Below, one piece after another: positions 1-64,000 of a DNA stretch of 64,000 nucleotides. The DNA comes from an uncultured bacterium. Its GTDB lineage: Bacteria > Arandabacterota > Arandabacteria > Arandabacterales > Arandabacteraceae. The stretch covers positions 36,699 through 100,698 of the forward strand of contig CAYHHI010000004.1 of NCBI GenBank assembly GCA_964356335.1. The letters are read 5' to 3'. The position numbers and the translations under genes are program-made. The notes beneath the pieces are model-generated. The model made no database searches. It had not been told where the DNA came from and saw only the letters and a list, made by a program, of their open reading frames with translations. Each line of letters opens with the position of its first letter. The first letter of the stretch is position 1.

Positions 1-1051
1 CATCGGTCCACCACCACACGCGAGCAGGCTCATGGGAGACAAGGCAAGGGCCAGAGAAACCATGAAGAAACTCGGCCTTGATCCGATCCCCGGCTCCGAG
101 GGAACGCTCAAGAGCGCCGACGAAGCAGGCGAGGTGGCCTCGAAGATCGGTTACCCGGTGCTTCTTAAAGCGACAGCAGGAGGAGGAGGCAAGGGGATGC
201 GCGTGGCGAGGGAAGCCGGCGACCTCAAACATGCCTACGATGAGGCCTCGCTTGAAGCTGAGAAGGCCTTCGGGAATCCTTCGCTCTACCTGGAGAAGTT
301 CATCACGCGAGGCCGGCACATCGAGTTCCAGGTCCTTGCCGATGTTTTCGGCAATGCGGTCTATCTTGGCGAGCGGGAGTGCTCAATCCAGAGAAGTCAC
401 CAGAAGTTGATCGAAGAATCGCCGTCGCCTGTGATCACTGAGGACGTCCGGAGGGAATACGGGACCAAGGTGGCGAAAGCCGTCGCCGCGATCGGCTATG
501 TCAATGCAGGCACGATTGAGTTCCTGAGGGACGAAGACGGCAATCTCTACTTCATGGAAGTAAACGCAAGGCTCCAGGTGGAACACCCTGTGACCGAGAT
601 GGTAACCGGCTTTGACATCGTTAAAGAGCAGTTGAGAATTGCCGCAAACTGCCCCTTGAGCATAAAGCAGGAAGACGTCGAGCTCAGAGGCCACGCGATT
701 GAAACCAGGATAAATGCGGAGGATCCTGCGCGTGATTTTAGGCCGGACCCCGGGATGATCACTGCCTTCGAACCTCCCTCCTTCGATTCCGTGCGTGTCG
801 ACACGCACATAAGGCCCGGTTATGCGATCCCTCCCTTCTATGACTCGCTGATCTGTAAGCTGATAGGGCATGCGAACGACAGGAACGCAGCCATCGATAC
901 CGTCACGAGAGCACTCAAGAGTTTCCGAATAGAGGGCGTGAAGACAACGATCCCGCTCCATATCGAGATTCTGTCCACACCGGAATTCAGGCAAGGCAAT
1001 TACAGTACGAGCTTCGTGCAGGAGCTTTTGGCCAGAAGAACCGGCCAATAA
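1..1051 (+). CDS. biotin carboxylase (ATP-grasp subunit of a biotin-dependent acyl-CoA carboxylase); 5'-truncated by window edge
   Basis: Frame is open from nt 2 with no upstream stop, and about 110 N-terminal residues are missing. It carries ATP-grasp and biotin-carboxylase C-terminal motifs (GYPVLLKATAGGGGKGMRV, EVNARLQVEHPVTEMVTG). Carboxyltransferase and BCCP genes lie immediately downstream. Confidence 0.85.
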   Translation, partial: IGPPPHASRLMGDKARARETMKKLGLDPIPGSEGTLKSADEAGEVASKIGYPVLLKATAGGGGKGMRVAREAGDLKHAYDEASLEAEKAFGNPSLYLEKFITRGRHIEFQVLADVFGNAVYLGERECSIQRSHQKLIEESPSPVITEDVRREYGTKVAKAVAAIGYVNAGTIEFLRDEDGNLYFMEVNARLQVEHPVTEMVTGFDIVKEQLRIAANCPLSIKQEDVELRGHAIETRINAEDPARDFRPDPGMITAFEPPSFDSVRVDTHIRPGYAIPPFYDSLICKLIGHANDRNAAIDTVTRALKSFRIEGVKTTIPLHIEILSTPEFRQGNYSTSFVQELLARRTGQ

Positions 1052-1065
1052 GGAGATGAGGCATC

Positions 1066-2799
1066 ATGGCTAAAGTATTGCTCCAACCCATCGGCTCTTC
1101 ACTCGAGACCTTCATGAAGTCGGAAGCCTGCCGAGCCAATGCGGAAGCCATGGAAAAGATTGAGAGAGAGTTGCTTGCGAAGCGGGACGAGGTAAGGGCC
1201 GGTTGGGGAGATGAATACGTCGAGCGTGTGCACAAGAAAGGCAAGCTCACAACGTGGGAGCGCCTTGAGATCCTGAAGGACCCTGGAACCGAGGTGTTCC
1301 CTGTCGGAACCTTCGTCAATTATGGCCAGGAATTCGGTGAAGGCAACGACAAGAAGAAAAGCCCCGGGGCCGGCGTTGTCACGGCATTCGTGCGCGTGGA
1401 AGGCCGCTACACGATGGTCATCGCCAATGACAACACGGTGGCATCGGGTGCATGGTGGCCTCAGACACCTGAGAAGATAGAACGAGCTCAGCACATAGCC
1501 TTGAGGCTCCGGATTCCCGTGGTCTACCTCGTTGATTGCAGCGGCCTCTATCTGCCCGAACAAAGCAGGTCTTTCCCTGGACCCACGGGGGCAGGCTTCA
1601 TCTTCAAGATGAATAGTCTCTTGAGCGCCAACGGCGTCCCTCAGATTGCTGCGGTCTTCGGCGACTGTATTGCAGGCGGCGGCTATATGCCGATAATAAG
1701 CGACCGCGTTTACATGACCGAGCAGGCCTATATGGTGATCGCAGGGGCGGCCCTCATAAAGGGGGGCAAATCCCAGAACATAACCTCGCTCACCATAGGC
1801 GGCCCCGACATCCACGTCCATCTGTCGAATTGTGCGGATTTCAGAGGTCCGGATGACATATCTGTGCTGAAGATGATCCGGAAGGATGTGTCGCTCCTTC
1901 CTACGACAGGCGTCGAGTATTACAAGTATGATGGCGACACCAACGACCCCCTATATGACAGCCGCGAGCTCAAATGCATCTTCCCTTCCGACTACCGGAT
2001 GTCTTACGACACCAAGCAGGTGATCGCGCGAGTCGCTGACTCAAGCCTCTTCTGGGAACTCCTGCCGGGCAAAGGCGAGGAGATGATAATCGGGATTGCG
2101 AAGATTGGAGGCCTGTACGTCGGCATCATTGCCAACAACCAATTCTTGATTGGCCATCCTGAGTATCCCGACCAGAAGCGGCCTGGCGGCATCCTTTATC
2201 GCGAAGGCATCGCCAAGATCTCGCAGTTCTCACGGGCATGCAACGACGACGGCATCCCGATCGTCTGGCTTCAGGACATATCAGGCTTCGACATTGGTGC
2301 TGAGGCCGAGAAGGAAGGCCTTCTGGGATTCGGCTCCAACTTGATTTACACCAATTCGACTAACGCCGTGCCGATGATCACGGTGCTCCTGAGGAAATCA
2401 TCGGGCGCAGGCTACTACGCGATGGCAAGTAGTGCCTACGACCCGGTGGTTCAGCTTTCGACTCCGATCACAAGGCTCGCCGTGATGGAAGGGCGCACCC
2501 TGGCAATCGGTGCCTTCCGGACCAGGCTCGACGACAACTTCGAGATCATCGAGACAAACGAAGACGAAATCAAGAAGATCAAGCGAGGCATGCAGGAAGT
2601 CGAAGACAGGATAACGCGGGATATGGATCCTGTGAAGTCGGCGTCGATAAGGGACACCGACGAAGTTATCCTGATGCATGAGATAAGGCCGTATCTCAGA
2701 GCCATGGTTGAAATGTGCTACCAGGCAACCGGCTATCGCCGGATCAAGAACCCGAGAATATGGTCGATGCACGACCTCAACGTGTTGACGGATATTTGA
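1066..2799 (+). CDS. acyl-CoA carboxylase carboxyltransferase subunit (propionyl-/methylcrotonyl-CoA carboxylase beta-like)
   Basis: 577 aa. It has the carboxyl-transferase N-terminal signature [21 protein letters not shown] and oxyanion-type Gly motifs ([17 protein letters not shown]). It lies 15 nt after the biotin carboxylase. Confidence 0.85.
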
Positions 2800-2906
2800 G
2801 TGAGGCCGATCGCCAGACACATTAGGGATGCAAGTTGGAACGGCAGGCGGCCTCTCCGGACGGGGATCGAAAATGCCTAATCTGAAGGTTGGAGCCAGGG
2901 TGCGGT

Positions 2907-3548
2907 ATGGCAGGTAAAGATACAGACCTCGTGAGGTTGATTGGGGAACCCAAGACTTGCCTCGTCAGAGAGAGCACCGACCACAAAGGTGTCTATGAAG
3001 TCCTCTCCCCTGCCGTCGGCCTCTTCGACATGCCCCCTGCGGTCGGAACTTTTGTCCGCCCCGGATCTTTCGTCGGCTACCTCACCGTGATGAGGCGCTA
3101 TTACCATCTCATGATACCCGAGGGGCATCACGGTGTCGTGACCCATCTTCATCTTACCATGAGGAAGCAGCGCGTGGAATTCGGCCAACCGCTCTTTACG
3201 GTGAGCCCGGATGCCATGTCGGGCCTTGCGCTTGGACCAGAAAAAGCAGATGCTGCGTCCGTTGCCATGGACGATGGGATTCCTGAGGGCGCGTTCGGGA
3301 TCAAGTCTCCTACTGACGGGATCTTCTACCTGCGAGCCAATCCTCAATCGCCGGCATATGTCGAAGAAGGGGCGCTTGTGACGCAAGGTACGGTGCTGGC
3401 GCTGGTTGAAGTGATGAAGTGTTTCAACCCGATTGTCTATCCCGGCGAGCCTGAATTCCCGCCCCAAGCCCGAATTGCCAGGATCGTTTCCAAACACGCC
3501 ACCGAAGTCAAACACGGGGCGTTGCTCTTTGTTGTGGAGACGGCCTGA
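2907..3548 (+). CDS. biotin carboxyl carrier protein-like with tandem biotinyl/lipoyl-type domains
   Basis: The C-terminal domain has the biotinylation-type motif LVEVMKCFNPI (canonical E-A-M-K-M, with Lys present). The N-terminal half looks like a degenerate second biotinyl domain without the Lys (LTVMRRYYHL). The annotated start is the ATG at 2907 rather than the TTG at 2889. Confidence 0.6.
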   Translation: MAGKDTDLVRLIGEPKTCLVRESTDHKGVYEVLSPAVGLFDMPPAVGTFVRPGSFVGYLTVMRRYYHLMIPEGHHGVVTHLHLTMRKQRVEFGQPLFTVSPDAMSGLALGPEKADAASVAMDDGIPEGAFGIKSPTDGIFYLRANPQSPAYVEEGALVTQGTVLALVEVMKCFNPIVYPGEPEFPPQARIARIVSKHATEVKHGALLFVVETA

Positions 3549-3613
3549 TGCGTGAGAGCCTGGGAAATCTCTAACTTAGGCTGGACACGTGGACGATTTA
3601 AGGAGATGGAAAA

Positions 3614-4948
3614 ATGAACAGAACTATTGAGGACATCTTAAATCCTGAGAAATTCTCCGTAGAAGAGATAATTGCGCTGGAGAAAAGATATATGGCGCCG
3701 TGTATCGGCCATTATTATAAGGAGCCATTGTTCATCGCACACGGCAAAGGCGCACTGCTTTATGACAATAAAGGGAAAGAATACATAGACCTGTTCGCAG
3801 GCATCTGTACCGCTCTTGCAGGTCATTGCCATCCTGTCCAGGTCGACGCAATAAAGCGCCAGGTGGAAAAGCTCATGCATACCAGCACCTTGTATCCGAC
3901 CCTGCCGATGGCGCTGTTCGCAGAAAAGTTGATCTCTATCTGTCCCTCCCACCTGACAAAGTGTTTCTTCACCAACAGCGGGTCTGAGGCAAATGAAGCT
4001 GTCTTGCACATGATGAAGAAGTTTACTGGGGCATTCAATATTCTGTCATTGAACGGGTCGTTCCATGGCAGGACCTTGATGGCGATGAGCTTGACCAATC
4101 AAGGCACCTGGCGGCAGAATGTGCCATACGCCGCAGGAACAATCGGAGTGCCGCCGGCATATTGTTATAGATGCGATTTCGGTCAGAAGTATCCCGGCTG
4201 TGATATGGAATGTGCACGCTATGTGGAGAAGGCAATTCGATGCCAAACTCCAAATCGTATTGCGGGCATGATAGTGGAGCCGATCCAGGGAAATGGCGGC
4301 GTGGTGGACCCACCAAAAGAGTATTTCCCAATGGTGTATGAGACCGTCAAGAAATACGGCGGCCTGTTCATATGTGATGAGATCCAGACGGGGTTTGGAA
4401 GGACGGGCAAGATGTGGGGCATCGAGAATTGGGGTGTATCGCCGGATGTGATGACAATGGCCAAAGGTATAGGCTCGGGACATCCTATAGGCGCATTCGT
4501 CGCAACCGACGAGGTCGTAAGCTGCTTGCAGGTCAAAGACCTGTTCTCTACGTTTGGGGGCAATCCTGTGGCAAGCGTTGCAGGATTTGCCAACATTGAG
4601 ATATTGGTCAAAGAGAGATTTCCGGCCAGAGCTCTAGATCTTGGTGGGTATTTCAAGAAAGGGCTGGAAGATCTGATGGATAAGCACAAGTTCCTGGGCG
4701 ATGTCCGTGGAAAGGGCTTGATGCTGGGAATAGAAGTGGTCAAGGATAAGAAGACCAAAGAACCAGGCGTGGGAGAGACACAGACCATCCTGAATGAGGC
4801 CAAGGACAGAGGCGTATTGCTTGGTGCAGGCGGCCTGGACGGAAATGTAGTCAGGATAAAGCCGCCGATCGTGCTTACCAAAGACCAGATCGACAAGAGC
4901 CTTGAAGTGATAGACAAATCGTTCTCCGTTGCAGAAGGTGAAAAGTAA
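3614..4948 (+). CDS. class-III pyridoxal-phosphate aminotransferase (GABA/acetylornithine aminotransferase-like)
   Basis: 444 aa. It has the DEIQTGFGRTGKMWG and TMAKGIGSG (PLP-Lys) motifs. AAGGAG sits 9 nt upstream of the ATG. Confidence 0.85.
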   Translation: MNRTIEDILNPEKFSVEEIIALEKRYMAPCIGHYYKEPLFIAHGKGALLYDNKGKEYIDLFAGICTALAGHCHPVQVDAIKRQVEKLMHTSTLYPTLPMALFAEKLISICPSHLTKCFFTNSGSEANEAVLHMMKKFTGAFNILSLNGSFHGRTLMAMSLTNQGTWRQNVPYAAGTIGVPPAYCYRCDFGQKYPGCDMECARYVEKAIRCQTPNRIAGMIVEPIQGNGGVVDPPKEYFPMVYETVKKYGGLFICDEIQTGFGRTGKMWGIENWGVSPDVMTMAKGIGSGHPIGAFVATDEVVSCLQVKDLFSTFGGNPVASVAGFANIEILVKERFPARALDLGGYFKKGLEDLMDKHKFLGDVRGKGLMLGIEVVKDKKTKEPGVGETQTILNEAKDRGVLLGAGGLDGNVVRIKPPIVLTKDQIDKSLEVIDKSFSVAEGEK

Positions 4949-4973
4949 GAAAGCGCAGCAGGTGGGCGCAATT

Positions 4974-6392
4974 ATGGCTGACGTGAATATGGAAGAAGCC
5001 ACACAGATGATCCGCACAATGGTGAGAAAAGCCCGAGCAGCACAGGAGATCTTTGAGACCTACACCCAAGACGAGGTCGATGAGGTCGTAATGGCTATTG
5101 GCTGGGCAGTCTTTAAGAAGGAAAATGGGGAGTACCTGGCAGAACTGGAATGCCAGGAGACGGGCATGGGTAATATCGAAGATAAAGCCCTAAAGAATTA
5201 CCATCGCACTAAGGGCGCAGTGTACGATCTCATGGGCAAAAAATCGGTCGGCATCCTGGATGTGAATGTGGAGCCCGGTGTTACCCGGATCGCAAAACCC
5301 ATAGGTGTCATCGGCGCTCTTACTCCATGTACCAATGCGGCGGCAGGGACAGTTGGAAATGCTTTGATGATCTGCAAATGCCGTAACGCAGTCATATTCG
5401 CACCCAATCCACGCTCGAAGAAGACATCGGACGAGACCATACGCCTGATCAGGGAGCAATTGAAGCATGTAAGTGCACCGGTTGATATAATCCAGGGTAT
5501 CAGCGATCCCACGAAGGAAATATCTCAGGAACTGATGCGGCAAGTGGATTGCATCGTTGCAACGGGCGGCCAGGGCATGGTCAAAGCTGCGTACTCCAGC
5601 GGTAAGCCCAGCTTCGGTGTGGGCATCGGCAATGCAGTGGTCATCATTGATGAGACCGCAGATGTTGCTGATGCTGCTGAAAAGGTCAAGATGGGTAAGG
5701 TCTTCGACTACGCGAGCAGCTGCTCATCCGAGAACTCGGTCATCATTCAAGAGAGTGTATACGATCAATTGATCTCAGAACTTGAGAAGCGTGGCGGGTA
5801 TCTTGTGGACGCGCAGGAAAAAGAGCAGTTGCGGAACGCCATGTGGGAAGACGGTGCATTGACAATTAAGATAATCTGCAAACCCCCACAGGAGATCGCC
5901 AATGCCGCAGGGCTCACATCCGAAGGCGCAAAGAAAGCAAAGTTCTTCATTGTTCCGGAAACAGGGTTCGGTTCTGAGTATCCGTTCTCCGGCGAAAAAA
6001 TATCTGTTGTTCTGACCGCCTATAAATACAGGGATTTCGATGATGCCATTAAGCTTGTCAATAGCATAACTACCTACCAGGGACGAGGGCACTCCTGCGG
6101 TATCCATTCCAAGAACGAAGAGCACATCCTGAAACTGGCAGGTTCTGTCCGTTTATGCAGGGTGTTGGTCAACCAGGCCCAAGCATATGGCAACTCTGGG
6201 AATTTCAATGTCGGTCTGCCATTCACTGCGACACTTGGTTGCGGTACTTGGGGCAACAATTCCGTGAGCGAGAATCTTACCTATAAACATATGATGAACA
6301 TAACCAGGCTTGCCAGGCCCATAGAAAACCCGAAGATACCGACCGATGAAGAGGTCTTCGGGGCGTTCTGGAAGAAATGGGGTAAGGCTTAG
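4974..6392 (+). CDS. CoA-acylating aldehyde dehydrogenase (EutE/PduP/SucD-like)
   Basis: It shows ALDH-superfamily architecture with the catalytic Cys context FDYASSCSSENSVI and Gly-rich ATGGQGMVKAAYSSGKPSFGVGIGN. The ATG at 4974 has AGGTGGG 8 nt upstream, and the longer ORF from 4929 would overlap the aminotransferase. Confidence 0.7.
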   Translation: MADVNMEEATQMIRTMVRKARAAQEIFETYTQDEVDEVVMAIGWAVFKKENGEYLAELECQETGMGNIEDKALKNYHRTKGAVYDLMGKKSVGILDVNVEPGVTRIAKPIGVIGALTPCTNAAAGTVGNALMICKCRNAVIFAPNPRSKKTSDETIRLIREQLKHVSAPVDIIQGISDPTKEISQELMRQVDCIVATGGQGMVKAAYSSGKPSFGVGIGNAVVIIDETADVADAAEKVKMGKVFDYASSCSSENSVIIQESVYDQLISELEKRGGYLVDAQEKEQLRNAMWEDGALTIKIICKPPQEIANAAGLTSEGAKKAKFFIVPETGFGSEYPFSGEKISVVLTAYKYRDFDDAIKLVNSITTYQGRGHSCGIHSKNEEHILKLAGSVRLCRVLVNQAQAYGNSGNFNVGLPFTATLGCGTWGNNSVSENLTYKHMMNITRLARPIENPKIPTDEEVFGAFWKKWGKA

Positions 6393-6440
6393 AAAACCGC
6401 CTGCAGTCTAATCCTCTCGTACCTTCGAAGATCCGAGTCT

Positions 6441-7385
6441 CTACTTGAAGGTCTGAATCAGGCGCGAGACGTCCGGGACCTCGGGCCGGGTTGCAAGCAC
6501 CTTGCCCCGAAGAACGCGTTGGTCGAAAGTCGGCTTCTCAACTCGATAGAAGATCCCGATTGGGATTCGCTCGCCCTCGCCGTAGTTCCACTCCTTGGCT
6601 TTGAGGTGGGCGGCGTCCAGGCTGGAGGTGTCGTGCCCTTCGAGATCGTACACGCGGCTGTTATAGAACTGGTAGGTGTTGTAGAAGGTGAAGCAGGGCT
6701 GAAGCACATCGATGAAGGAGAAGCCCTTGTGCTTCACGGCTTGCACGATCAGATCGGCGAGCTCCTTGGCCTTGACCGAATAGCCCCTTGCGACGAAGGT
6801 CGCACCCGCCGATAGCATGAGTTCGATCGGATTCAGAGGTTCCTCGAAACTTCCTCTCGGTGTTGACCTGCCCGGAAAACCTAGAGGGCTCGTCGGTGTT
6901 GCCTGTCCAGTAGTCAGGCCATATACACGATTGTTGTGGACGATCATGGTGACATCTATATTGCGCTTGGCCGACATTATAAGATGGGCAAGCCCCTCGC
7001 CATAGGCGTCGCCATCGCCCGCATGTCCGATCACGGTGAGATTCCGGTTGGCGAGCTTTATCCCCGTGACCGTGGGGGGAACTCTCCCGTGAATCGAGTA
7101 GAAGGTGTTGACATTCACATAATCCACTATCTTGGCGTGGCAGCCAATGCCTGAGGCCAAGACGAGGCTTTCGGGGGGAAGCCCGCCGGCCACGAGCGAT
7201 TTGATGGCCTCATTGACTGCGGAAAGGATTCCAAAGTTACCACAGCCCTTGCACCAGGTGTTCTCGGCGTAAGTCCCGAGGTTCATCTGGTTCTGGGAGT
7301 TCGGTCGGTCAGCCGGAGCCGGCCCGCCGGGCTCGTTTGACGAATTCGCCCGGTTCGACTGATTCGCTTGGTTCGCAGTACTCAT
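6441..7385 (-). CDS. korB: 2-oxoacid:ferredoxin oxidoreductase beta subunit (TPP-binding, KorB/VorB-like)
   Basis: It has the WCKGCGNFG N-terminal motif and the TPP motif GHAGDGDAYGEG. Its ATG overlaps the korA stop (ATGA). It has an unusual Asn/Gln/Ser-rich 30-aa N-terminal extension. Confidence 0.8.
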   Translation of the reverse strand: MSTANQANQSNRANSSNEPGGPAPADRPNSQNQMNLGTYAENTWCKGCGNFGILSAVNEAIKSLVAGGLPPESLVLASGIGCHAKIVDYVNVNTFYSIHGRVPPTVTGIKLANRNLTVIGHAGDGDAYGEGLAHLIMSAKRNIDVTMIVHNNRVYGLTTGQATPTSPLGFPGRSTPRGSFEEPLNPIELMLSAGATFVARGYSVKAKELADLIVQAVKHKGFSFIDVLQPCFTFYNTYQFYNSRVYDLEGHDTSSLDAAHLKAKEWNYGEGERIPIGIFYRVEKPTFDQRVLRGKVLATRPEVPDVSRLIQTFK

Positions 7386-9034
7386 CTCGCCACCTCCCCC
7401 ACTCGCTTCCGCAGATCATCAATGGTGAACGGCCTCCCATCATATTTCAGGATGGTCTTATGGACCTTGATACCGTGGCAACCCAGTAGTCTCGAAAGGC
7501 AGCCCGTGGCATTATTCTCAACGCCGATGAGCTTCGTCACACCTTCAAGGGCCCGTCCGAGGTGATCCCCGGGGAAGGGTTCGAGTATAACGGGCTGAAC
7601 CACGCGCAGGCCAAGATCTTCGCCTATCTCAGTACAGGCTCCCTTGGTTGATCCCCATGTGACAAGCGCCGTCGGAGATTTCTTATCACCATAAACCTTG
7701 ACCGCTTCAACTTTGGCCATGTCTCGCAGGATGTACTCATACTTGCCCAATCTCTTGTCCTGCATCTCCACTGTCTTCTCTGCCTCTTCAGTGGTTATGC
7801 CATACTCGTCATGCTCGTAGCTGTTGCCCTTGACGACGGCTCCCTTCGTACCCGGGAAAGCCAGGGGAGAGACACCACCAGGGGTCCTCTCGTACCTCCT
7901 GTACTGGCCCCTGCCGTCCCACAGGGGGGGGTCTTCCCTTCTGACCTCATCGCCTCTCTTTTCGAAGCTAAAAGTGCTCTCGCTGAGATTCTTATCGGAG
8001 ATCACGAAGGCGGGAATCTGGTATTTCCAGGCCATATTCATGGCGAGTCCCGTGAGATAGAAAGCCTGGTCCGGGTCCCCAGGCGCCACCGCGAATCTCA
8101 CAAACTCGCCGTGACCGGCATTCAGGATGAAGAAGAGATCGCTCTGACACGTATAGGTCGGCAGCCCCGTGCTTGGGCCCGGTCTCTGGCCGACCACGAA
8201 GACCGCAGGAGATTCACTCTGGGCAGCCAGGCTCAGGCCCTCCACCATGAGGGCAAAGCCCCCGCCTGCGGTCCCCACCATGGTCCGTGCGCCGGCATAA
8301 GCCCCCCCAATCGCAGTTATGACCGCGGCGATTTCATTCTCAGGATGATAGGTGACGATGCCCAGCTCCTCCTCGTTCGCCGCAAGGAAGTGAAGAATGC
8401 TCGACGACGGAGTCATGGGATAAGATATGTAGAGATTGAGGCCCGCTCTCACGGCCCCAAGGGCAATCGCCTCGTTGCCACCGATCAGGGGCAGGGACTT
8501 GGATGAAAGCCGCTCAACATGAAGGCGCCCTTCTCCTGCCTGATCGTATGAGGCCTGCGCGATCTTGAGATTCAGATCGGTCTGCTTGGCGACTTCTGCC
8601 CTGATAATAGCCTGGACAGTGTCCCAGGCTATCCCCAGAGCCTTGGCTATCGCGCCGAGGGCAGCCAGGTTCCGCATGATGGGCTTGCCACCTGCCTGCT
8701 TGACCATGCTCGTGAGCGGGAGCCCCAGCCCATCTGCCTTGCAAGCGTCGGAATCATAGATCACAAGCCCACCTGGTTTGAGCCTCCACTTATGCTTCTC
8801 AACAGTGGTTTGATTGAGCGCTACAAGCAGATTGACATCGCTGGTGTGGGCGCCGATCTTGCGGTCGCTTGCCCTTATGATGCTGAAGTTGTGACCACCC
8901 CGAATCAACGAGGGATAGTCATCCCAGAAGTAGATGCGATAGCCAAGCGAACTGAAGAGGTGAGCGATAAGGCTGCCGACCTGTCTTATGCCGTCTCCTG
9001 CCTGTCCACCTATCAGAACCGAGTACTCCGGCAT
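7382..9034 (-). CDS. korA: 2-oxoacid:ferredoxin oxidoreductase alpha subunit (KorA/VorA-like)
   Basis: It has the YSVLIGGQAGDG and GNEAIALGAVRAGLNLYISYPMTPSS motifs. The ATG at 9034 has GGGAGG 5 nt upstream; the track ORF start at 9055 is a TTG inside the SD. Confidence 0.8.
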   Translation of the reverse strand: MPEYSVLIGGQAGDGIRQVGSLIAHLFSSLGYRIYFWDDYPSLIRGGHNFSIIRASDRKIGAHTSDVNLLVALNQTTVEKHKWRLKPGGLVIYDSDACKADGLGLPLTSMVKQAGGKPIMRNLAALGAIAKALGIAWDTVQAIIRAEVAKQTDLNLKIAQASYDQAGEGRLHVERLSSKSLPLIGGNEAIALGAVRAGLNLYISYPMTPSSSILHFLAANEEELGIVTYHPENEIAAVITAIGGAYAGARTMVGTAGGGFALMVEGLSLAAQSESPAVFVVGQRPGPSTGLPTYTCQSDLFFILNAGHGEFVRFAVAPGDPDQAFYLTGLAMNMAWKYQIPAFVISDKNLSESTFSFEKRGDEVRREDPPLWDGRGQYRRYERTPGGVSPLAFPGTKGAVVKGNSYEHDEYGITTEEAEKTVEMQDKRLGKYEYILRDMAKVEAVKVYGDKKSPTALVTWGSTKGACTEIGEDLGLRVVQPVILEPFPGDHLGRALEGVTKLIGVENNATGCLSRLLGCHGIKVHKTILKYDGRPFTIDDLRKRVGEVAR

Positions 9035-9140
9035 CACAGCCTCCCTATTTGGCAACCTGTGCCAAGTGCCATGCCGCCGCCTGGCTCAATCTTTTCAGAC
9101 TCGTCAAGGATTCCTGGCAAGCGCTATCTTCGCGTGCCTG

Positions 9141-9626
9141 CTATATCTTCTCTACTTCAGCAATTATCTCCTTTATATCAGGAACCTGCTTGATCGGATA
9201 GATCTTCTTGAAGCGGACCGTTCCCTTGGGATCAAGCACGAAAACTGCGCGCTCGCTGAAGCCGTCAGCATCTCTGAAGATGCCGAACCTGACAGCGACG
9301 CCACCGTGCAGCCAAAAGTCACTCAAGAGTCGAGTCCTTGTTATTCCCAGGTGCTCTGCCCAGGCCTTCTTGCAGGGAGCGCTGTCAACACTCAGCCCGA
9401 AGGCCACGGCACCGAGCTCCTCAAACTGCGGGGCGCTCGCCTCCAGATCCTTCATCTGCTGAGCGCAGACTGGCGTCCAGGCAAGCGGGTGGAATCCCAG
9501 GACGATCTTCTTCCCTCTCATCTCGCTCAACTTGAGTTCTTTGCCCTGATGATCCCTGAGGGTGAAATCTGGAGCGACCTCGCCAATCTCGATTGCCTCA
9601 CCAATCTTCGTTTCCTTCTCGTCCAT
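9141..9626 (-). CDS. peroxiredoxin (AhpC/TSA family, Bcp/PrxQ-like)
   Basis: It has the peroxidatic Cys motif LGFHPLAWTPVCAQQ. The ATG at 9626 has AAAGGAG 7 nt upstream. Confidence 0.8.
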   Translation of the reverse strand: MDEKETKIGEAIEIGEVAPDFTLRDHQGKELKLSEMRGKKIVLGFHPLAWTPVCAQQMKDLEASAPQFEELGAVAFGLSVDSAPCKKAWAEHLGITRTRLLSDFWLHGGVAVRFGIFRDADGFSERAVFVLDPKGTVRFKKIYPIKQVPDIKEIIAEVEKI

Positions 9627-9738
9627 GCATTTTCTCCTTTCATGATTTAAGGCGCGTGTCAATTAGATGCAGATATCGGTCTAAGCGTTGCAGCCCAGTA
9701 TATCAGTATTGCTTGTCGGATTCAGTTCTAGCTCAATC

Positions 9739-10539
9739 TTATGGCGACCAGGGTTTCACCCACTTGGGCTTTCGCTTCTCGAGGAAAGCGGCCATGCCCT
9801 CCTGGGCTTCCTCACCGCATCTAAGATCGGCTATCACATGAGCCGTATATTCACCTGCGTCGGCGAGAGGCATCGATGACACGCGGCTCAGGAGTTCCTT
9901 GCTCACACCCAACGCATGTGGGCCGCTCGTGAGGAGGTTTGAGATTTTCTCGTTTACCCTGGCGTCGAGATTGTCCTGGGTGACGACATCATTCACAAGG
10001 CCAAGTGTCTTGGCCTGATCTGCTGAGATTCTCTCGCCCGTCAGGAAGAGATCACGGCAGGCCGCCTCGCCAATCCTTTTGACGAGATACGGACCGATGC
10101 AGGCGGGAACAAGCCCTATCTTGACTTCACTCAGGCTGAATTCGGCCCGATGGGAGGCGATGACGATATCACAGGCCGCCACAAGACCATTGCTTCCACC
10201 TATTGAGGCGCCGTTGACCCGGGCGATAGTGGGCTTCGGGAGGTTGTAAAGCATATACATGAGCTCGGCAAGCCGCATCGCATCCTTGTAGTTGTCCTCA
10301 ACGGTGTAGTCCTTCATCTTCTTCATCCAGTTGAGGTCCGCACCCGAGCAGAAAGATGCACCGTTTCCCGTAAGCACCATCACCCGGATGGAATCATCCT
10401 TGCCGATCCCATCGAGAATCTGGATGAGATCCTCGATCATCACCTCATTGAAGGCATTCCTCACGTCGGGTCGGTTGAGAGCCACCCTCGCGATTCTGTC
10501 ACGAATGCTTACTTCCACGGTCTCGTATGATCTCGTCAC
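9739..10539 (-). CDS. enoyl-CoA hydratase/isomerase (crotonase) family protein; possible 3-methylglutaconyl-CoA hydratase
   Basis: It has the crotonase oxyanion motifs VMVLTGNGASFCSGADL and NGASIGGSNGLVAACDI. The likely GTG start at 10539 has AAGGGAGG 5 nt upstream. Confidence 0.8.
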   Translation of the reverse strand: MTRSYETVEVSIRDRIARVALNRPDVRNAFNEVMIEDLIQILDGIGKDDSIRVMVLTGNGASFCSGADLNWMKKMKDYTVEDNYKDAMRLAELMYMLYNLPKPTIARVNGASIGGSNGLVAACDIVIASHRAEFSLSEVKIGLVPACIGPYLVKRIGEAACRDLFLTGERISADQAKTLGLVNDVVTQDNLDARVNEKISNLLTSGPHALGVSKELLSRVSSMPLADAGEYTAHVIADLRCGEEAQEGMAAFLEKRKPKWVKPWSP

Positions 10540-10612
10540 CTCGTTCCTCCCTTTAGCCCAGCAAAACCACGGATGCATCCCCTTCTTCAGGTTCTACCGA
10601 AGGGCTGCAGGT

Positions 10613-11008
10613 TCACCTCACAGGCACGGCCTTATACCCGTAACAGAGTATGCCGGCATCGCCTTCTTCCTTCACTTTCCTGAATTCTATCTTGACGGGC
10701 ATGCCAATCTTGAGATCTTCCGGCGCGCAGTCCACAATCTGGCACTGCATGGGCACCCCACCCTCGAGCTCGATGATCCCTATGGCATACGGGACCTCAT
10801 CCACAAAATCCTTGGGCGCCACCCGTATCACCGTAAAGGTCTGGACCTTGCCCGTCTCGGCGAGTCTCACCGGCTCGAAATCGCGCGCCCGGCACGCAGG
10901 GCAGATCAGTCTTGGAGGAAACCAGACCTTGCCGCACCCCTTGCATTTTGACGCTTCAAGCCTGTAACGTTGCGGTATCTCTCTCCAGTATCTGGCCGAT
11001 GTTGACAT
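10613..11008 (-). CDS. DUF35 OB-fold/zinc-ribbon protein (thiolase/HMG-CoA synthase partner)
   Basis: 131 aa. It has a rubredoxin-like CKGCGKVWFPPRLICPAC motif followed by an OB-fold. Its start is directly adjacent to the thiolase stop. Confidence 0.7.
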   Translation of the reverse strand: MSTSARYWREIPQRYRLEASKCKGCGKVWFPPRLICPACRARDFEPVRLAETGKVQTFTVIRVAPKDFVDEVPYAIGIIELEGGVPMQCQIVDCAPEDLKIGMPVKIEFRKVKEEGDAGILCYGYKAVPVR

Positions 11009-12166
11009 CTATGCTACCTCCAATATGTGAACGATTGAGCTCGCACCAGTGCCGCCCATGTTCTGGGTGAGACCTCGCTTGGCACCCTTTACCTGCCGCT
11101 CGCCCGACTCGCCCCAGAGCTGAGCCGTGATCTCGCAGATCTGCGCCACACCGGTGGCTCCTACGGGATGCCCCTTCGATTTGAGGCCGCCGCTGGTGTT
11201 GATTGGAATTCTGCCGCCGATGGCGGTCTCGCCTGCCTCAGTTGCCGGGCCGCCTTTGCCGGGCTCGACAAGGCCAAGCGCCTCGATCGCGAGAATCTCG
11301 GCAATTGTGAAGCAGTCATGCACCTCAGCGAGATGAATGTCGGAGGGTTTGACGCCGGCCATCTTGTAAGCCTTCTGGGCGGCTATCTCCGCTGCCGCCA
11401 GATGGGTGATGTCTTTCCGCTGGTGAAGCGCGATCGTGTCAGTAGCATGGCCCGACGCGGCCACTCTGACGATGGGCCGCTTCGAGATCTTCTTCGCCAT
11501 TTCGAGCGGGCACAGAACGACCGCCGCCGCGCCATCCGTAATCGGAGAGCAATCAAGGATGGTCAGAGGATCGGCGACCTTGACGGCTCCGATCACCTGG
11601 TCCACTGTTATCTTCATGCGGTACTGCGCATGCGGGTTCTTCAAGCCGTTATCATGGTTCTTGACGGAGACCTGCGCCAACTGCTTCCGCGTGGTCCCGT
11701 ATTTGTGCATGTGGGCCCGCGCCATCATCGCATAGAGGCCTGGGAAAGTGACACCATTGTAAACCTCGTATTCCTGGTCGGCTGCCGTGGCGAGGGCATA
11801 GGTTGCCCCTGCGCCGTCGATGTCTGTCATCTTCTCCACACCGCCGACCAGCACGATGTCACTGATGCCTGAGGCAACTTCGATGAAACCCTGCCGGAAG
11901 GCCGCGCCACCCGAGGCACAAGCGGATTCCACTCTTGTTCCCGGAATGGGGCCCATTCCGAGGTAGTCAGCAAGAAGCGCACCCAGGTGTTCCTGCCCAA
12001 CGAAAAGCCCCGAACTCATGCAACCCACGTACATGGAGTCGATCCGGTCAACCCCTGCGTCTTTGACGGCGTTGAGGGCAGCCTCGACAAACACCGCGCG
12101 CAAGGATTTCTCCCAGAGCTCGCCCCACTTGATTAAGCCAACACCAATAACCGCCACATCTCTCAT
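11009..12166 (-). CDS. thiolase (acetyl-CoA acetyltransferase, SCP-x/archaeal-type)
   Basis: 385 aa with a thiolase fold. It has a Cys in SGLFVGQEH and a C-terminal GHPVGATG...NMGGTGASS. Confidence 0.8.
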
Positions 12167-12344
12167 GATTCATGCTCCTCAGTTTCGCTTGTCTCTCCCA
12201 TGGTTGATGCCCCTTCGAAAACCGGCAGTTCCTTATTCACTGACGCCTATTCGATTGCTGCGCCCCTGGGTCGCAGCGCAGAGATTCACATCTTTTCGGC
12301 TGATCCTCAATTGAGTGTTCATATGACCTGGGGCCGTTCCAGCG

Positions 12345-13391
12345 TCACTCTGCCTTTCTTATCTTCCTTCTGAACTTGGCGTAAGTTCCGTAGTCCAGAT
12401 AGGCCTTGTTCTTGTCAAGGTAGTCTGTGGTCTTCGGAGCAAGATTCTGGACGGCACCTATGCGATCCGTGACACGATATATGAAGGCATCGCTCCCCGC
12501 TCCCGAGCCATAGGACACCATGATGATTCGCTGGCCGGGCTTTGCGACGTCCAGGATAGCCGTGAGCCCGATGGGCGAAGAGCCCGAGTAAGTGTTGCCG
12601 AGCCGCGGGCAGAGAAGCCCCGTCTCGATCTGCTCGGGCTTAAAGCCCAGCTCCTTGCCTACCTGCGACGGAAACTTGCCGTTGGGTTGATGGAAAACTG
12701 CATAATCGAAATCGCCGGGCTTGGCCCCGGCCATTTTCATTATCGCCGTTGCGGCACCCTTCACATGTTTGAAGTATGAAGGCTCACCGGTGAACCGGCC
12801 TGCGTGCCTCGGATAATGCATGTACTCGCGGCGCCAGAAGTCAGGCGTGTCCGTCATGAAGGAGCAGGTATGCTCGACCTCGGCGACCGTGCCATCGCGG
12901 CCGAAAATGAAGGCAGCCGCGCCTGCCGCGGCAGAATACTCGAGGGCATCACCCGGAGCGCCCTGCGAAGTATCGGCGCCGATGGCAAGCCCGTAGTCCA
13001 TCTTGTGTGCCTCGACAAGGCCGAGCACCACGAACATACCCTCCGAGCCTGCCTTGCAAGCGAATTCGAAGTCAGCACAGTGAATGTCGGGCGTTGCGCC
13101 GATTGCCTCAGCGACGACCGTCCCGCTTGGCTTCACAGCGTACGGATGGGACTCCGAGCCGATGTAGATGGCTCCGATTTTCCTGGGATCGATTCGGGCC
13201 CTCTTGAGGGCGTTCCTCGCAGCCTCGACCGACATCGAGATGACGTCCTGGTCAGGCGCGGGAACAGATTTCTCCTCAAGCTTGAGACCCCGCTTGTAGC
13301 TTGGTGCGTCTGCGCCCCAGACCTTGGCGATCTCTTCAACCTTGATTCTGTATCGTGGGGCATATGCGCCGTAACCCACAATTCCTGCCAT
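12345..13391 (-). CDS. hydroxymethylglutaryl-CoA synthase, archaeal-type (~350 aa)
   Basis: It starts [12 protein letters not shown], has the active-site Cys in [12 protein letters not shown] and a His in [18 protein letters not shown] lies upstream. Confidence 0.8.
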
Positions 13392-13473
13392 GCCTACCTC
13401 CCATGTGTCAGAGCACAGTGATGGCTCGTGGTTTGACTCATAGAGCTCACGTCAAAACCTATCCGTGGCGGGT

Positions 13474-15309
13474 ATGTCAACCCTTGAAAGTTATCACGAG
13501 CCGTGCCCTCTGTCAATCCGAAACAGGTCGACTTCTGTGGGCTTTATTTGCTTGACCGCCCTGCCGGAATGGCCTATCTATTTTGCGATGGCTATAGCGC
13601 TCTATGCACTGACGCTGCTTTCGCTCGCCTGGCTCTTTTTCTTTCTCTGCGGGAGGCGAATTCACAAGATCTGGCTTATCCTGCTGGGACTCTCTCCGGT
13701 GGTCCTTATCTATGTCTTGAATCCCGAGTTAAGGGTCTATTCCTTCCACAGCTTCATGCATGCGGGGATCGTCTATCAGATCCTGCAGGGCAACATCCCT
13801 CCCCCCGATCCCCTCCTGGCCGGCCATGCGGCGGCTTATCCGTGGGGAGCACATATGATTGCCGCAGGCATCAGCAGACTCTTCAATGTCACCCCGTTCT
13901 TTTCGATCGCTGCCATGAACGTTGCGTCGCTTTGCCTTGTCATGATCCTCGTCTACAAGATATCGAAGATGCTCATAGATGATGAGAGAGCAAACATCCT
14001 CTCCGTACTGGTTTCAGTCTATGGGGTAACCGTCACCAATCCCTATTTCATGCGGCTCCTGGGAGGCAGCACCCCGACTGAGTTCCGAGGCGTTCCGATA
14101 CTTCTTAAATTCATAACCATTAACCTCCTGCCGATCGGCTTGGTTTTCTTCCTGCTCTTCATCTACTCTGTACTGAGGCTTGAGCGCACCGGCCGCGCCT
14201 TACCGAGTGTGCCCCTGCTCCTTTTCTCCTTACTCGGTATGGGATTCACCTATCCGGCATTTCTCCCGGGAGCGGGAGCGAGCCTGGTGCTCGCGTGGAT
14301 TGCAAGTCTGGTGTTTTTCAGGTATGAGACCCTCAGGTGGAATCTGAGAACCCTCGCCTTCACGGTTTTCACCCTCATCGCCGCAATCCTCGTGGTCAAG
14401 CCCTACCTGGCGCTCACCGGCACAGGCACCGTAAGCCAGATGCAGATTCTTTCAAAGCAAGCCGTGGTCAGTAACATCATCAAATACCTTGTCGTCGCAA
14501 TACCGATTCTTATCGTAATCCTCTTAAGCGTGCGCGCCTTCAAGCAAGTTAACCTTAAAGCTCTCCTCTTTCTGGTGATCGTCATCGTTTCAACCATGGC
14601 AGGCTACGTCGCCATCCACCTCCCAATGGACAATGAGTACAAGCTCCTTCTACTTTCGACCGTAACCCTGGGGATACTCGGTGGCGTGGCCTTCGGCGAG
14701 ATGGCAAGACGGCTCGCCGGCTACAGGATGATCGGCGTTTTCATCCTGCTTGCCCTCTTCCTCTTCCCTACTTTCCGATTCGTGAAGCTAAAACTCATTC
14801 AGGAGCGAGCCGGCCGGCCCTCACAGGCATTTGTGGAAAAGGGCAGGAGTATCCGCTCTGCCGATGGCGAAACCGACGAGTTCTACCAGTGGATCAAGAA
14901 GAACACCGACAGGCGGAGCGCCTTCATTGACCAGGAGCTCGAAATCCCCGTGCTGGCTGAGAGGCCGCTCTTCATCGGAATCGGAGGGCGTGAACCCGGA
15001 CAACGGAAAGGCTTCGGGCCGGTCGATTTGATCCTCAGGTTTCAGAGCGGCTACCCCCCCGACCTCCTGGACATGCGGAGGAGAATCGTAGAGAAGATCT
15101 ATGCGGCCAATCAGCAGTTGTCCGAGCAAGAGCTCGACGAGCTTCTCTCTTTGCCTGGCGACATCTATGTTGTCTTGCGAACAAAGGTACAGGCCGGGAA
15201 TCTCGACAATGCCGCATTCAGGGAGGTATTCGCATCGCAAGCGGGCAGATTCAAGCTCTATCAACTGAAGCGCCCGGCAGTGACCCGCGAGGCTTATCCT
15301 ACCGAGTGA
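13474..15309 (+). CDS. polytopic integral membrane protein with C-terminal soluble domain (possible GT-C-type glycosyltransferase/polymerase)
   Basis: It has at least 12 hydrophobic segments, then a roughly 170-aa hydrophilic C-terminal domain ending FKLYQLKRP. That ending resembles the C-terminus of the 53458..55413 protein. The start is uncertain (GTG 13465 / ATG 13474 / ATG 13588). Confidence 0.45.
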   Translation: MSTLESYHEPCPLSIRNRSTSVGFICLTALPEWPIYFAMAIALYALTLLSLAWLFFFLCGRRIHKIWLILLGLSPVVLIYVLNPELRVYSFHSFMHAGIVYQILQGNIPPPDPLLAGHAAAYPWGAHMIAAGISRLFNVTPFFSIAAMNVASLCLVMILVYKISKMLIDDERANILSVLVSVYGVTVTNPYFMRLLGGSTPTEFRGVPILLKFITINLLPIGLVFFLLFIYSVLRLERTGRALPSVPLLLFSLLGMGFTYPAFLPGAGASLVLAWIASLVFFRYETLRWNLRTLAFTVFTLIAAILVVKPYLALTGTGTVSQMQILSKQAVVSNIIKYLVVAIPILIVILLSVRAFKQVNLKALLFLVIVIVSTMAGYVAIHLPMDNEYKLLLLSTVTLGILGGVAFGEMARRLAGYRMIGVFILLALFLFPTFRFVKLKLIQERAGRPSQAFVEKGRSIRSADGETDEFYQWIKKNTDRRSAFIDQELEIPVLAERPLFIGIGGREPGQRKGFGPVDLILRFQSGYPPDLLDMRRRIVEKIYAANQQLSEQELDELLSLPGDIYVVLRTKVQAGNLDNAAFREVFASQAGRFKLYQLKRPAVTREAYPTE

Positions 15310-15343
15310 AGCACAAGACCTCCTGCACGTTCTGACGGACTCC

Positions 15344-15371
15344 TTTTACATCTTTTTACAATCGTTTTACA
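15344..15371 (+). promoter_or_regulatory. three TTTTACA direct repeats at 10-11 bp spacing upstream of the 15431 operon
   Basis: TTTTACA occurs at 15344, 15354 and 15365. The repeats lie 60-90 nt upstream of the ATG at 15431, with TATAGT at 15403-15408 and a strong SD GGAGGTG. Confidence 0.4.
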
Positions 15372-15430
15372 CCCCCGTGACAACTCTTCTTGCGCTCGCG
15401 GGTATAGTCATAGTGAAGGAGGTGATCGAG

Positions 15431-16486
15431 ATGACCAGGATCATCGGTTTTCTCATGGCAGTGATTGGCGCGGTCTCGCTGGCTGCTGCCACGTATGACG
15501 AGGCAACCGCAGCGACTGGCGACGAAGTGGCGGACCTCATTGAAACCCTTGAGGTCGGTGAGCCGGTGTACTATGAGAATCTTGCGATCATTCCCATATA
15601 CACCGCTCGCACGAGCGACCACTCGCGCTACACCACCCTCGATGAGGCACTGGACAACAAGTGGCTCGAGATCACAGAGGTGGAGGGTGGACGAGTGCCA
15701 CAGGTGAAGGTGACCAATCGTTCGGACAGGTACATCTACCTCATGGGAGGCGAGATTCTCACCGGGTGCAGGCAGGACAGGATCGTCGGCAGGGATGTCT
15801 TGCTGGGGCCGAAGAGCAGGGATGTCATAGTCCCCGTCTACTGCGTCGAGCAAGGCAGATGGACGTACGAATCAGACAGGTTCTACAGCAAGAAGAACCT
15901 GGGGACTTTCAGGCTTCGCGCGGAGAGCCAGAAAGCCGGGAGCGATGCCCAGACCAACATCTGGGGGGAAGTCGCAGATCTGAGCGAACGAGCCGGTGCG
16001 TCTTCGGGTACGAGCAGATTCCAGGCTGTCTTCGAATCGGAGGCGGCAAAGCGCAGGATCGACTCCCTCGAGGGTAGGATCGGCGACATCCCGAGGCTTT
16101 ATCCAGACGCTATCGGTGTGGTGGTCGGCGTCGCAGGCGAGATCACGAGCGTGGACATCTTCGCCAACCCGTCGCTCTTCAGCCGTCTTTGGCCAAAACT
16201 CCTCAGGTCTTCGGCGCTTGCTGCCTTCAGCCGCGACGGCAACGGATCCACAACTCAGAGCGATGCCGCCAGATTCCTGCGCAGATTGCATGACAAACAG
16301 TACACGCAGAAACCTGCCATCGAACTGGGCTTTGAGCTCTCCGCGGTGGATCATGAGGTAAACGCAAACGCTCTCGTTTACAGCAATGCAGTGATTCATT
16401 TGGCCGGATTCCCTGAGGAATTGCTGAAGTCTGGCGAAAAGCCCGGCGACCATGAGCGCAGAATCCCTGTGATGAGGCGTCCGTAA
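15431..16486 (+). CDS. secreted hypothetical protein (signal peptide; no recognisable family)
   Basis: The ATG at 15431 has GAAGGAGGTG 6 nt upstream. The N-terminus MTRIIGFLMAVIGAVSLAAA is a signal peptide. It has conserved-looking N-terminal motifs PVYYENLAIIPIY and PVYCVEQGRW. It is the first gene of a co-directional four-gene block. Confidence 0.6.
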   Translation: MTRIIGFLMAVIGAVSLAAATYDEATAATGDEVADLIETLEVGEPVYYENLAIIPIYTARTSDHSRYTTLDEALDNKWLEITEVEGGRVPQVKVTNRSDRYIYLMGGEILTGCRQDRIVGRDVLLGPKSRDVIVPVYCVEQGRWTYESDRFYSKKNLGTFRLRAESQKAGSDAQTNIWGEVADLSERAGASSGTSRFQAVFESEAAKRRIDSLEGRIGDIPRLYPDAIGVVVGVAGEITSVDIFANPSLFSRLWPKLLRSSALAAFSRDGNGSTTQSDAARFLRRLHDKQYTQKPAIELGFELSAVDHEVNANALVYSNAVIHLAGFPEELLKSGEKPGDHERRIPVMRRP

Positions 16487-16499
16487 ACGGAGGGGGTGC

Positions 16500-17855
16500 A
16501 TGATGAGACACGTGTCATTAGTCCTGTTGGTCGCTATCACGAGCATAGTCGGCTGCCGGAGTCTTTCGGCAGAGCCAAGGGTTCGCGTGTATGCCGATGT
16601 GGACAGGCCGGTTGTGCTCGCCGGCCATGATGGAAGTATCGTCATAAGAGTCGGCCTCTCGGGCGTTCGAGACGACTGCAAATCCAGGCGCCTGCCGCTA
16701 AACGTTGCCATAGTCCTGGACAAATCAGGTTCCATGGCGAGCGGCGCCAAGATGGCAAATGCCAAGCGCGGCACCATCGAGGTCCTCGAGCGTCTCAATT
16801 CAGACGACATCCTAGCCTTGATCGTGTATGACTCCACCCCGCGAGTGGTGATCCCGGCACAGCGCGTGAGAGATAAGGGCGCACTCATGGAGATGATCTC
16901 GAGTATCGAACCCGGTGGCAGAACGGCCCTCTACGGAGGCGTGTGGATGGGTGCCGATGAGGTGCGCGGGCACATCTCCTGGGAATATGAGAACCGGATC
17001 ATTCTTCTCTCTGACGGCCTGGCCAACGTCGGCCCCAGTTCAACCGAGGAGCTCGCCCATCTGGGAGATATACTCGGCGAGGATGACATAACGATCACCA
17101 CCATCGGCGTTGGCACGGACTACAATGAAGACCTTATGACCGCCCTCGCTGACCGCAGCGGCGGTAATGCCTACTTCGCGAGCACCTCGAGCGAACTGCC
17201 GAGGATATTCTCCGAAGAAATCGGCGAGGCCATGACCGTTGCTGCGAAGGACGTGCGTATCCGCGTCTATTGCACCGAAGGCGTGAGGCCGATCTCGATC
17301 CTGGGCAGGGGTGGGGAAATCTCCGGCCGGAGCATGTCTGTCGCCATCGGGAAGATCTACGGCAAGAACGACAAGTTTGCCCTGTTTGAGGTCCAGGTCC
17401 CCGGGGAGCCGAGTGGACAGATGTTCGATGTAGCCGATGTCAGCGTCGAATACGAGGATCCCCACACAAACCAGAAGATAAGCGACTCACGCAGGGTAAC
17501 GATCGCCTACCACGAAGATGAGAAGGTGGTCGCTGAGAAGATAAACAAGCCGGTGGTCAAGGAGGTCGCGCTCACCAAAACGTCGGAGCTGAAGCAACAG
17601 GCTGTCAAACTGGCCGACCAGGGCGACTACGCGGGCGCGGCGAGCCTCATAAAGAAGAGCGCCTTTGAACTTGAAAATGCAGCTAAACAGTGCGATAACG
17701 ATAGGGAGATCCTTGGAGAGGCCGAGACGTGTGAAGCGATTTCTCAGGATATTACAACAAACCAGGGCCTCACCAAGTGTCAGCGTAAGTGCGTTGTGAA
17801 CCAGGTCTATACCCAGACCACGCAGCAGACTTACGTTCCGAAGGAGAAGGAGTGA
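16500..17855 (+). CDS. von Willebrand factor type A domain lipoprotein (YfbK-like vWA plus C-terminal extension)
   Basis: It has lipobox SIVGC and the MIDAS motif LDKSGSM (DxSxS), plus ILLSDGLANVG. The C-terminal region of about 200 aa carries a Cys cluster (CDNDx9CEAx16CQRKC). Confidence 0.8.
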   Translation: MMRHVSLVLLVAITSIVGCRSLSAEPRVRVYADVDRPVVLAGHDGSIVIRVGLSGVRDDCKSRRLPLNVAIVLDKSGSMASGAKMANAKRGTIEVLERLNSDDILALIVYDSTPRVVIPAQRVRDKGALMEMISSIEPGGRTALYGGVWMGADEVRGHISWEYENRIILLSDGLANVGPSSTEELAHLGDILGEDDITITTIGVGTDYNEDLMTALADRSGGNAYFASTSSELPRIFSEEIGEAMTVAAKDVRIRVYCTEGVRPISILGRGGEISGRSMSVAIGKIYGKNDKFALFEVQVPGEPSGQMFDVADVSVEYEDPHTNQKISDSRRVTIAYHEDEKVVAEKINKPVVKEVALTKTSELKQQAVKLADQGDYAGAASLIKKSAFELENAAKQCDNDREILGEAETCEAISQDITTNQGLTKCQRKCVVNQVYTQTTQQTYVPKEKE

Positions 17856-17926
17856 CACCGTGGGATGCGGTGGGTGCGAAACCCGCAAGCAAGTCGCACC
17901 CACCGGCCCACTGAGGTGAGCCTAGG

Positions 17927-20071
17927 ATGATGAAACGCAGCCTGTCGCGGTACCTTGGGATAGTCTTCATCGGGGTGGTCATCATTCCGGCGATGATCCT
18001 CGGGCTCCTGGCGATCAGGTCGATCGGCCGCGAAGAGGTCTACATCGAAAGGCAGCTTGAGCGAACCCTTTCGGCGGAGGTAGACCATGTCTCCACCCGC
18101 ATCACTACTGAGGTTGGCAGAGTCCAGAGCGAGCTCGCTGGAACCGCGAGTGTTTCGTTCGGAGAGGATCCCTCCGATTCCTTCGCGCTTTGGAAGAGTC
18201 GATCTTCGTTAGTGGACATCCCCTTTCTCCTGTCGCCCCAATACGAGATTCTCTGGCCAGCACCTGACAGGCGAACAGGGGCGCGTGAATCGGACTTTAT
18301 TGAGAAGCAGCAAGCCTTCCTCCGTGGTGAGGCGGAAGTGCCTGTCTATGAGAATATCGCAGACGCATACAAGGAAGCCATCGTGGGTCAAGCGCCCGGA
18401 GCACCCGAGTCCACTGCCACAACCACGGTTGTAGTACCTGCCGAAGTATCGCTAGCCAGACAGGCCCCAATAGCCGAAAAACAGGCAACGGAGAACGAAG
18501 AGCATCAACTCGCCGTGGCTCCTCCCGACCAATCTCTGATGTCCAAGACGCAGGCGGCCGGCACAGGCCAGCCGAAGATGGAAAAAGAAGGCGTCCAAGA
18601 GCACGCGATGGGTGAGCAATCCATGAGACAGACGGCGATAAGCGAGTTCATGCAGAGCGAGCCCGTTCGCAAGAAGGTCTATGAGGAGGCGGAAAAGGAG
18701 GGGCAGCAGATCTCCTACCGCAATGTTGAACCGGCGGCGGATCGCGCGAGGCAGGAGATCGAGCTCAAGAAACCTGAGCCCAGACTCACCGATCAGGAAG
18801 TCAAGAAGGTGGGGCTGGACACCGCCAAGCGACCCGCCAAATCCGCTACTCGCGGCAGCGAAGACCGCAAGAAACTCGAGCAGGCCGAGAAGCTCAGATC
18901 TATGTTCATCGCTCAACCACTGAGGCTCGGCGAGATCGTTGCCAGGGGGCAGAGCGGAATCATTCCGCTCACAAGCGACAATGAGATCAGGCTACTCTAC
19001 TGGCAGAAGCTCTCTGGCGGCAATATTGTAGGCTGTCTGGTGGCGGCGCGCGAATTCCGCGAGCGGATCATCGGGGCACTGCCCGGCATCTACTCCTCAT
19101 CCAGGATACTCACCGTGCTTGATGAGAAGGGCCAGCCCCTGATAGTCCCCCCGGGCCAGGATGGGCGCGATTGGCGCCGGCCTTTCGTCGCCCAGGAAAT
19201 AAGCGAGGTCCTCCCCGGATGGGAGGTCGCGGCGTATCTCACCGATCCCGGCGTGATTTCATCAAGAGCTCGGACCACCACGGTAGTGATGTGGGTTCTG
19301 GTTTTCATCATGTTCGTGTCTATCGTCGCGGGCGGGGTGCTTGTCCTCCGGTCGGCATCCGCGGAGCTCAAGCTTGCCCAGCAGAAGACAACTTTCGTGG
19401 CCAATGTTTCCCATGAGCTCAAGACGCCCCTGACCTCCATCCGGATGTTTGCGGAAATGCTCAGGGAAGGACGTCAGCCAGATGAGCGGAAGCGCATGCA
19501 GTATCTCGACATCATGAAGGCCGAGACCGAGCGGCTCACGCGCCTCATTAACAACGTCTTGGATTTCTCCCGCGCGGGGCAGGGCAAGAAGCACTACACT
19601 ATGAAGCCATGCAATCTGGTTGCCGTGGCCACAAGCATCGTGGAGAGCCAGCGTGCTAGCCTCGAGAACAATGACTTCACGCTGACCCTTATCGCTCAAG
19701 ACGAGCACGTGTTCATTAACGCTGACGAAGAGGCTATCAAGCAGGCGATGGTCAACCTGCTTTCCAATGCGGAGAAATATTCTGATGCGGTAAAGGAGAT
19801 AGAGGTGAGTGTCAGCCGCGAGAGCACCAGGGCGGTGATAAGCGTCAGTGACCGGGGCATAGGCATCCCGCCGGGTGAGGCTGAGAAGATATTCTCCGAG
19901 TTCTATCGAGTCGACGATGCCCTGACATCACGGGTCAAAGGCACCGGGCTCGGCCTCACAATTGCAAGGCGGATCGCCCGGGATCACAAGGGTGAGATCG
20001 TCTACTCCAGCCGCTATGGCGGTGGCAGCACGTTCAAGATCGTGTTGCCGCTTATCGAGGACACGGCATGA
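17927..20071 (+). CDS. sensor histidine kinase (two TM segments, large periplasmic domain, HisKA+HATPase_c)
   Basis: It has an N-terminal TM and a second TM at about aa 450. The H-box is VSHELKTPLTSIRMF and the G-boxes are GTGLGLTIARRIARDHKGEI. Its stop overlaps the RR start (ATGA). Confidence 0.85.
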   Translation: MMKRSLSRYLGIVFIGVVIIPAMILGLLAIRSIGREEVYIERQLERTLSAEVDHVSTRITTEVGRVQSELAGTASVSFGEDPSDSFALWKSRSSLVDIPFLLSPQYEILWPAPDRRTGARESDFIEKQQAFLRGEAEVPVYENIADAYKEAIVGQAPGAPESTATTTVVVPAEVSLARQAPIAEKQATENEEHQLAVAPPDQSLMSKTQAAGTGQPKMEKEGVQEHAMGEQSMRQTAISEFMQSEPVRKKVYEEAEKEGQQISYRNVEPAADRARQEIELKKPEPRLTDQEVKKVGLDTAKRPAKSATRGSEDRKKLEQAEKLRSMFIAQPLRLGEIVARGQSGIIPLTSDNEIRLLYWQKLSGGNIVGCLVAAREFRERIIGALPGIYSSSRILTVLDEKGQPLIVPPGQDGRDWRRPFVAQEISEVLPGWEVAAYLTDPGVISSRARTTTVVMWVLVFIMFVSIVAGGVLVLRSASAELKLAQQKTTFVANVSHELKTPLTSIRMFAEMLREGRQPDERKRMQYLDIMKAETERLTRLINNVLDFSRAGQGKKHYTMKPCNLVAVATSIVESQRASLENNDFTLTLIAQDEHVFINADEEAIKQAMVNLLSNAEKYSDAVKEIEVSVSRESTRAVISVSDRGIGIPPGEAEKIFSEFYRVDDALTSRVKGTGLGLTIARRIARDHKGEIVYSSRYGGGSTFKIVLPLIEDTA

Positions 20072-20766
20072 AAGAGACTATACTCGTTGTGGAAGATGAT
20101 GCGGCCATCCTGGCAGGCCTGGTGGATCTGCTCGAGGGCGAAGGCTTTGCCGTGCACCGCGCCACCAATGGCAAGAAAGCTCTGGCCCTATATGAGTCGC
20201 ACAAGCCGGACTTGATCTTGCTGGATATCATGATTCCCGAAAAGAGTGGCTACGACGTGTGCAAGGAGATACGCCGCAGGGACCAATCCACACCGATCGT
20301 CATGCTCACCGCCAAAGGCGAGGAGATCGACAAAGTGGTTGGTCTCGAGATAGGCGCCGACGATTACATAGTGAAACCCTTCGGCGTAAATGAATTGCTG
20401 GCACGCGTCAGAGCAGCCTTGCGCCGGGCGAAGCCGGAGAACACCGCCAAGAAGCGGAGTGATCGCCCTATCGCCTTCGGGAAGGTCACAATTGATCCCG
20501 CTACCCTCAAAGGCCGCAAGGGCAAGCAAGAGTTCCCCCTTACCCTGCGGGAAGTCCACCTGATGCAGATCTTTGTGGAGCACGAGGGTGAAGCCTTGGA
20601 TAGGTTCAGGATTCTCGATGAGGTGTGGGGCATCAAATACGAGGGCACAACAAGAACCCTCGATCAACACGTGGCCAAGCTACGGCAGAAAATCGAGGAC
20701 GATCCTTCAGATCCGACGCACATTGTCACTGTCCACGGCGTGGGCTACCGCTTCTCGTCTAAGTAG
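20068..20766 (+). CDS. OmpR/PhoB-family response regulator (REC + winged-helix)
   Basis: It has the REC motifs VVEDDAAI, LILLDIMIP and TAKGEEIDKV. The C-terminal winged helix is trans_reg_C (HVAKLRQKIEDD...TVHGVGYRF). Confidence 0.9.
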   Translation: MKETILVVEDDAAILAGLVDLLEGEGFAVHRATNGKKALALYESHKPDLILLDIMIPEKSGYDVCKEIRRRDQSTPIVMLTAKGEEIDKVVGLEIGADDYIVKPFGVNELLARVRAALRRAKPENTAKKRSDRPIAFGKVTIDPATLKGRKGKQEFPLTLREVHLMQIFVEHEGEALDRFRILDEVWGIKYEGTTRTLDQHVAKLRQKIEDDPSDPTHIVTVHGVGYRFSSK

Positions 20767-20792
20767 CCTTTCCTTGGAAGGCACCCGGAGGA

Positions 20793-20812
20793 CCTATCAT
20801 CAGGATGATAGG
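20793..20812. terminator. 8-bp perfect hairpin between convergent genes (possible bidirectional terminator)
   Basis: CCTATCAT-cagg-ATGATAGG lies between the RR stop (20766) and the M14 stop (20858). No clear U-tract follows. Confidence 0.3.
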
Positions 20813-20857
20813 CTAGCCGGCGCCAGTGCTCACGAGCCCGTATTTCTATGGCAGTGC

Positions 20858-23083
20858 TTATTTGAGGACAACCAGCTTATTTGCCGCGCCTGCCTTGTCG
20901 CAGGAGAATTCAACAAAATAGATGCCCGGTGATGCAGCCTTGCCGTCCTCCCCTTTAAGATCCCAGGAGGTCTCGCCCGATGTAGCAACATCGACGATCC
21001 TCACAAGCCGTCCTCCAACGTCGAAGATTGAGATCTTGCCAGTCTGACGGGCAGGTGATGAGAAGGCAACCTTGCCACCGACATGCACAGGGTTTTCAAA
21101 TCTGAGGCCCACTTCAGGCTGCACGCTCCCCGGAACGCCGGCCCCAGTAGTGGTTACCGACTCCCTTCCACTCCAGTATCCCCACTGGCCATCATCGTCC
21201 CTGGCCTTGACTTCGTAATAGAATGTCCCGATGGGCCGCGTGAGACCATAGTGAGTCTCAGTGATGGTGTTGCTCAAAACTGCCGATGAGTCAAAAACCG
21301 CGACCGGGAAGATGTCATCGATGTAGATGCCTTCCCCGAGAGTCGCACCATCGGTCTTATAGCGGAAGCGTATGGAGACCGTGGAATCAGCATACGCCCC
21401 GAGCGGGAAGATTCCCCTTACCCAACCACCCGACGAGCCCGTGATCCCGTTGCCCAGATTGCTGCCATTGGGATTGTAATTGGTGGTGATATTGCCGGGA
21501 ATAGAGTAATAGTGGGCCCCGCCGTCAGATGAGACTTGGACATACGTATAATCCCAGTCAAGCTCAATATCGTACCAGCACCAGAAGTAGAGTGTATCCC
21601 CTGAGCCGGCATCGACGCCGATCCGTATCGTGAGTCTCGCGTCGCGGTTATTGGTCTTGCCACTATAGAGGCTCTGCGTCGCGCTGTGATACCGCGTCGT
21701 CTTCAGGGAGAAGCCGTCCCTTATCCAATTGACGTCTCCACCCTCCACGTCATCCGTGACTATGGACTCGCCCGTTCGCTCCATTAGAGCATAGGTGACA
21801 GGAGGATTCGAGGGATCAGCATTGGGATCCCATGATACCGTGAATTGGCCGTCGTCATCGTCCGCCAGAGGATCGAGAATGGGCGTCGCCGGCGGCAGAA
21901 TCCGTGCGATATCATCAGCATACTCGGCGAGGAGAAGGCTTGGCTCAAGATTCTGCTGGCACAGCGTGAGTATCTGGGACGTTGGCGGCAGGAATTGGCC
22001 GCCGACTTCTATGGTATAGGAGTACGCCTTGTTCTTCAGAGTCTGTTCGCCATAGAACCAGTCATCGCTATCCCCGTTTGTGACGTAAATTGTAGTGGCC
22101 GCGGGGCCCTGCGTGTAACCGTTGAAAGAAGACATGCTGTCCCCCAGGGCATTGAACAGATCGTTGTCGGCAGTGACTGCCGCGATGTAGCCCCAGGGAT
22201 AGAGAATCAGGTTGCCGTAACTGTGGAAGGAAAGAACCGTCGAGAAGTTCTGGGCGATTCCGAAATCCCTTATGGCTTGAAGCTCCGGCTCAGAGAAGGG
22301 GCCGGTACCCCTGTAGGTTTCGTCTGAGGGAGTCGGGCTTGAGCCCTCATTGTCATAGCCCCACATGTAGCCGTAGTTCCGGTTAAGATCGACACCATAA
22401 GATCCGCCGCCATTGTTGCGGCGGTTCTTTCTCCAGTTACTGTTTACGTTCTGCTGGTACTCGCGCCCGTCGGGATTCACCGTCGGTATGATCCAGATCT
22501 CGCGGTCGTTAACCAGATTGGTTACTCTCGGGTTCGTCCCATAGTTGTCAACGAAGTAATACATGAGGTAGAGAGGGATCTCGACGGTGATGATCTCGCG
22601 CGCGTGGTGGTTGCCCATGTAGAGGACGCGAGGCTCGTTCTCAGTCGTGTTCACATTATCCGATATCTTGATTGCCCAGATATTTCGACCTTCGATGCTT
22701 GTTCCGACCGACTGTACACGACAGATGTTCGGGTGGGCATCGGCGAGACTATCCATCTCAGCGTAGGCCTCTTCATAGCTGTGGTAGGCACTCCCAATGC
22801 CAAAGACACCCATCATTTGCATATGTTTGTCGATATCGGCAATCAGGACTTCGCTGTTAGGCGCAAGTTGGATGAGCTCCTGAAGGCGCTCCGCAGGCAC
22901 GACGATGTCCGCATAACGCCTTCCACCCCAGGAAGCCACGTCATCGAATTGGGAAACGACCTTCTGAAGATGCTCTAAGTTATCAAAGTAAACCCTTATT
23001 AAGACGTCAGTTGCAAAAGTCGAGGAAGCGGAGACAGATAGGGCCAAGAGCGTCAGGCCAACCAGTGCTGTAACCTTGCGCAT
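20858..23083 (-). CDS. secreted M14 zinc carboxypeptidase with C-terminal T9SS-type (Por_Secre_tail/FlgD-Ig-like) sorting domain
   Basis: It has a signal peptide. The M14 motifs are GNHHAREI (HxxE) and SFHSYGNLILYPWGY. The C-terminus is SPGIYFVEFSCDKAGAANKLVVLK. Confidence 0.8.
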   Translation of the reverse strand: MRKVTALVGLTLLALSVSASSTFATDVLIRVYFDNLEHLQKVVSQFDDVASWGGRRYADIVVPAERLQELIQLAPNSEVLIADIDKHMQMMGVFGIGSAYHSYEEAYAEMDSLADAHPNICRVQSVGTSIEGRNIWAIKISDNVNTTENEPRVLYMGNHHAREIITVEIPLYLMYYFVDNYGTNPRVTNLVNDREIWIIPTVNPDGREYQQNVNSNWRKNRRNNGGGSYGVDLNRNYGYMWGYDNEGSSPTPSDETYRGTGPFSEPELQAIRDFGIAQNFSTVLSFHSYGNLILYPWGYIAAVTADNDLFNALGDSMSSFNGYTQGPAATTIYVTNGDSDDWFYGEQTLKNKAYSYTIEVGGQFLPPTSQILTLCQQNLEPSLLLAEYADDIARILPPATPILDPLADDDDGQFTVSWDPNADPSNPPVTYALMERTGESIVTDDVEGGDVNWIRDGFSLKTTRYHSATQSLYSGKTNNRDARLTIRIGVDAGSGDTLYFWCWYDIELDWDYTYVQVSSDGGAHYYSIPGNITTNYNPNGSNLGNGITGSSGGWVRGIFPLGAYADSTVSIRFRYKTDGATLGEGIYIDDIFPVAVFDSSAVLSNTITETHYGLTRPIGTFYYEVKARDDDGQWGYWSGRESVTTTGAGVPGSVQPEVGLRFENPVHVGGKVAFSSPARQTGKISIFDVGGRLVRIVDVATSGETSWDLKGEDGKAASPGIYFVEFSCDKAGAANKLVVLK

Positions 23084-23150
23084 GTACGTTCCTCCTCATG
23101 GTGTAAAGCAACTTCAAGGCCTCAAGCAAATACAGGGCACTTAGTGAATT

Positions 23151-23172
23151 GGGGCAGCGCACGCGCTGCCCC
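23151..23172 (-). terminator. 9-bp GC hairpin downstream of clpB
   Basis: GGGGCAGCG-cacg-CGCTGCCCC lies about 95 nt past the clpB stop. The downstream tail is A/T-rich but not a clean U-run. Confidence 0.25.
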
Positions 23173-23267
23173 ACCTCTGTCTATCATAACGAAGTATACC
23201 ACGAAAGCGCCCTCAAAGTCAATCAAACAGATGTGGTGACGGCGTCTGGAACTGGTGCTGGCGTGTC

Positions 23268-25892
23268 CTACTCTCCACGAAAAGACGATACCCCCTTTTG
23301 CCCTGTCGCCTTCTTGAATTTGAGGTCGTGGGTTTTCGAGTCGAGGTCGACCTCGACGGTGTCGCCTTCGGCGAAGTCACCTTCCAACAGCTTCAAGGCA
23401 AGTGGATTCTGGATCTTCTTCTCTATGGTGCGCCTCAGCGGCCTTGCGCCGTAACTGGGATCGAAGCCATCCTTCGCGACAAACTCCTTTGCCTTGTCGG
23501 TAAGGACGATATCGAGTTTCCTCTCTTTGAGCCGATCCTTAAGCCTGTCGATCTGAAGGTCGACAATCCTCTTGATCTCATCAAGCCCAAGGCTGTTGAA
23601 GATGATGGTCTCATCAATCCTATTGAGGAACTCAGGCCGGAAGTGGCCCTGGAGAGCTTCCGTGATGCGCTTCCTCATCTCTTCGTCGTCGCCCCTCAAG
23701 TCTCTTATCCACTGGCTGCCAATGTTGGACGTCATGATAATCACGCTATTCTTGAAATCGACCGTGCGGCCCTTGCCATCGGTGAGCCGGCCGTCATCGA
23801 GAATCTGCAAAAGCAGATTGAAGACATCCTGGTGTGCCTTCTCGATCTCATCAAAAAGGATCACTGAGTAGGGCTTCCGCCGGATCGCTTCAGTCAAATA
23901 GCCACCTTCCTCGTAGCCGACATAGCCAGGTGGAGCCCCGATCAGCCTTGCGACCGAGTGCCGCTCCATGAACTCCGACATGTCGATCCACACCATCGCC
24001 CGCTCATCATCGAAAAGGAACTGGGCGAGCGCACGCGCCAGCTCGGTTTTCCCCACACCCGTGGGGCCCAGGAAAATGAACGATCCCAGGGGCCTGTTGG
24101 GATCCTGGAGGCCCGCTCTCGCCCGCCTGACGGCGTCAGACACGGCCGCAATCGCCTGATCCTGGCCAACGACCCGCAGCCTCAAGCGTTCTTCCATTTT
24201 GATCAGCTTCTCAACCTCGCCCTCGAGCATCCGCGATATGGGAATGCCCGTCCACTTCGACACGATCTCGGCGATGTCGTCCTCGTCAACTTCCTCCTTG
24301 AGCATCTTGGTGTCTTTCTGAAGCTCCTGGAGGCGCTTACTTTGGCTTTCGACCTCCTTGCTGAGAGTGACTATGCGGCTGTATCGAATCTCGGCAGCCT
24401 TCTCGAGATTGCCGGTGCGCTCGGCGGTCTCTCCCTCCTGCTTGGCCCGATCGATGTCCGCTTTGATCTTCCTGATCTTCTCGATGATATCCTTCTCGCT
24501 CTGCCAGTGTGCCTTCATGCCGCTCGACTTCTCGGTAAGGTCGGCAATCTCCTTCTCCACCTTCGCAAGCCTTTCCTTCGAGGCCTTGTCTTTCTCCTTG
24601 GAGAGCGCCTGCTTCTCGATCGTCAGTTGCATGATCCGCCGCTCGACCTCGTCGATCTCGGTAGGAAGAGAATCTATCTCGATCCTCAGGCTCGATGCAG
24701 CCTCATCAATCAGGTCAATAGCCTTATCCGGCAGGAATCTGTCGGTTATGTAGCGATGGGACAACACAGCAGCCGCGACAAGCGCCGCGTCCTTTATGGC
24801 AACACCATGATGGACTTCGTAGCGCTCCTTGAGACCCCTCAAAATCGCAATCGTGTCCTCGACGCTCGGCTCGCCGACCAGGATCGGCTGAAACCGTCTC
24901 TCGAGTGCCGGATCCTTCTCAATCCTCTTCCTGTATTCATCAATCGTCGTCGCTCCGATGGCACGAAGTTCGCCCCTTGCCAGGGCAGGCTTGAGCATAT
25001 TCGAAGCGTCCACAGCACCCTCGGCACCACCCGCTCCCACCAGGGTATGAAGCTCATCGATGAAGAGGATCACCTTGCCCTCGGCCTCCTCTATCTCCTT
25101 CAGGACCGCCTTGAGACGCTCTTCGAATTCGCCTCTGAACTTCGAACCGGCAACCAGAGCGCCAATGTCGAGTCCCACGACGCGCTTATCCCTCAAGGTC
25201 TCGGGCACGTCACCCTTCATAACTCGCTGCGCAAGCCCCTCGACAATTGCGGTCTTGCCCACTCCGGGCTCGCCGATCAGGACAGGATTGTTCTTGGTCC
25301 TCCTCGAAAGCACCTGCACCACGCGCCTTATCTCGTCATCTCTGCCGATCACGGGGTCCAGTTTGCCCTTTCTCGCCAGATCAGTGAGGTCGCGCCCGAA
25401 TTTTTGGAGAGCCTGGTACTTGTCCTCCGGAGCCTGGTCGGTCACGCGCTGGCTTCCTCGTATCTCCACTAGGGCCTTATACACGCTATCCTTGGTGACG
25501 CCGTTACGCACCAGCACCTGGCTCGTCTTGGAATCTGTATCGATCACACCCACCAGGAGATGCTCGGTGCTCAAGAACTCATCCTTGAGGCGCTCCATTT
25601 CTCTGAAGGCGTTATCGATGGCCTTCTTCAAAGCCTGGGAGAGATATGCTCCTGCCTCGGCTGCCCCGTAAACCTTGGGTAGTCTCGCGATTTCATCGCC
25701 AATCTCGCGCCTTATCGCGTCAGGGTCCGCCCCCACCTTCTTTATAATGGGCAGCACGACCCCCTCCTCCTGCGCAAGAAGTGCTGAGAGGAGATGTTCG
25801 GGAGTTATCTCCTGGTTATTGTTCTCACTTGCGATTCGCTGCGCAGCCGTCATACCTTCCTGCGCCTTTATTGTGAATCTGTCCAGCCTCAT
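23268..25892 (-). CDS. clpB: ATP-dependent chaperone ClpB (Hsp104 family)
   Basis: It has two AAA+ modules ([16 protein letters not shown]) separated by a long coiled-coil M-domain. The N-terminus [11 protein letters not shown] is typical. The start is taken as the ATG at 25892, which is SD-spaced. Confidence 0.95.
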
Positions 25893-26046
25893 ACTCATCC
25901 CTCCTCGAAACCCATCAGTCAGACGTCCTGCCCCACTGTCTTAGAATATGGTCTCCCCGTGGTCGTCGCTGCAATTCAATGTCAATTCAGGATCCTGTCA
26001 CCATCGTCTGATCTTATTGTGATTTGGCATTGTGTGACACTTGTTC

Positions 26047-26742
26047 CTATCGTCTTGAGTACCAGGAGCGCGGGCGTGGTCTGAAAAGATAGAATATGGT
26101 GATCCCGCCCAGAAAACCTCCTATGTGCGCCCACCAGGCGACACCGCCGGTCTCACCAGAGGCCACTACTGATGCAGCCCCGCTCAGGAATTGAAGTATG
26201 AACCAGAAACCGAGTACCACCAGAGCGGGCAACTCAATGAACTGGATGAAGAAGAAGATGGGCAGCAGCACCAGGATGCGTGCCCCAGGATACGAGATAA
26301 TATAAGCTCCGAGAACGCCCGCAATTGCTCCGCTTGCGCCCAGTGCCGGCAAACTCGACGCAGGATTGAGGGCATAGTGAGCGGCGTTGCCGATAAGGCC
26401 GCACAACACATAGAAAACAAGGAAGCGAACGTGGCCCAGCCTATCCTCGACGTTATCGCCGAAGATCCAGAGATACCACATGTTGCCGATTAGATGGATC
26501 CATCCTGCATGCATGAACATGGAAGAGAAGAAGGGGAAAAAGACGCGCCGGGGTTCCAACTGGGCCCCCGAAAAATAGGCCGCAACATGGCCAGGAATGA
26601 GGGCGTACCTCGTGACAAAACCTGCAAGCGCCCTCTGCCCCATGGAAACTTCGAAAAGGAAGATGACGGTATTCACCACGATCAGCGAAACCGTCATCAC
26701 GGGGAAACTTCTCGATGGAACGTTATCTCTGATTGGAAGCAT
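26047..26742 (-). CDS. rhomboid-family intramembrane serine protease
   Basis: It has six TM helices. The catalytic GxSG is GASGAIAGVLGAY and the His is in AHIGGFLGG. Confidence 0.8.
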   Translation of the reverse strand: MLPIRDNVPSRSFPVMTVSLIVVNTVIFLFEVSMGQRALAGFVTRYALIPGHVAAYFSGAQLEPRRVFFPFFSSMFMHAGWIHLIGNMWYLWIFGDNVEDRLGHVRFLVFYVLCGLIGNAAHYALNPASSLPALGASGAIAGVLGAYIISYPGARILVLLPIFFFIQFIELPALVVLGFWFILQFLSGAASVVASGETGGVAWWAHIGGFLGGITIFYLFRPRPRSWYSRR

Positions 26743-26956
26743 TCACGCGTCCTTCCAGCGATCTGATGGAATGGTAGAATTGAAGGTTGGCTGTGTCAAC
26801 CACTAGAACGCGGCCTGAAGGTCCGATGGTCTCCCAGTCCGCAGATCCATGACAAAAACGCGAGGTCGTGGGAGGGATCGCAATATAGTGTACTGTCGCC
26901 CTAATCAACCATGACAGGGACTACAGGATCGTCGGAGAGATCACTGTCGCCCTATT

Positions 26957-29461
26957 CTATCTCAGCACTATCACCTTGGCCGAAGTCTTCCCCGCGATTG
27001 TGTCTATCCTGGCGAAGTAGATGCCGGGGGCTACCTTGGCGCCCTTGCTGTCGTCAGCCAGCCAGGCTATCTCATGCCTTCCGGCAGGAAGTGAGCCCTC
27101 GTACAGGGTTCTCACTACCTTGCCTTCAATGTCATAGATGCAGGCCTTGACCATGCTCTTTGAGCCAAGAGCGAAGGAGACCTTCGTCGCAGCGCCGAAG
27201 GGATTGGGATACGCGGAAACCGCAACCGGTACCACAGGCTTCCCAACCACCGAGGCCACGGTGTCAAGCTCTGCCAACTCGGCGAGTGTCGCAATACCCA
27301 TCCGCACGACGTTGGTGCAGAAGGGCATCGTCAGATTGCCCAGGGTGTCATTTACGGTGTGGTAGTAAGGATACGGCACATTCCTGTCTTCTATGGCAAG
27401 GATGGCGTCGTAGCCCGCTCCCCAGAACATGTAATGATCACTGCCACTTACGGTCGGGTCAATCAGCCTCTTGGTGAGAAGCCCAGGCACATAAGCGTTG
27501 GCGCAGTCTATCGTGAAATCGACCAACCACGTTGAGGCCTCATTCCCGATGACATCAATGTCCTCGGGAGCGACGTCGACGTAGCCAATCATGTCGAAGT
27601 TCAAGACACCGTTGATGACGTCACCCCGACCCTTGGCCTCGGCAGCATACTCGCCGCTGCCATAAAGCCCTTGCTCTTCACCTGACCAGCCGATGAACTT
27701 TATGGTCCGCTTGAAGGGCGTCAAAGCCATCACCCTCGCGGCTTCAATCGCGGCGGCAGTGCCGCTCGCATTGTCATCCGCGCCGGGGGCACGGTTGTTA
27801 AAATCAGGAGAGGTATCATCAGCATGGCCGCAGATTATGACCTGTTCGGTCGAGACCGTACCGGGCTTGGTCGCAACGATGTTCTTGAGGAACTTGAGAT
27901 TCAGAGCAGGCAGGTTGCCCCGCTGGTTCTCCCAGGTTGCGCCGCCGTCGGTGGTGTGCAGAATCGTGCCACCATAGCCGACCGCCCAGCCATCATCGTT
28001 ATTTACGAATCTCACCCGCCTCATGCCGAAAAGCGTTGAGGCGCTTTGAATCTCCCAGGTCGCGCCGCTGTCTGTGGTGTGAAGGATGGTTCCGCTCAAG
28101 CCGGCGACCCATCCCTCGAGACTGTCCACGAAGCAGACACCCTTCAGGTAAGGATCGGCGGCAGCCGGGATGGTCTGAGGAATCCAGTTCTGGCCCCCAT
28201 CAACCGTCTTCAGAACGACCCAGCCACCTCCAACGGCCCAGCCCACATTGTCGTTTATGAAATCAACATCAAGCAGGTTCTCGATGGTTCCGCTTGTCTG
28301 AGGCGACCACGAAGTGCCATCCCAGAAACGAAGCACCCCGTTCGCGCCGCAGGCCCACCCACGGTTATTGGATCTGAAATAGCAGCCATAGAGATCCTCG
28401 CCGGTTCCACTTGCGACGGTGGTCCAGTTCGTGCCGCCGTTTGTGGTCCTTTGGACTGCCCCTCCATACCCGACCGCCCAGCCGTTCTGGGAATCCAGGA
28501 AGAAGATCTCACGGAGCCAGGAAGTCGTCCCTGAGGTCTGCCCAACCCATGTAGTCCCGCCATTTGTGGTTTTGAAAATCGCACCGCCCTGCCCTGCCAC
28601 CCAGCCAGTGAGGGTATCAACGAAGCTTACCCCAAAGAAGGTCGCGCCGGCTGCACTGACCGCCTGCCTGGTCCAGGTTGCGCCCCCATCCCACGTCCTG
28701 AAGATCTTCTGCGTACTGCCGACCGCCCAGCCGTTGTCGGCATCGCAGAAATGAGTGGAATAGAAATCGAAGGAGCAAACCACGTAGTCGTGATAAGCCA
28801 CATCCAAACCGTAACTCTGAAATCTCTCATAGATATAGTTCGCGGCGTGTTCGAAACGCCAGTTATATGAATATCGCGTAAGAAGCGTATCCAGCTGCCC
28901 GTTTATGACCACAGGCTCGCGCCCGCTCATCTGCGAAATGTACTTGCTCACAGTATCACTCGAGATGCCGGCAACGATGCTCTGAATCCTGGGATTGGGA
29001 ACAACTGCCTGGGGCCCCATCTCTGGCATGGCTTTGGCCGGTTCCGGAAAGGCCCTGGGAGCGAGTCTCACCTTCGAGAAGGGAAGAAACTTGAGATCGT
29101 CAACTTCACTCCGTGCCATCTTGGTGATGTAGAGGCCCTCACCAACTTGATAGAGTACCCCGGAGTATAGCAACTCATCCCGGAAGCTCCTCGCCCTCAG
29201 AAGGAAGATCTCATCGCCTGGAAGGACAGGCGTGATTACAGAGAACTTGGCTCCCCCCTGCTCCAGTCTCGCTGCAGCCTGCTTGTCACCCTCGACCAGA
29301 TAGGAGCTGCCAAGGTCGGTAAGAAAATGGAAGCCAGCCGTGCGCATGGCCGCAACGGCAACCGGTTTCTCGACCTTTAAGACAAGTGATTCCTCATCTG
29401 CAAAGGCGAGTGCCGAAGCAAAGAACACAGCCATAAGACAAAAAAGCGCAAACTTGCGCAT
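26957..29461 (-). CDS. secreted M28-family zinc aminopeptidase with a BNR/Ycf48-like beta-propeller inserted into the peptidase domain and a C-terminal T9SS-type sorting domain
   Basis: It has a signal peptide. The M28 ligand motifs are GHADDT, DDNASG, SGEEQG, NFDMIG and SDHYMF. Seven DGG(A/T)TW-type propeller blades lie between the first M28 segment and NIVATKPG. The C-terminus is APGIYFARIDTIAGKTSAKVIVLR. Confidence 0.75.
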   Translation of the reverse strand: MRKFALFCLMAVFFASALAFADEESLVLKVEKPVAVAAMRTAGFHFLTDLGSSYLVEGDKQAAARLEQGGAKFSVITPVLPGDEIFLLRARSFRDELLYSGVLYQVGEGLYITKMARSEVDDLKFLPFSKVRLAPRAFPEPAKAMPEMGPQAVVPNPRIQSIVAGISSDTVSKYISQMSGREPVVINGQLDTLLTRYSYNWRFEHAANYIYERFQSYGLDVAYHDYVVCSFDFYSTHFCDADNGWAVGSTQKIFRTWDGGATWTRQAVSAAGATFFGVSFVDTLTGWVAGQGGAIFKTTNGGTTWVGQTSGTTSWLREIFFLDSQNGWAVGYGGAVQRTTNGGTNWTTVASGTGEDLYGCYFRSNNRGWACGANGVLRFWDGTSWSPQTSGTIENLLDVDFINDNVGWAVGGGWVVLKTVDGGQNWIPQTIPAAADPYLKGVCFVDSLEGWVAGLSGTILHTTDSGATWEIQSASTLFGMRRVRFVNNDDGWAVGYGGTILHTTDGGATWENQRGNLPALNLKFLKNIVATKPGTVSTEQVIICGHADDTSPDFNNRAPGADDNASGTAAAIEAARVMALTPFKRTIKFIGWSGEEQGLYGSGEYAAEAKGRGDVINGVLNFDMIGYVDVAPEDIDVIGNEASTWLVDFTIDCANAYVPGLLTKRLIDPTVSGSDHYMFWGAGYDAILAIEDRNVPYPYYHTVNDTLGNLTMPFCTNVVRMGIATLAELAELDTVASVVGKPVVPVAVSAYPNPFGAATKVSFALGSKSMVKACIYDIEGKVVRTLYEGSLPAGRHEIAWLADDSKGAKVAPGIYFARIDTIAGKTSAKVIVLR

Positions 29462-29500
29462 GCCTGCCCCCTTCTTCTTGCCCTGCTTTCCTTATCTTTT

Positions 29501-29529
29501 ATTATATATGATATAATGCACCCAGTCAA
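29501..29529 (-). promoter_or_regulatory. sigma-70-type promoter (TTGACT-N17-TATAAT) for the M28 gene in an AT-rich island
   Basis: On the minus strand, TTGACT lies at 29529-29524 and TATAAT at 29506-29501, with a 17-nt spacer. It sits about 40 nt upstream of the ATG at 29461. This is an isolated AT-rich patch in a GC-rich region. Confidence 0.5.
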
Positions 29530-29711
29530 GGTACCAATATCAGCCAAATTCAATTCTGCACACTTATGGTTGCACTCTCAACGCGCCTAAACGCTGAGCC
29601 CGCGGCAGAGATCAACCTTGACAACGCTGGACTTACCCCCATCTTTGATGCAGATCCAGTGAGAGTTTACGCCGCAGTAGACTTGCGGGTTACGATCCAA
29701 TGTGGGGAGAA

Positions 29712-29939
29712 TCAGGCCCTACGCTTGCGATGCCCGCCGCCAGCCATCGCCTTAGCGATTCTTGTCCGGAGCTTTATCACGGCAGACTTAGTCAACTTGT
29801 CGTCTCGCCACTTGCGATAGATCTTGATGATCCTTCCGTGGGTATCAACGTACATGCGGCATTTCTCGCAATCCACCATGTGGCGCGTAATCTGCTCACA
29901 TATGGACTCACGTGCTTCACCCTCGAGGAAGTCCGTCAT
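29712..29939 (-). CDS. zinc-dependent anti-sigma factor (ZAS family)
   Basis: It has Cx5Hx3Cx2C (SICEQITRHMVDCEKC) and lies immediately downstream of the ECF sigma gene. The start could instead be the TTG at 29990, which overlaps the sigma stop by 8 nt. Confidence 0.55.
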   Translation of the reverse strand: MTDFLEGEARESICEQITRHMVDCEKCRMYVDTHGRIIKIYRKWRDDKLTKSAVIKLRTRIAKAMAGGGHRKRRA

Positions 29940-29982
29940 ATGAGGCAGTAGACCTTTACAGCGACCCTTGCATCGGCGCATG

Positions 29983-30591
29983 CTACACAAATCTCCCCAT
30001 CTGATTTTGATTCCTGATGTGCCTCAAAAGTTGCGCTCTTAATAAAACTCTTGTGCGATGGAGGCGGGATTTTACGGCCGGGACAGAGACCCTGAGTATC
30101 CGTGCTGTCTCGCCAGTTGAGAGGCCTTCGACGTGTCTCAGGACAAAAACTGCCCGGTAGGCCGGGGGAAGGTCTGCTATCGCATGGTCAAGGGTCTCGC
30201 GCGATTCTTTCTCCATGAGCCTGGTGAGGGGATCTGGACTGCCGTTTCGAAAATCTCGCTGGACCTCGCCCTCCTCGGTGCTCACGGGTATGTCAAGAGA
30301 TACTGATTCAACCCTCTTCTTTCTAAGCTTCATGAGAGCCAAGTTGACAGTGATGCGGTAAAGCCAGGTGGAGAATTTTGACTTCTCCTCGAACTGAGGA
30401 AGCGATCTATAGGCCTTAACGAAGGCTTCCTGGAGGACGTCTTCGGCGTCCTCGTCGGTCGCGGTCATCCGACGCGCGAGTCTGTAGATTTTGTTCTGAT
30501 AGCGCAGCACCAGCTCGCCAAATGCTCTCCGGTCGCCCTTCTTGGCAAGCCTGACGAGGTTTTGATCTTTTATGTCCGCCGCGACAGCCAT
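29983..30591 (-). CDS. ECF-type RNA polymerase sigma-70 family factor
   Basis: Its region 2 is FGELVLRYQNKIYRLARRMTATDEDAEDVLQEAFVKAYRSL. Its region 4 HTH is GLSTGETARILRVSVPAVKSRLHRTR. Confidence 0.85.
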   Translation of the reverse strand: MAVAADIKDQNLVRLAKKGDRRAFGELVLRYQNKIYRLARRMTATDEDAEDVLQEAFVKAYRSLPQFEEKSKFSTWLYRITVNLALMKLRKKRVESVSLDIPVSTEEGEVQRDFRNGSPDPLTRLMEKESRETLDHAIADLPPAYRAVFVLRHVEGLSTGETARILRVSVPAVKSRLHRTRVLLRAQLLRHIRNQNQMGRFV

Positions 30592-31218
30592 CTAAGCCTT
30601 CACTGTGCACACTGCAAGGTCCTGTGCGATTTGCAAAGCCTCTAAGCCCTGTACTGCTCTTCCCACCATCTCTTTAGCATGCTATCCGGGTTGTGTCAAT
30701 TGGAAATAGCATCGGTCAGGCCATCTTGACGTGTGGCACACTAAATGCTCGTACTCCAAGGCATGAACGAGAAACCTCAAACAAGGCGATCGGCGGAGCT
30801 GATGGAGATCAGAACGAAAAGGACCTTCCTGGTGATCCTCTTAATATGCTTCGTACTTCTGCTGTCAATCGCCAGAGGTCACCTAGTCGGCTCATTAATC
30901 CACGAAATCTCTTCCAACGCCATCAAGGCCAGTGCCAGCCAGCCGCGATCCAGCCCTGATCCAAGTAGAGCGACCTCCCGTGTGAGTGAGGCAGCAATCG
31001 TGCCTGACCCTTCTGGAATCGCGGGCAGCTACTGAGGCGGCGGACCCCAAGATAGGCGGGCGTTGAGACTGCCCATCGACCATGAATTCCAAGGTCGGGT
31101 GTAGTGCCTTGCTGTCCCCACGCATGCCGGTGCTTCAGCATGGTCAAGTTTTCTGCTTGACTGGCCCGCGCGGCTCAAATCTAATGGAGCTCGCACATCA
31201 CCGAGGAGGTAAGATCAC

Positions 31219-32154
31219 TTGGCTCGAGTCGCACTCATCTATAGTGACGTATTCCTTAAGCATGAAACCGGCGGCCATGTCGAGAACAAAGACAGGGCGA
31301 GTTCCACATACCGTTATCTCAAATCAAAACCTCTTTTCAAGAATCTCATTGAGATGGGCCCCCGCCCGGCAAAGGAAAAGGAGATATGCCTGGCGCATTC
31401 AAAGGCCTACTACGATCACATTCTCTCATTACCCAGGGACCACGCTTGCTACCTGGACCCTGATACTATCTTCGGTCCCGGCTCCCTCGAAGCGGCCCTC
31501 TCGGCAGCCGGCGCGGTCATGCTCGCCGTGGAGAAGATAAGAGACAAAGCCATCGACTCCGCGTTCTGTCTCGTGCGGCCTCCGGGACATCATGCGCGAC
31601 CCGAGCGTGCAATGGGCTTCTGCATCTTCAACAACATCGCAATCGGAGCCGCCTTCGCCACCCGCATGTGCAATTTTGAAAGAGCTGCAATCATCGACTT
31701 TGATGTTCACCACGGCAACGGGACTCAGGAGATATTCTACGATGACGGCAACGTACTCTACTGCTCACTCCACCGATGGCCTTTCTATCCCGGCACAGGA
31801 GTATTCAACGAAACAGGAGAGGGTGAGGGTAAGGGCAAGACTGTTAATGTCCCGCTGCCGGCGTATAGCGGCGAGAAGGAATACATGAAAGGCCTGCGGG
31901 ATAAGGTCTTGCCTGCCCTGCGAGATCATCGCCCATCCATCATTTTCATCTCAGCGGGCTTCGATGCGCATGAGGCCGACCCGCTCGGCGGCATGAGGCT
32001 CACGACAGACTCATACCGCAACATGACGGAAGCCATAGCCGAGGCTGCCTCTGAGGCGTGCAATGGCAGAATAGTCTCCGCCCTTGAAGGTGGGTATAAT
32101 CTACATGCTCTGGCAGCCTCAGTGTATGCACACGTTGAGGCGCTTTGGGACTAG
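31219..32154 (+). CDS. histone deacetylase-family amidohydrolase (AcuC/acetylpolyamine amidohydrolase-like)
   Basis: It has the HDAC motifs HETGGHVEN, RPPGHHA and DFDVHHGNGTQ. It uses a TTG start with GAGGAGGT 7 nt upstream. Confidence 0.8.
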   Translation: MARVALIYSDVFLKHETGGHVENKDRASSTYRYLKSKPLFKNLIEMGPRPAKEKEICLAHSKAYYDHILSLPRDHACYLDPDTIFGPGSLEAALSAAGAVMLAVEKIRDKAIDSAFCLVRPPGHHARPERAMGFCIFNNIAIGAAFATRMCNFERAAIIDFDVHHGNGTQEIFYDDGNVLYCSLHRWPFYPGTGVFNETGEGEGKGKTVNVPLPAYSGEKEYMKGLRDKVLPALRDHRPSIIFISAGFDAHEADPLGGMRLTTDSYRNMTEAIAEAASEACNGRIVSALEGGYNLHALAASVYAHVEALWD

Positions 32155-32174
32155 GAGAGCCCGCTTCCGCTAGG

Positions 32175-32369
32175 CTAACCCGGCAGCAGACGCGTCATCC
32201 GCTTCGCGTCGGCCTTATCTACCAAGCCTGGCCTTCGCAGTCGCCGCTTCCGCTTGCGCGTCTTCGAGGTAAGCAGATGCCCCTTGAGGGACTTCCTTCT
32301 TGCCAGCTTGCCGCTCGCCGTTTTCTTGAATCTCTTCGCGGCCGATCTGCTCGTTTTAGCCTTAGGCAT
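32175..32369 (-). CDS. rpmI: 50S ribosomal protein L35
   Basis: It is 64 aa and reads MPKAKTSRSAAKRFKKTASGK...KRKRRLR, matching the L35 consensus MPKxKTxxxAAKRFKKT...KRKRxLR. Confidence 0.85.
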   Translation of the reverse strand: MPKAKTSRSAAKRFKKTASGKLARRKSLKGHLLTSKTRKRKRRLRRPGLVDKADAKRMTRLLPG

Positions 32370-32380
32370 TTACCAATCTC

Positions 32381-32611
32381 CTATTTTGCGATTCCGTAGC
32401 AGCACATGGATGCTTCTTTTTCTTTCTTGTAACGCATTCCACAGACAGGGCAACGATGCTTGCCGCTCAACCTGCCGTCCTGCTCGGCTTTCTTTAGAAG
32501 CATCTCGAAGGTCGCACTGGGTTGGTCTCTTATAAGGACTTCTTCATCCTTGTAACCCAACAGAGCTACCTCCCTTCCAGTTTCTACTACCAAAACCCCT
32601 CGGGCCTGCAC
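32381..32611 (-). CDS. small hypothetical protein with Cys cluster (possible zinc ribbon)
   Basis: It is 76 aa with the motif HRCPVCGx11CC. It lies upstream of rpmI on the same strand. It has no recognisable family. Confidence 0.25.
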   Translation of the reverse strand: MQARGVLVVETGREVALLGYKDEEVLIRDQPSATFEMLLKKAEQDGRLSGKHRCPVCGMRYKKEKEASMCCYGIAK

Positions 32612-32832
32612 AAGGCCTCGACCAAGAGAGTCAAAAGGGCAACGGCTTTATGGCCTTGTCAATGTTCTCATTTTGCCCTGACGATGATCGCAGGCATCAG
32701 GTATCAGATACCTTCCATTATGTGCAATTTTTGCATCAATTTAGCATAACTCGCGGATTTGTCAAGAGAAATCGTCATTGGGGTTGACGTTCTGGGACAG
32801 GGTGTGTTAATTTGTCATGGGAGAAATCGGCC

Positions 32833-34362
32833 ATGACCGGACCAGAAGCCCAGGTAAAACCCTATACTGCCATCCTGGTCTGTCACAGCGCAGACAGATT
32901 GGCAGCCATATCTTCAGTCCTCACCAGGAACAACATTGAACAGCACACAGTGTCCGATGGAGCCGCTGCGCTCAGGACTGCGAAAAAGGCAAGGCCCGAT
33001 TTTGTGTTCGCCTATCACGAGCTCCCTGATTCGAGCGGCCTTAAGGTCATCCAGAGTGTAAAGAAGCGGTACCCGCTGGCTTTGGGTGTCGTCTTCGGTC
33101 CTCGGATCTCTCTGGAGGAGAAACGGCGAGTGACCGACGAAGGAGCCGATGCATATATCGAGACGGATGGAGCAGATGCTGAGGAGGCGAGTTCCAGCGT
33201 TGCGAGGCTGGTCGCAAGAAAACAGATCGGCATAACCGGGAAGAATGAAAGAATACTTCAGCTAATCGAAACCATCGAGACCATCGCACCTACGAAAGTG
33301 ACCGTGCTCATTACGGGCGAGAGTGGCACAGGCAAGGAACTGATTGCGAAAGCCATCCACGCAAGAAGTAACCGCGGCGACAGGCCATTCGTCGCCGTGA
33401 ATTGCGCAGCCCTGCCCCAGGGAGTCCTGGAGAGTGAGCTCTTCGGCCACGAGAAAGGTTCGTTCACCGGAGCGATCGCTCAGCGAAAGGGCAGATTCGA
33501 GGTTGCAGACGGCGGAACACTTCTCCTCGACGAGGTCGGTGAGATGCCGCCGGGCACGCAGGTGAAGCTCTTGCGAGTGCTCGAAGAGGAGCGTTTCATG
33601 CGGGTCGGCGGCTCACAGGATGTCAGGGTTGACGTGAGGGTGCTTGCGGCAACCAATAGAGATCTGCGGCAGCTTGTCGAGGAAGGGATTTTCCGGATCG
33701 ATCTTTTCTATCGGCTTAACGTTGTGCCGATTCACATGCCCCCGCTCAGAGAAAGGAAAGAGGATATCCCGGCGATTTTCCTCGGCATTGTTGAAGAAGC
33801 CTGCAGGAAAAATGGAGTTGAGTTTGGAGGCATCGACGATGACGCTCTTTGGGCTCTCAGAGAGTTCTCCTGGCCGGGCAACGTCCGGGAGCTCCGGAAC
33901 CTGGCCGAGAGTCTGGTCGTGCTTTCGGGCGGTAAGAGGATAGGGATCGGAGACTTGCCCGAATACATAATCCGGGGCGACAACGCGAGAGACCTGCCGG
34001 TTGTAATGAACCTCCCAAGGGGCGATAGCGACAGGAATCTTCTCATGTGGAGGCTCGGTGAGATCGAGAAACAGGTTTATGATCTCACAAAGATTGTCGT
34101 GGGAATGCGGGATGCCCTCGCCCGGAACAATGGCCTTTCCAAGCAGCCCGTGTATGTACCTGCCGGCGTGGCGTGCGGTGAGGCCGGCGATGCGAGTAAA
34201 GATACTCTTCCCAAGCCCGGCACCAGCATTAAGGATGTGGAGCGCGACCTGATCAAGAAGACCCTCAGAGCAATCAACGGCAACAGGCGAAAGACCGCCA
34301 ATCTCTTGGGTATGAGTGAAAGAACCCTCTACCGCAGAATGAAGGAGTATGACCTGAACTAG
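32833..34362 (+). CDS. sigma-54-dependent Fis-family transcriptional activator with an atypical N-terminal receiver-like domain
   Basis: Its AAA+ sigma-54 interaction domain has [21 protein letters not shown] and [15 protein letters not shown]. Its C-terminal Fis HTH is [21 protein letters not shown]. The ATG at 32833 has GGGAGA 8 nt upstream. Confidence 0.85.
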
Positions 34363-34372
34363 CAGCCAGCCT

Positions 34373-37138
34373 CTAATCCACCGGCGCTTCAACGTCCGAG
34401 CGCGTCGCGAGGAGGGCCGCCCTTGCCGCAGCAAGCCTTGCCACAGGAATCCTGAAGGGTGAGCAGCTCACGTAGTCGAGTCCTATCTTCTCGCAGAACT
34501 CTATCGAGCTCGGTTCCCCGCCATGTTCACCGCATATGCCAAGCTTTATGCCGGGTCGCGTAATCCTGGCCTTCTCCACGGCCAGCCTCATCAGGCCTCC
34601 GACACCGGCGGGATCGATGGATTCGAAGACATCGCGCTTCATGATTCCTACATCGATGTACTTTCTTACGACCGGACCCGCGTCGTCTCTGCTCAGACCA
34701 TAGGTCATCTGAGTGAGGTCATTTGTCCCGAAGGAGAAGAACTCAGCAACCTTTGCGATTTCATCCGCCGTCACGCAAGCTCTCGGTATCTCGATCATGG
34801 TGCCGATCAGGTAATCAAGGCTCAGTTTCCTCTCCTTCATCACCTCAGTCGCCACTTTCTCTGCCCTCTCTCTGATGAAGGAGAGCTCCCTCGCATCGCC
34901 GACAAGGGGCACCATGATCTCCGGTATCACCTCAAGGCCCTCAAGCGTGAGGTCGCACGCGGCCTCGATTATGGCTCTCACCTGCATGTCATATATCTCC
35001 GGGTGAGTTATGCCGAGCCTGCATCCGCGGTTACCTAGCATGGGATTAAATTCAAACAGGGCGGAACTCTTTTCAATGATTTCCTGCTTGGTGATCCCAA
35101 TTTCGCGAGCGGCGGCCTCGATCTCATCGTCCGTCTTCGGCAGGAATTCATGAAGCGGAGGATCGAGCAATCTTATCGTCACGGGCTTCCCGACCATCAC
35201 CCTGAGGATCTGTTTGAAATCCTCCCGCTGAAGCGGCTCGATTTTGGCAAGAGCCTGCCGCTTCTCGGCAGCGGTCGATGCCATGATCATCTGCCGCACC
35301 TTGTTTATTCTGCCTTCGGCGAAGAACATGTGCTCCGTCCGGCAAAGCCCGATGCCCTCGCAGCCGAAGGCCAGGGCCGTAGCTGCCTGGTCAGGCTGAT
35401 CCGCGTTAGCCCGTACCTTCAGCCTTCTGTACCCGTCGGACCAATCCATGACGGACTTGTAAAGCCCATAGATCTCGGACTCCCCCGGCGACAGCGATTT
35501 CTCAACCACCACGCGTTCGATTTCAGATCTGATGGTGGCAACCTTGCCAAGGATGACCTCCCCGGTTGTTCCGTCAATCGAGAGGTCGTCTCCTTCTTTT
35601 ATGACATGCTTGCCGATGGTCATCTGTTTATTTTCATAATCGATATTGAGGACTCCACAGCCGACAATGCACACCTTGCCGAGCTGCCTTGCCACCAGCG
35701 CTGCATGCGAAGTCATTCCTCCCCGCGCGGTCAAGATGCCCTGCGCCAGGCTCATCCCGCCAACGTCTTCGGGACTGGTGTCTTCCCTCACGAGTATAAC
35801 GGGCAGTTTCTTCACCTGAACAACGTCCCTCACCCTGGCGGAGCTGAAGACCACCTTGCCGCTTGCGGCGCCGGGGCCTGCATTCAAACCCCTTGCGATC
35901 ACCCGCTTCTCGGCTTTGGCCTTATCCTTCTCGCGGGAATCAAAGACGGGTCTCAGGATATGATTGAGCTGTTCGGGCTCTATCCTCAAGAGCACAGTCT
36001 CCTTATCGATCAGGTCATGCTCATACATGTCAAATGCGATCTTCAAGGCTGCAAGGCCGGTGCGTTTGCCCGATCTTGTCTGGAGCACCCAGAGCCTTCC
36101 CCGCTCGATCGTGAACTCGAGATCCTGCATGTCTTTGAAGTGGCTCTCGAGTTTATTACGCACGCCGAGGAGCTGCCCGTAAACTTCAGGCATCTCCTCT
36201 TCGAGGGATTTGAGACCAGCCTCGCCCCGCTGCGCCTCGTTTATGGGCTGGGGAGTCCTTATCCCCGCAACCACATCCTCCCCCTGGGCATTCAGGAGGT
36301 ACTCACCATAAAACACGTCTTCTCCGGTTGCAGGGTTCCTTGTGAAGGCCACGCCTGTCCCCGAGTCCCAACCGATGTTGCCGAATACCATTGCCTGGAC
36401 GTTGACCGCGGTACCCCACTCGTCAGGTATGTCGTTTATCCGCCTGTACTCAATTGCTCTCCTGTTATTCCATGATTTGAAGACCGCGTCGATGGCACCC
36501 CAGAGCTGGTCATAGGGGTTATCGGGGAAATCCACACCCTTCTCTTGCTTTATCATGCGCTTGAATTCGGCTACGAGATACTTCAGGTCATCGACACTGA
36601 GCTCGGTGTCTTTAGTAACGCCTCGCGCATTCTTCCTGGCATTTATGACCGTCTCGAAAGGATCTGGCGAAGTGTCATCCTCGGGCTTGAGCCCCAGAAC
36701 CACATCGCCGTACATCTGCACAAGCCTTCGATAGCAGTCGTAAGCGAAGCGCTCGTTGCCGCCGTTGGCGAGGCCCTTGACGGTCACATCATTGAGCCCG
36801 ATATTCAAGACCGTATCCATCATCCCCGGCATCGAGGCCCTCGCTCCCGACCTTACCGAAACCAGAAGCGGATTCATACGGTCACCGAAGCCCTTGCCCA
36901 TCGCCTGCTCGACCTGCTTGAGGCTCGCCAGCCCCGCAGGTTCAAGGCTCTGCGGGTACTTACCTCCATGGGAAGTGAAATAAGCACAGACTGCGGTAGT
37001 GATCGTGAATCCCGCAGGAATCGGAAGGCCTATCCTTGACATCTCCGCAAGATTCGCACCCTTCCCGCCGAGGAGATCCTTCATCGAGGCATCGCCATCA
37101 GCTCTGCCCGCGCCGAAGAAATATGTAAGCCCCTTCAT
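34373..37138 (-). CDS. ppdK: pyruvate, phosphate dikinase
   Basis: 921 aa. Its N-terminal ATP-grasp starts MKGLTYFFGAG...LLGGKGANLAEM. It has the central phosphohistidine motif GGMTSHAALVARQLG. Its C-terminal PEP-utilising TIM barrel has GICGEHGGEP. Confidence 0.95.
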   Translation of the reverse strand: MKGLTYFFGAGRADGDASMKDLLGGKGANLAEMSRIGLPIPAGFTITTAVCAYFTSHGGKYPQSLEPAGLASLKQVEQAMGKGFGDRMNPLLVSVRSGARASMPGMMDTVLNIGLNDVTVKGLANGGNERFAYDCYRRLVQMYGDVVLGLKPEDDTSPDPFETVINARKNARGVTKDTELSVDDLKYLVAEFKRMIKQEKGVDFPDNPYDQLWGAIDAVFKSWNNRRAIEYRRINDIPDEWGTAVNVQAMVFGNIGWDSGTGVAFTRNPATGEDVFYGEYLLNAQGEDVVAGIRTPQPINEAQRGEAGLKSLEEEMPEVYGQLLGVRNKLESHFKDMQDLEFTIERGRLWVLQTRSGKRTGLAALKIAFDMYEHDLIDKETVLLRIEPEQLNHILRPVFDSREKDKAKAEKRVIARGLNAGPGAASGKVVFSSARVRDVVQVKKLPVILVREDTSPEDVGGMSLAQGILTARGGMTSHAALVARQLGKVCIVGCGVLNIDYENKQMTIGKHVIKEGDDLSIDGTTGEVILGKVATIRSEIERVVVEKSLSPGESEIYGLYKSVMDWSDGYRRLKVRANADQPDQAATALAFGCEGIGLCRTEHMFFAEGRINKVRQMIMASTAAEKRQALAKIEPLQREDFKQILRVMVGKPVTIRLLDPPLHEFLPKTDDEIEAAAREIGITKQEIIEKSSALFEFNPMLGNRGCRLGITHPEIYDMQVRAIIEAACDLTLEGLEVIPEIMVPLVGDARELSFIRERAEKVATEVMKERKLSLDYLIGTMIEIPRACVTADEIAKVAEFFSFGTNDLTQMTYGLSRDDAGPVVRKYIDVGIMKRDVFESIDPAGVGGLMRLAVEKARITRPGIKLGICGEHGGEPSSIEFCEKIGLDYVSCSPFRIPVARLAAARAALLATRSDVEAPVD

Positions 37139-37244
37139 CAGAATTACACTCCTGCCTGAGGATTTTCGCGCCAGGTTCGTTATAAGGTAATACCAAACCT
37201 CGCTCCCCGCAATAGTTTTCGGGCAGCTACGGTTTGAGCTTTAG

Positions 37245-38951
37245 CTACTTAAGAATAAGCACTTTGGCCCTGCTGGTGCCGGGAACCTCAACGAAAACGA
37301 TGCCAGGCGCGATGCCGGGAAGGGCCGAATTGAGATTGATCTCGGTGAGCCCGGAAGGCCTCAGATCGAATTCACGAATAAGCCTTCCGGCAACATCGTA
37401 GATCCTCACAGGGCCTCGGGCTGGCGCGCCGGCATAACCTATGTAGAAACTCGCCCGGCAAGGATTGGGGTAGACCTCGAGTCTCGAGACTGGGATCCTT
37501 CCGGATGCAATGCCACTCGGCACATACCCTGAAGCGTCATACGCCTGGAGGATGCCCCAGCCATAAAGCGTGTCGGGATTTGATGACCGTGTGCCTGTAG
37601 CCATTATCGCTTCAGTCACATTGGCAGGCAGCCAGTTGGGGTGCTTCTCGAGAACGAGGGCAATTGCACCGGCAGTGAGCGGCGTGGCGAAGGAAGTGCC
37701 GCTCCCTCTCCTGTAACTAGTTGGGCCGGTGGTGTTAGCTATATAATCTGCCTGACCCATCGCCATGATGGTAGGCTTGATCCTTCCGTCGTAGGTTGGA
37801 CCCTGGGATGACCAAGAGGACCTCACGCCCGTCGAATCCACGGAACCGACCGTGACGACGCTGTCACCATCCGCCGGCGCCATGATGTATTTCCACTCAG
37901 AGGCGCCGGCATTACCGGCAGCGTTTACGACCACAATCCCATTCAGGACTGCTCTGTCGGCGGCGTTGGTGATGGGTGCGGTATCGCCGTCCATGTCCGC
38001 GTAGGTATACCAATCTGAGTAACACAGCGAACTGGATATTATCTGAGCTCCAAGGCTGTCCGCCCATTCGGCTGCGGCTATCCACCAATCCTCTTCAACG
38101 GGCTGCTCGTCTGCCATGTCTTCGGTTTTCGCAAGAATGTACTCGGCATCAAAGGCTGCACCCATCATCGTTCCCGGCGTATTCCCCGCGAGCAGCGAAA
38201 GACACATGGTGCCGTGATCATGTTGGCCGGACGGGTCTCCGGGCTGGTTGGCAGTGGTGTCGTCATTGTTTATGAAGTCATGCTCGGCTATCACATTGAG
38301 GTCCGTGAAGGTCTCGTGCTCCAGCCAGAAGCCGGTATCGAAGATCGCTACCTTGACACCCGTCCCCGTATAGCCCTCATTGTGGAGCTGAGGAACCTGG
38401 ATCAGGGTGAGCTGTCTCCACGCCTGGCCATACTGGTAAAGAGCTCCGATGCCCTTCTCCGAAGCGTCCCAGGTCACAGGCTCGGGAGATCCCGCTTTGC
38501 CGCTCACCCTCCGCAAAGATTTCACGAAGGGAAGGCCGGCGATATGTTCTATCTGGTCGCGCGTAGCAACAATGCTAGCGGCATTGAGCCACCTGGAGAA
38601 AGTTCTGAACTCCACACCTTCGGCCTTCAGGGCATCGATGTAAGGTTTGTAGAGCGGGAGATCGGATTCGTCAAAGGGCTGCGCGGGCCGTGCCCTCAGA
38701 CGCCTCTCCACGGCCCTGGGATCATAGGATGAGGCGATCTCGCTAAGCCGTGCCTGGACTTCATTCAGAGCATAATCACCCTTGTCCCTGAAGAAAACCC
38801 AGACCACAAGCTCATCCCCGCTCGGAGCAGTCTTGAGCCATTCACTAACCGAGGGTGAGACCCCTGTGAGGCCGAAAGAAGGCGTTCCGAGAGTAAAGGC
38901 AGTGAAGACAAGAGCCATAACTGAAAGTGGAATCAATTCACGTGGCTTCAT
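37245..38951 (-). CDS. secreted subtilisin-like serine protease (S8) with C-terminal T9SS-type sorting domain
   Basis: Its catalytic triad contexts are FDTGF (Asp), HGTMCLSLLAGN (His) and GTSFATPLTAGAIAL (Ser). The signal peptide is MKPRELIPLSVMALVFTAFTLG, and the ATG at 38951 has AAAGGAG upstream. The C-terminus is APGIVFVEVPGTSRAKVLILK. Confidence 0.85.
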   Translation of the reverse strand: MKPRELIPLSVMALVFTAFTLGTPSFGLTGVSPSVSEWLKTAPSGDELVVWVFFRDKGDYALNEVQARLSEIASSYDPRAVERRLRARPAQPFDESDLPLYKPYIDALKAEGVEFRTFSRWLNAASIVATRDQIEHIAGLPFVKSLRRVSGKAGSPEPVTWDASEKGIGALYQYGQAWRQLTLIQVPQLHNEGYTGTGVKVAIFDTGFWLEHETFTDLNVIAEHDFINNDDTTANQPGDPSGQHDHGTMCLSLLAGNTPGTMMGAAFDAEYILAKTEDMADEQPVEEDWWIAAAEWADSLGAQIISSSLCYSDWYTYADMDGDTAPITNAADRAVLNGIVVVNAAGNAGASEWKYIMAPADGDSVVTVGSVDSTGVRSSWSSQGPTYDGRIKPTIMAMGQADYIANTTGPTSYRRGSGTSFATPLTAGAIALVLEKHPNWLPANVTEAIMATGTRSSNPDTLYGWGILQAYDASGYVPSGIASGRIPVSRLEVYPNPCRASFYIGYAGAPARGPVRIYDVAGRLIREFDLRPSGLTEINLNSALPGIAPGIVFVEVPGTSRAKVLILK

Positions 38952-38970
38952 GTGCGCTCCTTTCTCTAGG

Positions 38971-38976
38971 ATTATA
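38971..38976 (-). promoter_or_regulatory. -10 element (TATAAT) for the S8 protease gene
   Basis: On the minus strand it reads gtagTATAATcctagagAAAGGAGcgcacATG. The direct repeats lie upstream of it. Confidence 0.4.
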
Positions 38977-39003
38977 CTACGATTTCGGCCCGGGCTCAAG
39001 GCT

Positions 39004-39106
39004 TATCAATGCTTACCCGTATCAATGCTTACCCCTGATGTCCACTTTTGACTTTGCCCAAACGTCTACTTTTGGTTTTCACGGAACAGGCTTATCAATG
39101 CTTATC
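39004..39106. repeat. three direct repeats of TATCAATGCTTA(C/T)C upstream of the S8 protease promoter
   Basis: TATCAATGCTTACCC occurs at 39004-39018 and 39020-39034 with a 16-bp period. A third copy TATCAATGCTTATC lies at 39093-39106. Read on the gene strand the core is AAGCATTGATA, which carries a TTGATA. Confidence 0.5.
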
Positions 39107-39168
39107 GGGCACACAGGAAAGCATACCAATCGCAGGGCGGCCTGGGCAGTGCTACAGCGCGGGACGCG

Positions 39169-39711
39169 TCAAGCCTTAAGGGGTTCGAAGTTAACGAAGT
39201 CAGCGTGATGGACTATTATGGCCTCGGTTGTGCGCTTCCCGAGATCGCCTTCTTTGGAATGATAGGCAATCATATGGAGTACTTCATAGGGAAGCCCATG
39301 CTTGTACGCAAGTGCCTGGCCCGAGAAGGGGTGTCTCAGAAGAGTTCCTACCTTGCTCTTGCCGATCTTCTTGCCCTGCTTCGCATACTCGAGGAGCTTC
39401 CCGACATCGTGCAGAATCGCCCCGGCGATCAGAAGATCCATATCCAGATCGATCGCACGGCCATAATTCCTGGCGAGATTCTCCGCTATGCTTATGGCGG
39501 TCTGAGTGACCGCTCTGGTATGGTGAATCAAGTCTATCTTGGTATCGGGAATCAGAAGCGTGAACGGTATCATGCGGAGGTCTTCAGGCTTCCAGCCTCC
39601 CGATTCAATCGCATCCTGCCATGCAGACGCAACCCGCATCCGCAGGTCAGCTTTCCTTATCAGCTTGATCTCCGGAATCAGCTGGTTTACCGACCGGACA
39701 CCGTGTTTCAC
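39169..39711 (-). CDS. HD-domain phosphohydrolase
   Basis: It has the HD motif LIAGAILHDVGK and the distal His in IVHHADF. The probable GTG start at 39711 overlaps the upstream gene's TGA (GTGA), and the longer ORF to 39858 would overlap that gene by 150 nt. Confidence 0.7.
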   Translation of the reverse strand: MKHGVRSVNQLIPEIKLIRKADLRMRVASAWQDAIESGGWKPEDLRMIPFTLLIPDTKIDLIHHTRAVTQTAISIAENLARNYGRAIDLDMDLLIAGAILHDVGKLLEYAKQGKKIGKSKVGTLLRHPFSGQALAYKHGLPYEVLHMIAYHSKEGDLGKRTTEAIIVHHADFVNFEPLKA

Positions 39712-40631
39712 GTCTTCGCTCCTTTGCTCTTCTTTCTGCAGATGCCGATTCCAAGAATCCTGCCGATGTTCGCCTTGCTGTCCAAATCGGGAATGATAGA
39801 GCCCCGTGAAGAGGTCATGATGGTTGTAACGCCCGGGCCATGACCCGAGAGCACGCAATCGGAATGAACCACGACTCCAATCGTGATAGCACCTCTCCTG
39901 TACATCCTCCCGAAAGTGTGGTCCGCGTCTTTAATGGCGACGACGTCTCCTAGATTGATGCCGCCGAGGCCCTCACGCTCAACCGTTCTCGGGTCCAGGA
40001 GCTGGATATCGTAATCTCCTGAGTGCGCATGAACCTTGCCTATGCCGGAACCCATCAGCGCCGACGGGATGATGTGGGAAACCCCGACCTCGATCTTGTT
40101 CTTCACAATGCTGACGTTCATCCGCGAGAGCACGTCAGGATCAAGATTCATGAGCTTGATATCGTCAAATCCCTCGATCGCGAGCCCGGTCCCGAAGGCC
40201 TTGATCAAGATATTATCGCCGATTGCAAGCTTCCCGAGGGTCTTATCGTCGAAATCCACCAGAACATGCTCAATCCCGCCGTGCTTGCCCGTCACAACAC
40301 CTCGTGAACCCTTGGCGTCCCCACTTATGACCAGGGCTCCGTTACCAATCGCGGCAAGTGTGTTCAGAGCTGCGTTGGCGCTTCTTGTGCCTTCCTTGGC
40401 CGACATGTTCTTGACGCTCACGCCAGGCTCGACATGATCAGCAACCCACCCACACGCGGGATGCCCGACCTTGATGTTATATGTTATGCCCCCTGTTCCC
40501 GGCAATATGACGGGATTTCCCGTGGAGCCGATCCTGTAGCCGGTCTCGGTCATGGTAGGACTTGCGACCTGCCCCGCGACTGAAAGCATGACGAGGTTCT
40601 GCCGATTGGTTCTAATCACTTGTTCGCCCAT
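39708..40631 (-). CDS. conserved hypothetical protein, glycine-rich beta-helix-like (possibly DUF4438-like, ~300 aa)
   Basis: It has repeated G-x-G-x-x-G-x-V units such as ISGDAKGSRGVVTGKHGGIEHVLVDF and GDNILIKAFGTGLAIEGF. It is wedged between the aminotransferase and the HD gene with 1-nt and 4-nt junctions. The ATG at 40631 is preferred over the TTG at 40652. Confidence 0.5.
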   Translation of the reverse strand: MGEQVIRTNRQNLVMLSVAGQVASPTMTETGYRIGSTGNPVILPGTGGITYNIKVGHPACGWVADHVEPGVSVKNMSAKEGTRSANAALNTLAAIGNGALVISGDAKGSRGVVTGKHGGIEHVLVDFDDKTLGKLAIGDNILIKAFGTGLAIEGFDDIKLMNLDPDVLSRMNVSIVKNKIEVGVSHIIPSALMGSGIGKVHAHSGDYDIQLLDPRTVEREGLGGINLGDVVAIKDADHTFGRMYRRGAITIGVVVHSDCVLSGHGPGVTTIMTSSRGSIIPDLDSKANIGRILGIGICRKKSKGAKT

Positions 40632-40632
40632 G

Positions 40633-41967
40633 CTATGCTCGCCCCTTTTCAACTTTAAGTACCGCCCTCTGGAACATGTCGAGGGCCATGTCGGCTTCCC
40701 GCCTGCCGATAACCAGCGGTGGGATGAATCTTAGGGAGGATGGCCCACAGGGAAGAATCAGAAGGCCAAGCGAGAAGCATGTGTCAACAATCTTGGTTCT
40801 CATCTCGGGGGCCGGCTTCATTGTCGCCCTATCCGCGACGATCTCCATGCCGATCATCAAGCCCTTCCCGCTGAGTCGCCCTATCGCCCGGCTCTTCTTC
40901 TGGATCGCCCTAAGGCGCTTCATGAGATAATCGCCCATTGCGGCCGCATTTTCAACTAAACCATTTTCGAGAAGTCTTATGGTCTCAAGACTGGCCGAGC
41001 AGGACACGGGATTCCCACCGAAGGTACTGCCATGGGCTCCGGGCTCCCACGTCATCAAACTCGCAGGAGCAATCATTGCTCCCAGCGGCAGCCCTGAAGC
41101 CACTGCCTTGGCAACGGTGATGATATCCGGGACGACATTCCAGTGCTCGATGGCGAACATCTTGCCGGTCCTGCCGAGGCCCGACTGGATCTCATCGCAG
41201 ACGAAGAGGATGCCGTATTTCTCTGCGAGCGTCTTGAGTTTGGGGTGAAACTCCGGCGGCGGCACAACGTATCCACCCTCACCTTGAATCGGCTCAACAA
41301 AGATCGCTGCAACTTCATCGGGCGGCAGAGTGCGTTTGAAGAGCGTGTCTTCAATGAACGAGACACACGCGATATCACACTTGCCATACTTGAGATTGTA
41401 TGCGCAATGCGCGCAGTCGCCGTAGGGCACGTGGACCACTCCCGGCATCAAGGGGCTAAAGCGGGCGCGCTGGCTCTCCTTGCTGGCCGTGAGCGCCATC
41501 GCCCCCATGGTTCTTCCGTGGAAGGCGCCAAAGAAAGATATGAAATACTGCCTGCGCGTGGCGTGCCTGGCGAGCTTTATGGCAGCCTCGATCGCCTCTG
41601 CACCCGAATTGCAGAAGAAGACCTTCTTGGGTTTCCTGCCCGGCGCGATCGATGCGAGCTTCTTAGCAAGCATTATCTCCGTCTCGTAGTAGAAATCCGA
41701 GCCCGACATGTGCAGGAATTTTCTTGCCTGCTCCTCTATCGCTCTGACCACCTGGGGATGACTGTGTCCGGTGCAGGTCACCGAGATGCCGGAGGTGAAA
41801 TCAAGAAACGCATTACCATCCACATCCCATACGTACGCGCCCTTGCCATGATCCATAATGAAGGGATAGCCCCGCGTGTACGAAGGGGAAATGTACTTCT
41901 TGTCGAGCTCAAGAAGCTTCTTGGCGCGCGCGCCTACACGTGATATACCCATCCTCTGTCTGACCAC
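40633..41967 (-). CDS. class-III pyridoxal-phosphate aminotransferase (second copy in window)
   Basis: It has DEIQSGLGRTGKMFAIEHW and TVAKAVASG (PLP-Lys). It uses a GTG start with AGGA 6 nt upstream. Confidence 0.85.
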   Translation of the reverse strand: MVRQRMGISRVGARAKKLLELDKKYISPSYTRGYPFIMDHGKGAYVWDVDGNAFLDFTSGISVTCTGHSHPQVVRAIEEQARKFLHMSGSDFYYETEIMLAKKLASIAPGRKPKKVFFCNSGAEAIEAAIKLARHATRRQYFISFFGAFHGRTMGAMALTASKESQRARFSPLMPGVVHVPYGDCAHCAYNLKYGKCDIACVSFIEDTLFKRTLPPDEVAAIFVEPIQGEGGYVVPPPEFHPKLKTLAEKYGILFVCDEIQSGLGRTGKMFAIEHWNVVPDIITVAKAVASGLPLGAMIAPASLMTWEPGAHGSTFGGNPVSCSASLETIRLLENGLVENAAAMGDYLMKRLRAIQKKSRAIGRLSGKGLMIGMEIVADRATMKPAPEMRTKIVDTCFSLGLLILPCGPSSLRFIPPLVIGRREADMALDMFQRAVLKVEKGRA

Positions 41968-42053
41968 GCTGAATCCTCATACCTGATGAGATGCGGGCTG
42001 TCTCGAAGATCAAGGATACTCTTAGGCGGATCAATTCTAACGCACGAGTTTCC

Positions 42054-43538
42054 TTATCTTACTACAACAAACCTTCCCGTCCTGCTGCTTCCCCCGGCGT
42101 CGACCCTGTAAATGTATATCCCGCTTACCACCTGCTTACCGTCACTGTCCCTGAGGTTCCAATCAGCTGAGCCCTTCTGCGTTTCGTTGTCGATATTGAA
42201 GCCGGGCCTGACCGTATCTATGTAACCTCCGGATGCATCATATATCCTTATGGTTGCCTTTTCGGGTACATTCACGAACTGCAGCTTGGCCTCCCCCTGC
42301 TCCCAGCCAGCCCTGAAACGATAAGGATTGGGAACCACAAAGACATCGTCGACTGTTCGACCCTTCGGAGAGGCGGTCGGATACACCTCAGTCCAGTTTA
42401 TCGGACTCATGATGAGTTCATAACCGCTAGACCAATCGTAGGTCACGACAGCGTAATCATAAGGGAAGCCATTGAGCAACACATAGGCACTTGGGTCAGG
42501 CGTGACGCCACGCCCGCTGGCCCTTATGCCCTTGTCAATGAAGTACCTCTCACCGCCAGGATCCTGCTTGCCGAATGAATCTGCAAAGAATCCGGGATCC
42601 TCACAGCGCCTCTTATCCACAGCCACCTTATACTGGCCCACGGGATCGCTGGACGTGGGGGGCCTATCTTCAACAGACCGGCGCAGAACCAGATACCCTT
42701 CAAAGGTGGAGGCCTTGATCTTGAATGCATCGGCCGGAGGATTGTCGCCTGGGCCCGCCTTCCCGAAGGGTATCCTGACATCGACCGAAAAACTCCGACC
42801 TACCTGGAACTGCCCCGCCGGGAAGGAGACCCTCAGCCCCTTGCTCACCCCGACGCTCTGGCCCGACCGCTCGACCACGATCGAACTATCTTCACCAAGA
42901 CTGGCTGCCGACCAGCTGAGAGTGATCGCGGCATTTCCTTCGGGGCCGAGCTCGCCCCCAGAGACACACGTGAACTCAAGGACCACTACTGTGTCCGCGA
43001 GTCTCCCACCTCTGTATATGCCGTCAAAAGTGGGAATGGGACAATCCTGCCAACCTTCGGGATGAAACCTGAATAGGCTGTAAGAAGGGATTGATATCTT
43101 TATGCCGTCTGAAAGGTCATAGTCATGATCGGTCGAATCCACCGTGATTGTCTTTTCGCTTTGGGACTTAGTATTCCAGTCACTCACGTACAACCAGGAA
43201 AGAAGCACCCGATCGGGAGTGGAACTCACGGTGATATTGTAGTCATGATCACAGGCTCCAACATAAAAGCTTTCATCGCTCACGGTTATAGTCGCTTTGC
43301 CTCTCCACGGGGTCTCACGTGTACCCAGCGACGGCTGGTAAACAAAAACCAGGCTTTCAGGCTGAAGATCCTTCCACTGAATCTTCACTATCCTGCCGTC
43401 GCTACGGGTGGTATCGCCTTCAGTGATATTCACAATGTGTGGCGCTTTGAGAGTGATGCCTGCCCCACAGACGCTAACGCAGAGAAGTAAGCACCCAAAC
43501 CAAAGTGCATAGACAAAACGCCTCCCGCCCTTCTGCAT
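42054..43538 (-). CDS. secreted hypothetical protein with C-terminal T9SS-type sorting domain
   Basis: Its signal peptide is MQKGGRRFVYALWFGCLLLCVSVCGAG, from the ATG at 43538 with GGAGG upstream. Its C-terminus is VVPNPYRF...IRIYDASGGYID...SGIYIYRVDAGGSSRTGRFVVVR. Confidence 0.6.
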   Translation of the reverse strand: MQKGGRRFVYALWFGCLLLCVSVCGAGITLKAPHIVNITEGDTTRSDGRIVKIQWKDLQPESLVFVYQPSLGTRETPWRGKATITVSDESFYVGACDHDYNITVSSTPDRVLLSWLYVSDWNTKSQSEKTITVDSTDHDYDLSDGIKISIPSYSLFRFHPEGWQDCPIPTFDGIYRGGRLADTVVVLEFTCVSGGELGPEGNAAITLSWSAASLGEDSSIVVERSGQSVGVSKGLRVSFPAGQFQVGRSFSVDVRIPFGKAGPGDNPPADAFKIKASTFEGYLVLRRSVEDRPPTSSDPVGQYKVAVDKRRCEDPGFFADSFGKQDPGGERYFIDKGIRASGRGVTPDPSAYVLLNGFPYDYAVVTYDWSSGYELIMSPINWTEVYPTASPKGRTVDDVFVVPNPYRFRAGWEQGEAKLQFVNVPEKATIRIYDASGGYIDTVRPGFNIDNETQKGSADWNLRDSDGKQVVSGIYIYRVDAGGSSRTGRFVVVR

Positions 43539-43578
43539 ACATACCTCCAGCCATAGAAACGCGATGTATTTCCTGAGA

Positions 43579-45837
43579 CTAGAAAGCCCTGGGCTTCCCT
43601 TCATCGAATAATTCCAAGAGATTCCGTATCAGAGTCTTGACCTCGTCGTGGTTGAAGAACCACGGAGGGATTCCGATATAGGCTGCATACCCCCGCCCCG
43701 TCTTGCTATCGCCAGGAACATACACTCCAATCCACTTACCCTGCAACCTCATGCCAGAGGGGGTCATGATCTCCCTCCCGCACTCTGGATCTCCTATGCG
43801 CTGCCCCTTATCATTGACCGGTACAACCGAGTAAATCGGACGGACATCGATACTGTCATCGTATCTAAGCTCTGTTATGTAAAAAGCATTGTCAACTCTG
43901 CCCGGCCAGCCGGCGACACCAGGAATCCGATCTGTTGTGACGGGATCCCAGTACTGCGTTGTGTCATCCAGAGGCTTCGCTGTATACTTAGTTGTACACG
44001 GGTACATGGTCTTGAAGCTAACCCTGGGATTGCCGATCAACATCTTCGCTATTCCGAACGTCTCCCAGTTGAAGTTGTAGATCAAGGTTGAGTCAACGGG
44101 GTTCACCCTCGGGGTGAAATCCAAGCTGGTCTGGGAACCTCTGGTTCCGCGAGGAGGCGTCTTGTCGGGCCAGAACATGCAGGAGTAAATCGGATCCAGA
44201 CCTATCACGATTATATTCCCGCCAACCTTGACGTAGGAATTGAGGTAATTGCCCCTGTTGAAGCAAACCTCGGTGAGATGAATATCTGGGCTCTCTGTAT
44301 CTTGATCAGCAAGCCAGATCACGGTTGAGGCATCCGCCACCCGCCTGATCGGCACCTCGTTCTTGTAATCGCTGCCCGTATCAAACTCCTGCCAATTGTA
44401 ACCCTTGAGGATATCGGCCCACAGGCTGTCACTGGCTCGTTCATAGTAGAGGTAGGGGTTTCCCAGCCACTTGGCATGATCGTCGTCAACAAGATAAATG
44501 AACTTCTCCTTGCCTCGAGGGCCTTTGAGCACCTCCAAGCGAAACTCACAATGGCTTGTATCTCTATTCAGGTCTCTGAGCTCGACAACAAAGTTGTGAG
44601 TACCAAGACTGGGAATAAACGGTTTGCCGTCCGAGGGATATCTCACGAGCCACTCGACACCTGTTGTCCTTTCCCTGAGAGGGTCGACACTGGTCCAGTA
44701 GTTCCATGTTGACGTTGCGGGATCTTCAGAATCGTCGAAGTAATAACGACATGCAGCCACCAGTTTCCCCTGGCTCCGATCCTCAGACCCCCAGAACTTG
44801 AACGATACGGGCGTACCCTCAAACAACCCGGCAACATTGCTCAAATACCCTTGCCTGTCGTCGCTCGACCTCACCCCCAATGCGCCTGCATCAATGTTGG
44901 TGGTGACACCCGCACCCTGAGTGATGACGAGCAACCTGACCCAATTATTGTCGCTGTTATAAGTTCCATAAAGAGACTTGGGCAGCACAGCACCACCCTC
45001 GTCCTTACAGGTGACAAACGCCATCACCTTCTCTCCCTTAACTGCATAGGTAGAGAGATTGAGGTCCTTCACGTACGTGCAGTCTGCCGGAACCCACTCA
45101 CTCCAATAACTGACTGCAGGCGCCGCATAGGGCTTGTGCCTAGGGTCGGTGTCGACCACGTCGAGACTGTCTAACCGCGACGCAGTCCCGGGAGGTGTCG
45201 GCCATTTGCCGCCGGGCAATTCCTTCTCAGGAATGAGAATATACTTGAAAAGCATCTTCGAAACATCGCCATCCGAGTCCTCTCCACGCCACTCGATATA
45301 AACGTGAGGAGGAGAGAGACAGGGGACAGTCGGTATCTTCACTGGAATCGTTATCTTTGCCTTAGGAAGCACATTGGACGCCTGAAAGAAAACACTGGCT
45401 CCTGCAGAATCCACTGCCCCATCATTGTCAAGAGCCCTGACGATTATGCCCCAGTAGGAGAGGCCAAATCTGACAGTACCCACAGAAGAACAGCACGAAT
45501 CGGCCGTAACCACAAAAGTGCTTTCGGTTCTTGCAGTCTCAGCCCACTCGAGCTTATCGCGATCAAGATTATCAAGCGCTTCCCTGCTCAGGCCCTTGAC
45601 AGTCGCCACTTCATACCTTGCAATGGTCCCGTCCTCATCCGTACCGTACCAGTATGCTTGAACCTTGAAATAGGTCCTTGCTTCCTCCTTCGGCCCGAAA
45701 GAGATGAAGGTGTGCGGGGGGATATTGGTTACTCTTGTTCCGCCAGCCTTTTCGCCGCAGCCGCAGAACAAGAGTGCGAGACAGCATAATGCAATCCAGA
45801 CGATGCCAGCCGAGCCCGTGTACTTCCTGGTACTCAT
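43579..45837 (-). CDS. large lipoprotein, hypothetical (mosaic; shares its N-terminal repeat domain with the next gene and a central domain with the 1105-aa protein)
   Basis: It has a signal plus Cys-rich lipobox-like LLFCGCG. It has repeated PxxxFxWxGxDxDGxVxxYxY units. The segment FIYLVDDDHAKW...DASTVIWLADQD...GGNIIVIGLD parallels LLVDGHGRNLYDW...DYDAVVWFTGP...SGCVVLCGD in 47623..50940. Its ATG overlaps the upstream stop (ATGA). Confidence 0.6.
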   Translation of the reverse strand: MSTRKYTGSAGIVWIALCCLALLFCGCGEKAGGTRVTNIPPHTFISFGPKEEARTYFKVQAYWYGTDEDGTIARYEVATVKGLSREALDNLDRDKLEWAETARTESTFVVTADSCCSSVGTVRFGLSYWGIIVRALDNDGAVDSAGASVFFQASNVLPKAKITIPVKIPTVPCLSPPHVYIEWRGEDSDGDVSKMLFKYILIPEKELPGGKWPTPPGTASRLDSLDVVDTDPRHKPYAAPAVSYWSEWVPADCTYVKDLNLSTYAVKGEKVMAFVTCKDEGGAVLPKSLYGTYNSDNNWVRLLVITQGAGVTTNIDAGALGVRSSDDRQGYLSNVAGLFEGTPVSFKFWGSEDRSQGKLVAACRYYFDDSEDPATSTWNYWTSVDPLRERTTGVEWLVRYPSDGKPFIPSLGTHNFVVELRDLNRDTSHCEFRLEVLKGPRGKEKFIYLVDDDHAKWLGNPYLYYERASDSLWADILKGYNWQEFDTGSDYKNEVPIRRVADASTVIWLADQDTESPDIHLTEVCFNRGNYLNSYVKVGGNIIVIGLDPIYSCMFWPDKTPPRGTRGSQTSLDFTPRVNPVDSTLIYNFNWETFGIAKMLIGNPRVSFKTMYPCTTKYTAKPLDDTTQYWDPVTTDRIPGVAGWPGRVDNAFYITELRYDDSIDVRPIYSVVPVNDKGQRIGDPECGREIMTPSGMRLQGKWIGVYVPGDSKTGRGYAAYIGIPPWFFNHDEVKTLIRNLLELFDEGKPRAF

Positions 45838-47405
45838 CTTCCGCCTCCCGACGAGTTTGTACTCGAAACAAACACAGAATCACGCATTGAGTCAGACCTG
45901 GTCAACAAGTAGTCGCCGTTATACGCCTCGAGCTTGAACCTGTGCCACCCCGACGCAAGTCCTTCAACCTCAACCCCCGGCACGTACAAACCCTGCCTGT
46001 CCTTAGCAGTCACCTGTATCCAGGGACCATCATCAACTTTGTATCGGTATGTGACAAGGGCTTGCTCGCCACTGCTTCCCCGGTTGATATCCTGATCCAC
46101 GTCACGACATTTCCAGTCGAACTTCACCTTTCCTGGGCCAATGACCATGAGGGTATCCCAGGTTATCACCGGCGCATAGTTCACCTTGAAGGTGAAGAGA
46201 GCAGGAGTGCCGTCCACCTTACCCAAGTCGTCCCTTGCTCTCACCAGCAGGGCTAGCTCGTAATCTGTATCAAGATTGGGGTTGTTCTGGCCTGTGGCAG
46301 TTACGTCACAGAAGGCTGTGTCGCACGGCGTCCCTACCCAAGGCTGCTTCGGGTCGGCACCAGATTGGATCAGAGTGCCTCGGATGCTCCATCTAAACGA
46401 GTCTGGACGTGCCCCATCTTTATCCCAGCCATGGAACCTGAACCGTAACTGGCCGAAGTGGTACGCGACCGCGGTCGTGTCGCTCGGGTAGATCTGCTTC
46501 TCGGCAAGAGGAATGCCGCCCTGACCACTTTGACCTGACCCCCTGAATGTCCAAACGCCATCGATATATGTGTTGGGATCATAGTTTACGACAAACCTTG
46601 CGATCTTCTCATCACTCTTTGCACCGGCATCGTCCACGGCGACCAGCCTGAACTCATGGAAACCCAGCCAGACATCGCTGCTTTCGATTATGCAAGGCCA
46701 ATACCTGTACTCCGTGCTGTGGGTCTCAAAGGGGACTGTGACCTCATTGCCCGAGTCAAGCCGATATCTCCATTCTTGTACGGATCCATCAGGGTCGCGT
46801 CCTTGCCAATCAAATCTTACCACTATCGGCGGAGTGGTCATATCGCAAGGACCGGGATACCTGAGGTTGATCGCAGGAATCGTGTCGCCTTTATCCGGAG
46901 GGACGCGAGGAATAGTATCGATGCTGCTTGATATGAGAACTTGGATCTCGGGAAGAGCGTAGTCAATAGCCATGAAGTTGGTCGCTGCGGGCTTCGGATC
47001 TGCCTTGCCCTCGTTATCGACGGCAGCAACGTATAGGCTGTGACTTCTCGAATTGGGCCTGTCAGCTCGAAACACAAAGAGGCTCTCTGTAGCGTCCGTG
47101 GTTCTCCAGGGAAGACTCAAGAGATACTGGTCAATGTCCTCCTGGTTCCTGAGCCCACTGTATAGCTCATCCTCAGATACTGATGCCACCCTGTATGCCA
47201 CAACCACACCGTCTTCATCGTATCCCGTCCAGTGCACGAGGTACTTATGGAAAACCTTGTCGTCCATGCCCGGCGCAACCGAAAGTACGGTCTCGGGAGC
47301 AGTATTCTTGTCATATCTTGTGACGTTCTCCTCCTCGCAACCGACGAGGCCTATGAGGCCCAGCGCCACTGCAAAACCCACGAGGAGGCTCCTTCTTGTC
47401 ACCAT
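45834..47405 (-). CDS. lipoprotein with four tandem WxGxDxDG beta-sandwich-like repeats
   Basis: It has lipobox LVGC. The ATG at 47405 has GAGGAG 7 nt upstream. Its repeats include HWTGYDEDGVVVAYRV, FDWQGRDPDGSVQEWRYRL, FRFHGWDKDGARPDSFRWSI and FDWKCRDVDQD...YRYKV. Confidence 0.6.
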   Translation of the reverse strand: MVTRRSLLVGFAVALGLIGLVGCEEENVTRYDKNTAPETVLSVAPGMDDKVFHKYLVHWTGYDEDGVVVAYRVASVSEDELYSGLRNQEDIDQYLLSLPWRTTDATESLFVFRADRPNSRSHSLYVAAVDNEGKADPKPAATNFMAIDYALPEIQVLISSSIDTIPRVPPDKGDTIPAINLRYPGPCDMTTPPIVVRFDWQGRDPDGSVQEWRYRLDSGNEVTVPFETHSTEYRYWPCIIESSDVWLGFHEFRLVAVDDAGAKSDEKIARFVVNYDPNTYIDGVWTFRGSGQSGQGGIPLAEKQIYPSDTTAVAYHFGQLRFRFHGWDKDGARPDSFRWSIRGTLIQSGADPKQPWVGTPCDTAFCDVTATGQNNPNLDTDYELALLVRARDDLGKVDGTPALFTFKVNYAPVITWDTLMVIGPGKVKFDWKCRDVDQDINRGSSGEQALVTYRYKVDDGPWIQVTAKDRQGLYVPGVEVEGLASGWHRFKLEAYNGDYLLTRSDSMRDSVFVSSTNSSGGGR

Positions 47406-47558
47406 AAGCACACTCCTCAATCCTGCGTGATTAAGTTCCTTGCGTCTAAGGAATTTGTGTCTATGCTACAGCATAGCTGGCCCCACGATAAGACACAGCC
47501 GAGAAACTATAACAACGCATTCCTGCCTTGTCAACACCAAAACTGGTCAAGCCTGGGC

Positions 47559-47597
47559 AATAAAGAACCGGGGCTTCCACTGGTATGAAAGCCCCGG
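47559..47597 (-). terminator. intrinsic terminator downstream of the 1105-aa surface protein gene
   Basis: The minus strand reads GGGGCTTTCATACCAGTGGAAGCCCCGG with a 9-bp stem, followed by TTCTTTATT. It lies about 30 nt after the stop at 47623. Confidence 0.45.
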
Positions 47598-47622
47598 CCT
47601 CAATGCCTTGTAGGGTCTACTT

Positions 47623-50600
47623 CTACTTCACAACCAACATCTTCTTCACGGCTGAATACTTATCAGCTTCCATCTTGTAGAAGTACACTCCACTCGATAC
47701 ACGCTCGCCAACCTGGTTCTTTCCGTCCCAGGCTACCGAGTGCTTACCAGCCTTCATCTGCTCATCCTTCAGTACCTGCACCAACTGCCCCATCGCGTTA
47801 TAGACCTTGATGGAAACCTTGCTGGCACTGGCGACCTCAAAGTCTATCTTGGTCCCAGTCGACAGCGGGTTTGGTCCGTTCTGCCTGAGTCCCCAGACAT
47901 ACGCAACAGGACTGGTGGGACCCGGCACATTGGCCATCGCATTCGGAACGATACCAAAGAGGTTGTAAAGGATGGTCCTTAGCAACTCGACGCGGCCAAA
48001 GTAGTAACCTGGCGCGAAGTCAGGTGCTGGAGCAGGAGTCACTCCAGTGCACAAAGTCCTCGCGTGGTTGACTGTGGCGCACAGGTCGAAGTTGACATAC
48101 ACGCACCGTCCCTTGCCATTCTGGTACTCAGTGTAGATCGCTCCATCAGCGAGAGGAACCCCGATGGGATTGGTTACCCGGAGAAACTGCTGTGCCGTGT
48201 AGCCGGGCTTCGGGCTCGGGCTGGTCAGAACGTAGCTCATGTCCTTCAGATACGGACACTCCCTGTAAATCACGACCGTATCCAACGCCGTCGTAGGAAT
48301 GTTCACGGCTGAACCCCTCACGTTGACCGTAGCCGCCGCATCCATGTAAACAAACGGCAAGGTAAACCCTGCTTCCATCTCCTTCAGGTAGTCGGTCCCC
48401 ATGATGCCGTTCAAGAACTCGCCGCCAAGCGAATCCTCGCCATTGCCACCCTCAGCCTGAGTCGCCATATCGTAGGCCAGCCTGTCACCGCACAGCACCA
48501 CACACCCACTGTCCGCAAGATAAGCCCTCAGGGCTAACTGGGCTTCCTTGTCAAACAGGTAGTTGGAGAAGTACGGCCCAGTGAACCACACAACAGCATC
48601 ATAATCCGAGAACGTAATCGGATGTATGTGCTGGTTCGAACCGGCACCACTGATGTCGAACTTGTCGTAGTAGCAATACCCGGCATCAGCCAGCGTCCTC
48701 TCGTAGATGTCCTCGAGAGGCATCGTGTTGTCAAGGTCGGTCAAGCAAGGCGACCAGTCATAGAGATTCCTGCCATGTCCATCAACAAGCAGAATCTTCT
48801 GACCCTCGCCGACCCCCGGGGCAACTATCGGGAGGATTGAGAACCCCCAATAATCGTCCTTCGTCCAATTGTGGGCCGAGTTCTTCGGATCCGCTCTGGC
48901 TGGGAAGTACGCCTGGTTACCCAGGTTGTCCTGAGCCAGGACATAATACAGGATCTCGCTGCCGACCGTCCATGCTATAGCACCAGGACTGAAGTCACCT
49001 GCCTGGACAGTCCCATAGTACTCGCCACCAAGAGCAAGGTTCAACGGATCAGCGGGCACCGCCAGAGTCATTGTCTTCTCAATCCAGGTAGCGCCATTGG
49101 TGATGCTAGCCTTGATCTTGACGGATGCCAGATTGTTCTTGTCCGTGCAGTTGATGTAGAGCTGCTGCCCCTTGGGAAGTATCGGCGCCGGGGGAGAAGC
49201 TCCCGAGTACTTGTTCAGCGTGTCGGTCTCATAGGTATCAAAGAACGAGTTGTACGCCTGAGCTACCTGTGGGAAGAACGTATCGTGGAGAATGTCAATC
49301 CCACGAGCGCTGAACTGGGTTGCCGTGCCATCGAAGAAGCCGATGGAAACGTTGTCAATCAGGTTCTCGGTGTCCTTGTGCTTGCCATAGCACATGTCAC
49401 CAGGGTTGGAGGTATCCAGCAGATCAAATCCAAACTGCATGGAGTCGTTGTTTGCCCCGTAGAACTGGGTGACATTATCCCAGTCATCGAAGTTCCAGAA
49501 GAAACAGCCGCCATACATGATGTACCCGTCGATGTTGATCCATGGACACCATGTCTGGTTGACCTTGTCGTAGAACCTCACCTGGGTATCCGTGTAGTCG
49601 CAGGTGATGTCCTTGCCGCACATGAACTCGTCATACTGGACTATACAGCCCGTGTTGGCAAGCTTGACCTTGGGCGTAAGGAGCCTGTAGAAGAAGCCCT
49701 GCCTCTGGGGTGAGCCAGGAGGGAAGGCATTCTCAGGTCTCGCGCGCCAGACCCACGAGGAGTCCAACAGACAGGTCGTGCGGGCGCCCCCATCACCACC
49801 CTCATAGGGCGGATCAGGGTCATGCACCAAGTGCCATCCCTGCGCTACACCAGAAGGCTGCTGGAGACTCCAGTACTGGGGAAGCGCTCCGAAAACACTG
49901 CAGAGCTCGAAGTCCTGAGTGTACGCGCTGCCCGCATCACCAACCATCCACACGTTGTCAACAAAGGCAGCTCCGTCGGTATCGCCTCTGCCATCCATGT
50001 CACTCCACGCTCCGTCAGACTTGAATCTGAATCTGATCTTCGGCGCGTTGGTGACCGTGCCCCACATGGCAGGAGTGATCACTCCCATGTAGGCCGGAAT
50101 GCCAGGAGTCCCCCTCTGCTGCCAGTTGCAGTTGGCAAGCCTGTTCACATCCGTGTTGCCCCAGTTGTCAGGATTCGGCTTCGAGGGAGCACCACAGACA
50201 CCGCCCGGGTTGTTGCTCGTCGCGTTGAACATGGCGAGCGTGACCCACGCGGTGGTGGCAGGCGGACCTGCTACACCCTGCTGGTAGTCCACATAGAGGT
50301 AATCGTACTTGCACTCGGTATCGTACCTGGGATCGAAGTACAGTGTACAGCCCCCCGCCACGTTAAACGACGACGGCAGGTCGAGCTCCACAATGCAGTT
50401 CCACTGGTTACCATAACCAGGCGGATTGATCCAGGTACCGCACTCGACAGGCTTACCGGGCGGCGCGCCCCAAACCGCGGCCGAACCGCACCACAGTGCG
50501 CGGGTACCCGTATAGCCCCCGGGCGCCGGCACAGTGCGGTAGCTGTCGACGTGCCAATAGTTGACATTGGTCTGCGAAGGCAGACTACGAATATCAACGT

Positions 50601-50940
50601 ACTTGAAGCAGTTGGTGATGAACGGTGCTACTGTTCCGCATGTATCACCGACTCCTCCCTCCACGCACCAGGTCTGGGTAGGACCGGGCCCACCCGTCGC
50701 CTCACCACCGTGTCCTCCAAGCGGATCGCCAGGGCAGCGGGTACTATTAGCATGTACCTCTACCCATGTCGTATTTCCCGCCTGGACCATCACGAATGGC
50801 ATGGCTAAGGGCATCCCTCCCACCGCGTTAGCGGGCGGCAGAAGCGGCTTTGCCGGTTCCTGCATACCTAGTGCAACGGAGGCGAGCCCCATTACAAGGA
50901 CCCCCACTGCCACGATAGATACTGCTCTAAATCTCATCAT
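47623..50940 (-). CDS. very large secreted protein with a ThuA/class-I-glutamine-amidotransferase-like central domain and C-terminal T9SS-type sorting domain
   Basis: Its signal peptide is MMRFRAVSIVAVGVLVMGLASVALG, from the ATG at 50940 with GGAGGG upstream. Its central segment is GQKILLVDGHGRNLYDW...DYDAVVWFTGP...ADSGCVVLCGDRLAY. Its C-terminus is SGVYFYKMEADKYSAVKKMLVVK. Confidence 0.65.
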   Translation of the reverse strand: MMRFRAVSIVAVGVLVMGLASVALGMQEPAKPLLPPANAVGGMPLAMPFVMVQAGNTTWVEVHANSTRCPGDPLGGHGGEATGGPGPTQTWCVEGGVGDTCGTVAPFITNCFKYVDIRSLPSQTNVNYWHVDSYRTVPAPGGYTGTRALWCGSAAVWGAPPGKPVECGTWINPPGYGNQWNCIVELDLPSSFNVAGGCTLYFDPRYDTECKYDYLYVDYQQGVAGPPATTAWVTLAMFNATSNNPGGVCGAPSKPNPDNWGNTDVNRLANCNWQQRGTPGIPAYMGVITPAMWGTVTNAPKIRFRFKSDGAWSDMDGRGDTDGAAFVDNVWMVGDAGSAYTQDFELCSVFGALPQYWSLQQPSGVAQGWHLVHDPDPPYEGGDGGARTTCLLDSSWVWRARPENAFPPGSPQRQGFFYRLLTPKVKLANTGCIVQYDEFMCGKDITCDYTDTQVRFYDKVNQTWCPWINIDGYIMYGGCFFWNFDDWDNVTQFYGANNDSMQFGFDLLDTSNPGDMCYGKHKDTENLIDNVSIGFFDGTATQFSARGIDILHDTFFPQVAQAYNSFFDTYETDTLNKYSGASPPAPILPKGQQLYINCTDKNNLASVKIKASITNGATWIEKTMTLAVPADPLNLALGGEYYGTVQAGDFSPGAIAWTVGSEILYYVLAQDNLGNQAYFPARADPKNSAHNWTKDDYWGFSILPIVAPGVGEGQKILLVDGHGRNLYDWSPCLTDLDNTMPLEDIYERTLADAGYCYYDKFDISGAGSNQHIHPITFSDYDAVVWFTGPYFSNYLFDKEAQLALRAYLADSGCVVLCGDRLAYDMATQAEGGNGEDSLGGEFLNGIMGTDYLKEMEAGFTLPFVYMDAAATVNVRGSAVNIPTTALDTVVIYRECPYLKDMSYVLTSPSPKPGYTAQQFLRVTNPIGVPLADGAIYTEYQNGKGRCVYVNFDLCATVNHARTLCTGVTPAPAPDFAPGYYFGRVELLRTILYNLFGIVPNAMANVPGPTSPVAYVWGLRQNGPNPLSTGTKIDFEVASASKVSIKVYNAMGQLVQVLKDEQMKAGKHSVAWDGKNQVGERVSSGVYFYKMEADKYSAVKKMLVVK

Positions 50941-51165
50941 GGTCCAAACCCTCCGATGCGAAACTCGTTGCTGGCCAGTCTCCTGACTGACCATAGTACC
51001 CAAAGGGAAATCACTTGTTGTCGGACAGGTTCTTTCCCCACGCGGCAAACGGAAAATCGGAGGTACTTAAATCACTACAGCGTGTCTCCGTCTCACCCCC
51101 TTCCTTCAGCGAAGATCGCTGCAACCTTCAATCCACAATTGACACAATCACCCTACATCCGCCTA

Positions 51166-51195
51166 TATTATACCAAACTGGTGTGCCAAGTGTCA
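51166..51195 (-). promoter_or_regulatory. consensus sigma-70-type promoter TTGACA-N18-TATAAT
   Basis: On the minus strand, TTGACA lies at 51195-51190 and TATAAT at 51171-51166, with an 18-nt spacer. It is oriented toward the 1105-aa gene and lies about 225 nt upstream of its ATG, which implies a long 5' leader. Confidence 0.5.
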
Positions 51196-51340
51196 AGACG
51201 GTTTGTGCTTGCAGGGGGACACCCGGGTTCAGCGCGTACACTTCAAAGATGAGTAGATTATGAGATCGGGGCATGCGAGAGGGCGATTTCGGCCAGGAGT
51301 GTGCCCATTGAAGAGCAATCAGCCGCGAAGCCTCTTTGCT

Positions 51341-53287
51341 CTATTTTATGAAGCGCGAAAGGTCCGCAACCCAGATCTCATAGTCGTCTGGTACGGCTCC
51401 GCCGCGGCAGACCGAAATCGAAGCCACAAGCTTTGGAGGCTGACCCGGAAACCAGCCGACACGCTCGGGAATCCGCCAGCATTCGACATCGTCTCCGGCC
51501 TGACCCGGCAAGCCAATCACAATTGATTGCGCCTCACCGGTCCCGGCGAGAACCCCGGATACGTCACAGATGACGATCTCTCTCGAAATGTCCTGGCCCC
51601 TTATGAATGCAACATAATTGCCGTCAGGACTGAGAGCAGGCTCTGAGATGGGCAGGCTGCTAGTGGTAACCAGATACATCTTGTCGCCATCAACAGATGC
51701 CTCATTTCCAAGGTCCACCAGCCAGATGCCGTTGGTTGCACCCGCCGTCAGACTGCGGCTGGGCGCTAGCCGGGCACTCAAAGTCGAGGAGCGATGATTC
51801 GGTTCCGCTTGTCGGCTCCTCGCCGGCACGCCGGTACAATCCAGTGACACATAGGTGGTTTCACCGGGACGCACAGCGACAAAGGCTGTGTCGCTGCAAC
51901 GCGTCTTATTGACATCGGGGTTAGCAGCAAAAACAAAGTGCATGCCCGGAACCTGGCATTCTGTGAAGATGTAATCTGTGGACGAGGCCGGGGTGGGAGC
52001 ATCCAGCCAGCGACCATCGAGATTCACTAGCTTGCCCCCAGGATTCGAGCTCAGCCCCACAAGCCCGCACCTACAATCCAATGTCACATAAGTGGTCTCC
52101 CCGGCACGCACCGTGACATCGAGCGTGTCGCTACAGCGCTTCCCATCACTGACGTTTGCAGCAAAAGCAGTGTGAATGCCCGGAAGCAAGCATTTGAGCA
52201 GAATATACTCCGTGGACAAGTCCGGGGTACGCACACTCTGCAGGCGGCCGTCGAAGTAAACCAGCCTGACCCCGGGATTTGAGCTCAGCCCCACCGCCCC
52301 GCGTTCTTGCACAAAGTCAAGAACGATGGTGTTGAGCACATCGGGCTCCGGTATGATGCTGTCATACGGTTGAGTGCAATATTCAGGAAGTACTCCTCTT
52401 ACTTCAATCTTAGCCACTCCAGCCGGCCTGTATCTGAACGTATAGGGCGTGGTCTTGCCGGAATCCTTGGCATTCAAGAAAATCTCCGCGGATGCATCCG
52501 TCGTATCAGAATCCTGGCCAGGAGGGCCTACGACCTTACGGGCTGTGACCCTGATGTCGCCGACCTTGACCCTGTCAGGGGAGGCAAACGCAATCAGGCT
52601 GGTACCATTTCCCGCAGGTTGCTCATCCTTGAAAATGGCGCTGAGCACTCCATTCTCATCCTTGGCAAAGTCCGCCGGCTCACGGGAGATCCGCGTAAGA
52701 CGGTCACCCTGCGGATAACGCTTGACAAAGATATCAAAATTGACTCCGCCCACGGAGGAATTGCTGAACGCGATCCAGGTAGTATCGCCGATAACTGCCC
52801 AAGTCGGGCTCCAGCTCGAGTTAGGCAGGGACGCACGATCGGTCAATCGTTCAAGAGTACGAGCAGTCGCCGGCAATTCGAGATCGGTCACATCGACGAC
52901 GAATATGTCCGACTTGTCAAGGGAGCGTCTTTCAAACGCAATCCTAGTGCCATCAGGTGACCAGACAGGTTTGAAATCATCATAGGCATCGCATGTGATC
53001 TGATAGAACGTCGAATTGTCGCCTTCCTCTTCCGGCAACATAGCGACCCAGATGTGGTAAGATCCTTCGCAGATGCTTGTGTCGGTCTCCGGTGAAGTAA
53101 ATGCCACAAGCCTGGGATCAACGGGAGAAACGGCGGGAAAACGGCCGACCCTTCCGAATGCTTTCTGCCAGAAATCGCAATTGAGGCATTTGGGGCCAGC
53201 GCTCTTATCCTCTCCGCACGAGGTCAGAAGTAAGACCGAAAGCCCTATTACGAGTATGAGAATTGTGACCTTACGGGTGTTGCCCAA
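51341..53287 (-). CDS. TolB-like beta-propeller lipoprotein with an internal tandem duplication of a ~79-aa Cys-containing domain
   Basis: It has lipobox LLTSC. Its PD40-type blades include KPVWSPDGTRIAFERR, WSPTWAVIGDTTWIAFSNS and ALSPDGNYVAFIRG. It has two adjacent homologous units that each end CSDTxxVxVRxGETTYVxLDC. Confidence 0.7.
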   Translation of the reverse strand: MGNTRKVTILILVIGLSVLLLTSCGEDKSAGPKCLNCDFWQKAFGRVGRFPAVSPVDPRLVAFTSPETDTSICEGSYHIWVAMLPEEEGDNSTFYQITCDAYDDFKPVWSPDGTRIAFERRSLDKSDIFVVDVTDLELPATARTLERLTDRASLPNSSWSPTWAVIGDTTWIAFSNSSVGGVNFDIFVKRYPQGDRLTRISREPADFAKDENGVLSAIFKDEQPAGNGTSLIAFASPDRVKVGDIRVTARKVVGPPGQDSDTTDASAEIFLNAKDSGKTTPYTFRYRPAGVAKIEVRGVLPEYCTQPYDSIIPEPDVLNTIVLDFVQERGAVGLSSNPGVRLVYFDGRLQSVRTPDLSTEYILLKCLLPGIHTAFAANVSDGKRCSDTLDVTVRAGETTYVTLDCRCGLVGLSSNPGGKLVNLDGRWLDAPTPASSTDYIFTECQVPGMHFVFAANPDVNKTRCSDTAFVAVRPGETTYVSLDCTGVPARSRQAEPNHRSSTLSARLAPSRSLTAGATNGIWLVDLGNEASVDGDKMYLVTTSSLPISEPALSPDGNYVAFIRGQDISREIVICDVSGVLAGTGEAQSIVIGLPGQAGDDVECWRIPERVGWFPGQPPKLVASISVCRGGAVPDDYEIWVADLSRFIK

Positions 53288-53457
53288 GACAGAAACCTCC
53301 AGTGCTGTCGCCTGTCACGGAAAATTCCAAATCGCCTGTCTTAAACCGTTTCACTATAAGCAAGCCCAGAGAGCCTGTCAAGCCATTTTTGACCTTGCAA
53401 GTTAGGCCTGTTGAGGCTTAAGATCTCGACAACTCATAGCAAGGGAGAGGGCTTGGG

Positions 53458-55413
53458 ATGACCCGCAAACTCACTCTATCGGCGCTCTTTGCGTGGGTTG
53501 CACTAGTCGCGATAGCATTCGGTTTCTATCAGTTTGCAGGCCTTGTCAGAGCAAACCCATTCGGAGATTGCTTCGCCTCTGCTCTCAAGGTCCTGGCGGT
53601 GATGTTGGTGGCGGCCTCCATGGGACTCCGCCTAATCCCGGGCGCAAAGCCCTGTCTCAGAGACATCATGCTGGCCTCGGCGGTGGGACTTGCCCTGCTG
53701 GGAATCGCCACCTTCTTGCTCGGGACTGTTGGGCTGGTGAGACCCTACGTAATTTGGCCGGCCGTTGCCATGGTGGGGGCGATCTCGTACAGGCAGATCG
53801 GGCAGATGCTGGCGTGGCTCAGGCGGCTCGCGGTGCCGTCGCTTGATGTGTACGAGATGTGTTTCGCCGGCCTCATGGTTTTTGCGTCGCTTTTCGTGCT
53901 TGCGAACTGTCTCGCACCCATAACCGCAAACGATGCGCTCGTATATCACCTCAATCTCCCCAAGCTCTATGCGGCTGCCTCCGGTCTGGTGAGGCTGCCA
54001 TATAATGTATATGCCAACATGCCTCATTACGGCGAGGTGCTGTACACTCTCTTTTACTCGCTGGCGGGAGAGACCGGAGCCAGGATCTTCTACTTCCTGG
54101 TCGTCATGGGTGCCACGCTTTCCATCTATGTTCTGGCAAAGAGGTTCGCCCCTCGCAGGCTGGCTATGGCCGCAGCGGGCTTTTTCCTCGTGCAGCCTCT
54201 GGTACTTGATGACCGGATCATCTGCAATGTTGACATCCTGCTTGGATACCTTTATGTCTCCTCCGTCATTCTGCTCGTCGATCCACCGGGATTGAAGGCG
54301 AATCTCAGACAGATCCTGCCCGTCGCAGTTCTCGCAGGCTTCATGCTTGGGATCAAATACACGGCCATTGCCCCATGTCTATCGCTCCTGGTCATCCCCT
54401 TGGTCGGTTCCCCCAAGCGCCCCCGTCCGAGGAGATTTGTCATCGCAGGCCTGGTGGCCTTGGCTCTTTTTGCCCCCTGGCTCATAAAGAACCAGGTATA
54501 TGTCGGGAATCCCTTCTATCCTCTGGTTGAAAGCAAGCTTGACGGCTCAAACTGGGACGCGACCCAGGAGGCACAGCTCCTGAGTTGGCAGCGGGGCATG
54601 GGAATGGGCAGAACAGCCCTGAATTATCTTCTTCTGCCTTTCAATATAAGCACGAGGGGCAGGCCCGCAGCCAATTACACCAGGTTTGATGGCATCATGA
54701 CGCCGCTTTTCCTCATCCTGTTTCCGCTCGCTCTCCTCAGACGTCGAAAGGAAACCACTGCGCTAATCGTGATGGTACTGGCGACCTTCGTTTTCTGGGC
54801 ACTCACATCACAGCAGCTGCGTTTCCTCATTCCCACGATAGCCCTTGCAGCGGTGCTCGCGGCAGCCGGCCTCGCCAACCTGGCGGGCCTCGCCGGCGTA
54901 AGGCCGTCGAACTTTGTGCTCGGTCTTGCTATTCTTGTCACGGGCTCCACAATTGTCCTGCCCGATCAATTCGGGAGGCCCTTTGTGACAATCCCTATCA
55001 GCGCCACATCGCGGGTCGTGTTTGGCCTTGAACCCAGGCAACAGTACCTCGAAAGGAATTTTCAGGCGTTCAGCATGTGCGAGTACATCCGCACTAGCCT
55101 GCCTCCCCGCGAACCCATCTTCATGGTCTGGGAGAACCGCGGCTACTACCTTGACAACCCCTATTTTGCCGACAGCTTCTATGAGGCCTCAACCCTCATG
55201 CAAATCGTGGCGAGATCTCGGGACGCCGACGACCTCAAACAGATCATACGAGGGATGGGCTTCAGGTACGTTCTTGTCAATGAAATGCTGGGCGATGTCT
55301 TCTCGAGATTCTATCCGCCGGCAGAGGTCGCCAAGCTCAGGGAATTTATGAAGAACGATCTTGAAGCCGTTCATTCCGCAGCCAAGATCACGCTTTACAG
55401 GATCGCGCCTTAG
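53458..55413 (+). CDS. polytopic membrane protein, GT-C-like (ArnT/PMT-family-like) putative glycosyltransferase
   Basis: It has at least 12 TM segments. Its first loop has ANDALVYHLNLPKLY. Its C-terminal soluble domain ends ITLYRIAP, as in the 13474..15309 protein. AGGGAGAGG SD lies upstream. Confidence 0.5.
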   Translation: MTRKLTLSALFAWVALVAIAFGFYQFAGLVRANPFGDCFASALKVLAVMLVAASMGLRLIPGAKPCLRDIMLASAVGLALLGIATFLLGTVGLVRPYVIWPAVAMVGAISYRQIGQMLAWLRRLAVPSLDVYEMCFAGLMVFASLFVLANCLAPITANDALVYHLNLPKLYAAASGLVRLPYNVYANMPHYGEVLYTLFYSLAGETGARIFYFLVVMGATLSIYVLAKRFAPRRLAMAAAGFFLVQPLVLDDRIICNVDILLGYLYVSSVILLVDPPGLKANLRQILPVAVLAGFMLGIKYTAIAPCLSLLVIPLVGSPKRPRPRRFVIAGLVALALFAPWLIKNQVYVGNPFYPLVESKLDGSNWDATQEAQLLSWQRGMGMGRTALNYLLLPFNISTRGRPAANYTRFDGIMTPLFLILFPLALLRRRKETTALIVMVLATFVFWALTSQQLRFLIPTIALAAVLAAAGLANLAGLAGVRPSNFVLGLAILVTGSTIVLPDQFGRPFVTIPISATSRVVFGLEPRQQYLERNFQAFSMCEYIRTSLPPREPIFMVWENRGYYLDNPYFADSFYEASTLMQIVARSRDADDLKQIIRGMGFRYVLVNEMLGDVFSRFYPPAEVAKLREFMKNDLEAVHSAAKITLYRIAP

Positions 55414-55466
55414 GGCACGGGCTCTGCCACACCAGTGGTTCCTGAGTGCTGGGGTCGCTCACAGTT

Positions 55467-56798
55467 CTACTGGATGTAGCCCAAGGCTTTGAGTTTCTGC
55501 TTTACCTTATCATCCACCGGGGACCTCATGGGTTGGCCGGTCCGCCTGGGCTCTGTCTCATACGTGGGGATGAACTGGACGGGATTGGTCTTGAGGAATC
55601 CCGTGTCGAAGGCGTCTGTGATGACGCTGCCGTCCATGTCTCTCGCAACCGGGAGTCCCAGCGCATAGAGGATGGTCGGCGTGATATCGAGCACGTCAGC
55701 ATCAGGTATGTGTCCCCCCCTGCGCACGTCTTTGCCCATGAAGCCGACAATGCCGTACGGGCTGTGCATGTCAACACCGAGAAGGAGTGCCCCGTCGTCG
55801 GTATGCCAGGGGCCGCGGAAGCCATGATCGGACGCGATCACCAGCAGGGTTCTGTCGTCAACAAGGTTCATGAACTCGCCGAGGACTTTGTCAATCCACA
55901 CGTAATAGTTGTCTATCACCTTGTTGAGCGGGTGCGCCGCCTGCCCCCTGTAGTCCCAGCAGCTATGACACAGCGAGTCTATACCGTTGAAGTAGACCGC
56001 AAGAAACTGAACGCCTCTGCCTGCAAGCTCGAGGGCAATCCGCCTGAAGGTCTCATCCGTGGCGTAGACCATTTTGACATAGCCCTTGACCCATTCCAGG
56101 CCCGCCAGGGCGTCAGGGGGAGCCGTGACCGGGTAGAACTGCGATATGGTCTCATCGCTTACGTCGGCTTCAGAGAGCCTCAGGCTGTCTATCTCCTGGA
56201 AGAGGTCCTCCGGGTAGGTTTGCTTGTCCAGCTTTATGCCCTTTTCGTTCTCATACTGGATGTAGTCGCTCACGAGGTATCCATTGACAGGCTCAGCAGG
56301 CCAAGTGACCATCCACCCTACCACTCCGACCTTCATGCCCTTCTCGCCGAGGATGTCCCAGATGGCCTTCACTCGTCTCACATTGCCGGTGTAAGGGACC
56401 GAGTCGCCTTTAGCCACCGGTGCGAGGAAGCCGCCGATTCCATGCTTGTCAGGGAACATCCCTGTGGCGATTGAAGTCCAGATGATCGGCGACTTCTGCA
56501 GAGGGTCGAGCGTCGCGAGCTTTCCCGTAGCGCCCCGCGAGACTAGCCTCGAGAGGTTAGGGAGTCTGCCCTCGTCAAGCAAGGGCTTGATCAGGTTCCA
56601 GTCGGCAGCATCAATCCCCACGAAGATGACCTTGGTAGGATGCTTCACCTTGGGTGAGCACGCGGGCCCCAAGGCGAGAAGAGCGACCGAGCACAGGGCG
56701 AGCAAAGTTCTCGCCAGGCTCAGGCTCTTGCCCCCGGCCGCTGCGCATGTCGCTCGTGTGCTCGGCAGGCGCCTCTCCAGCACTGGTCGCGCCGTCAT
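55467..56798 (-). CDS. alkaline-phosphatase-superfamily enzyme (type I phosphodiesterase/nucleotide pyrophosphatase-like), probable lipoprotein
   Basis: It has VIFVGIDAADWNLI (metal-binding Asp) near the start of the mature protein and LLVIASDHGF near the C-terminus. The signal is ARTLLALCSVALLALGPAC. The ATG at 56798 is preferred over the upstream extension. Confidence 0.7.
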   Translation of the reverse strand: MTARPVLERRLPSTRATCAAAGGKSLSLARTLLALCSVALLALGPACSPKVKHPTKVIFVGIDAADWNLIKPLLDEGRLPNLSRLVSRGATGKLATLDPLQKSPIIWTSIATGMFPDKHGIGGFLAPVAKGDSVPYTGNVRRVKAIWDILGEKGMKVGVVGWMVTWPAEPVNGYLVSDYIQYENEKGIKLDKQTYPEDLFQEIDSLRLSEADVSDETISQFYPVTAPPDALAGLEWVKGYVKMVYATDETFRRIALELAGRGVQFLAVYFNGIDSLCHSCWDYRGQAAHPLNKVIDNYYVWIDKVLGEFMNLVDDRTLLVIASDHGFRGPWHTDDGALLLGVDMHSPYGIVGFMGKDVRRGGHIPDADVLDITPTILYALGLPVARDMDGSVITDAFDTGFLKTNPVQFIPTYETEPRRTGQPMRSPVDDKVKQKLKALGYIQ

Positions 56799-56900
56799 TG
56801 GATTTGTTGCCACCTGGCTTGTTGCCACTGGCCTTGCTCCCATCGGCCTTCCTGCGCCCATGACACCACGTATCAACACCGGGTTCTTCTGCGAATCGAC

Positions 56901-59291
56901 CTAATTCCCCCGGCCAGTTGACTTGGCCTCCAGATCCTTCAGATGATTGCGCAGCTCAGGAGTTCCCCCCGTGAGCTCAATGTAACGCTTGAGGTGAGAG
57001 GCTGCGCGGCCATAGTCCTTGAGGTGCTCTTCATAGCACATGGCAAGGTTGATGTGCGCAGCACTTGAAGTGGGATCAACCCTGAGTTCGTCCTCGAATT
57101 CGCGGCAGGCAAGACTTATGTCTCCCTTGCGATAGGCGATCACGCCCCTCGCAAAGTGCGCGCCGTTATGAGTCGGTGCGGCTTTCAGGAGACGATCGAA
57201 CTGCGCCATGGCCCGGTCAAGGTCTCCCATGTCGAAATACACGCTTCCTGCCTGGAAGCGTGCCGCACCTGACAGGCTGTCCGTCTCGATCGCCCGCATG
57301 TACGCATCGAGTGCTCTCGCCGTAAGTCCTAAGGATGCGAGGTTGTCGCCTCGCAGAAGATACTGGTCAGAGAGCCGCTGGTAGCCACGCTGCCGAGAGG
57401 CGATCCATGCTTGCCTCTCAGGAAGAAGCTTAAGGAGGGATTCTACTTGAGTATTCGACTGCTGGTTGAGTGTGGCATCGTTCTTGAGCGCCCCAAGCAG
57501 AGAAGCTGCCTCCTGGAGATTTGCCATCTCGTAGTATGCGCCTGCTTTGGCCAGATTGGCAAGACTGTACCCAGGATTCAGGGCAAGCGCCCGGTCAAGC
57601 ATGACGACGGCGGAATCGTTCTTGCCTGTCTCCGCATAGACCAGACCCAGGTTATAGAAAGCCTTGTCGTAGTCCGGATCGCGCACGGTCGCATCTCTGA
57701 GTTCTTTTTCGGCCTCCTCGTATTTCCCCTGCCGCGAGAGGAGAATACCGAGGTTCACATGGGCTTGAGCGATTGCCGGATCGATCTCAAGTGCCTTCTT
57801 ATAATTGGCAAGCGCCGAGGCCTGATCACCCTTGCCTTCATAGATGATGCCAAGCCTGTAGTAGGATTGGGCAAAACCGTTGAGGGGATGTATCCTGTAG
57901 AAGTTGATGTGGACCAGGACGAAGAGAGCGAAGAAACCCACAAGCGAATAGGCGATCGGCTTCCAGCGCCCGTCAGCGCCCGCTGATATAAGCCAGAACA
58001 GGTAATAGGCGGCGAAGACCATCAGCACAGGGACCATGGGCAGCCTGTACCTTGCGACGACGAAGAAAGTGATGATGCCGGCCGAATAGGCAAGGATGAA
58101 AAGCAGAAACAGCCATGCCTCCTTCCGGCGCCGGAGCGCGAGTGCGATTCCCACGATGCCAAGGGGACAGACCATGCCGAAAGAGGGCGTAGGAATCCTC
58201 AGGATGCGTGAGTACTGTCTTTCAAACGGCAGATGCTCGATCTGGGGTATCTCGTAGACCGACCAGAAAAAGAAGAATTTTCGAACCATGTTGTAGGCGA
58301 AGGCGCCGGGATCCCGGCGGATGAAGTCGAGCGCCCGCCTCTTCCACCAGGCCGATACTGCCGACGGCTTGAGCTCGTGCCCAACTGCGCGCTCGGCGAG
58401 TACCTTGCCCTCAGGATCGGTGTAGATGTCGAGGCCATCGGGCTTCACATATGCGCCTGTGGCCTTGGCACTGTTGCCGATATAGAAGTTGAGCCCGGCA
58501 TTGGAAGTGAGCGGCACGAGATCTCTTCCGACCGCATAATTACGGATCATGATGGGAGTCACGATCGCGGCGATACCCACTGCGAAGAGCACGGCTTTGC
58601 GGATACGGGCATCGAGCGGGGAGCTTCCATATAGAACGATGAAGCCGAGGGCAAGAGGTGCAAAGGCAAGGATGCTAGCGTTGCCCGCTGCCGAGAGGCC
58701 CGCGAACACGCCGGCAAGCAAGAAGGCGCCCATGCTCTCCCGCACCACACCCCGGTAGAGGAAATAGAGCATGAGTGTATTGAGGAGAGTCGCCAGCACC
58801 GGAAGAAGAATCAGCGTATCCGTGAATATGAAAGGCACGTACAGCGCTGCCAGAAGTCCTGCGATCGCCCCGACACCTACTCCGAAAGCCTCCCTGCCCA
58901 GAAGATAAACTACCCCTGCCGTAAAGGCGCCGACAATGCTCTGCACGAGTTTCGCAGCAAGCAGGCTGGGCCCAAAGATCTTGTAGATCACGCCAAGGAA
59001 GTAGGGATAGAGCGGCCCCATGAAGAAGGCTTCGTTTCCTACCCAGTCCCCGGCCGCGATTCTCTTGGCCCAGGAATCATAGAACTTGGTGTCGAGATCG
59101 AGATGATCGAAGAAAGGGCTCCCGCGCGAGGCAAGCGTATAAGCAAGCCGAATGGCGGCAGCAAGCGCGACCAAGAATATGAAGTAGAATGTGACTGACC
59201 GATATACTCTGCGCCCCTGCTGGGGTCCCTGTGTCTCGGGACGTTCCAGAGGGGGTTTACGTTTTGATCCCGAATCTGATCTGGAGCCCAT
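56901..59291 (-). CDS. TMTC-like protein: N-terminal GT-C-type multi-pass domain fused to C-terminal tetratricopeptide repeats
   Basis: Its first 450 aa are polytopic. It then has at least 8 TPR units, for example AFYNLGLVYAETGKNDSAVVMLDRALALNP and AHFARGVIAYRKGDISLACREFEDELRVDP. Confidence 0.7.
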   Translation of the reverse strand: MGSRSDSGSKRKPPLERPETQGPQQGRRVYRSVTFYFIFLVALAAAIRLAYTLASRGSPFFDHLDLDTKFYDSWAKRIAAGDWVGNEAFFMGPLYPYFLGVIYKIFGPSLLAAKLVQSIVGAFTAGVVYLLGREAFGVGVGAIAGLLAALYVPFIFTDTLILLPVLATLLNTLMLYFLYRGVVRESMGAFLLAGVFAGLSAAGNASILAFAPLALGFIVLYGSSPLDARIRKAVLFAVGIAAIVTPIMIRNYAVGRDLVPLTSNAGLNFYIGNSAKATGAYVKPDGLDIYTDPEGKVLAERAVGHELKPSAVSAWWKRRALDFIRRDPGAFAYNMVRKFFFFWSVYEIPQIEHLPFERQYSRILRIPTPSFGMVCPLGIVGIALALRRRKEAWLFLLFILAYSAGIITFFVVARYRLPMVPVLMVFAAYYLFWLISAGADGRWKPIAYSLVGFFALFVLVHINFYRIHPLNGFAQSYYRLGIIYEGKGDQASALANYKKALEIDPAIAQAHVNLGILLSRQGKYEEAEKELRDATVRDPDYDKAFYNLGLVYAETGKNDSAVVMLDRALALNPGYSLANLAKAGAYYEMANLQEAASLLGALKNDATLNQQSNTQVESLLKLLPERQAWIASRQRGYQRLSDQYLLRGDNLASLGLTARALDAYMRAIETDSLSGAARFQAGSVYFDMGDLDRAMAQFDRLLKAAPTHNGAHFARGVIAYRKGDISLACREFEDELRVDPTSSAAHINLAMCYEEHLKDYGRAASHLKRYIELTGGTPELRNHLKDLEAKSTGRGN

Positions 59292-62200
59292 ACAGGATAC
59301 CGGCGAGGAGCCCTAAACAGGTCACTATGAGCCCCAGACTTAAGGTCCCCGGCTTGAATTCCATGATGACCCTGTGATCTCCTCTGCCGATCTCGATCGC
59401 TCGCGTGCCGACATCGGTCAAGAGGATCTCTGCGCGCTTTCCGTCAACTGATGCCTTCCAGCCAGGGTAGTAAGCATCCTGGACAATGAGGAAGGCGTCG
59501 CGGTCGGGAGACACTTCGATCTCGACCTTCTCAGGCTTGTAGGATACGATCTCGCTCTTGCCGCATCGCATATTAGGAAGGTCGGCGAGCCTCTCCCCTA
59601 TCTTCAGAATGCGCGAGCCATCGGCCGCGCCGAGGCGAACCTCAGACGCCGCGACGCAAAACACTTTTTCCATGGCTGCAGCATTCTCATAGATGTACAT
59701 GTCCCCGGTATAGATGAGGTCGTATCCGGTTGCCTCAGGATGCGGCCCGTAAACCAGGCGGCTTGCCAGGAGGCTGAAGCTCGAGTCCGATCTCACCAGT
59801 AGCCTGTCAACCGCTTTTTCTCCGAGATCGACCATCACCCTTCTCATTCTTAGATAAGGCGGGAAGCTCACCCGGCGCAACAGTTTTCCAGAACTACTCT
59901 GTATCTCAAGCGGCACTTCCCTGGCAGGGCCCGCAATCTCCAGGCTGAGTGCCGCTTTTTTCTCGTCGGTGCGCCCGGGGTAGACTACGTAACCTCCGCT
60001 CGCTTTCTCAAAGGCACAGTCACTTAACACAAACTCGAACCCACCCCAGCCCGCAAGAGCATCGTGACGAACGCCCGAGTCATCAGCCGTAGGACTGACT
60101 AGAGCCTTGGCAGCGCCCGCCCCGACGGGTAGAACCGCAAGCGCGAGCCTGCCGTATCCGGCGCCTACCGAAGCGACATCGAGGCTTCCCTCGTACCAGC
60201 GCCCGCCTCCGGAAGAGACGCCGAGGCTTCTGCGGAATTCGGCCTCCCCGGTCGGGCTCTCCCAGATGACTACGAAGGCCATGGAGTCGACATCGCTGGG
60301 GACCCCCTCAAAGCCGAAGAAGAAATCGATTCGCGCCCGAGAAGGAATATAGGTGTCCACGCTCAGCGTTTCCCCTGCTCTCTGGCAGAAGGCCAGCCGG
60401 CCTTCGCCGCCCAGATTGAGAATCTTGAAGTCTCGCAGCACGCCTTCCCTCTTGGCGGTCACCTCTTTCGCGACTGCCTGGAAGACAGAAGATGGAGTGA
60501 GCGTGGGATCAAACCCGCTCCTGAGGAGGTATCTTACAGACATGAGTCCGGCCAGTTCTGGGGTTGGGCCAGGGCCTTCAAATATCCGCCCGCGCTGTGC
60601 CGCCCCCGCCTCCTGCCCCGTCTCGAGGAAGTATGCGTATGCCCTCGGCATTATTGTCGATCTACCCCGCAATGACTCGAGGCCAAAGAGCTGATTTGTG
60701 TTGGGCGGAAGAACCCAAGTACCAGATTCCTCATTGAGGGTGCGCCACTCGCCCTTGGTGCCTGCCGCCTCGCGCAAGACCTTTATGCCTTCGGTCTCGA
60801 AGACACTCCGGGAGGGCTCGCTGACATAATAGGTTCTGGCGACCAGTACGATGTCCGCCGTGACCCATAGAACGAACAGGAGACTCGCCAAACCTGCAAG
60901 GCGCTTCCTGCGGGACGAAGCCAGGCCGCAGACCAGCAGCAGAGCCCAGCTCACCGAGGCAAGGATGAGGCCGCGTACGATTTGCATCTTCTCATAAGCG
61001 AGCCACTCCGGCCCCCGACCTTGCACCCACTCCACGATCCTCTCCGATCCTACCGCAGACCAGGTTTTCCCGAGCAAGGCGTGTGACTTCTCGATGAGGC
61101 GCGAGGCTATGCCGTCCCCGCCAAATGCAAAGATGATCGATCCCGCCACCAGGAAGACAACGACCGCACCTGCCACGGCAAGGAAGACCCGCTTCGATCG
61201 CCGGTCCGGAGTGGACGCGAGGAGGGAGAGACTCTTGCCGGCCAGGGCTGCAATCGCAAAGCATGCCATCACCGATATCCGATCTATCTGGGAATATCTG
61301 AAGAGCGGTATCGCAGCATAGACCACCTTCAGGAGGAAGCCACTGGTCCCGATTCCTACGCTCAAGAGGAGGATGAGAAGGAGCCCTCGTACATGCTCGG
61401 ACTGCCTGATGAAAGCCAACCCACCCAGGGTGGCCATGAGCGTGCCCACGCCGCAATAAACCATGAAGCCGAGATTATACGGGTGCGCGCCTTGCTGGAT
61501 CAGGGGCACCCAGTTTGTGCCCTCAACCGGATTGCCGAAGAAACCGGGCAGGACCACGCGCAAGAGCATGACAGGTTTGGAGACATACAGTTGCCTCATC
61601 TGGTCAAGGCCGATGCCAAGCCCCACCGAATTCCTCAAGAATTCCCAGAAGGGAATGAGGTGAACGGCAACCACCAGGAGGGCAAGGCCACCGGAGATGC
61701 CGATCGTCCGGGCCGACGCCAGCAACTGCCCGCGAGCGCCACGCACACGCTGGTCGAGGGCCAAGCTCAGAGCATAGATCACAAGCCCTGCGACCCCAAA
61801 GATAAACACCTGGGGAAATCCTGAGAGGTATCCCATCACGAAGAACGCTGCAAGCATGATGGTGCCGGTGCGCTCACTCCGGCGGGCTCGCTCAAAGCCG
61901 TAAAAGAGAAACGGGATCCAAGCTGCAGAGGCGACAAACGTGGGATGGCCCATCCTGTTCGCGAAGAAGGATGAGAAGCCGAAGGCAAACGCACCCAGAA
62001 TCGCACCCGGCGTTGAGGCGGCAATCGTCCGGAGGAAAAGATACATGCCTATGATTGCGAGCAAGAAATGCACTGCGACATCGTACCCCATGGCCTTCTC
62101 GGCATTGAAAGGAACCAAGAGAAGCGAGATGGGATAGAGCACCCGCGACTGAGGATCGGCGAAGAAGGGTGCGCCGGTCAGGATGGAAGGATTCCAGAGG

Positions 62201-62433
62201 GGAAACCTCCCTGAGGCGATGCTCTGAGAGAGCTCGGCGCGCCGCGGCAAGTACGTGAGAATGGAATCCATCCTGTACGTCCTTCTGTGGAGATCCTGCT
62301 CGCCGGCGTAACTGCGCCAGGGATCGTAAAGCGATGGATTTGCCGTAAGAAGAACCTTGCCGCCAAGAATGACGTCGAAGAAAAAACCGAGGACAACAAT
62401 CACGAATATGGCGATCACAAGCGTGGTTTTCAT
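59257..62433 (-). CDS. very large polytopic membrane protein, YfhO-like (GT-C superfamily) candidate
   Basis: 1058 aa. Its N-terminal loop is DPWRSY...HRRTYRMDSILTYLPRR...GRFPLWNPSILTGAPFFADPQSRVLYP. It has many TM helices and a large C-terminal extracytoplasmic domain. It overlaps the TMTC-like gene by 35 nt. Confidence 0.5.
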   Translation of the reverse strand: MKTTLVIAIFVIVVLGFFFDVILGGKVLLTANPSLYDPWRSYAGEQDLHRRTYRMDSILTYLPRRAELSQSIASGRFPLWNPSILTGAPFFADPQSRVLYPISLLLVPFNAEKAMGYDVAVHFLLAIIGMYLFLRTIAASTPGAILGAFAFGFSSFFANRMGHPTFVASAAWIPFLFYGFERARRSERTGTIMLAAFFVMGYLSGFPQVFIFGVAGLVIYALSLALDQRVRGARGQLLASARTIGISGGLALLVVAVHLIPFWEFLRNSVGLGIGLDQMRQLYVSKPVMLLRVVLPGFFGNPVEGTNWVPLIQQGAHPYNLGFMVYCGVGTLMATLGGLAFIRQSEHVRGLLLILLLSVGIGTSGFLLKVVYAAIPLFRYSQIDRISVMACFAIAALAGKSLSLLASTPDRRSKRVFLAVAGAVVVFLVAGSIIFAFGGDGIASRLIEKSHALLGKTWSAVGSERIVEWVQGRGPEWLAYEKMQIVRGLILASVSWALLLVCGLASSRRKRLAGLASLLFVLWVTADIVLVARTYYVSEPSRSVFETEGIKVLREAAGTKGEWRTLNEESGTWVLPPNTNQLFGLESLRGRSTIMPRAYAYFLETGQEAGAAQRGRIFEGPGPTPELAGLMSVRYLLRSGFDPTLTPSSVFQAVAKEVTAKREGVLRDFKILNLGGEGRLAFCQRAGETLSVDTYIPSRARIDFFFGFEGVPSDVDSMAFVVIWESPTGEAEFRRSLGVSSGGGRWYEGSLDVASVGAGYGRLALAVLPVGAGAAKALVSPTADDSGVRHDALAGWGGFEFVLSDCAFEKASGGYVVYPGRTDEKKAALSLEIAGPAREVPLEIQSSSGKLLRRVSFPPYLRMRRVMVDLGEKAVDRLLVRSDSSFSLLASRLVYGPHPEATGYDLIYTGDMYIYENAAAMEKVFCVAASEVRLGAADGSRILKIGERLADLPNMRCGKSEIVSYKPEKVEIEVSPDRDAFLIVQDAYYPGWKASVDGKRAEILLTDVGTRAIEIGRGDHRVIMEFKPGTLSLGLIVTCLGLLAGILYGLQIRFGIKT

Positions 62434-63419
62434 GATTCGGGATGAGTCGGGGCTGGCTCTCGGGATTTTCCCAGACTCCTCATGCCATAGAGAACTCCGC
62501 CAATGACGGCAAACACGAAGAACACAGCATACACAACGATACCGAACGAGAAGCCCAGGCTGTCCTCAACTCCGAATTGCCTCAGCATCATAACAAACGC
62601 CGCCTCTCTCACACCGATGCCGCTTATGGAAACGGGTATCATCCTCATAAGCTCGACTATGGGAACCACGAGCAGCAAGCCGGCAACGCTGAGTCTCAGG
62701 GAGAAGGCTCTGGCGATGAAGTAACAGGCCAAGATCCAGAGTAGTCTTGAGAGGACCGAGAGGACAAGTCCACCCAATACGGCGCGCCTGGAATTCTTGT
62801 AGATGACGATCGATGTGTAAACACGCTCGAGCCTCGTCCTCGCCTTGAATCTCTTCAGCAGGTCGAAGACCGGATTCAGGACATGCGAGAAAGTCCTGGC
62901 CACGGGCCTCAGGAGGAGGATCAGGAAACCCACAAGAAGCACCACCCCGACCGCCTCGGCAGTGAGAATCATCTTCCATTCTTTGAGCTCGCCGGCCACA
63001 AAAGGTATGGCGATCAAGCTCACGGGCAAGAGAACAAAGAAACCCATGATGCGTTCGACCACGATGGATGCGACGGCGTCCGCTTTCTTCTCCGTCGCGG
63101 TAGAGACGGCGACTATTCGTGCGAAATCTCCCCCCACGCTTGTCGGTAGGAAGGCGCTGAAGAAGATGCTCACCAGATAGTAGTAGACCAACTTGGTCAT
63201 CCTGATCGTGATACCTCTTGCGCGAAGCAGAACGCTCCATCTCCAGGCCTGGGTAACGATCATCAAGAAGTCCAGGCCTGCCGCAAGAACCAGCGGCAAG
63301 AGGGCCAGCCCCTTGAGGTGAGCGGCGATCCGGCCCACATCAAGCCTCACGATAAGAAACACGATCAGGCCTGCGCTCACCAAGAGCCTCACGATTTTTA
63401 GGACCACGGAAGTCTTCAT
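62430..63419 (-). CDS. flippase-like membrane protein (LPG_synthase_TM / MprF TM-domain family)
   Basis: 329 aa with 8 TM segments. Its N-terminus is MKTSVVLKIVRLLVSAGLIVFLIVRLDV...AWRWSVLL. It has ATGA overlaps with both neighbours. Confidence 0.6.
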   Translation of the reverse strand: MKTSVVLKIVRLLVSAGLIVFLIVRLDVGRIAAHLKGLALLPLVLAAGLDFLMIVTQAWRWSVLLRARGITIRMTKLVYYYLVSIFFSAFLPTSVGGDFARIVAVSTATEKKADAVASIVVERIMGFFVLLPVSLIAIPFVAGELKEWKMILTAEAVGVVLLVGFLILLLRPVARTFSHVLNPVFDLLKRFKARTRLERVYTSIVIYKNSRRAVLGGLVLSVLSRLLWILACYFIARAFSLRLSVAGLLLVVPIVELMRMIPVSISGIGVREAAFVMMLRQFGVEDSLGFSFGIVVYAVFFVFAVIGGVLYGMRSLGKSREPAPTHPES

Positions 63420-64000
63420 GGCTTCTTTCGAAGAACCTTTACCCAGCCTATGCCGTCGACCATCACATAGTTCTGGAGTATCCAGTCCCGCACCGGCCCG
63501 GCATACTCACTGAAACTTTCCGACGTCTGGCCGATCTTCGCTCCCTCAAATGGTTCGGTGAGGAGAATGTAATTGGTGCCATGGGATTTTATGTCATCGA
63601 TGTATCGCTGCTCCTCCTCCCCCGAGAGTCTTCTCCTGTAGTGCGCATATCGGGTCGGGTTTCTTCTGTCGAAGAGGAAGTATAACGTTTGAAGCTGTGG
63701 GACTGCCAGCACATACTCGCCCGGCGAAGTGTCGGCATCCAGGAACCTCTTGATCCCCGAGAAGAACCTGGCTTCCCCGGGAGTGACATACACGGGTGCC
63801 CTCTTGAGATCGAGCCCGGTGTTGTTTCCGACTCTCACGAGCACCGATCCCAGATACTCGCTGTCGCCGACGCTCAAGCCCTCCTTCTGGAACCTGGCAC
63901 CTATCCCGGGGTTGGTTGTAGCGAGCGTGCAGGCGACAGTGACCCAGACGAGAGCCAGGGGAGCCCCCAGGAGTAGGACATATTTCAGCGCCAGGGACCC
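63416..64000 (-). CDS. hypothetical secreted/lipoprotein, 5' end beyond window
   Basis: The ORF is open to the window end. Its N-terminal region (...SLALKYVLLLGAPLALVWVTVAC...) looks like a signal peptide with lipobox. Its stop overlaps the next gene's start. Confidence 0.4.
   Translation of the reverse strand, partial: GSLALKYVLLLGAPLALVWVTVACTLATTNPGIGARFQKEGLSVGDSEYLGSVLVRVGNNTGLDLKRAPVYVTPGEARFFSGIKRFLDADTSPGEYVLAVPQLQTLYFLFDRRNPTRYAHYRRRLSGEEEQRYIDDIKSHGTNYILLTEPFEGAKIGQTSESFSEYAGPVRDWILQNYVMVDGIGWVKVLRKKP

What the first reader, a model, noticed from the sequence alone, without database searches (positions are those of the whole stretch)
55467..64000. Envelope glycoconjugate operon: lipoprotein, MprF-type flippase, YfhO-like and TMTC-like putative GT-C enzymes, AP-superfamily transferase
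Five consecutive minus-strand genes have 4-35-nt overlaps. They combine a flippase-like TM domain, two very large polytopic membrane proteins that I read as GT-C-type (these typically use polyprenyl-phosphate-linked sugars outside the membrane), one of them carrying TPR repeats like eukaryotic TMTC O-mannosyltransferases, and a lipid-anchored alkaline-phosphatase-superfamily enzyme. A further GT-C-like gene lies divergently. This is the composition expected for an extracytoplasmic protein- or polymer-glycosylation/decoration pathway. I do not know its substrate. It may glycosylate the T9SS cargo or a surface layer.
Basis: partly seen in the sequence, partly recalled or inferred. Interest (0 to 1): 0.6.

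Follow-up and report, generated by a model that had tools for sequence, protein, structure and literature searches.

The report
Multi-enzyme periplasmic sugar-attachment operon
This is the downstream half of a conserved gene cluster in an uncultured Eisenbacteria-like bacterium that most likely flips a lipid-linked sugar across the inner membrane and uses several membrane glycosyltransferases to build or decorate an unknown envelope glycan; it is a new variant of a well-known kind of system.

Summary
All proposed HMMs score above Pfam's cut-offs: YfhO, PMT_2 plus TPR, LPG_synthase_TM and PF01663.

Three details are wrong:
- The 5'-most "lipoprotein" is the C-terminal 194 aa of a ~545-aa PMT_2-like GT-C gene cut by the window end.
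- The extra GT-C gene is convergent, not divergent.
- The last junction is a gap, not an overlap.

The window holds only the 3' half of the operon. In about 24 related loci the order is glyS, cytoplasmic AP enzyme, GT2, short YfhO, PMT_2, PF03706 flippase, second YfhO, TPR-GT-C and AP lipoprotein. A convergent GT-C, a PD40 lipoprotein and a T9SS cargo protein follow. A core of this order is shared with Gemmatimonadota.

- The GT2 resembles ArnC, DPMS and GtrB.
- Acidic residues in the first external loop are conserved in four GT-C families checked; catalytic residues are conserved in the GT2 and both AP enzymes.

Best reading: a polyprenyl-phosphate-sugar-dependent periplasmic glycosylation assembly line. 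The sugar and acceptor are unknown. I rate it a new variant of a known kind, of moderate interest.

The parts
63416..64000 (-). 3' end (C-terminal 194 aa) of a ~545-aa PMT_2-like GT-C membrane glycosyltransferase, cut by the window end. It is not a lipoprotein.
   Evidence: The frame is open to base 64000. It is 77% identical to the C-terminus of the 545-aa protein of L001, which hits PF13231 at 27.8 bits against a cut-off of 26.1. The close relative L082 has a 545-aa gene at this position. A D34-E35 pair and a basic C-terminal motif (DRRNPTRYAHYRRR) are conserved in 27 orthologues.
62430..63419 (-). Stand-alone PF03706 (LPG_synthase_TM / UPF0104 / COG0392) polytopic membrane protein of 329 aa. 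Predicted flippase for the lipid-linked sugar.
   Evidence: PF03706 143.7 bits over residues 9-307. TIGR00374 'flippase-like domain' 68.4 bits against a cut-off of 43.2. There is no aminoacyl-PG synthase domain. It lies between two GT-C genes in every Eisenbacteria-type locus that covers the position.
59257..62433 (-). Long YfhO-family GT-C glycosyltransferase of 1058 aa. It has a membrane domain of about 535 aa, a periplasmic beta-rich domain with a ~250-aa CBM-like insert (residues ~640-890), and a C-terminal membrane helix.
56901..59291 (-). PMT_2-type GT-C domain (11 predicted membrane helices) fused to a C-terminal TPR domain predicted to be periplasmic; 796 aa.
   Evidence: PF13231 45.2 bits plus TPR_1/2/8/11/16 and others from residue 474. 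D67 and D72 in the first external loop are conserved in 21 orthologues. Eleven hydrophobic cores with alternating K/R loops place the N-terminus inside and the TPRs outside. There is no DUF1736 hit.
55467..56879 (-). Alkaline-phosphatase-superfamily (PF01663, NPP-type) lipoprotein. The likely true start is the ATG at 56798.
   Evidence: PF01663 90.5 bits. A lipobox Cys is present in nearly all orthologues with a readable N-terminus. D34, S74, D245, H249, D295, H296 and H316 are invariant in alignment A2, which is an NPP-type two-metal site with a Ser nucleophile. AF2 model pLDDT 83.1. Foldseek best hits are NPPs and sulfatases at 13-16% identity.
53458..55413 (+). Fifth GT-C-type protein (PMT_2 hit, LIC_10190-like; 651 aa). 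It is convergent with the operon and syntenic with it.
   Evidence: PF13231 38.6 bits. NF047510 scores 59.1 bits, below its cut-off of 100. It is present on the opposite strand at this position in all 11 Eisenbacteria-type loci that reach it, and in the rearranged group L025, L094, L095 and L097. D159, Y163 and H164 are conserved.
51341..53287 (-). PD40 (TolB-like beta-propeller repeat) lipoprotein of 648 aa. Conserved neighbour; a possible partner or acceptor.
   Evidence: PF07676 40.4 bits. N-terminal LLLTSC lipobox. Syntenic in Eisenbacteria-type, rearranged and Gemmatimonadota-type loci.
42054..51048 (-). Conserved neighbouring surface-protein block: a 1141-aa T9SS cargo protein (47623-51048), two paralogous lipoproteins of 528 aa (45834-47420) and 752 aa (43579-45837), and a 516-aa T9SS-tail protein (42054-43604). 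The association with the operon is by synteny only.
   Evidence: Por_Secre_tail hits. Cargo orthologues align over their whole available length in L002, L011, L015, L020, L024, L082, L094 and L095. The two lipoproteins follow PD40 in Gemmatimonadota-type loci at 23-29% identity over the full length.

Best explanation
The window holds the 3' half of a conserved operon of about 8 genes, plus a convergent gene. Together they encode a multi-component transmembrane glycosylation pathway.

Proposed steps:
1. A small soluble GT2 loads one sugar from a nucleotide sugar onto polyprenyl (undecaprenyl) phosphate at the cytoplasmic face. This gene is not in the window and is inferred from relatives.
2. 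The PF03706 protein flips the polyprenyl-phosphate-sugar to the periplasmic leaflet. This is inferred.
3. Four operon-encoded GT-C enzymes (short YfhO, PMT_2-545, long YfhO, TPR-PMT_2) and a fifth convergent one each transfer that sugar to a different acceptor position. The GT-C fold and the conserved acidic residues of the first external loop are shown. Activity is inferred.
4. Several GT-Cs draw on a single donor synthase, and the long YfhO carries CBM-like modules as AftD does. I therefore favour stepwise periplasmic assembly or branching of a glycan chain. That could be a lipoglycan, a polysaccharide or a protein-linked oligosaccharide. The TPR-bearing enzyme is the likeliest to recognise a protein or lipoprotein partner.
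5. The NPP-type lipoprotein acts on a phosphodiester in the periplasm. It either trims or transfers a phospho-substituent of the product, or it releases carrier lipid. Its cytoplasmic paralogue next to the GT2 may do the same at the inner face. Both roles are speculative.

The operon overlaps the stop codon of glyS in two lineages, so it looks like a constitutive core envelope function rather than an accessory island.
For: - Family assignments are above curated thresholds.
- Acidic residues of the first external loop are conserved in four GT-C families: D56/D93 in the long YfhO (invariant), and D67/D72, D34-E35 and D73 at >=95%. LIC651 has a conserved D159 whose loop placement was not checked.
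- The operon is collinear in about 24 loci at 36-99% identity. A core of APc, GT2, PMT_2, YfhO, TPR-GT-C, APl and PD40 is also present in Gemmatimonadota-type loci.
- The close relative L082 (94-99% identical) shows a short YfhO and PMT_2-545 directly upstream of the window end.
- The GT2 is closest to ArnC (1e-20), P. furiosus DPMS (8e-16) and GtrB (3e-12) in the PDB. In NCBIfam it is closest to ArnC, PgfS, PpgS and dolichyl-phosphate hexose transferase. It keeps D100-x-D102.
- PF03706 proteins have been predicted to be glycolipid or dolichyl-sugar flippases, and they neighbour a GT2 and a GT-C in archaea (PMC5898192; also GpgF in PMC12713373).
- The three-part logic of GT-A, flippase and GT-C is established for YfhO and PMT_2 enzymes (PMC5836110, PMC8035078).
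- Both AP enzymes keep full catalytic sites.
- 4-nt overlaps couple the genes to each other, and couple the first operon gene to glyS.
Against: - There is no experimental data for any member of this cluster.
- The GT2 and three other genes are not in the window. Their presence in this genome rests on synteny, and only two of them are seen in the 94-99% relative.
- PF03706 has never been shown to flip a polyprenyl-phosphate-sugar. The Gemmatimonadota version of the locus lacks it, so it may not be essential.
- Only one of the five GT-Cs was modelled.
- The sugar, the acceptor and the AP enzymes' reaction are unknown.
- The neighbouring proteins have no Ser/Thr-rich tracts like those on streptococcal YfhO substrates.
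- Promoter and terminator scans were uninformative.
Confidence: 0.75

Rival explanations
1. This is a dedicated protein O-glycosylation system, like TMTC/PMT or streptococcal Pgf/PgtC2. Its substrates would be the co-located surface proteins: the PD40 lipoprotein, the T9SS cargo protein and the two lipoproteins. The TPR domain would select folded protein acceptors.
For: - The TPR domain is predicted to be periplasmic on an 11-helix GT-C, the same topology as TMTCs (PMC7801869).
- YfhO-family enzymes do glycosylate proteins, and in S. mutans the pgf genes sit next to their adhesin substrates (PMC12041528).
- PD40, the T9SS cargo protein and the lipoproteins stay next to the operon across phylum-level distances.
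Against: - Five GT-Cs are many for simple protein O-glycosylation.
- The long YfhO carries CBM-like rather than protein-binding modules.
- The neighbours have no Ser/Thr-rich tracts (at most 9 S/T in 25 residues).
- There is no DUF1736 loop or DD motif.
Confidence: 0.2
2. This is a lipid A or LPS-core decoration module, analogous to ArnC/ArnEF/ArnT plus an EptA-type phosphotransferase.
For: - The GT2's best solved relative is ArnC.
- PMT_2 is the Pfam family that also holds ArnT-like enzymes. JGI labels some TPR-GT-C homologues 'Ara4N transferase-like'.
- The pairing of an AP-superfamily enzyme with a GT-C recalls the pairing of Ara4N and phosphoethanolamine modifications. This is from my own knowledge.
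Against: - There are no Ara4N-precursor genes (ArnA, ArnB, ArnD) in the window or the related loci.
- The AP enzymes are PF01663 lipoprotein or soluble forms. They are not PF00884 enzymes with a membrane domain, as EptA and LtaS are.
- Five GT-Cs exceed what lipid A decoration needs.
- The locus is coupled to glyS rather than to a stress regulon.
Confidence: 0.1
3. The genes are neighbours without a shared pathway, or the GT-C-like proteins are non-catalytic scaffolds or transporters.
For: No function has been shown for any of them. Several Pfam matches cover only part of the protein.
Against: - Gene order is collinear and the genes overlap across about 24 loci down to 36% identity.
- Putative catalytic residues are conserved in every enzyme.
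- The modelled protein has a GT-C fold.
Confidence: 0.04

Closest known systems
CsbB / GtcA / YfhO teichoic-acid glycosylation systems of Firmicutes ('multi-component transmembrane glycosylation systems', PMC5836110, PMC8035078)
   Same: A GT2 that makes a C55-P-sugar, a flippase, and a YfhO- or PMT_2-type GT-C that acts outside the membrane. The YfhO Pfam family is shared. The extracytoplasmic domain is suspected to bind carbohydrate.
   Different: - The host here is a diderm FCB-group organism with no teichoic acids expected.
- There are five GT-Cs instead of one.
- The flippase candidate is PF03706, not GtrA or Wzx.
- The GT2 has no membrane helices.
- Two AP-superfamily enzymes belong to the conserved core.
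Streptococcal protein O-glycosylation: PgfS/PgfM1/PgfM2/PgfE and GtrB/PgtC2 (PMC12041528)
   Same: A GT2 works with YfhO-family GT-Cs. Two YfhO paralogues sit in one operon. The machinery is encoded next to candidate surface-protein substrates. There is weak NCBIfam similarity to PgfS, PgfM1 and PgfM2.
   Different: The scores are far below the equivalog cut-offs (18-75 bits against 500-1500). The neighbours have no Ser/Thr-rich acceptor tracts. This locus has additional PMT_2, TPR and AP components.
Mycobacterial Ppm1 plus the Mpt/Aft/Emb GT-C arrays that build lipomannan, LAM and arabinogalactan; AftD in particular
Eukaryotic TMTC1-4 O-mannosyltransferases (PMC7801869)
   Same: An N-terminal 11-helix GT-C domain with an acidic first external loop, a long TM7-TM8 external loop, and a C-terminal TPR domain on the non-cytoplasmic side.
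   Different: There is no DUF1736 match and no DD or SHKSYRP motif. The acidic residues are D67...D72. The Pfam match is PMT_2.
PF03706 / COG0392 proteins: the MprF flippase domain, E. coli YbhN (PplT), the AglD C-terminal domain, GpgF (PMC5898192, 10.1101/2022.03.11.483950, PMC12713373)
   Same: A full-length PF03706 match. Archaeal members sit in neighbourhoods with an AglD-like GT2 and a PMT/STT3-like GT-C, the same triad as here.
   Different: There is no fused synthase or GT domain. The proposed cargo, a polyprenyl-phosphate-sugar, is unproven for any member. Here the protein is embedded among four GT-C genes in a bacterium.
AP-superfamily enzymes of envelope pathways: NPPs (PF01663), and LtaS/GacH/EptA/OpgB (PF00884)
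   Same: The AP-superfamily fold and a two-metal site with a Ser/Thr nucleophile. The association with a glycopolymer-modification locus resembles GacH in the group A carbohydrate locus; that comparison is from my own knowledge.
   Different: Identity to any solved structure is 13-16%. There is no membrane domain: one copy is lipid-anchored and the other cytoplasmic. The substrate is unknown.

Membership tests
YfhO family (PF09586) GT-C glycosyltransferases | Pfam PF09586 match above the gathering score | tested here: met
   50.0 bits against a cut-off of 28.5. The match covers mainly the C-terminal residues 962-1038. DUF6044 matches the N-terminal membrane part.
YfhO family (PF09586) GT-C glycosyltransferases | GT-C fold: a polytopic N-terminal domain with conserved acidic residues in the first external loop, and a large extracytoplasmic domain | tested here: met
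YfhO family (PF09586) GT-C glycosyltransferases | Transfers a sugar from C55-P-sugar to an extracytoplasmic acceptor | not testable with these tools
   This needs biochemistry or genetics.
Three-component / multi-component transmembrane glycosylation system | A GT-A (GT2) polyprenyl-phosphate sugar synthase encoded with the GT-C | tested here: inconclusive
   It is not in the window. A 240-aa GT2 is present in every related locus that extends far enough upstream: L001, L002, L010, L011, L015, L017, L018, L020, L024, L083, L087 and L090. Its closest relatives are ArnC, DPMS and GtrB. The 94-99% relative L082 ends before that position.
Three-component / multi-component transmembrane glycosylation system | A flippase for the lipid-linked sugar (GtrA, Wzx or ArnEF type in known systems) | tested here: inconclusive
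   No GtrA or Wzx gene was found in the locus. A PF03706 'flippase-like' protein occupies the operon instead. Its cargo is unproven.
Three-component / multi-component transmembrane glycosylation system | A GT-C enzyme as the final transferase | tested here: met
   There are four GT-C genes in the window, one of them truncated, and a fifth upstream in relatives.
TMTC family (eukaryotic O-mannosyltransferases) | DUF1736 (TM7-TM8 loop) match, and the DD motif in the first external loop | tested here: not met
   There is no DUF1736 hit at E<=0.01. The conserved acidic residues are D67 and D72, which are not adjacent.
TMTC family (eukaryotic O-mannosyltransferases) | An 11-helix GT-C domain followed by TPRs on the luminal/periplasmic side | tested here: met
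   There are eleven hydrophobic cores. The K/R counts of the loops alternate (8.2, 1.0, 2.8, 2.5, 3.9 and 3.0 inside; about 0 in the short outside loops). TPRs start at residue 474. This is a prediction from hydropathy only.
PMT / GT39 protein O-mannosyltransferases | PF02366 (PMT) match and a luminal MIR domain | tested here: not met
   Only PF13231 (PMT_2) is matched. No PF02366 or MIR hit was found in any of the window proteins.
MprF (aminoacyl-phosphatidylglycerol synthase/flippase) | A PF03706 membrane domain fused to the C-terminal aminoacyl-PG synthase domain (DUF2156/PF09924) | tested here: not met
   The protein is 329 aa, and PF03706 covers residues 9-307. There is no second domain.
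NPP / type I phosphodiesterase (PF01663), alkaline-phosphatase superfamily | A Pfam match above threshold and a complete two-metal site with a Ser/Thr nucleophile | tested here: met
   90.5 bits against a cut-off of 23. D34, S74, D245, H249, D295, H296 and H316 are invariant in 32 sequences. Foldseek top hits are NPPs.
LIC_10190 family membrane protein (NF047510) | An NCBIfam score above the curated cut-off | tested here: not met
   59.1 bits against a cut-off of 100 for the 651-aa convergent gene. It is similar but not a member.

The most novel reading that the evidence does not exclude
The cluster is a periplasmic assembly line for a phosphodiester-containing glycan. The glycan could be a phosphomannan-like lipoglycan or an anchor glycan for T9SS-secreted and lipoprotein surface proteins of Eisenbacteria and Gemmatimonadota. 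In this reading several GT-Cs make different linkages from one polyprenyl-phosphate-sugar. The NPP-type AP enzymes use that same lipid phosphodiester, or a phospholipid, as donor to transfer sugar-phosphate or another phospho-group. That would be a reaction class known so far only for the membrane-embedded PF00884 enzymes LtaS, EptA and GacH.
Probability: 0.1. Interest if true: 0.75.

Novelty: new variant of a known kind. Interest (0 to 1): 0.4.

Why it matters
Extracytoplasmic glycosylation from polyprenyl-phosphate sugars is well worked out in Firmicutes, mycobacteria and enterobacteria. It is unexplored in the uncultured FCB-group phyla.

- This locus is a candidate core envelope pathway of Eisenbacteria and Gemmatimonadota. 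It is conserved, coupled to glyS, and always next to T9SS cargo and lipoprotein genes.
- If it is characterised, it could reveal a new envelope glycan.
- It would test whether PF03706 proteins flip polyprenyl-linked sugars. That idea was predicted in 2015 and I know of no direct test.
- It could assign a role to a large orphan branch of NPP-like AP-superfamily enzymes (COG3379).
- Cultured Gemmatimonas species may carry a related version of the locus (their genomes were not examined here); if so, the question is experimentally approachable.

Tried and rejected
- Exact-sequence look-ups of three window proteins to extend past base 64000 found nothing on record. I used the 94-99% relative L082 and more distant loci instead.
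- Cluster look-up gave no accession or organism name for the source contig.
- Sigma-70 promoter and intrinsic-terminator scans over 53000-64000 gave counts equal to the shuffled expectation. They neither support nor contradict a single transcript.
- Sequence search of the PDB found nothing for the long YfhO or the flippase, and only marginal hits for both AP enzymes.
- Pfam at E<=10 found no family for the ~250-aa YfhO insert or for the C-terminal domain fragment of the truncated GT-C.
- A library-wide phmmer search with the insert found it only in long YfhO proteins, so it gives no clue to ligand.
- A search for Ser/Thr-rich tracts in the neighbouring surface proteins, the streptococcal type of YfhO substrate, was negative.
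- Literature searches for COG3379, Eisenbacteria plus YfhO, and Gemmatimonadetes plus GT-C found no description of this cluster.
- I considered and rejected TMTC, GT39 and MprF membership because defining features are not met (see the membership test).
- I rejected the NCBI-style 757-aa start for the TPR-GT-C. It would cut helix 1, and orthologues and the JGI call support 796 aa.


Full report
**What is in the window.** Bases 55467-64000 carry five consecutive minus-strand ORFs. Pfam places four of them above the curated gathering scores.
- 55467-56879: PF01663 type I phosphodiesterase, 90.5 bits against a cut-off of 23.
- 56901-59291: PMT_2, 45.2 against 26.1, followed by a long TPR array from residue 474.
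- 59257-62433: YfhO, 50.0 against 28.5, plus DUF6044, 28.3 against 27.
- 62430-63419: LPG_synthase_TM, 143.7 against 33.4. It also matches TIGR00374 'flippase-like domain'.
- The plus-strand gene 53458-55413 is a further PMT_2 protein, 38.6 bits.

The rest of the window holds metabolic, regulatory and secreted-protease genes and no other glycosylation genes.

**Corrections to the observation.**
- The 5'-most ORF is not a lipoprotein. Its frame is open to base 64000. Its 194 residues are 77% identical to the C-terminus of a 545-aa polytopic PMT_2-like protein found at the same position in relatives. The hydrophobic stretch ending in Cys is that protein's last membrane helix.
- The TPR-GT-C and AP genes do not overlap. 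The gap is at least 21 nt, and about 100 nt if the ATG at 56798 is used.
- The 651-aa GT-C gene is convergent with the operon, not divergent.
- The AP enzyme is a lipoprotein. A Cys at the lipobox position is present in nearly all orthologues with a readable N-terminus.

**The operon continues beyond the window and is conserved.** The organism is an uncultured relative of Candidatus Eisenbacteria. The best species-representative match is JAZDEY010000056, with 57% identity for the YfhO protein. A JGI contig (L082) is 94-99% identical across the region. It shows a short YfhO and the 545-aa PMT_2 gene directly upstream of the window end.

I called ORFs in 97 fetched loci and classified them by BLASTP. 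About 24 Eisenbacteria-type loci, at 36-99% identity, share this order wherever the contig allows:

glyS, AP enzyme (569 aa, no signal peptide), GT2 (240 aa), short YfhO (~805 aa), PMT_2 (~545 aa), PF03706, second YfhO (~810 or ~1040 aa), TPR-GT-C (~800 aa), AP lipoprotein (~420 aa), 651-aa GT-C on the opposite strand, PD40 lipoprotein, T9SS cargo protein.

No locus breaks this order.
- A second group (L025, L094, L095, L097) has the same genes rearranged.
- Gemmatimonadota-type loci have this order: glyS, AP lipoprotein, DUF3604, cytoplasmic AP, GT2, PMT_2, YfhO, AP, TPR-GT-C, AP lipoprotein, PD40, and then the two lipoproteins that also follow in the window. They have no PF03706 gene.
- The first operon gene overlaps the glyS stop codon by 4 nt in both the Eisenbacteria type and the Gemmatimonadota type.

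**Are these really GT-C enzymes with a lipid-linked donor?**
- An AlphaFold model of the 1058-aa YfhO protein, built on 25 homologues, reached pLDDT 84.5 and pTM 0.85.
- Sequence search alone finds no solved relative.
- Acidic residues in the loop after helix 1 are conserved in four GT-C families (LIC651 has a conserved D159 whose loop placement was not checked):

| Protein | Conserved residues |
|---|---|
| Long YfhO | D56, D93, D118, H122 (invariant) |
| Short YfhO | D73 |
| TPR-GT-C | D67, D72 |
| PMT_2-545 | D34-E35 |
| 651-aa protein | D159 |

- The GT2 of the relatives is closest to ArnC (1e-20), P. furiosus DPMS (8e-16) and GtrB (3e-12) among solved structures. In NCBIfam its best sub-threshold matches are mostly polyprenyl-phosphate glycosyltransferases: ArnC, PgfS, PpgS, dolichyl-phosphate hexose transferase and AglJ. 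It keeps D100-x-D102. It has no membrane helix. In that respect it resembles GacI- or DPM1-type enzymes, which need a membrane partner (PMC8035078).

**The other parts.**
- *TPR-GT-C.* It has eleven hydrophobic cores, and the K/R content of its loops alternates cleanly. This places the N-terminus inside. The first loop, the long TM7-TM8 loop and the TPR domain fall outside. This is the topology described for TMTCs (PMC7801869). However, there is no DUF1736 match and no DD motif, so the protein is TMTC-like in architecture only.
- *PF03706 protein.* It is a stand-alone domain of 329 aa and is not MprF. Members of this family have been predicted to flip glycolipids or dolichyl-sugars, and in archaea they neighbour an AglD-like GT2 and a PMT/STT3-like GT-C (PMC5898192). 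GpgF and YbhN are further unproven examples (PMC12713373; 10.1101/2022.03.11.483950).
- *AP lipoprotein.* It keeps an NPP-type two-metal site with a Ser nucleophile: D34, S74, D245, H249, D295, H296 and H316. Its model (pLDDT 83.1) matches NPPs and sulfatases only at 13-16% identity.
- *Cytoplasmic AP enzyme.* It has more conserved positions than any other protein aligned: 155 positions at >=95% in 22 sequences. It keeps D15, T54, D218, H222, D275, H276 and H472.
- *The AP family as a whole.* Gemmatimonadota-type loci carry four AP-superfamily genes plus DUF3604. I therefore take phosphoester chemistry to be part of the core pathway, not an accessory.

**The long YfhO.** Compared with the ~810-aa orthologues at the same operon position in sister lineages, the window protein has an insert of about 250 aa at residues ~640-890. 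It folds as beta-sandwiches in the model. A phmmer search of 1.84 billion representatives found the insert in only 46 proteins; all at full length are long YfhO proteins, the rest look like fragments. Pfam sees nothing in it. Long YfhO proteins also occur as stand-alone paralogues at about 40% identity, several per genome.

**Mechanism I commit to.** I give 0.75 to the general scheme below.
1. The GT2 loads one sugar onto polyprenyl phosphate.
2. The PF03706 protein flips it to the periplasmic leaflet.
3. Five GT-Cs transfer it to different acceptor positions in the periplasm.
4. NPP-type enzymes process a phosphodiester.

The GT-C fold, the conserved residues and the synteny are shown. The GT2's presence in this genome, the flipping step, the transfer activity and every substrate are inferred.

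Within this scheme I favour stepwise building or branching of a glycan chain. The reasons are the many GT-Cs on one donor, the CBM-like modules, and AftD as the best structural match. The TPR enzyme is the likeliest to contact a protein or lipoprotein.

Hydrolases that release undecaprenyl phosphate from Und-P-sugars at the cytoplasmic face are known (UshA and UpsH, PMC11898649). They offer one possible role for the cytoplasmic AP enzyme next to the GT2.

**Rivals.**
- *Dedicated protein O-glycosylation of the co-located surface proteins (0.2).* Conserved adjacency supports it. So does the S. mutans precedent, where the pgf genes sit beside their adhesin substrates (PMC12041528). Against it, the neighbours have no Ser/Thr-rich tracts.
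- *Lipid A or LPS-core decoration of the Arn/Ept kind (0.1).* No Ara4N-precursor genes are present, and the AP enzymes are of the wrong type.
- *No shared pathway (0.04).* Synteny and conserved catalytic residues contradict it.

**Novelty and score.** The logic of a GT2, a flippase and a GT-C is textbook for YfhO and PMT_2 enzymes (PMC5836110, PMC8035078). The combination here is not described in the searched literature. It comprises five GT-Cs, a PF03706 flippase candidate, two orphan NPP-like enzymes, coupling to glyS, and fixed adjacency to PD40, T9SS cargo and lipoprotein genes across Eisenbacteria and Gemmatimonadota. I rate it a new variant of a known kind, with interest 0.4. A specialist would not be surprised by the kind of system. 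It does point to an unknown core envelope glycan in poorly studied phyla, and it would be testable in cultured Gemmatimonas if they carry the locus.

Noticed in passing
window 42054-51048 (minus strand): A block of surface proteins has no Pfam family apart from T9SS C-terminal sorting domains. It comprises a 1141-aa cargo protein, two lipoproteins of 528 and 752 aa that are paralogous to each other (about 27% identity over the N-terminal 200 aa), and a 516-aa T9SS-tail protein. The block keeps its place next to the glycosylation operon across phylum-level distances.
   Followed up: partly
window 51341-53287 (minus strand): The PD40-repeat lipoprotein contains two copies of a ~90-aa module (GLSSNPG...DGR...CSDT...VR.GETTYV.LDC). 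It is syntenic with the operon in all lineages examined. Its role is unknown.
   Followed up: partly
L003-L009, L012, L022, L023, L028: Stand-alone paralogues of the long (~1040-aa) YfhO protein, about 40% identical, occur several times per MAG. For example, three are in Meg22_46_Bin_89 and three in SRP185410_co2_431. They lie outside any glycosylation operon, which indicates a lineage-specific expansion.
   Followed up: no
L026, L027, L029, L031, L032, L034 (Gemmatimonadota-type loci): This version of the locus has four AP-superfamily genes and a DUF3604 gene but no PF03706 gene. Like the Eisenbacteria version, it starts 4 nt inside the glyS stop codon.
   Followed up: partly
window 56901-59291: The NCBI copy of this protein (P0241) is annotated as 757 aa. 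It starts 39 residues later than the 796-aa ORF and the JGI call, which would remove most of membrane helix 1. This is probably a start-codon miscall in the public record.
   Followed up: partly
window 39169-41967 (minus strand): A class-III aminotransferase, a DUF4438 protein and an HD-domain protein lie in a row. It looks like a small uncharacterised metabolic cluster.
   Followed up: no
window 15377-17855 (plus strand): An ARPP-1 domain protein (PF20208) is followed by a VWA-domain protein, then by a histidine kinase and response regulator pair.
   Followed up: no
L001 2429-4138 and orthologues (upstream of the window): The 569-aa cytoplasmic NPP-like enzyme (COG3379 type) has more conserved positions than any other protein aligned, and it is always translationally coupled to the GT2. 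No paper in the searched library describes a function for this family.
   Followed up: partly
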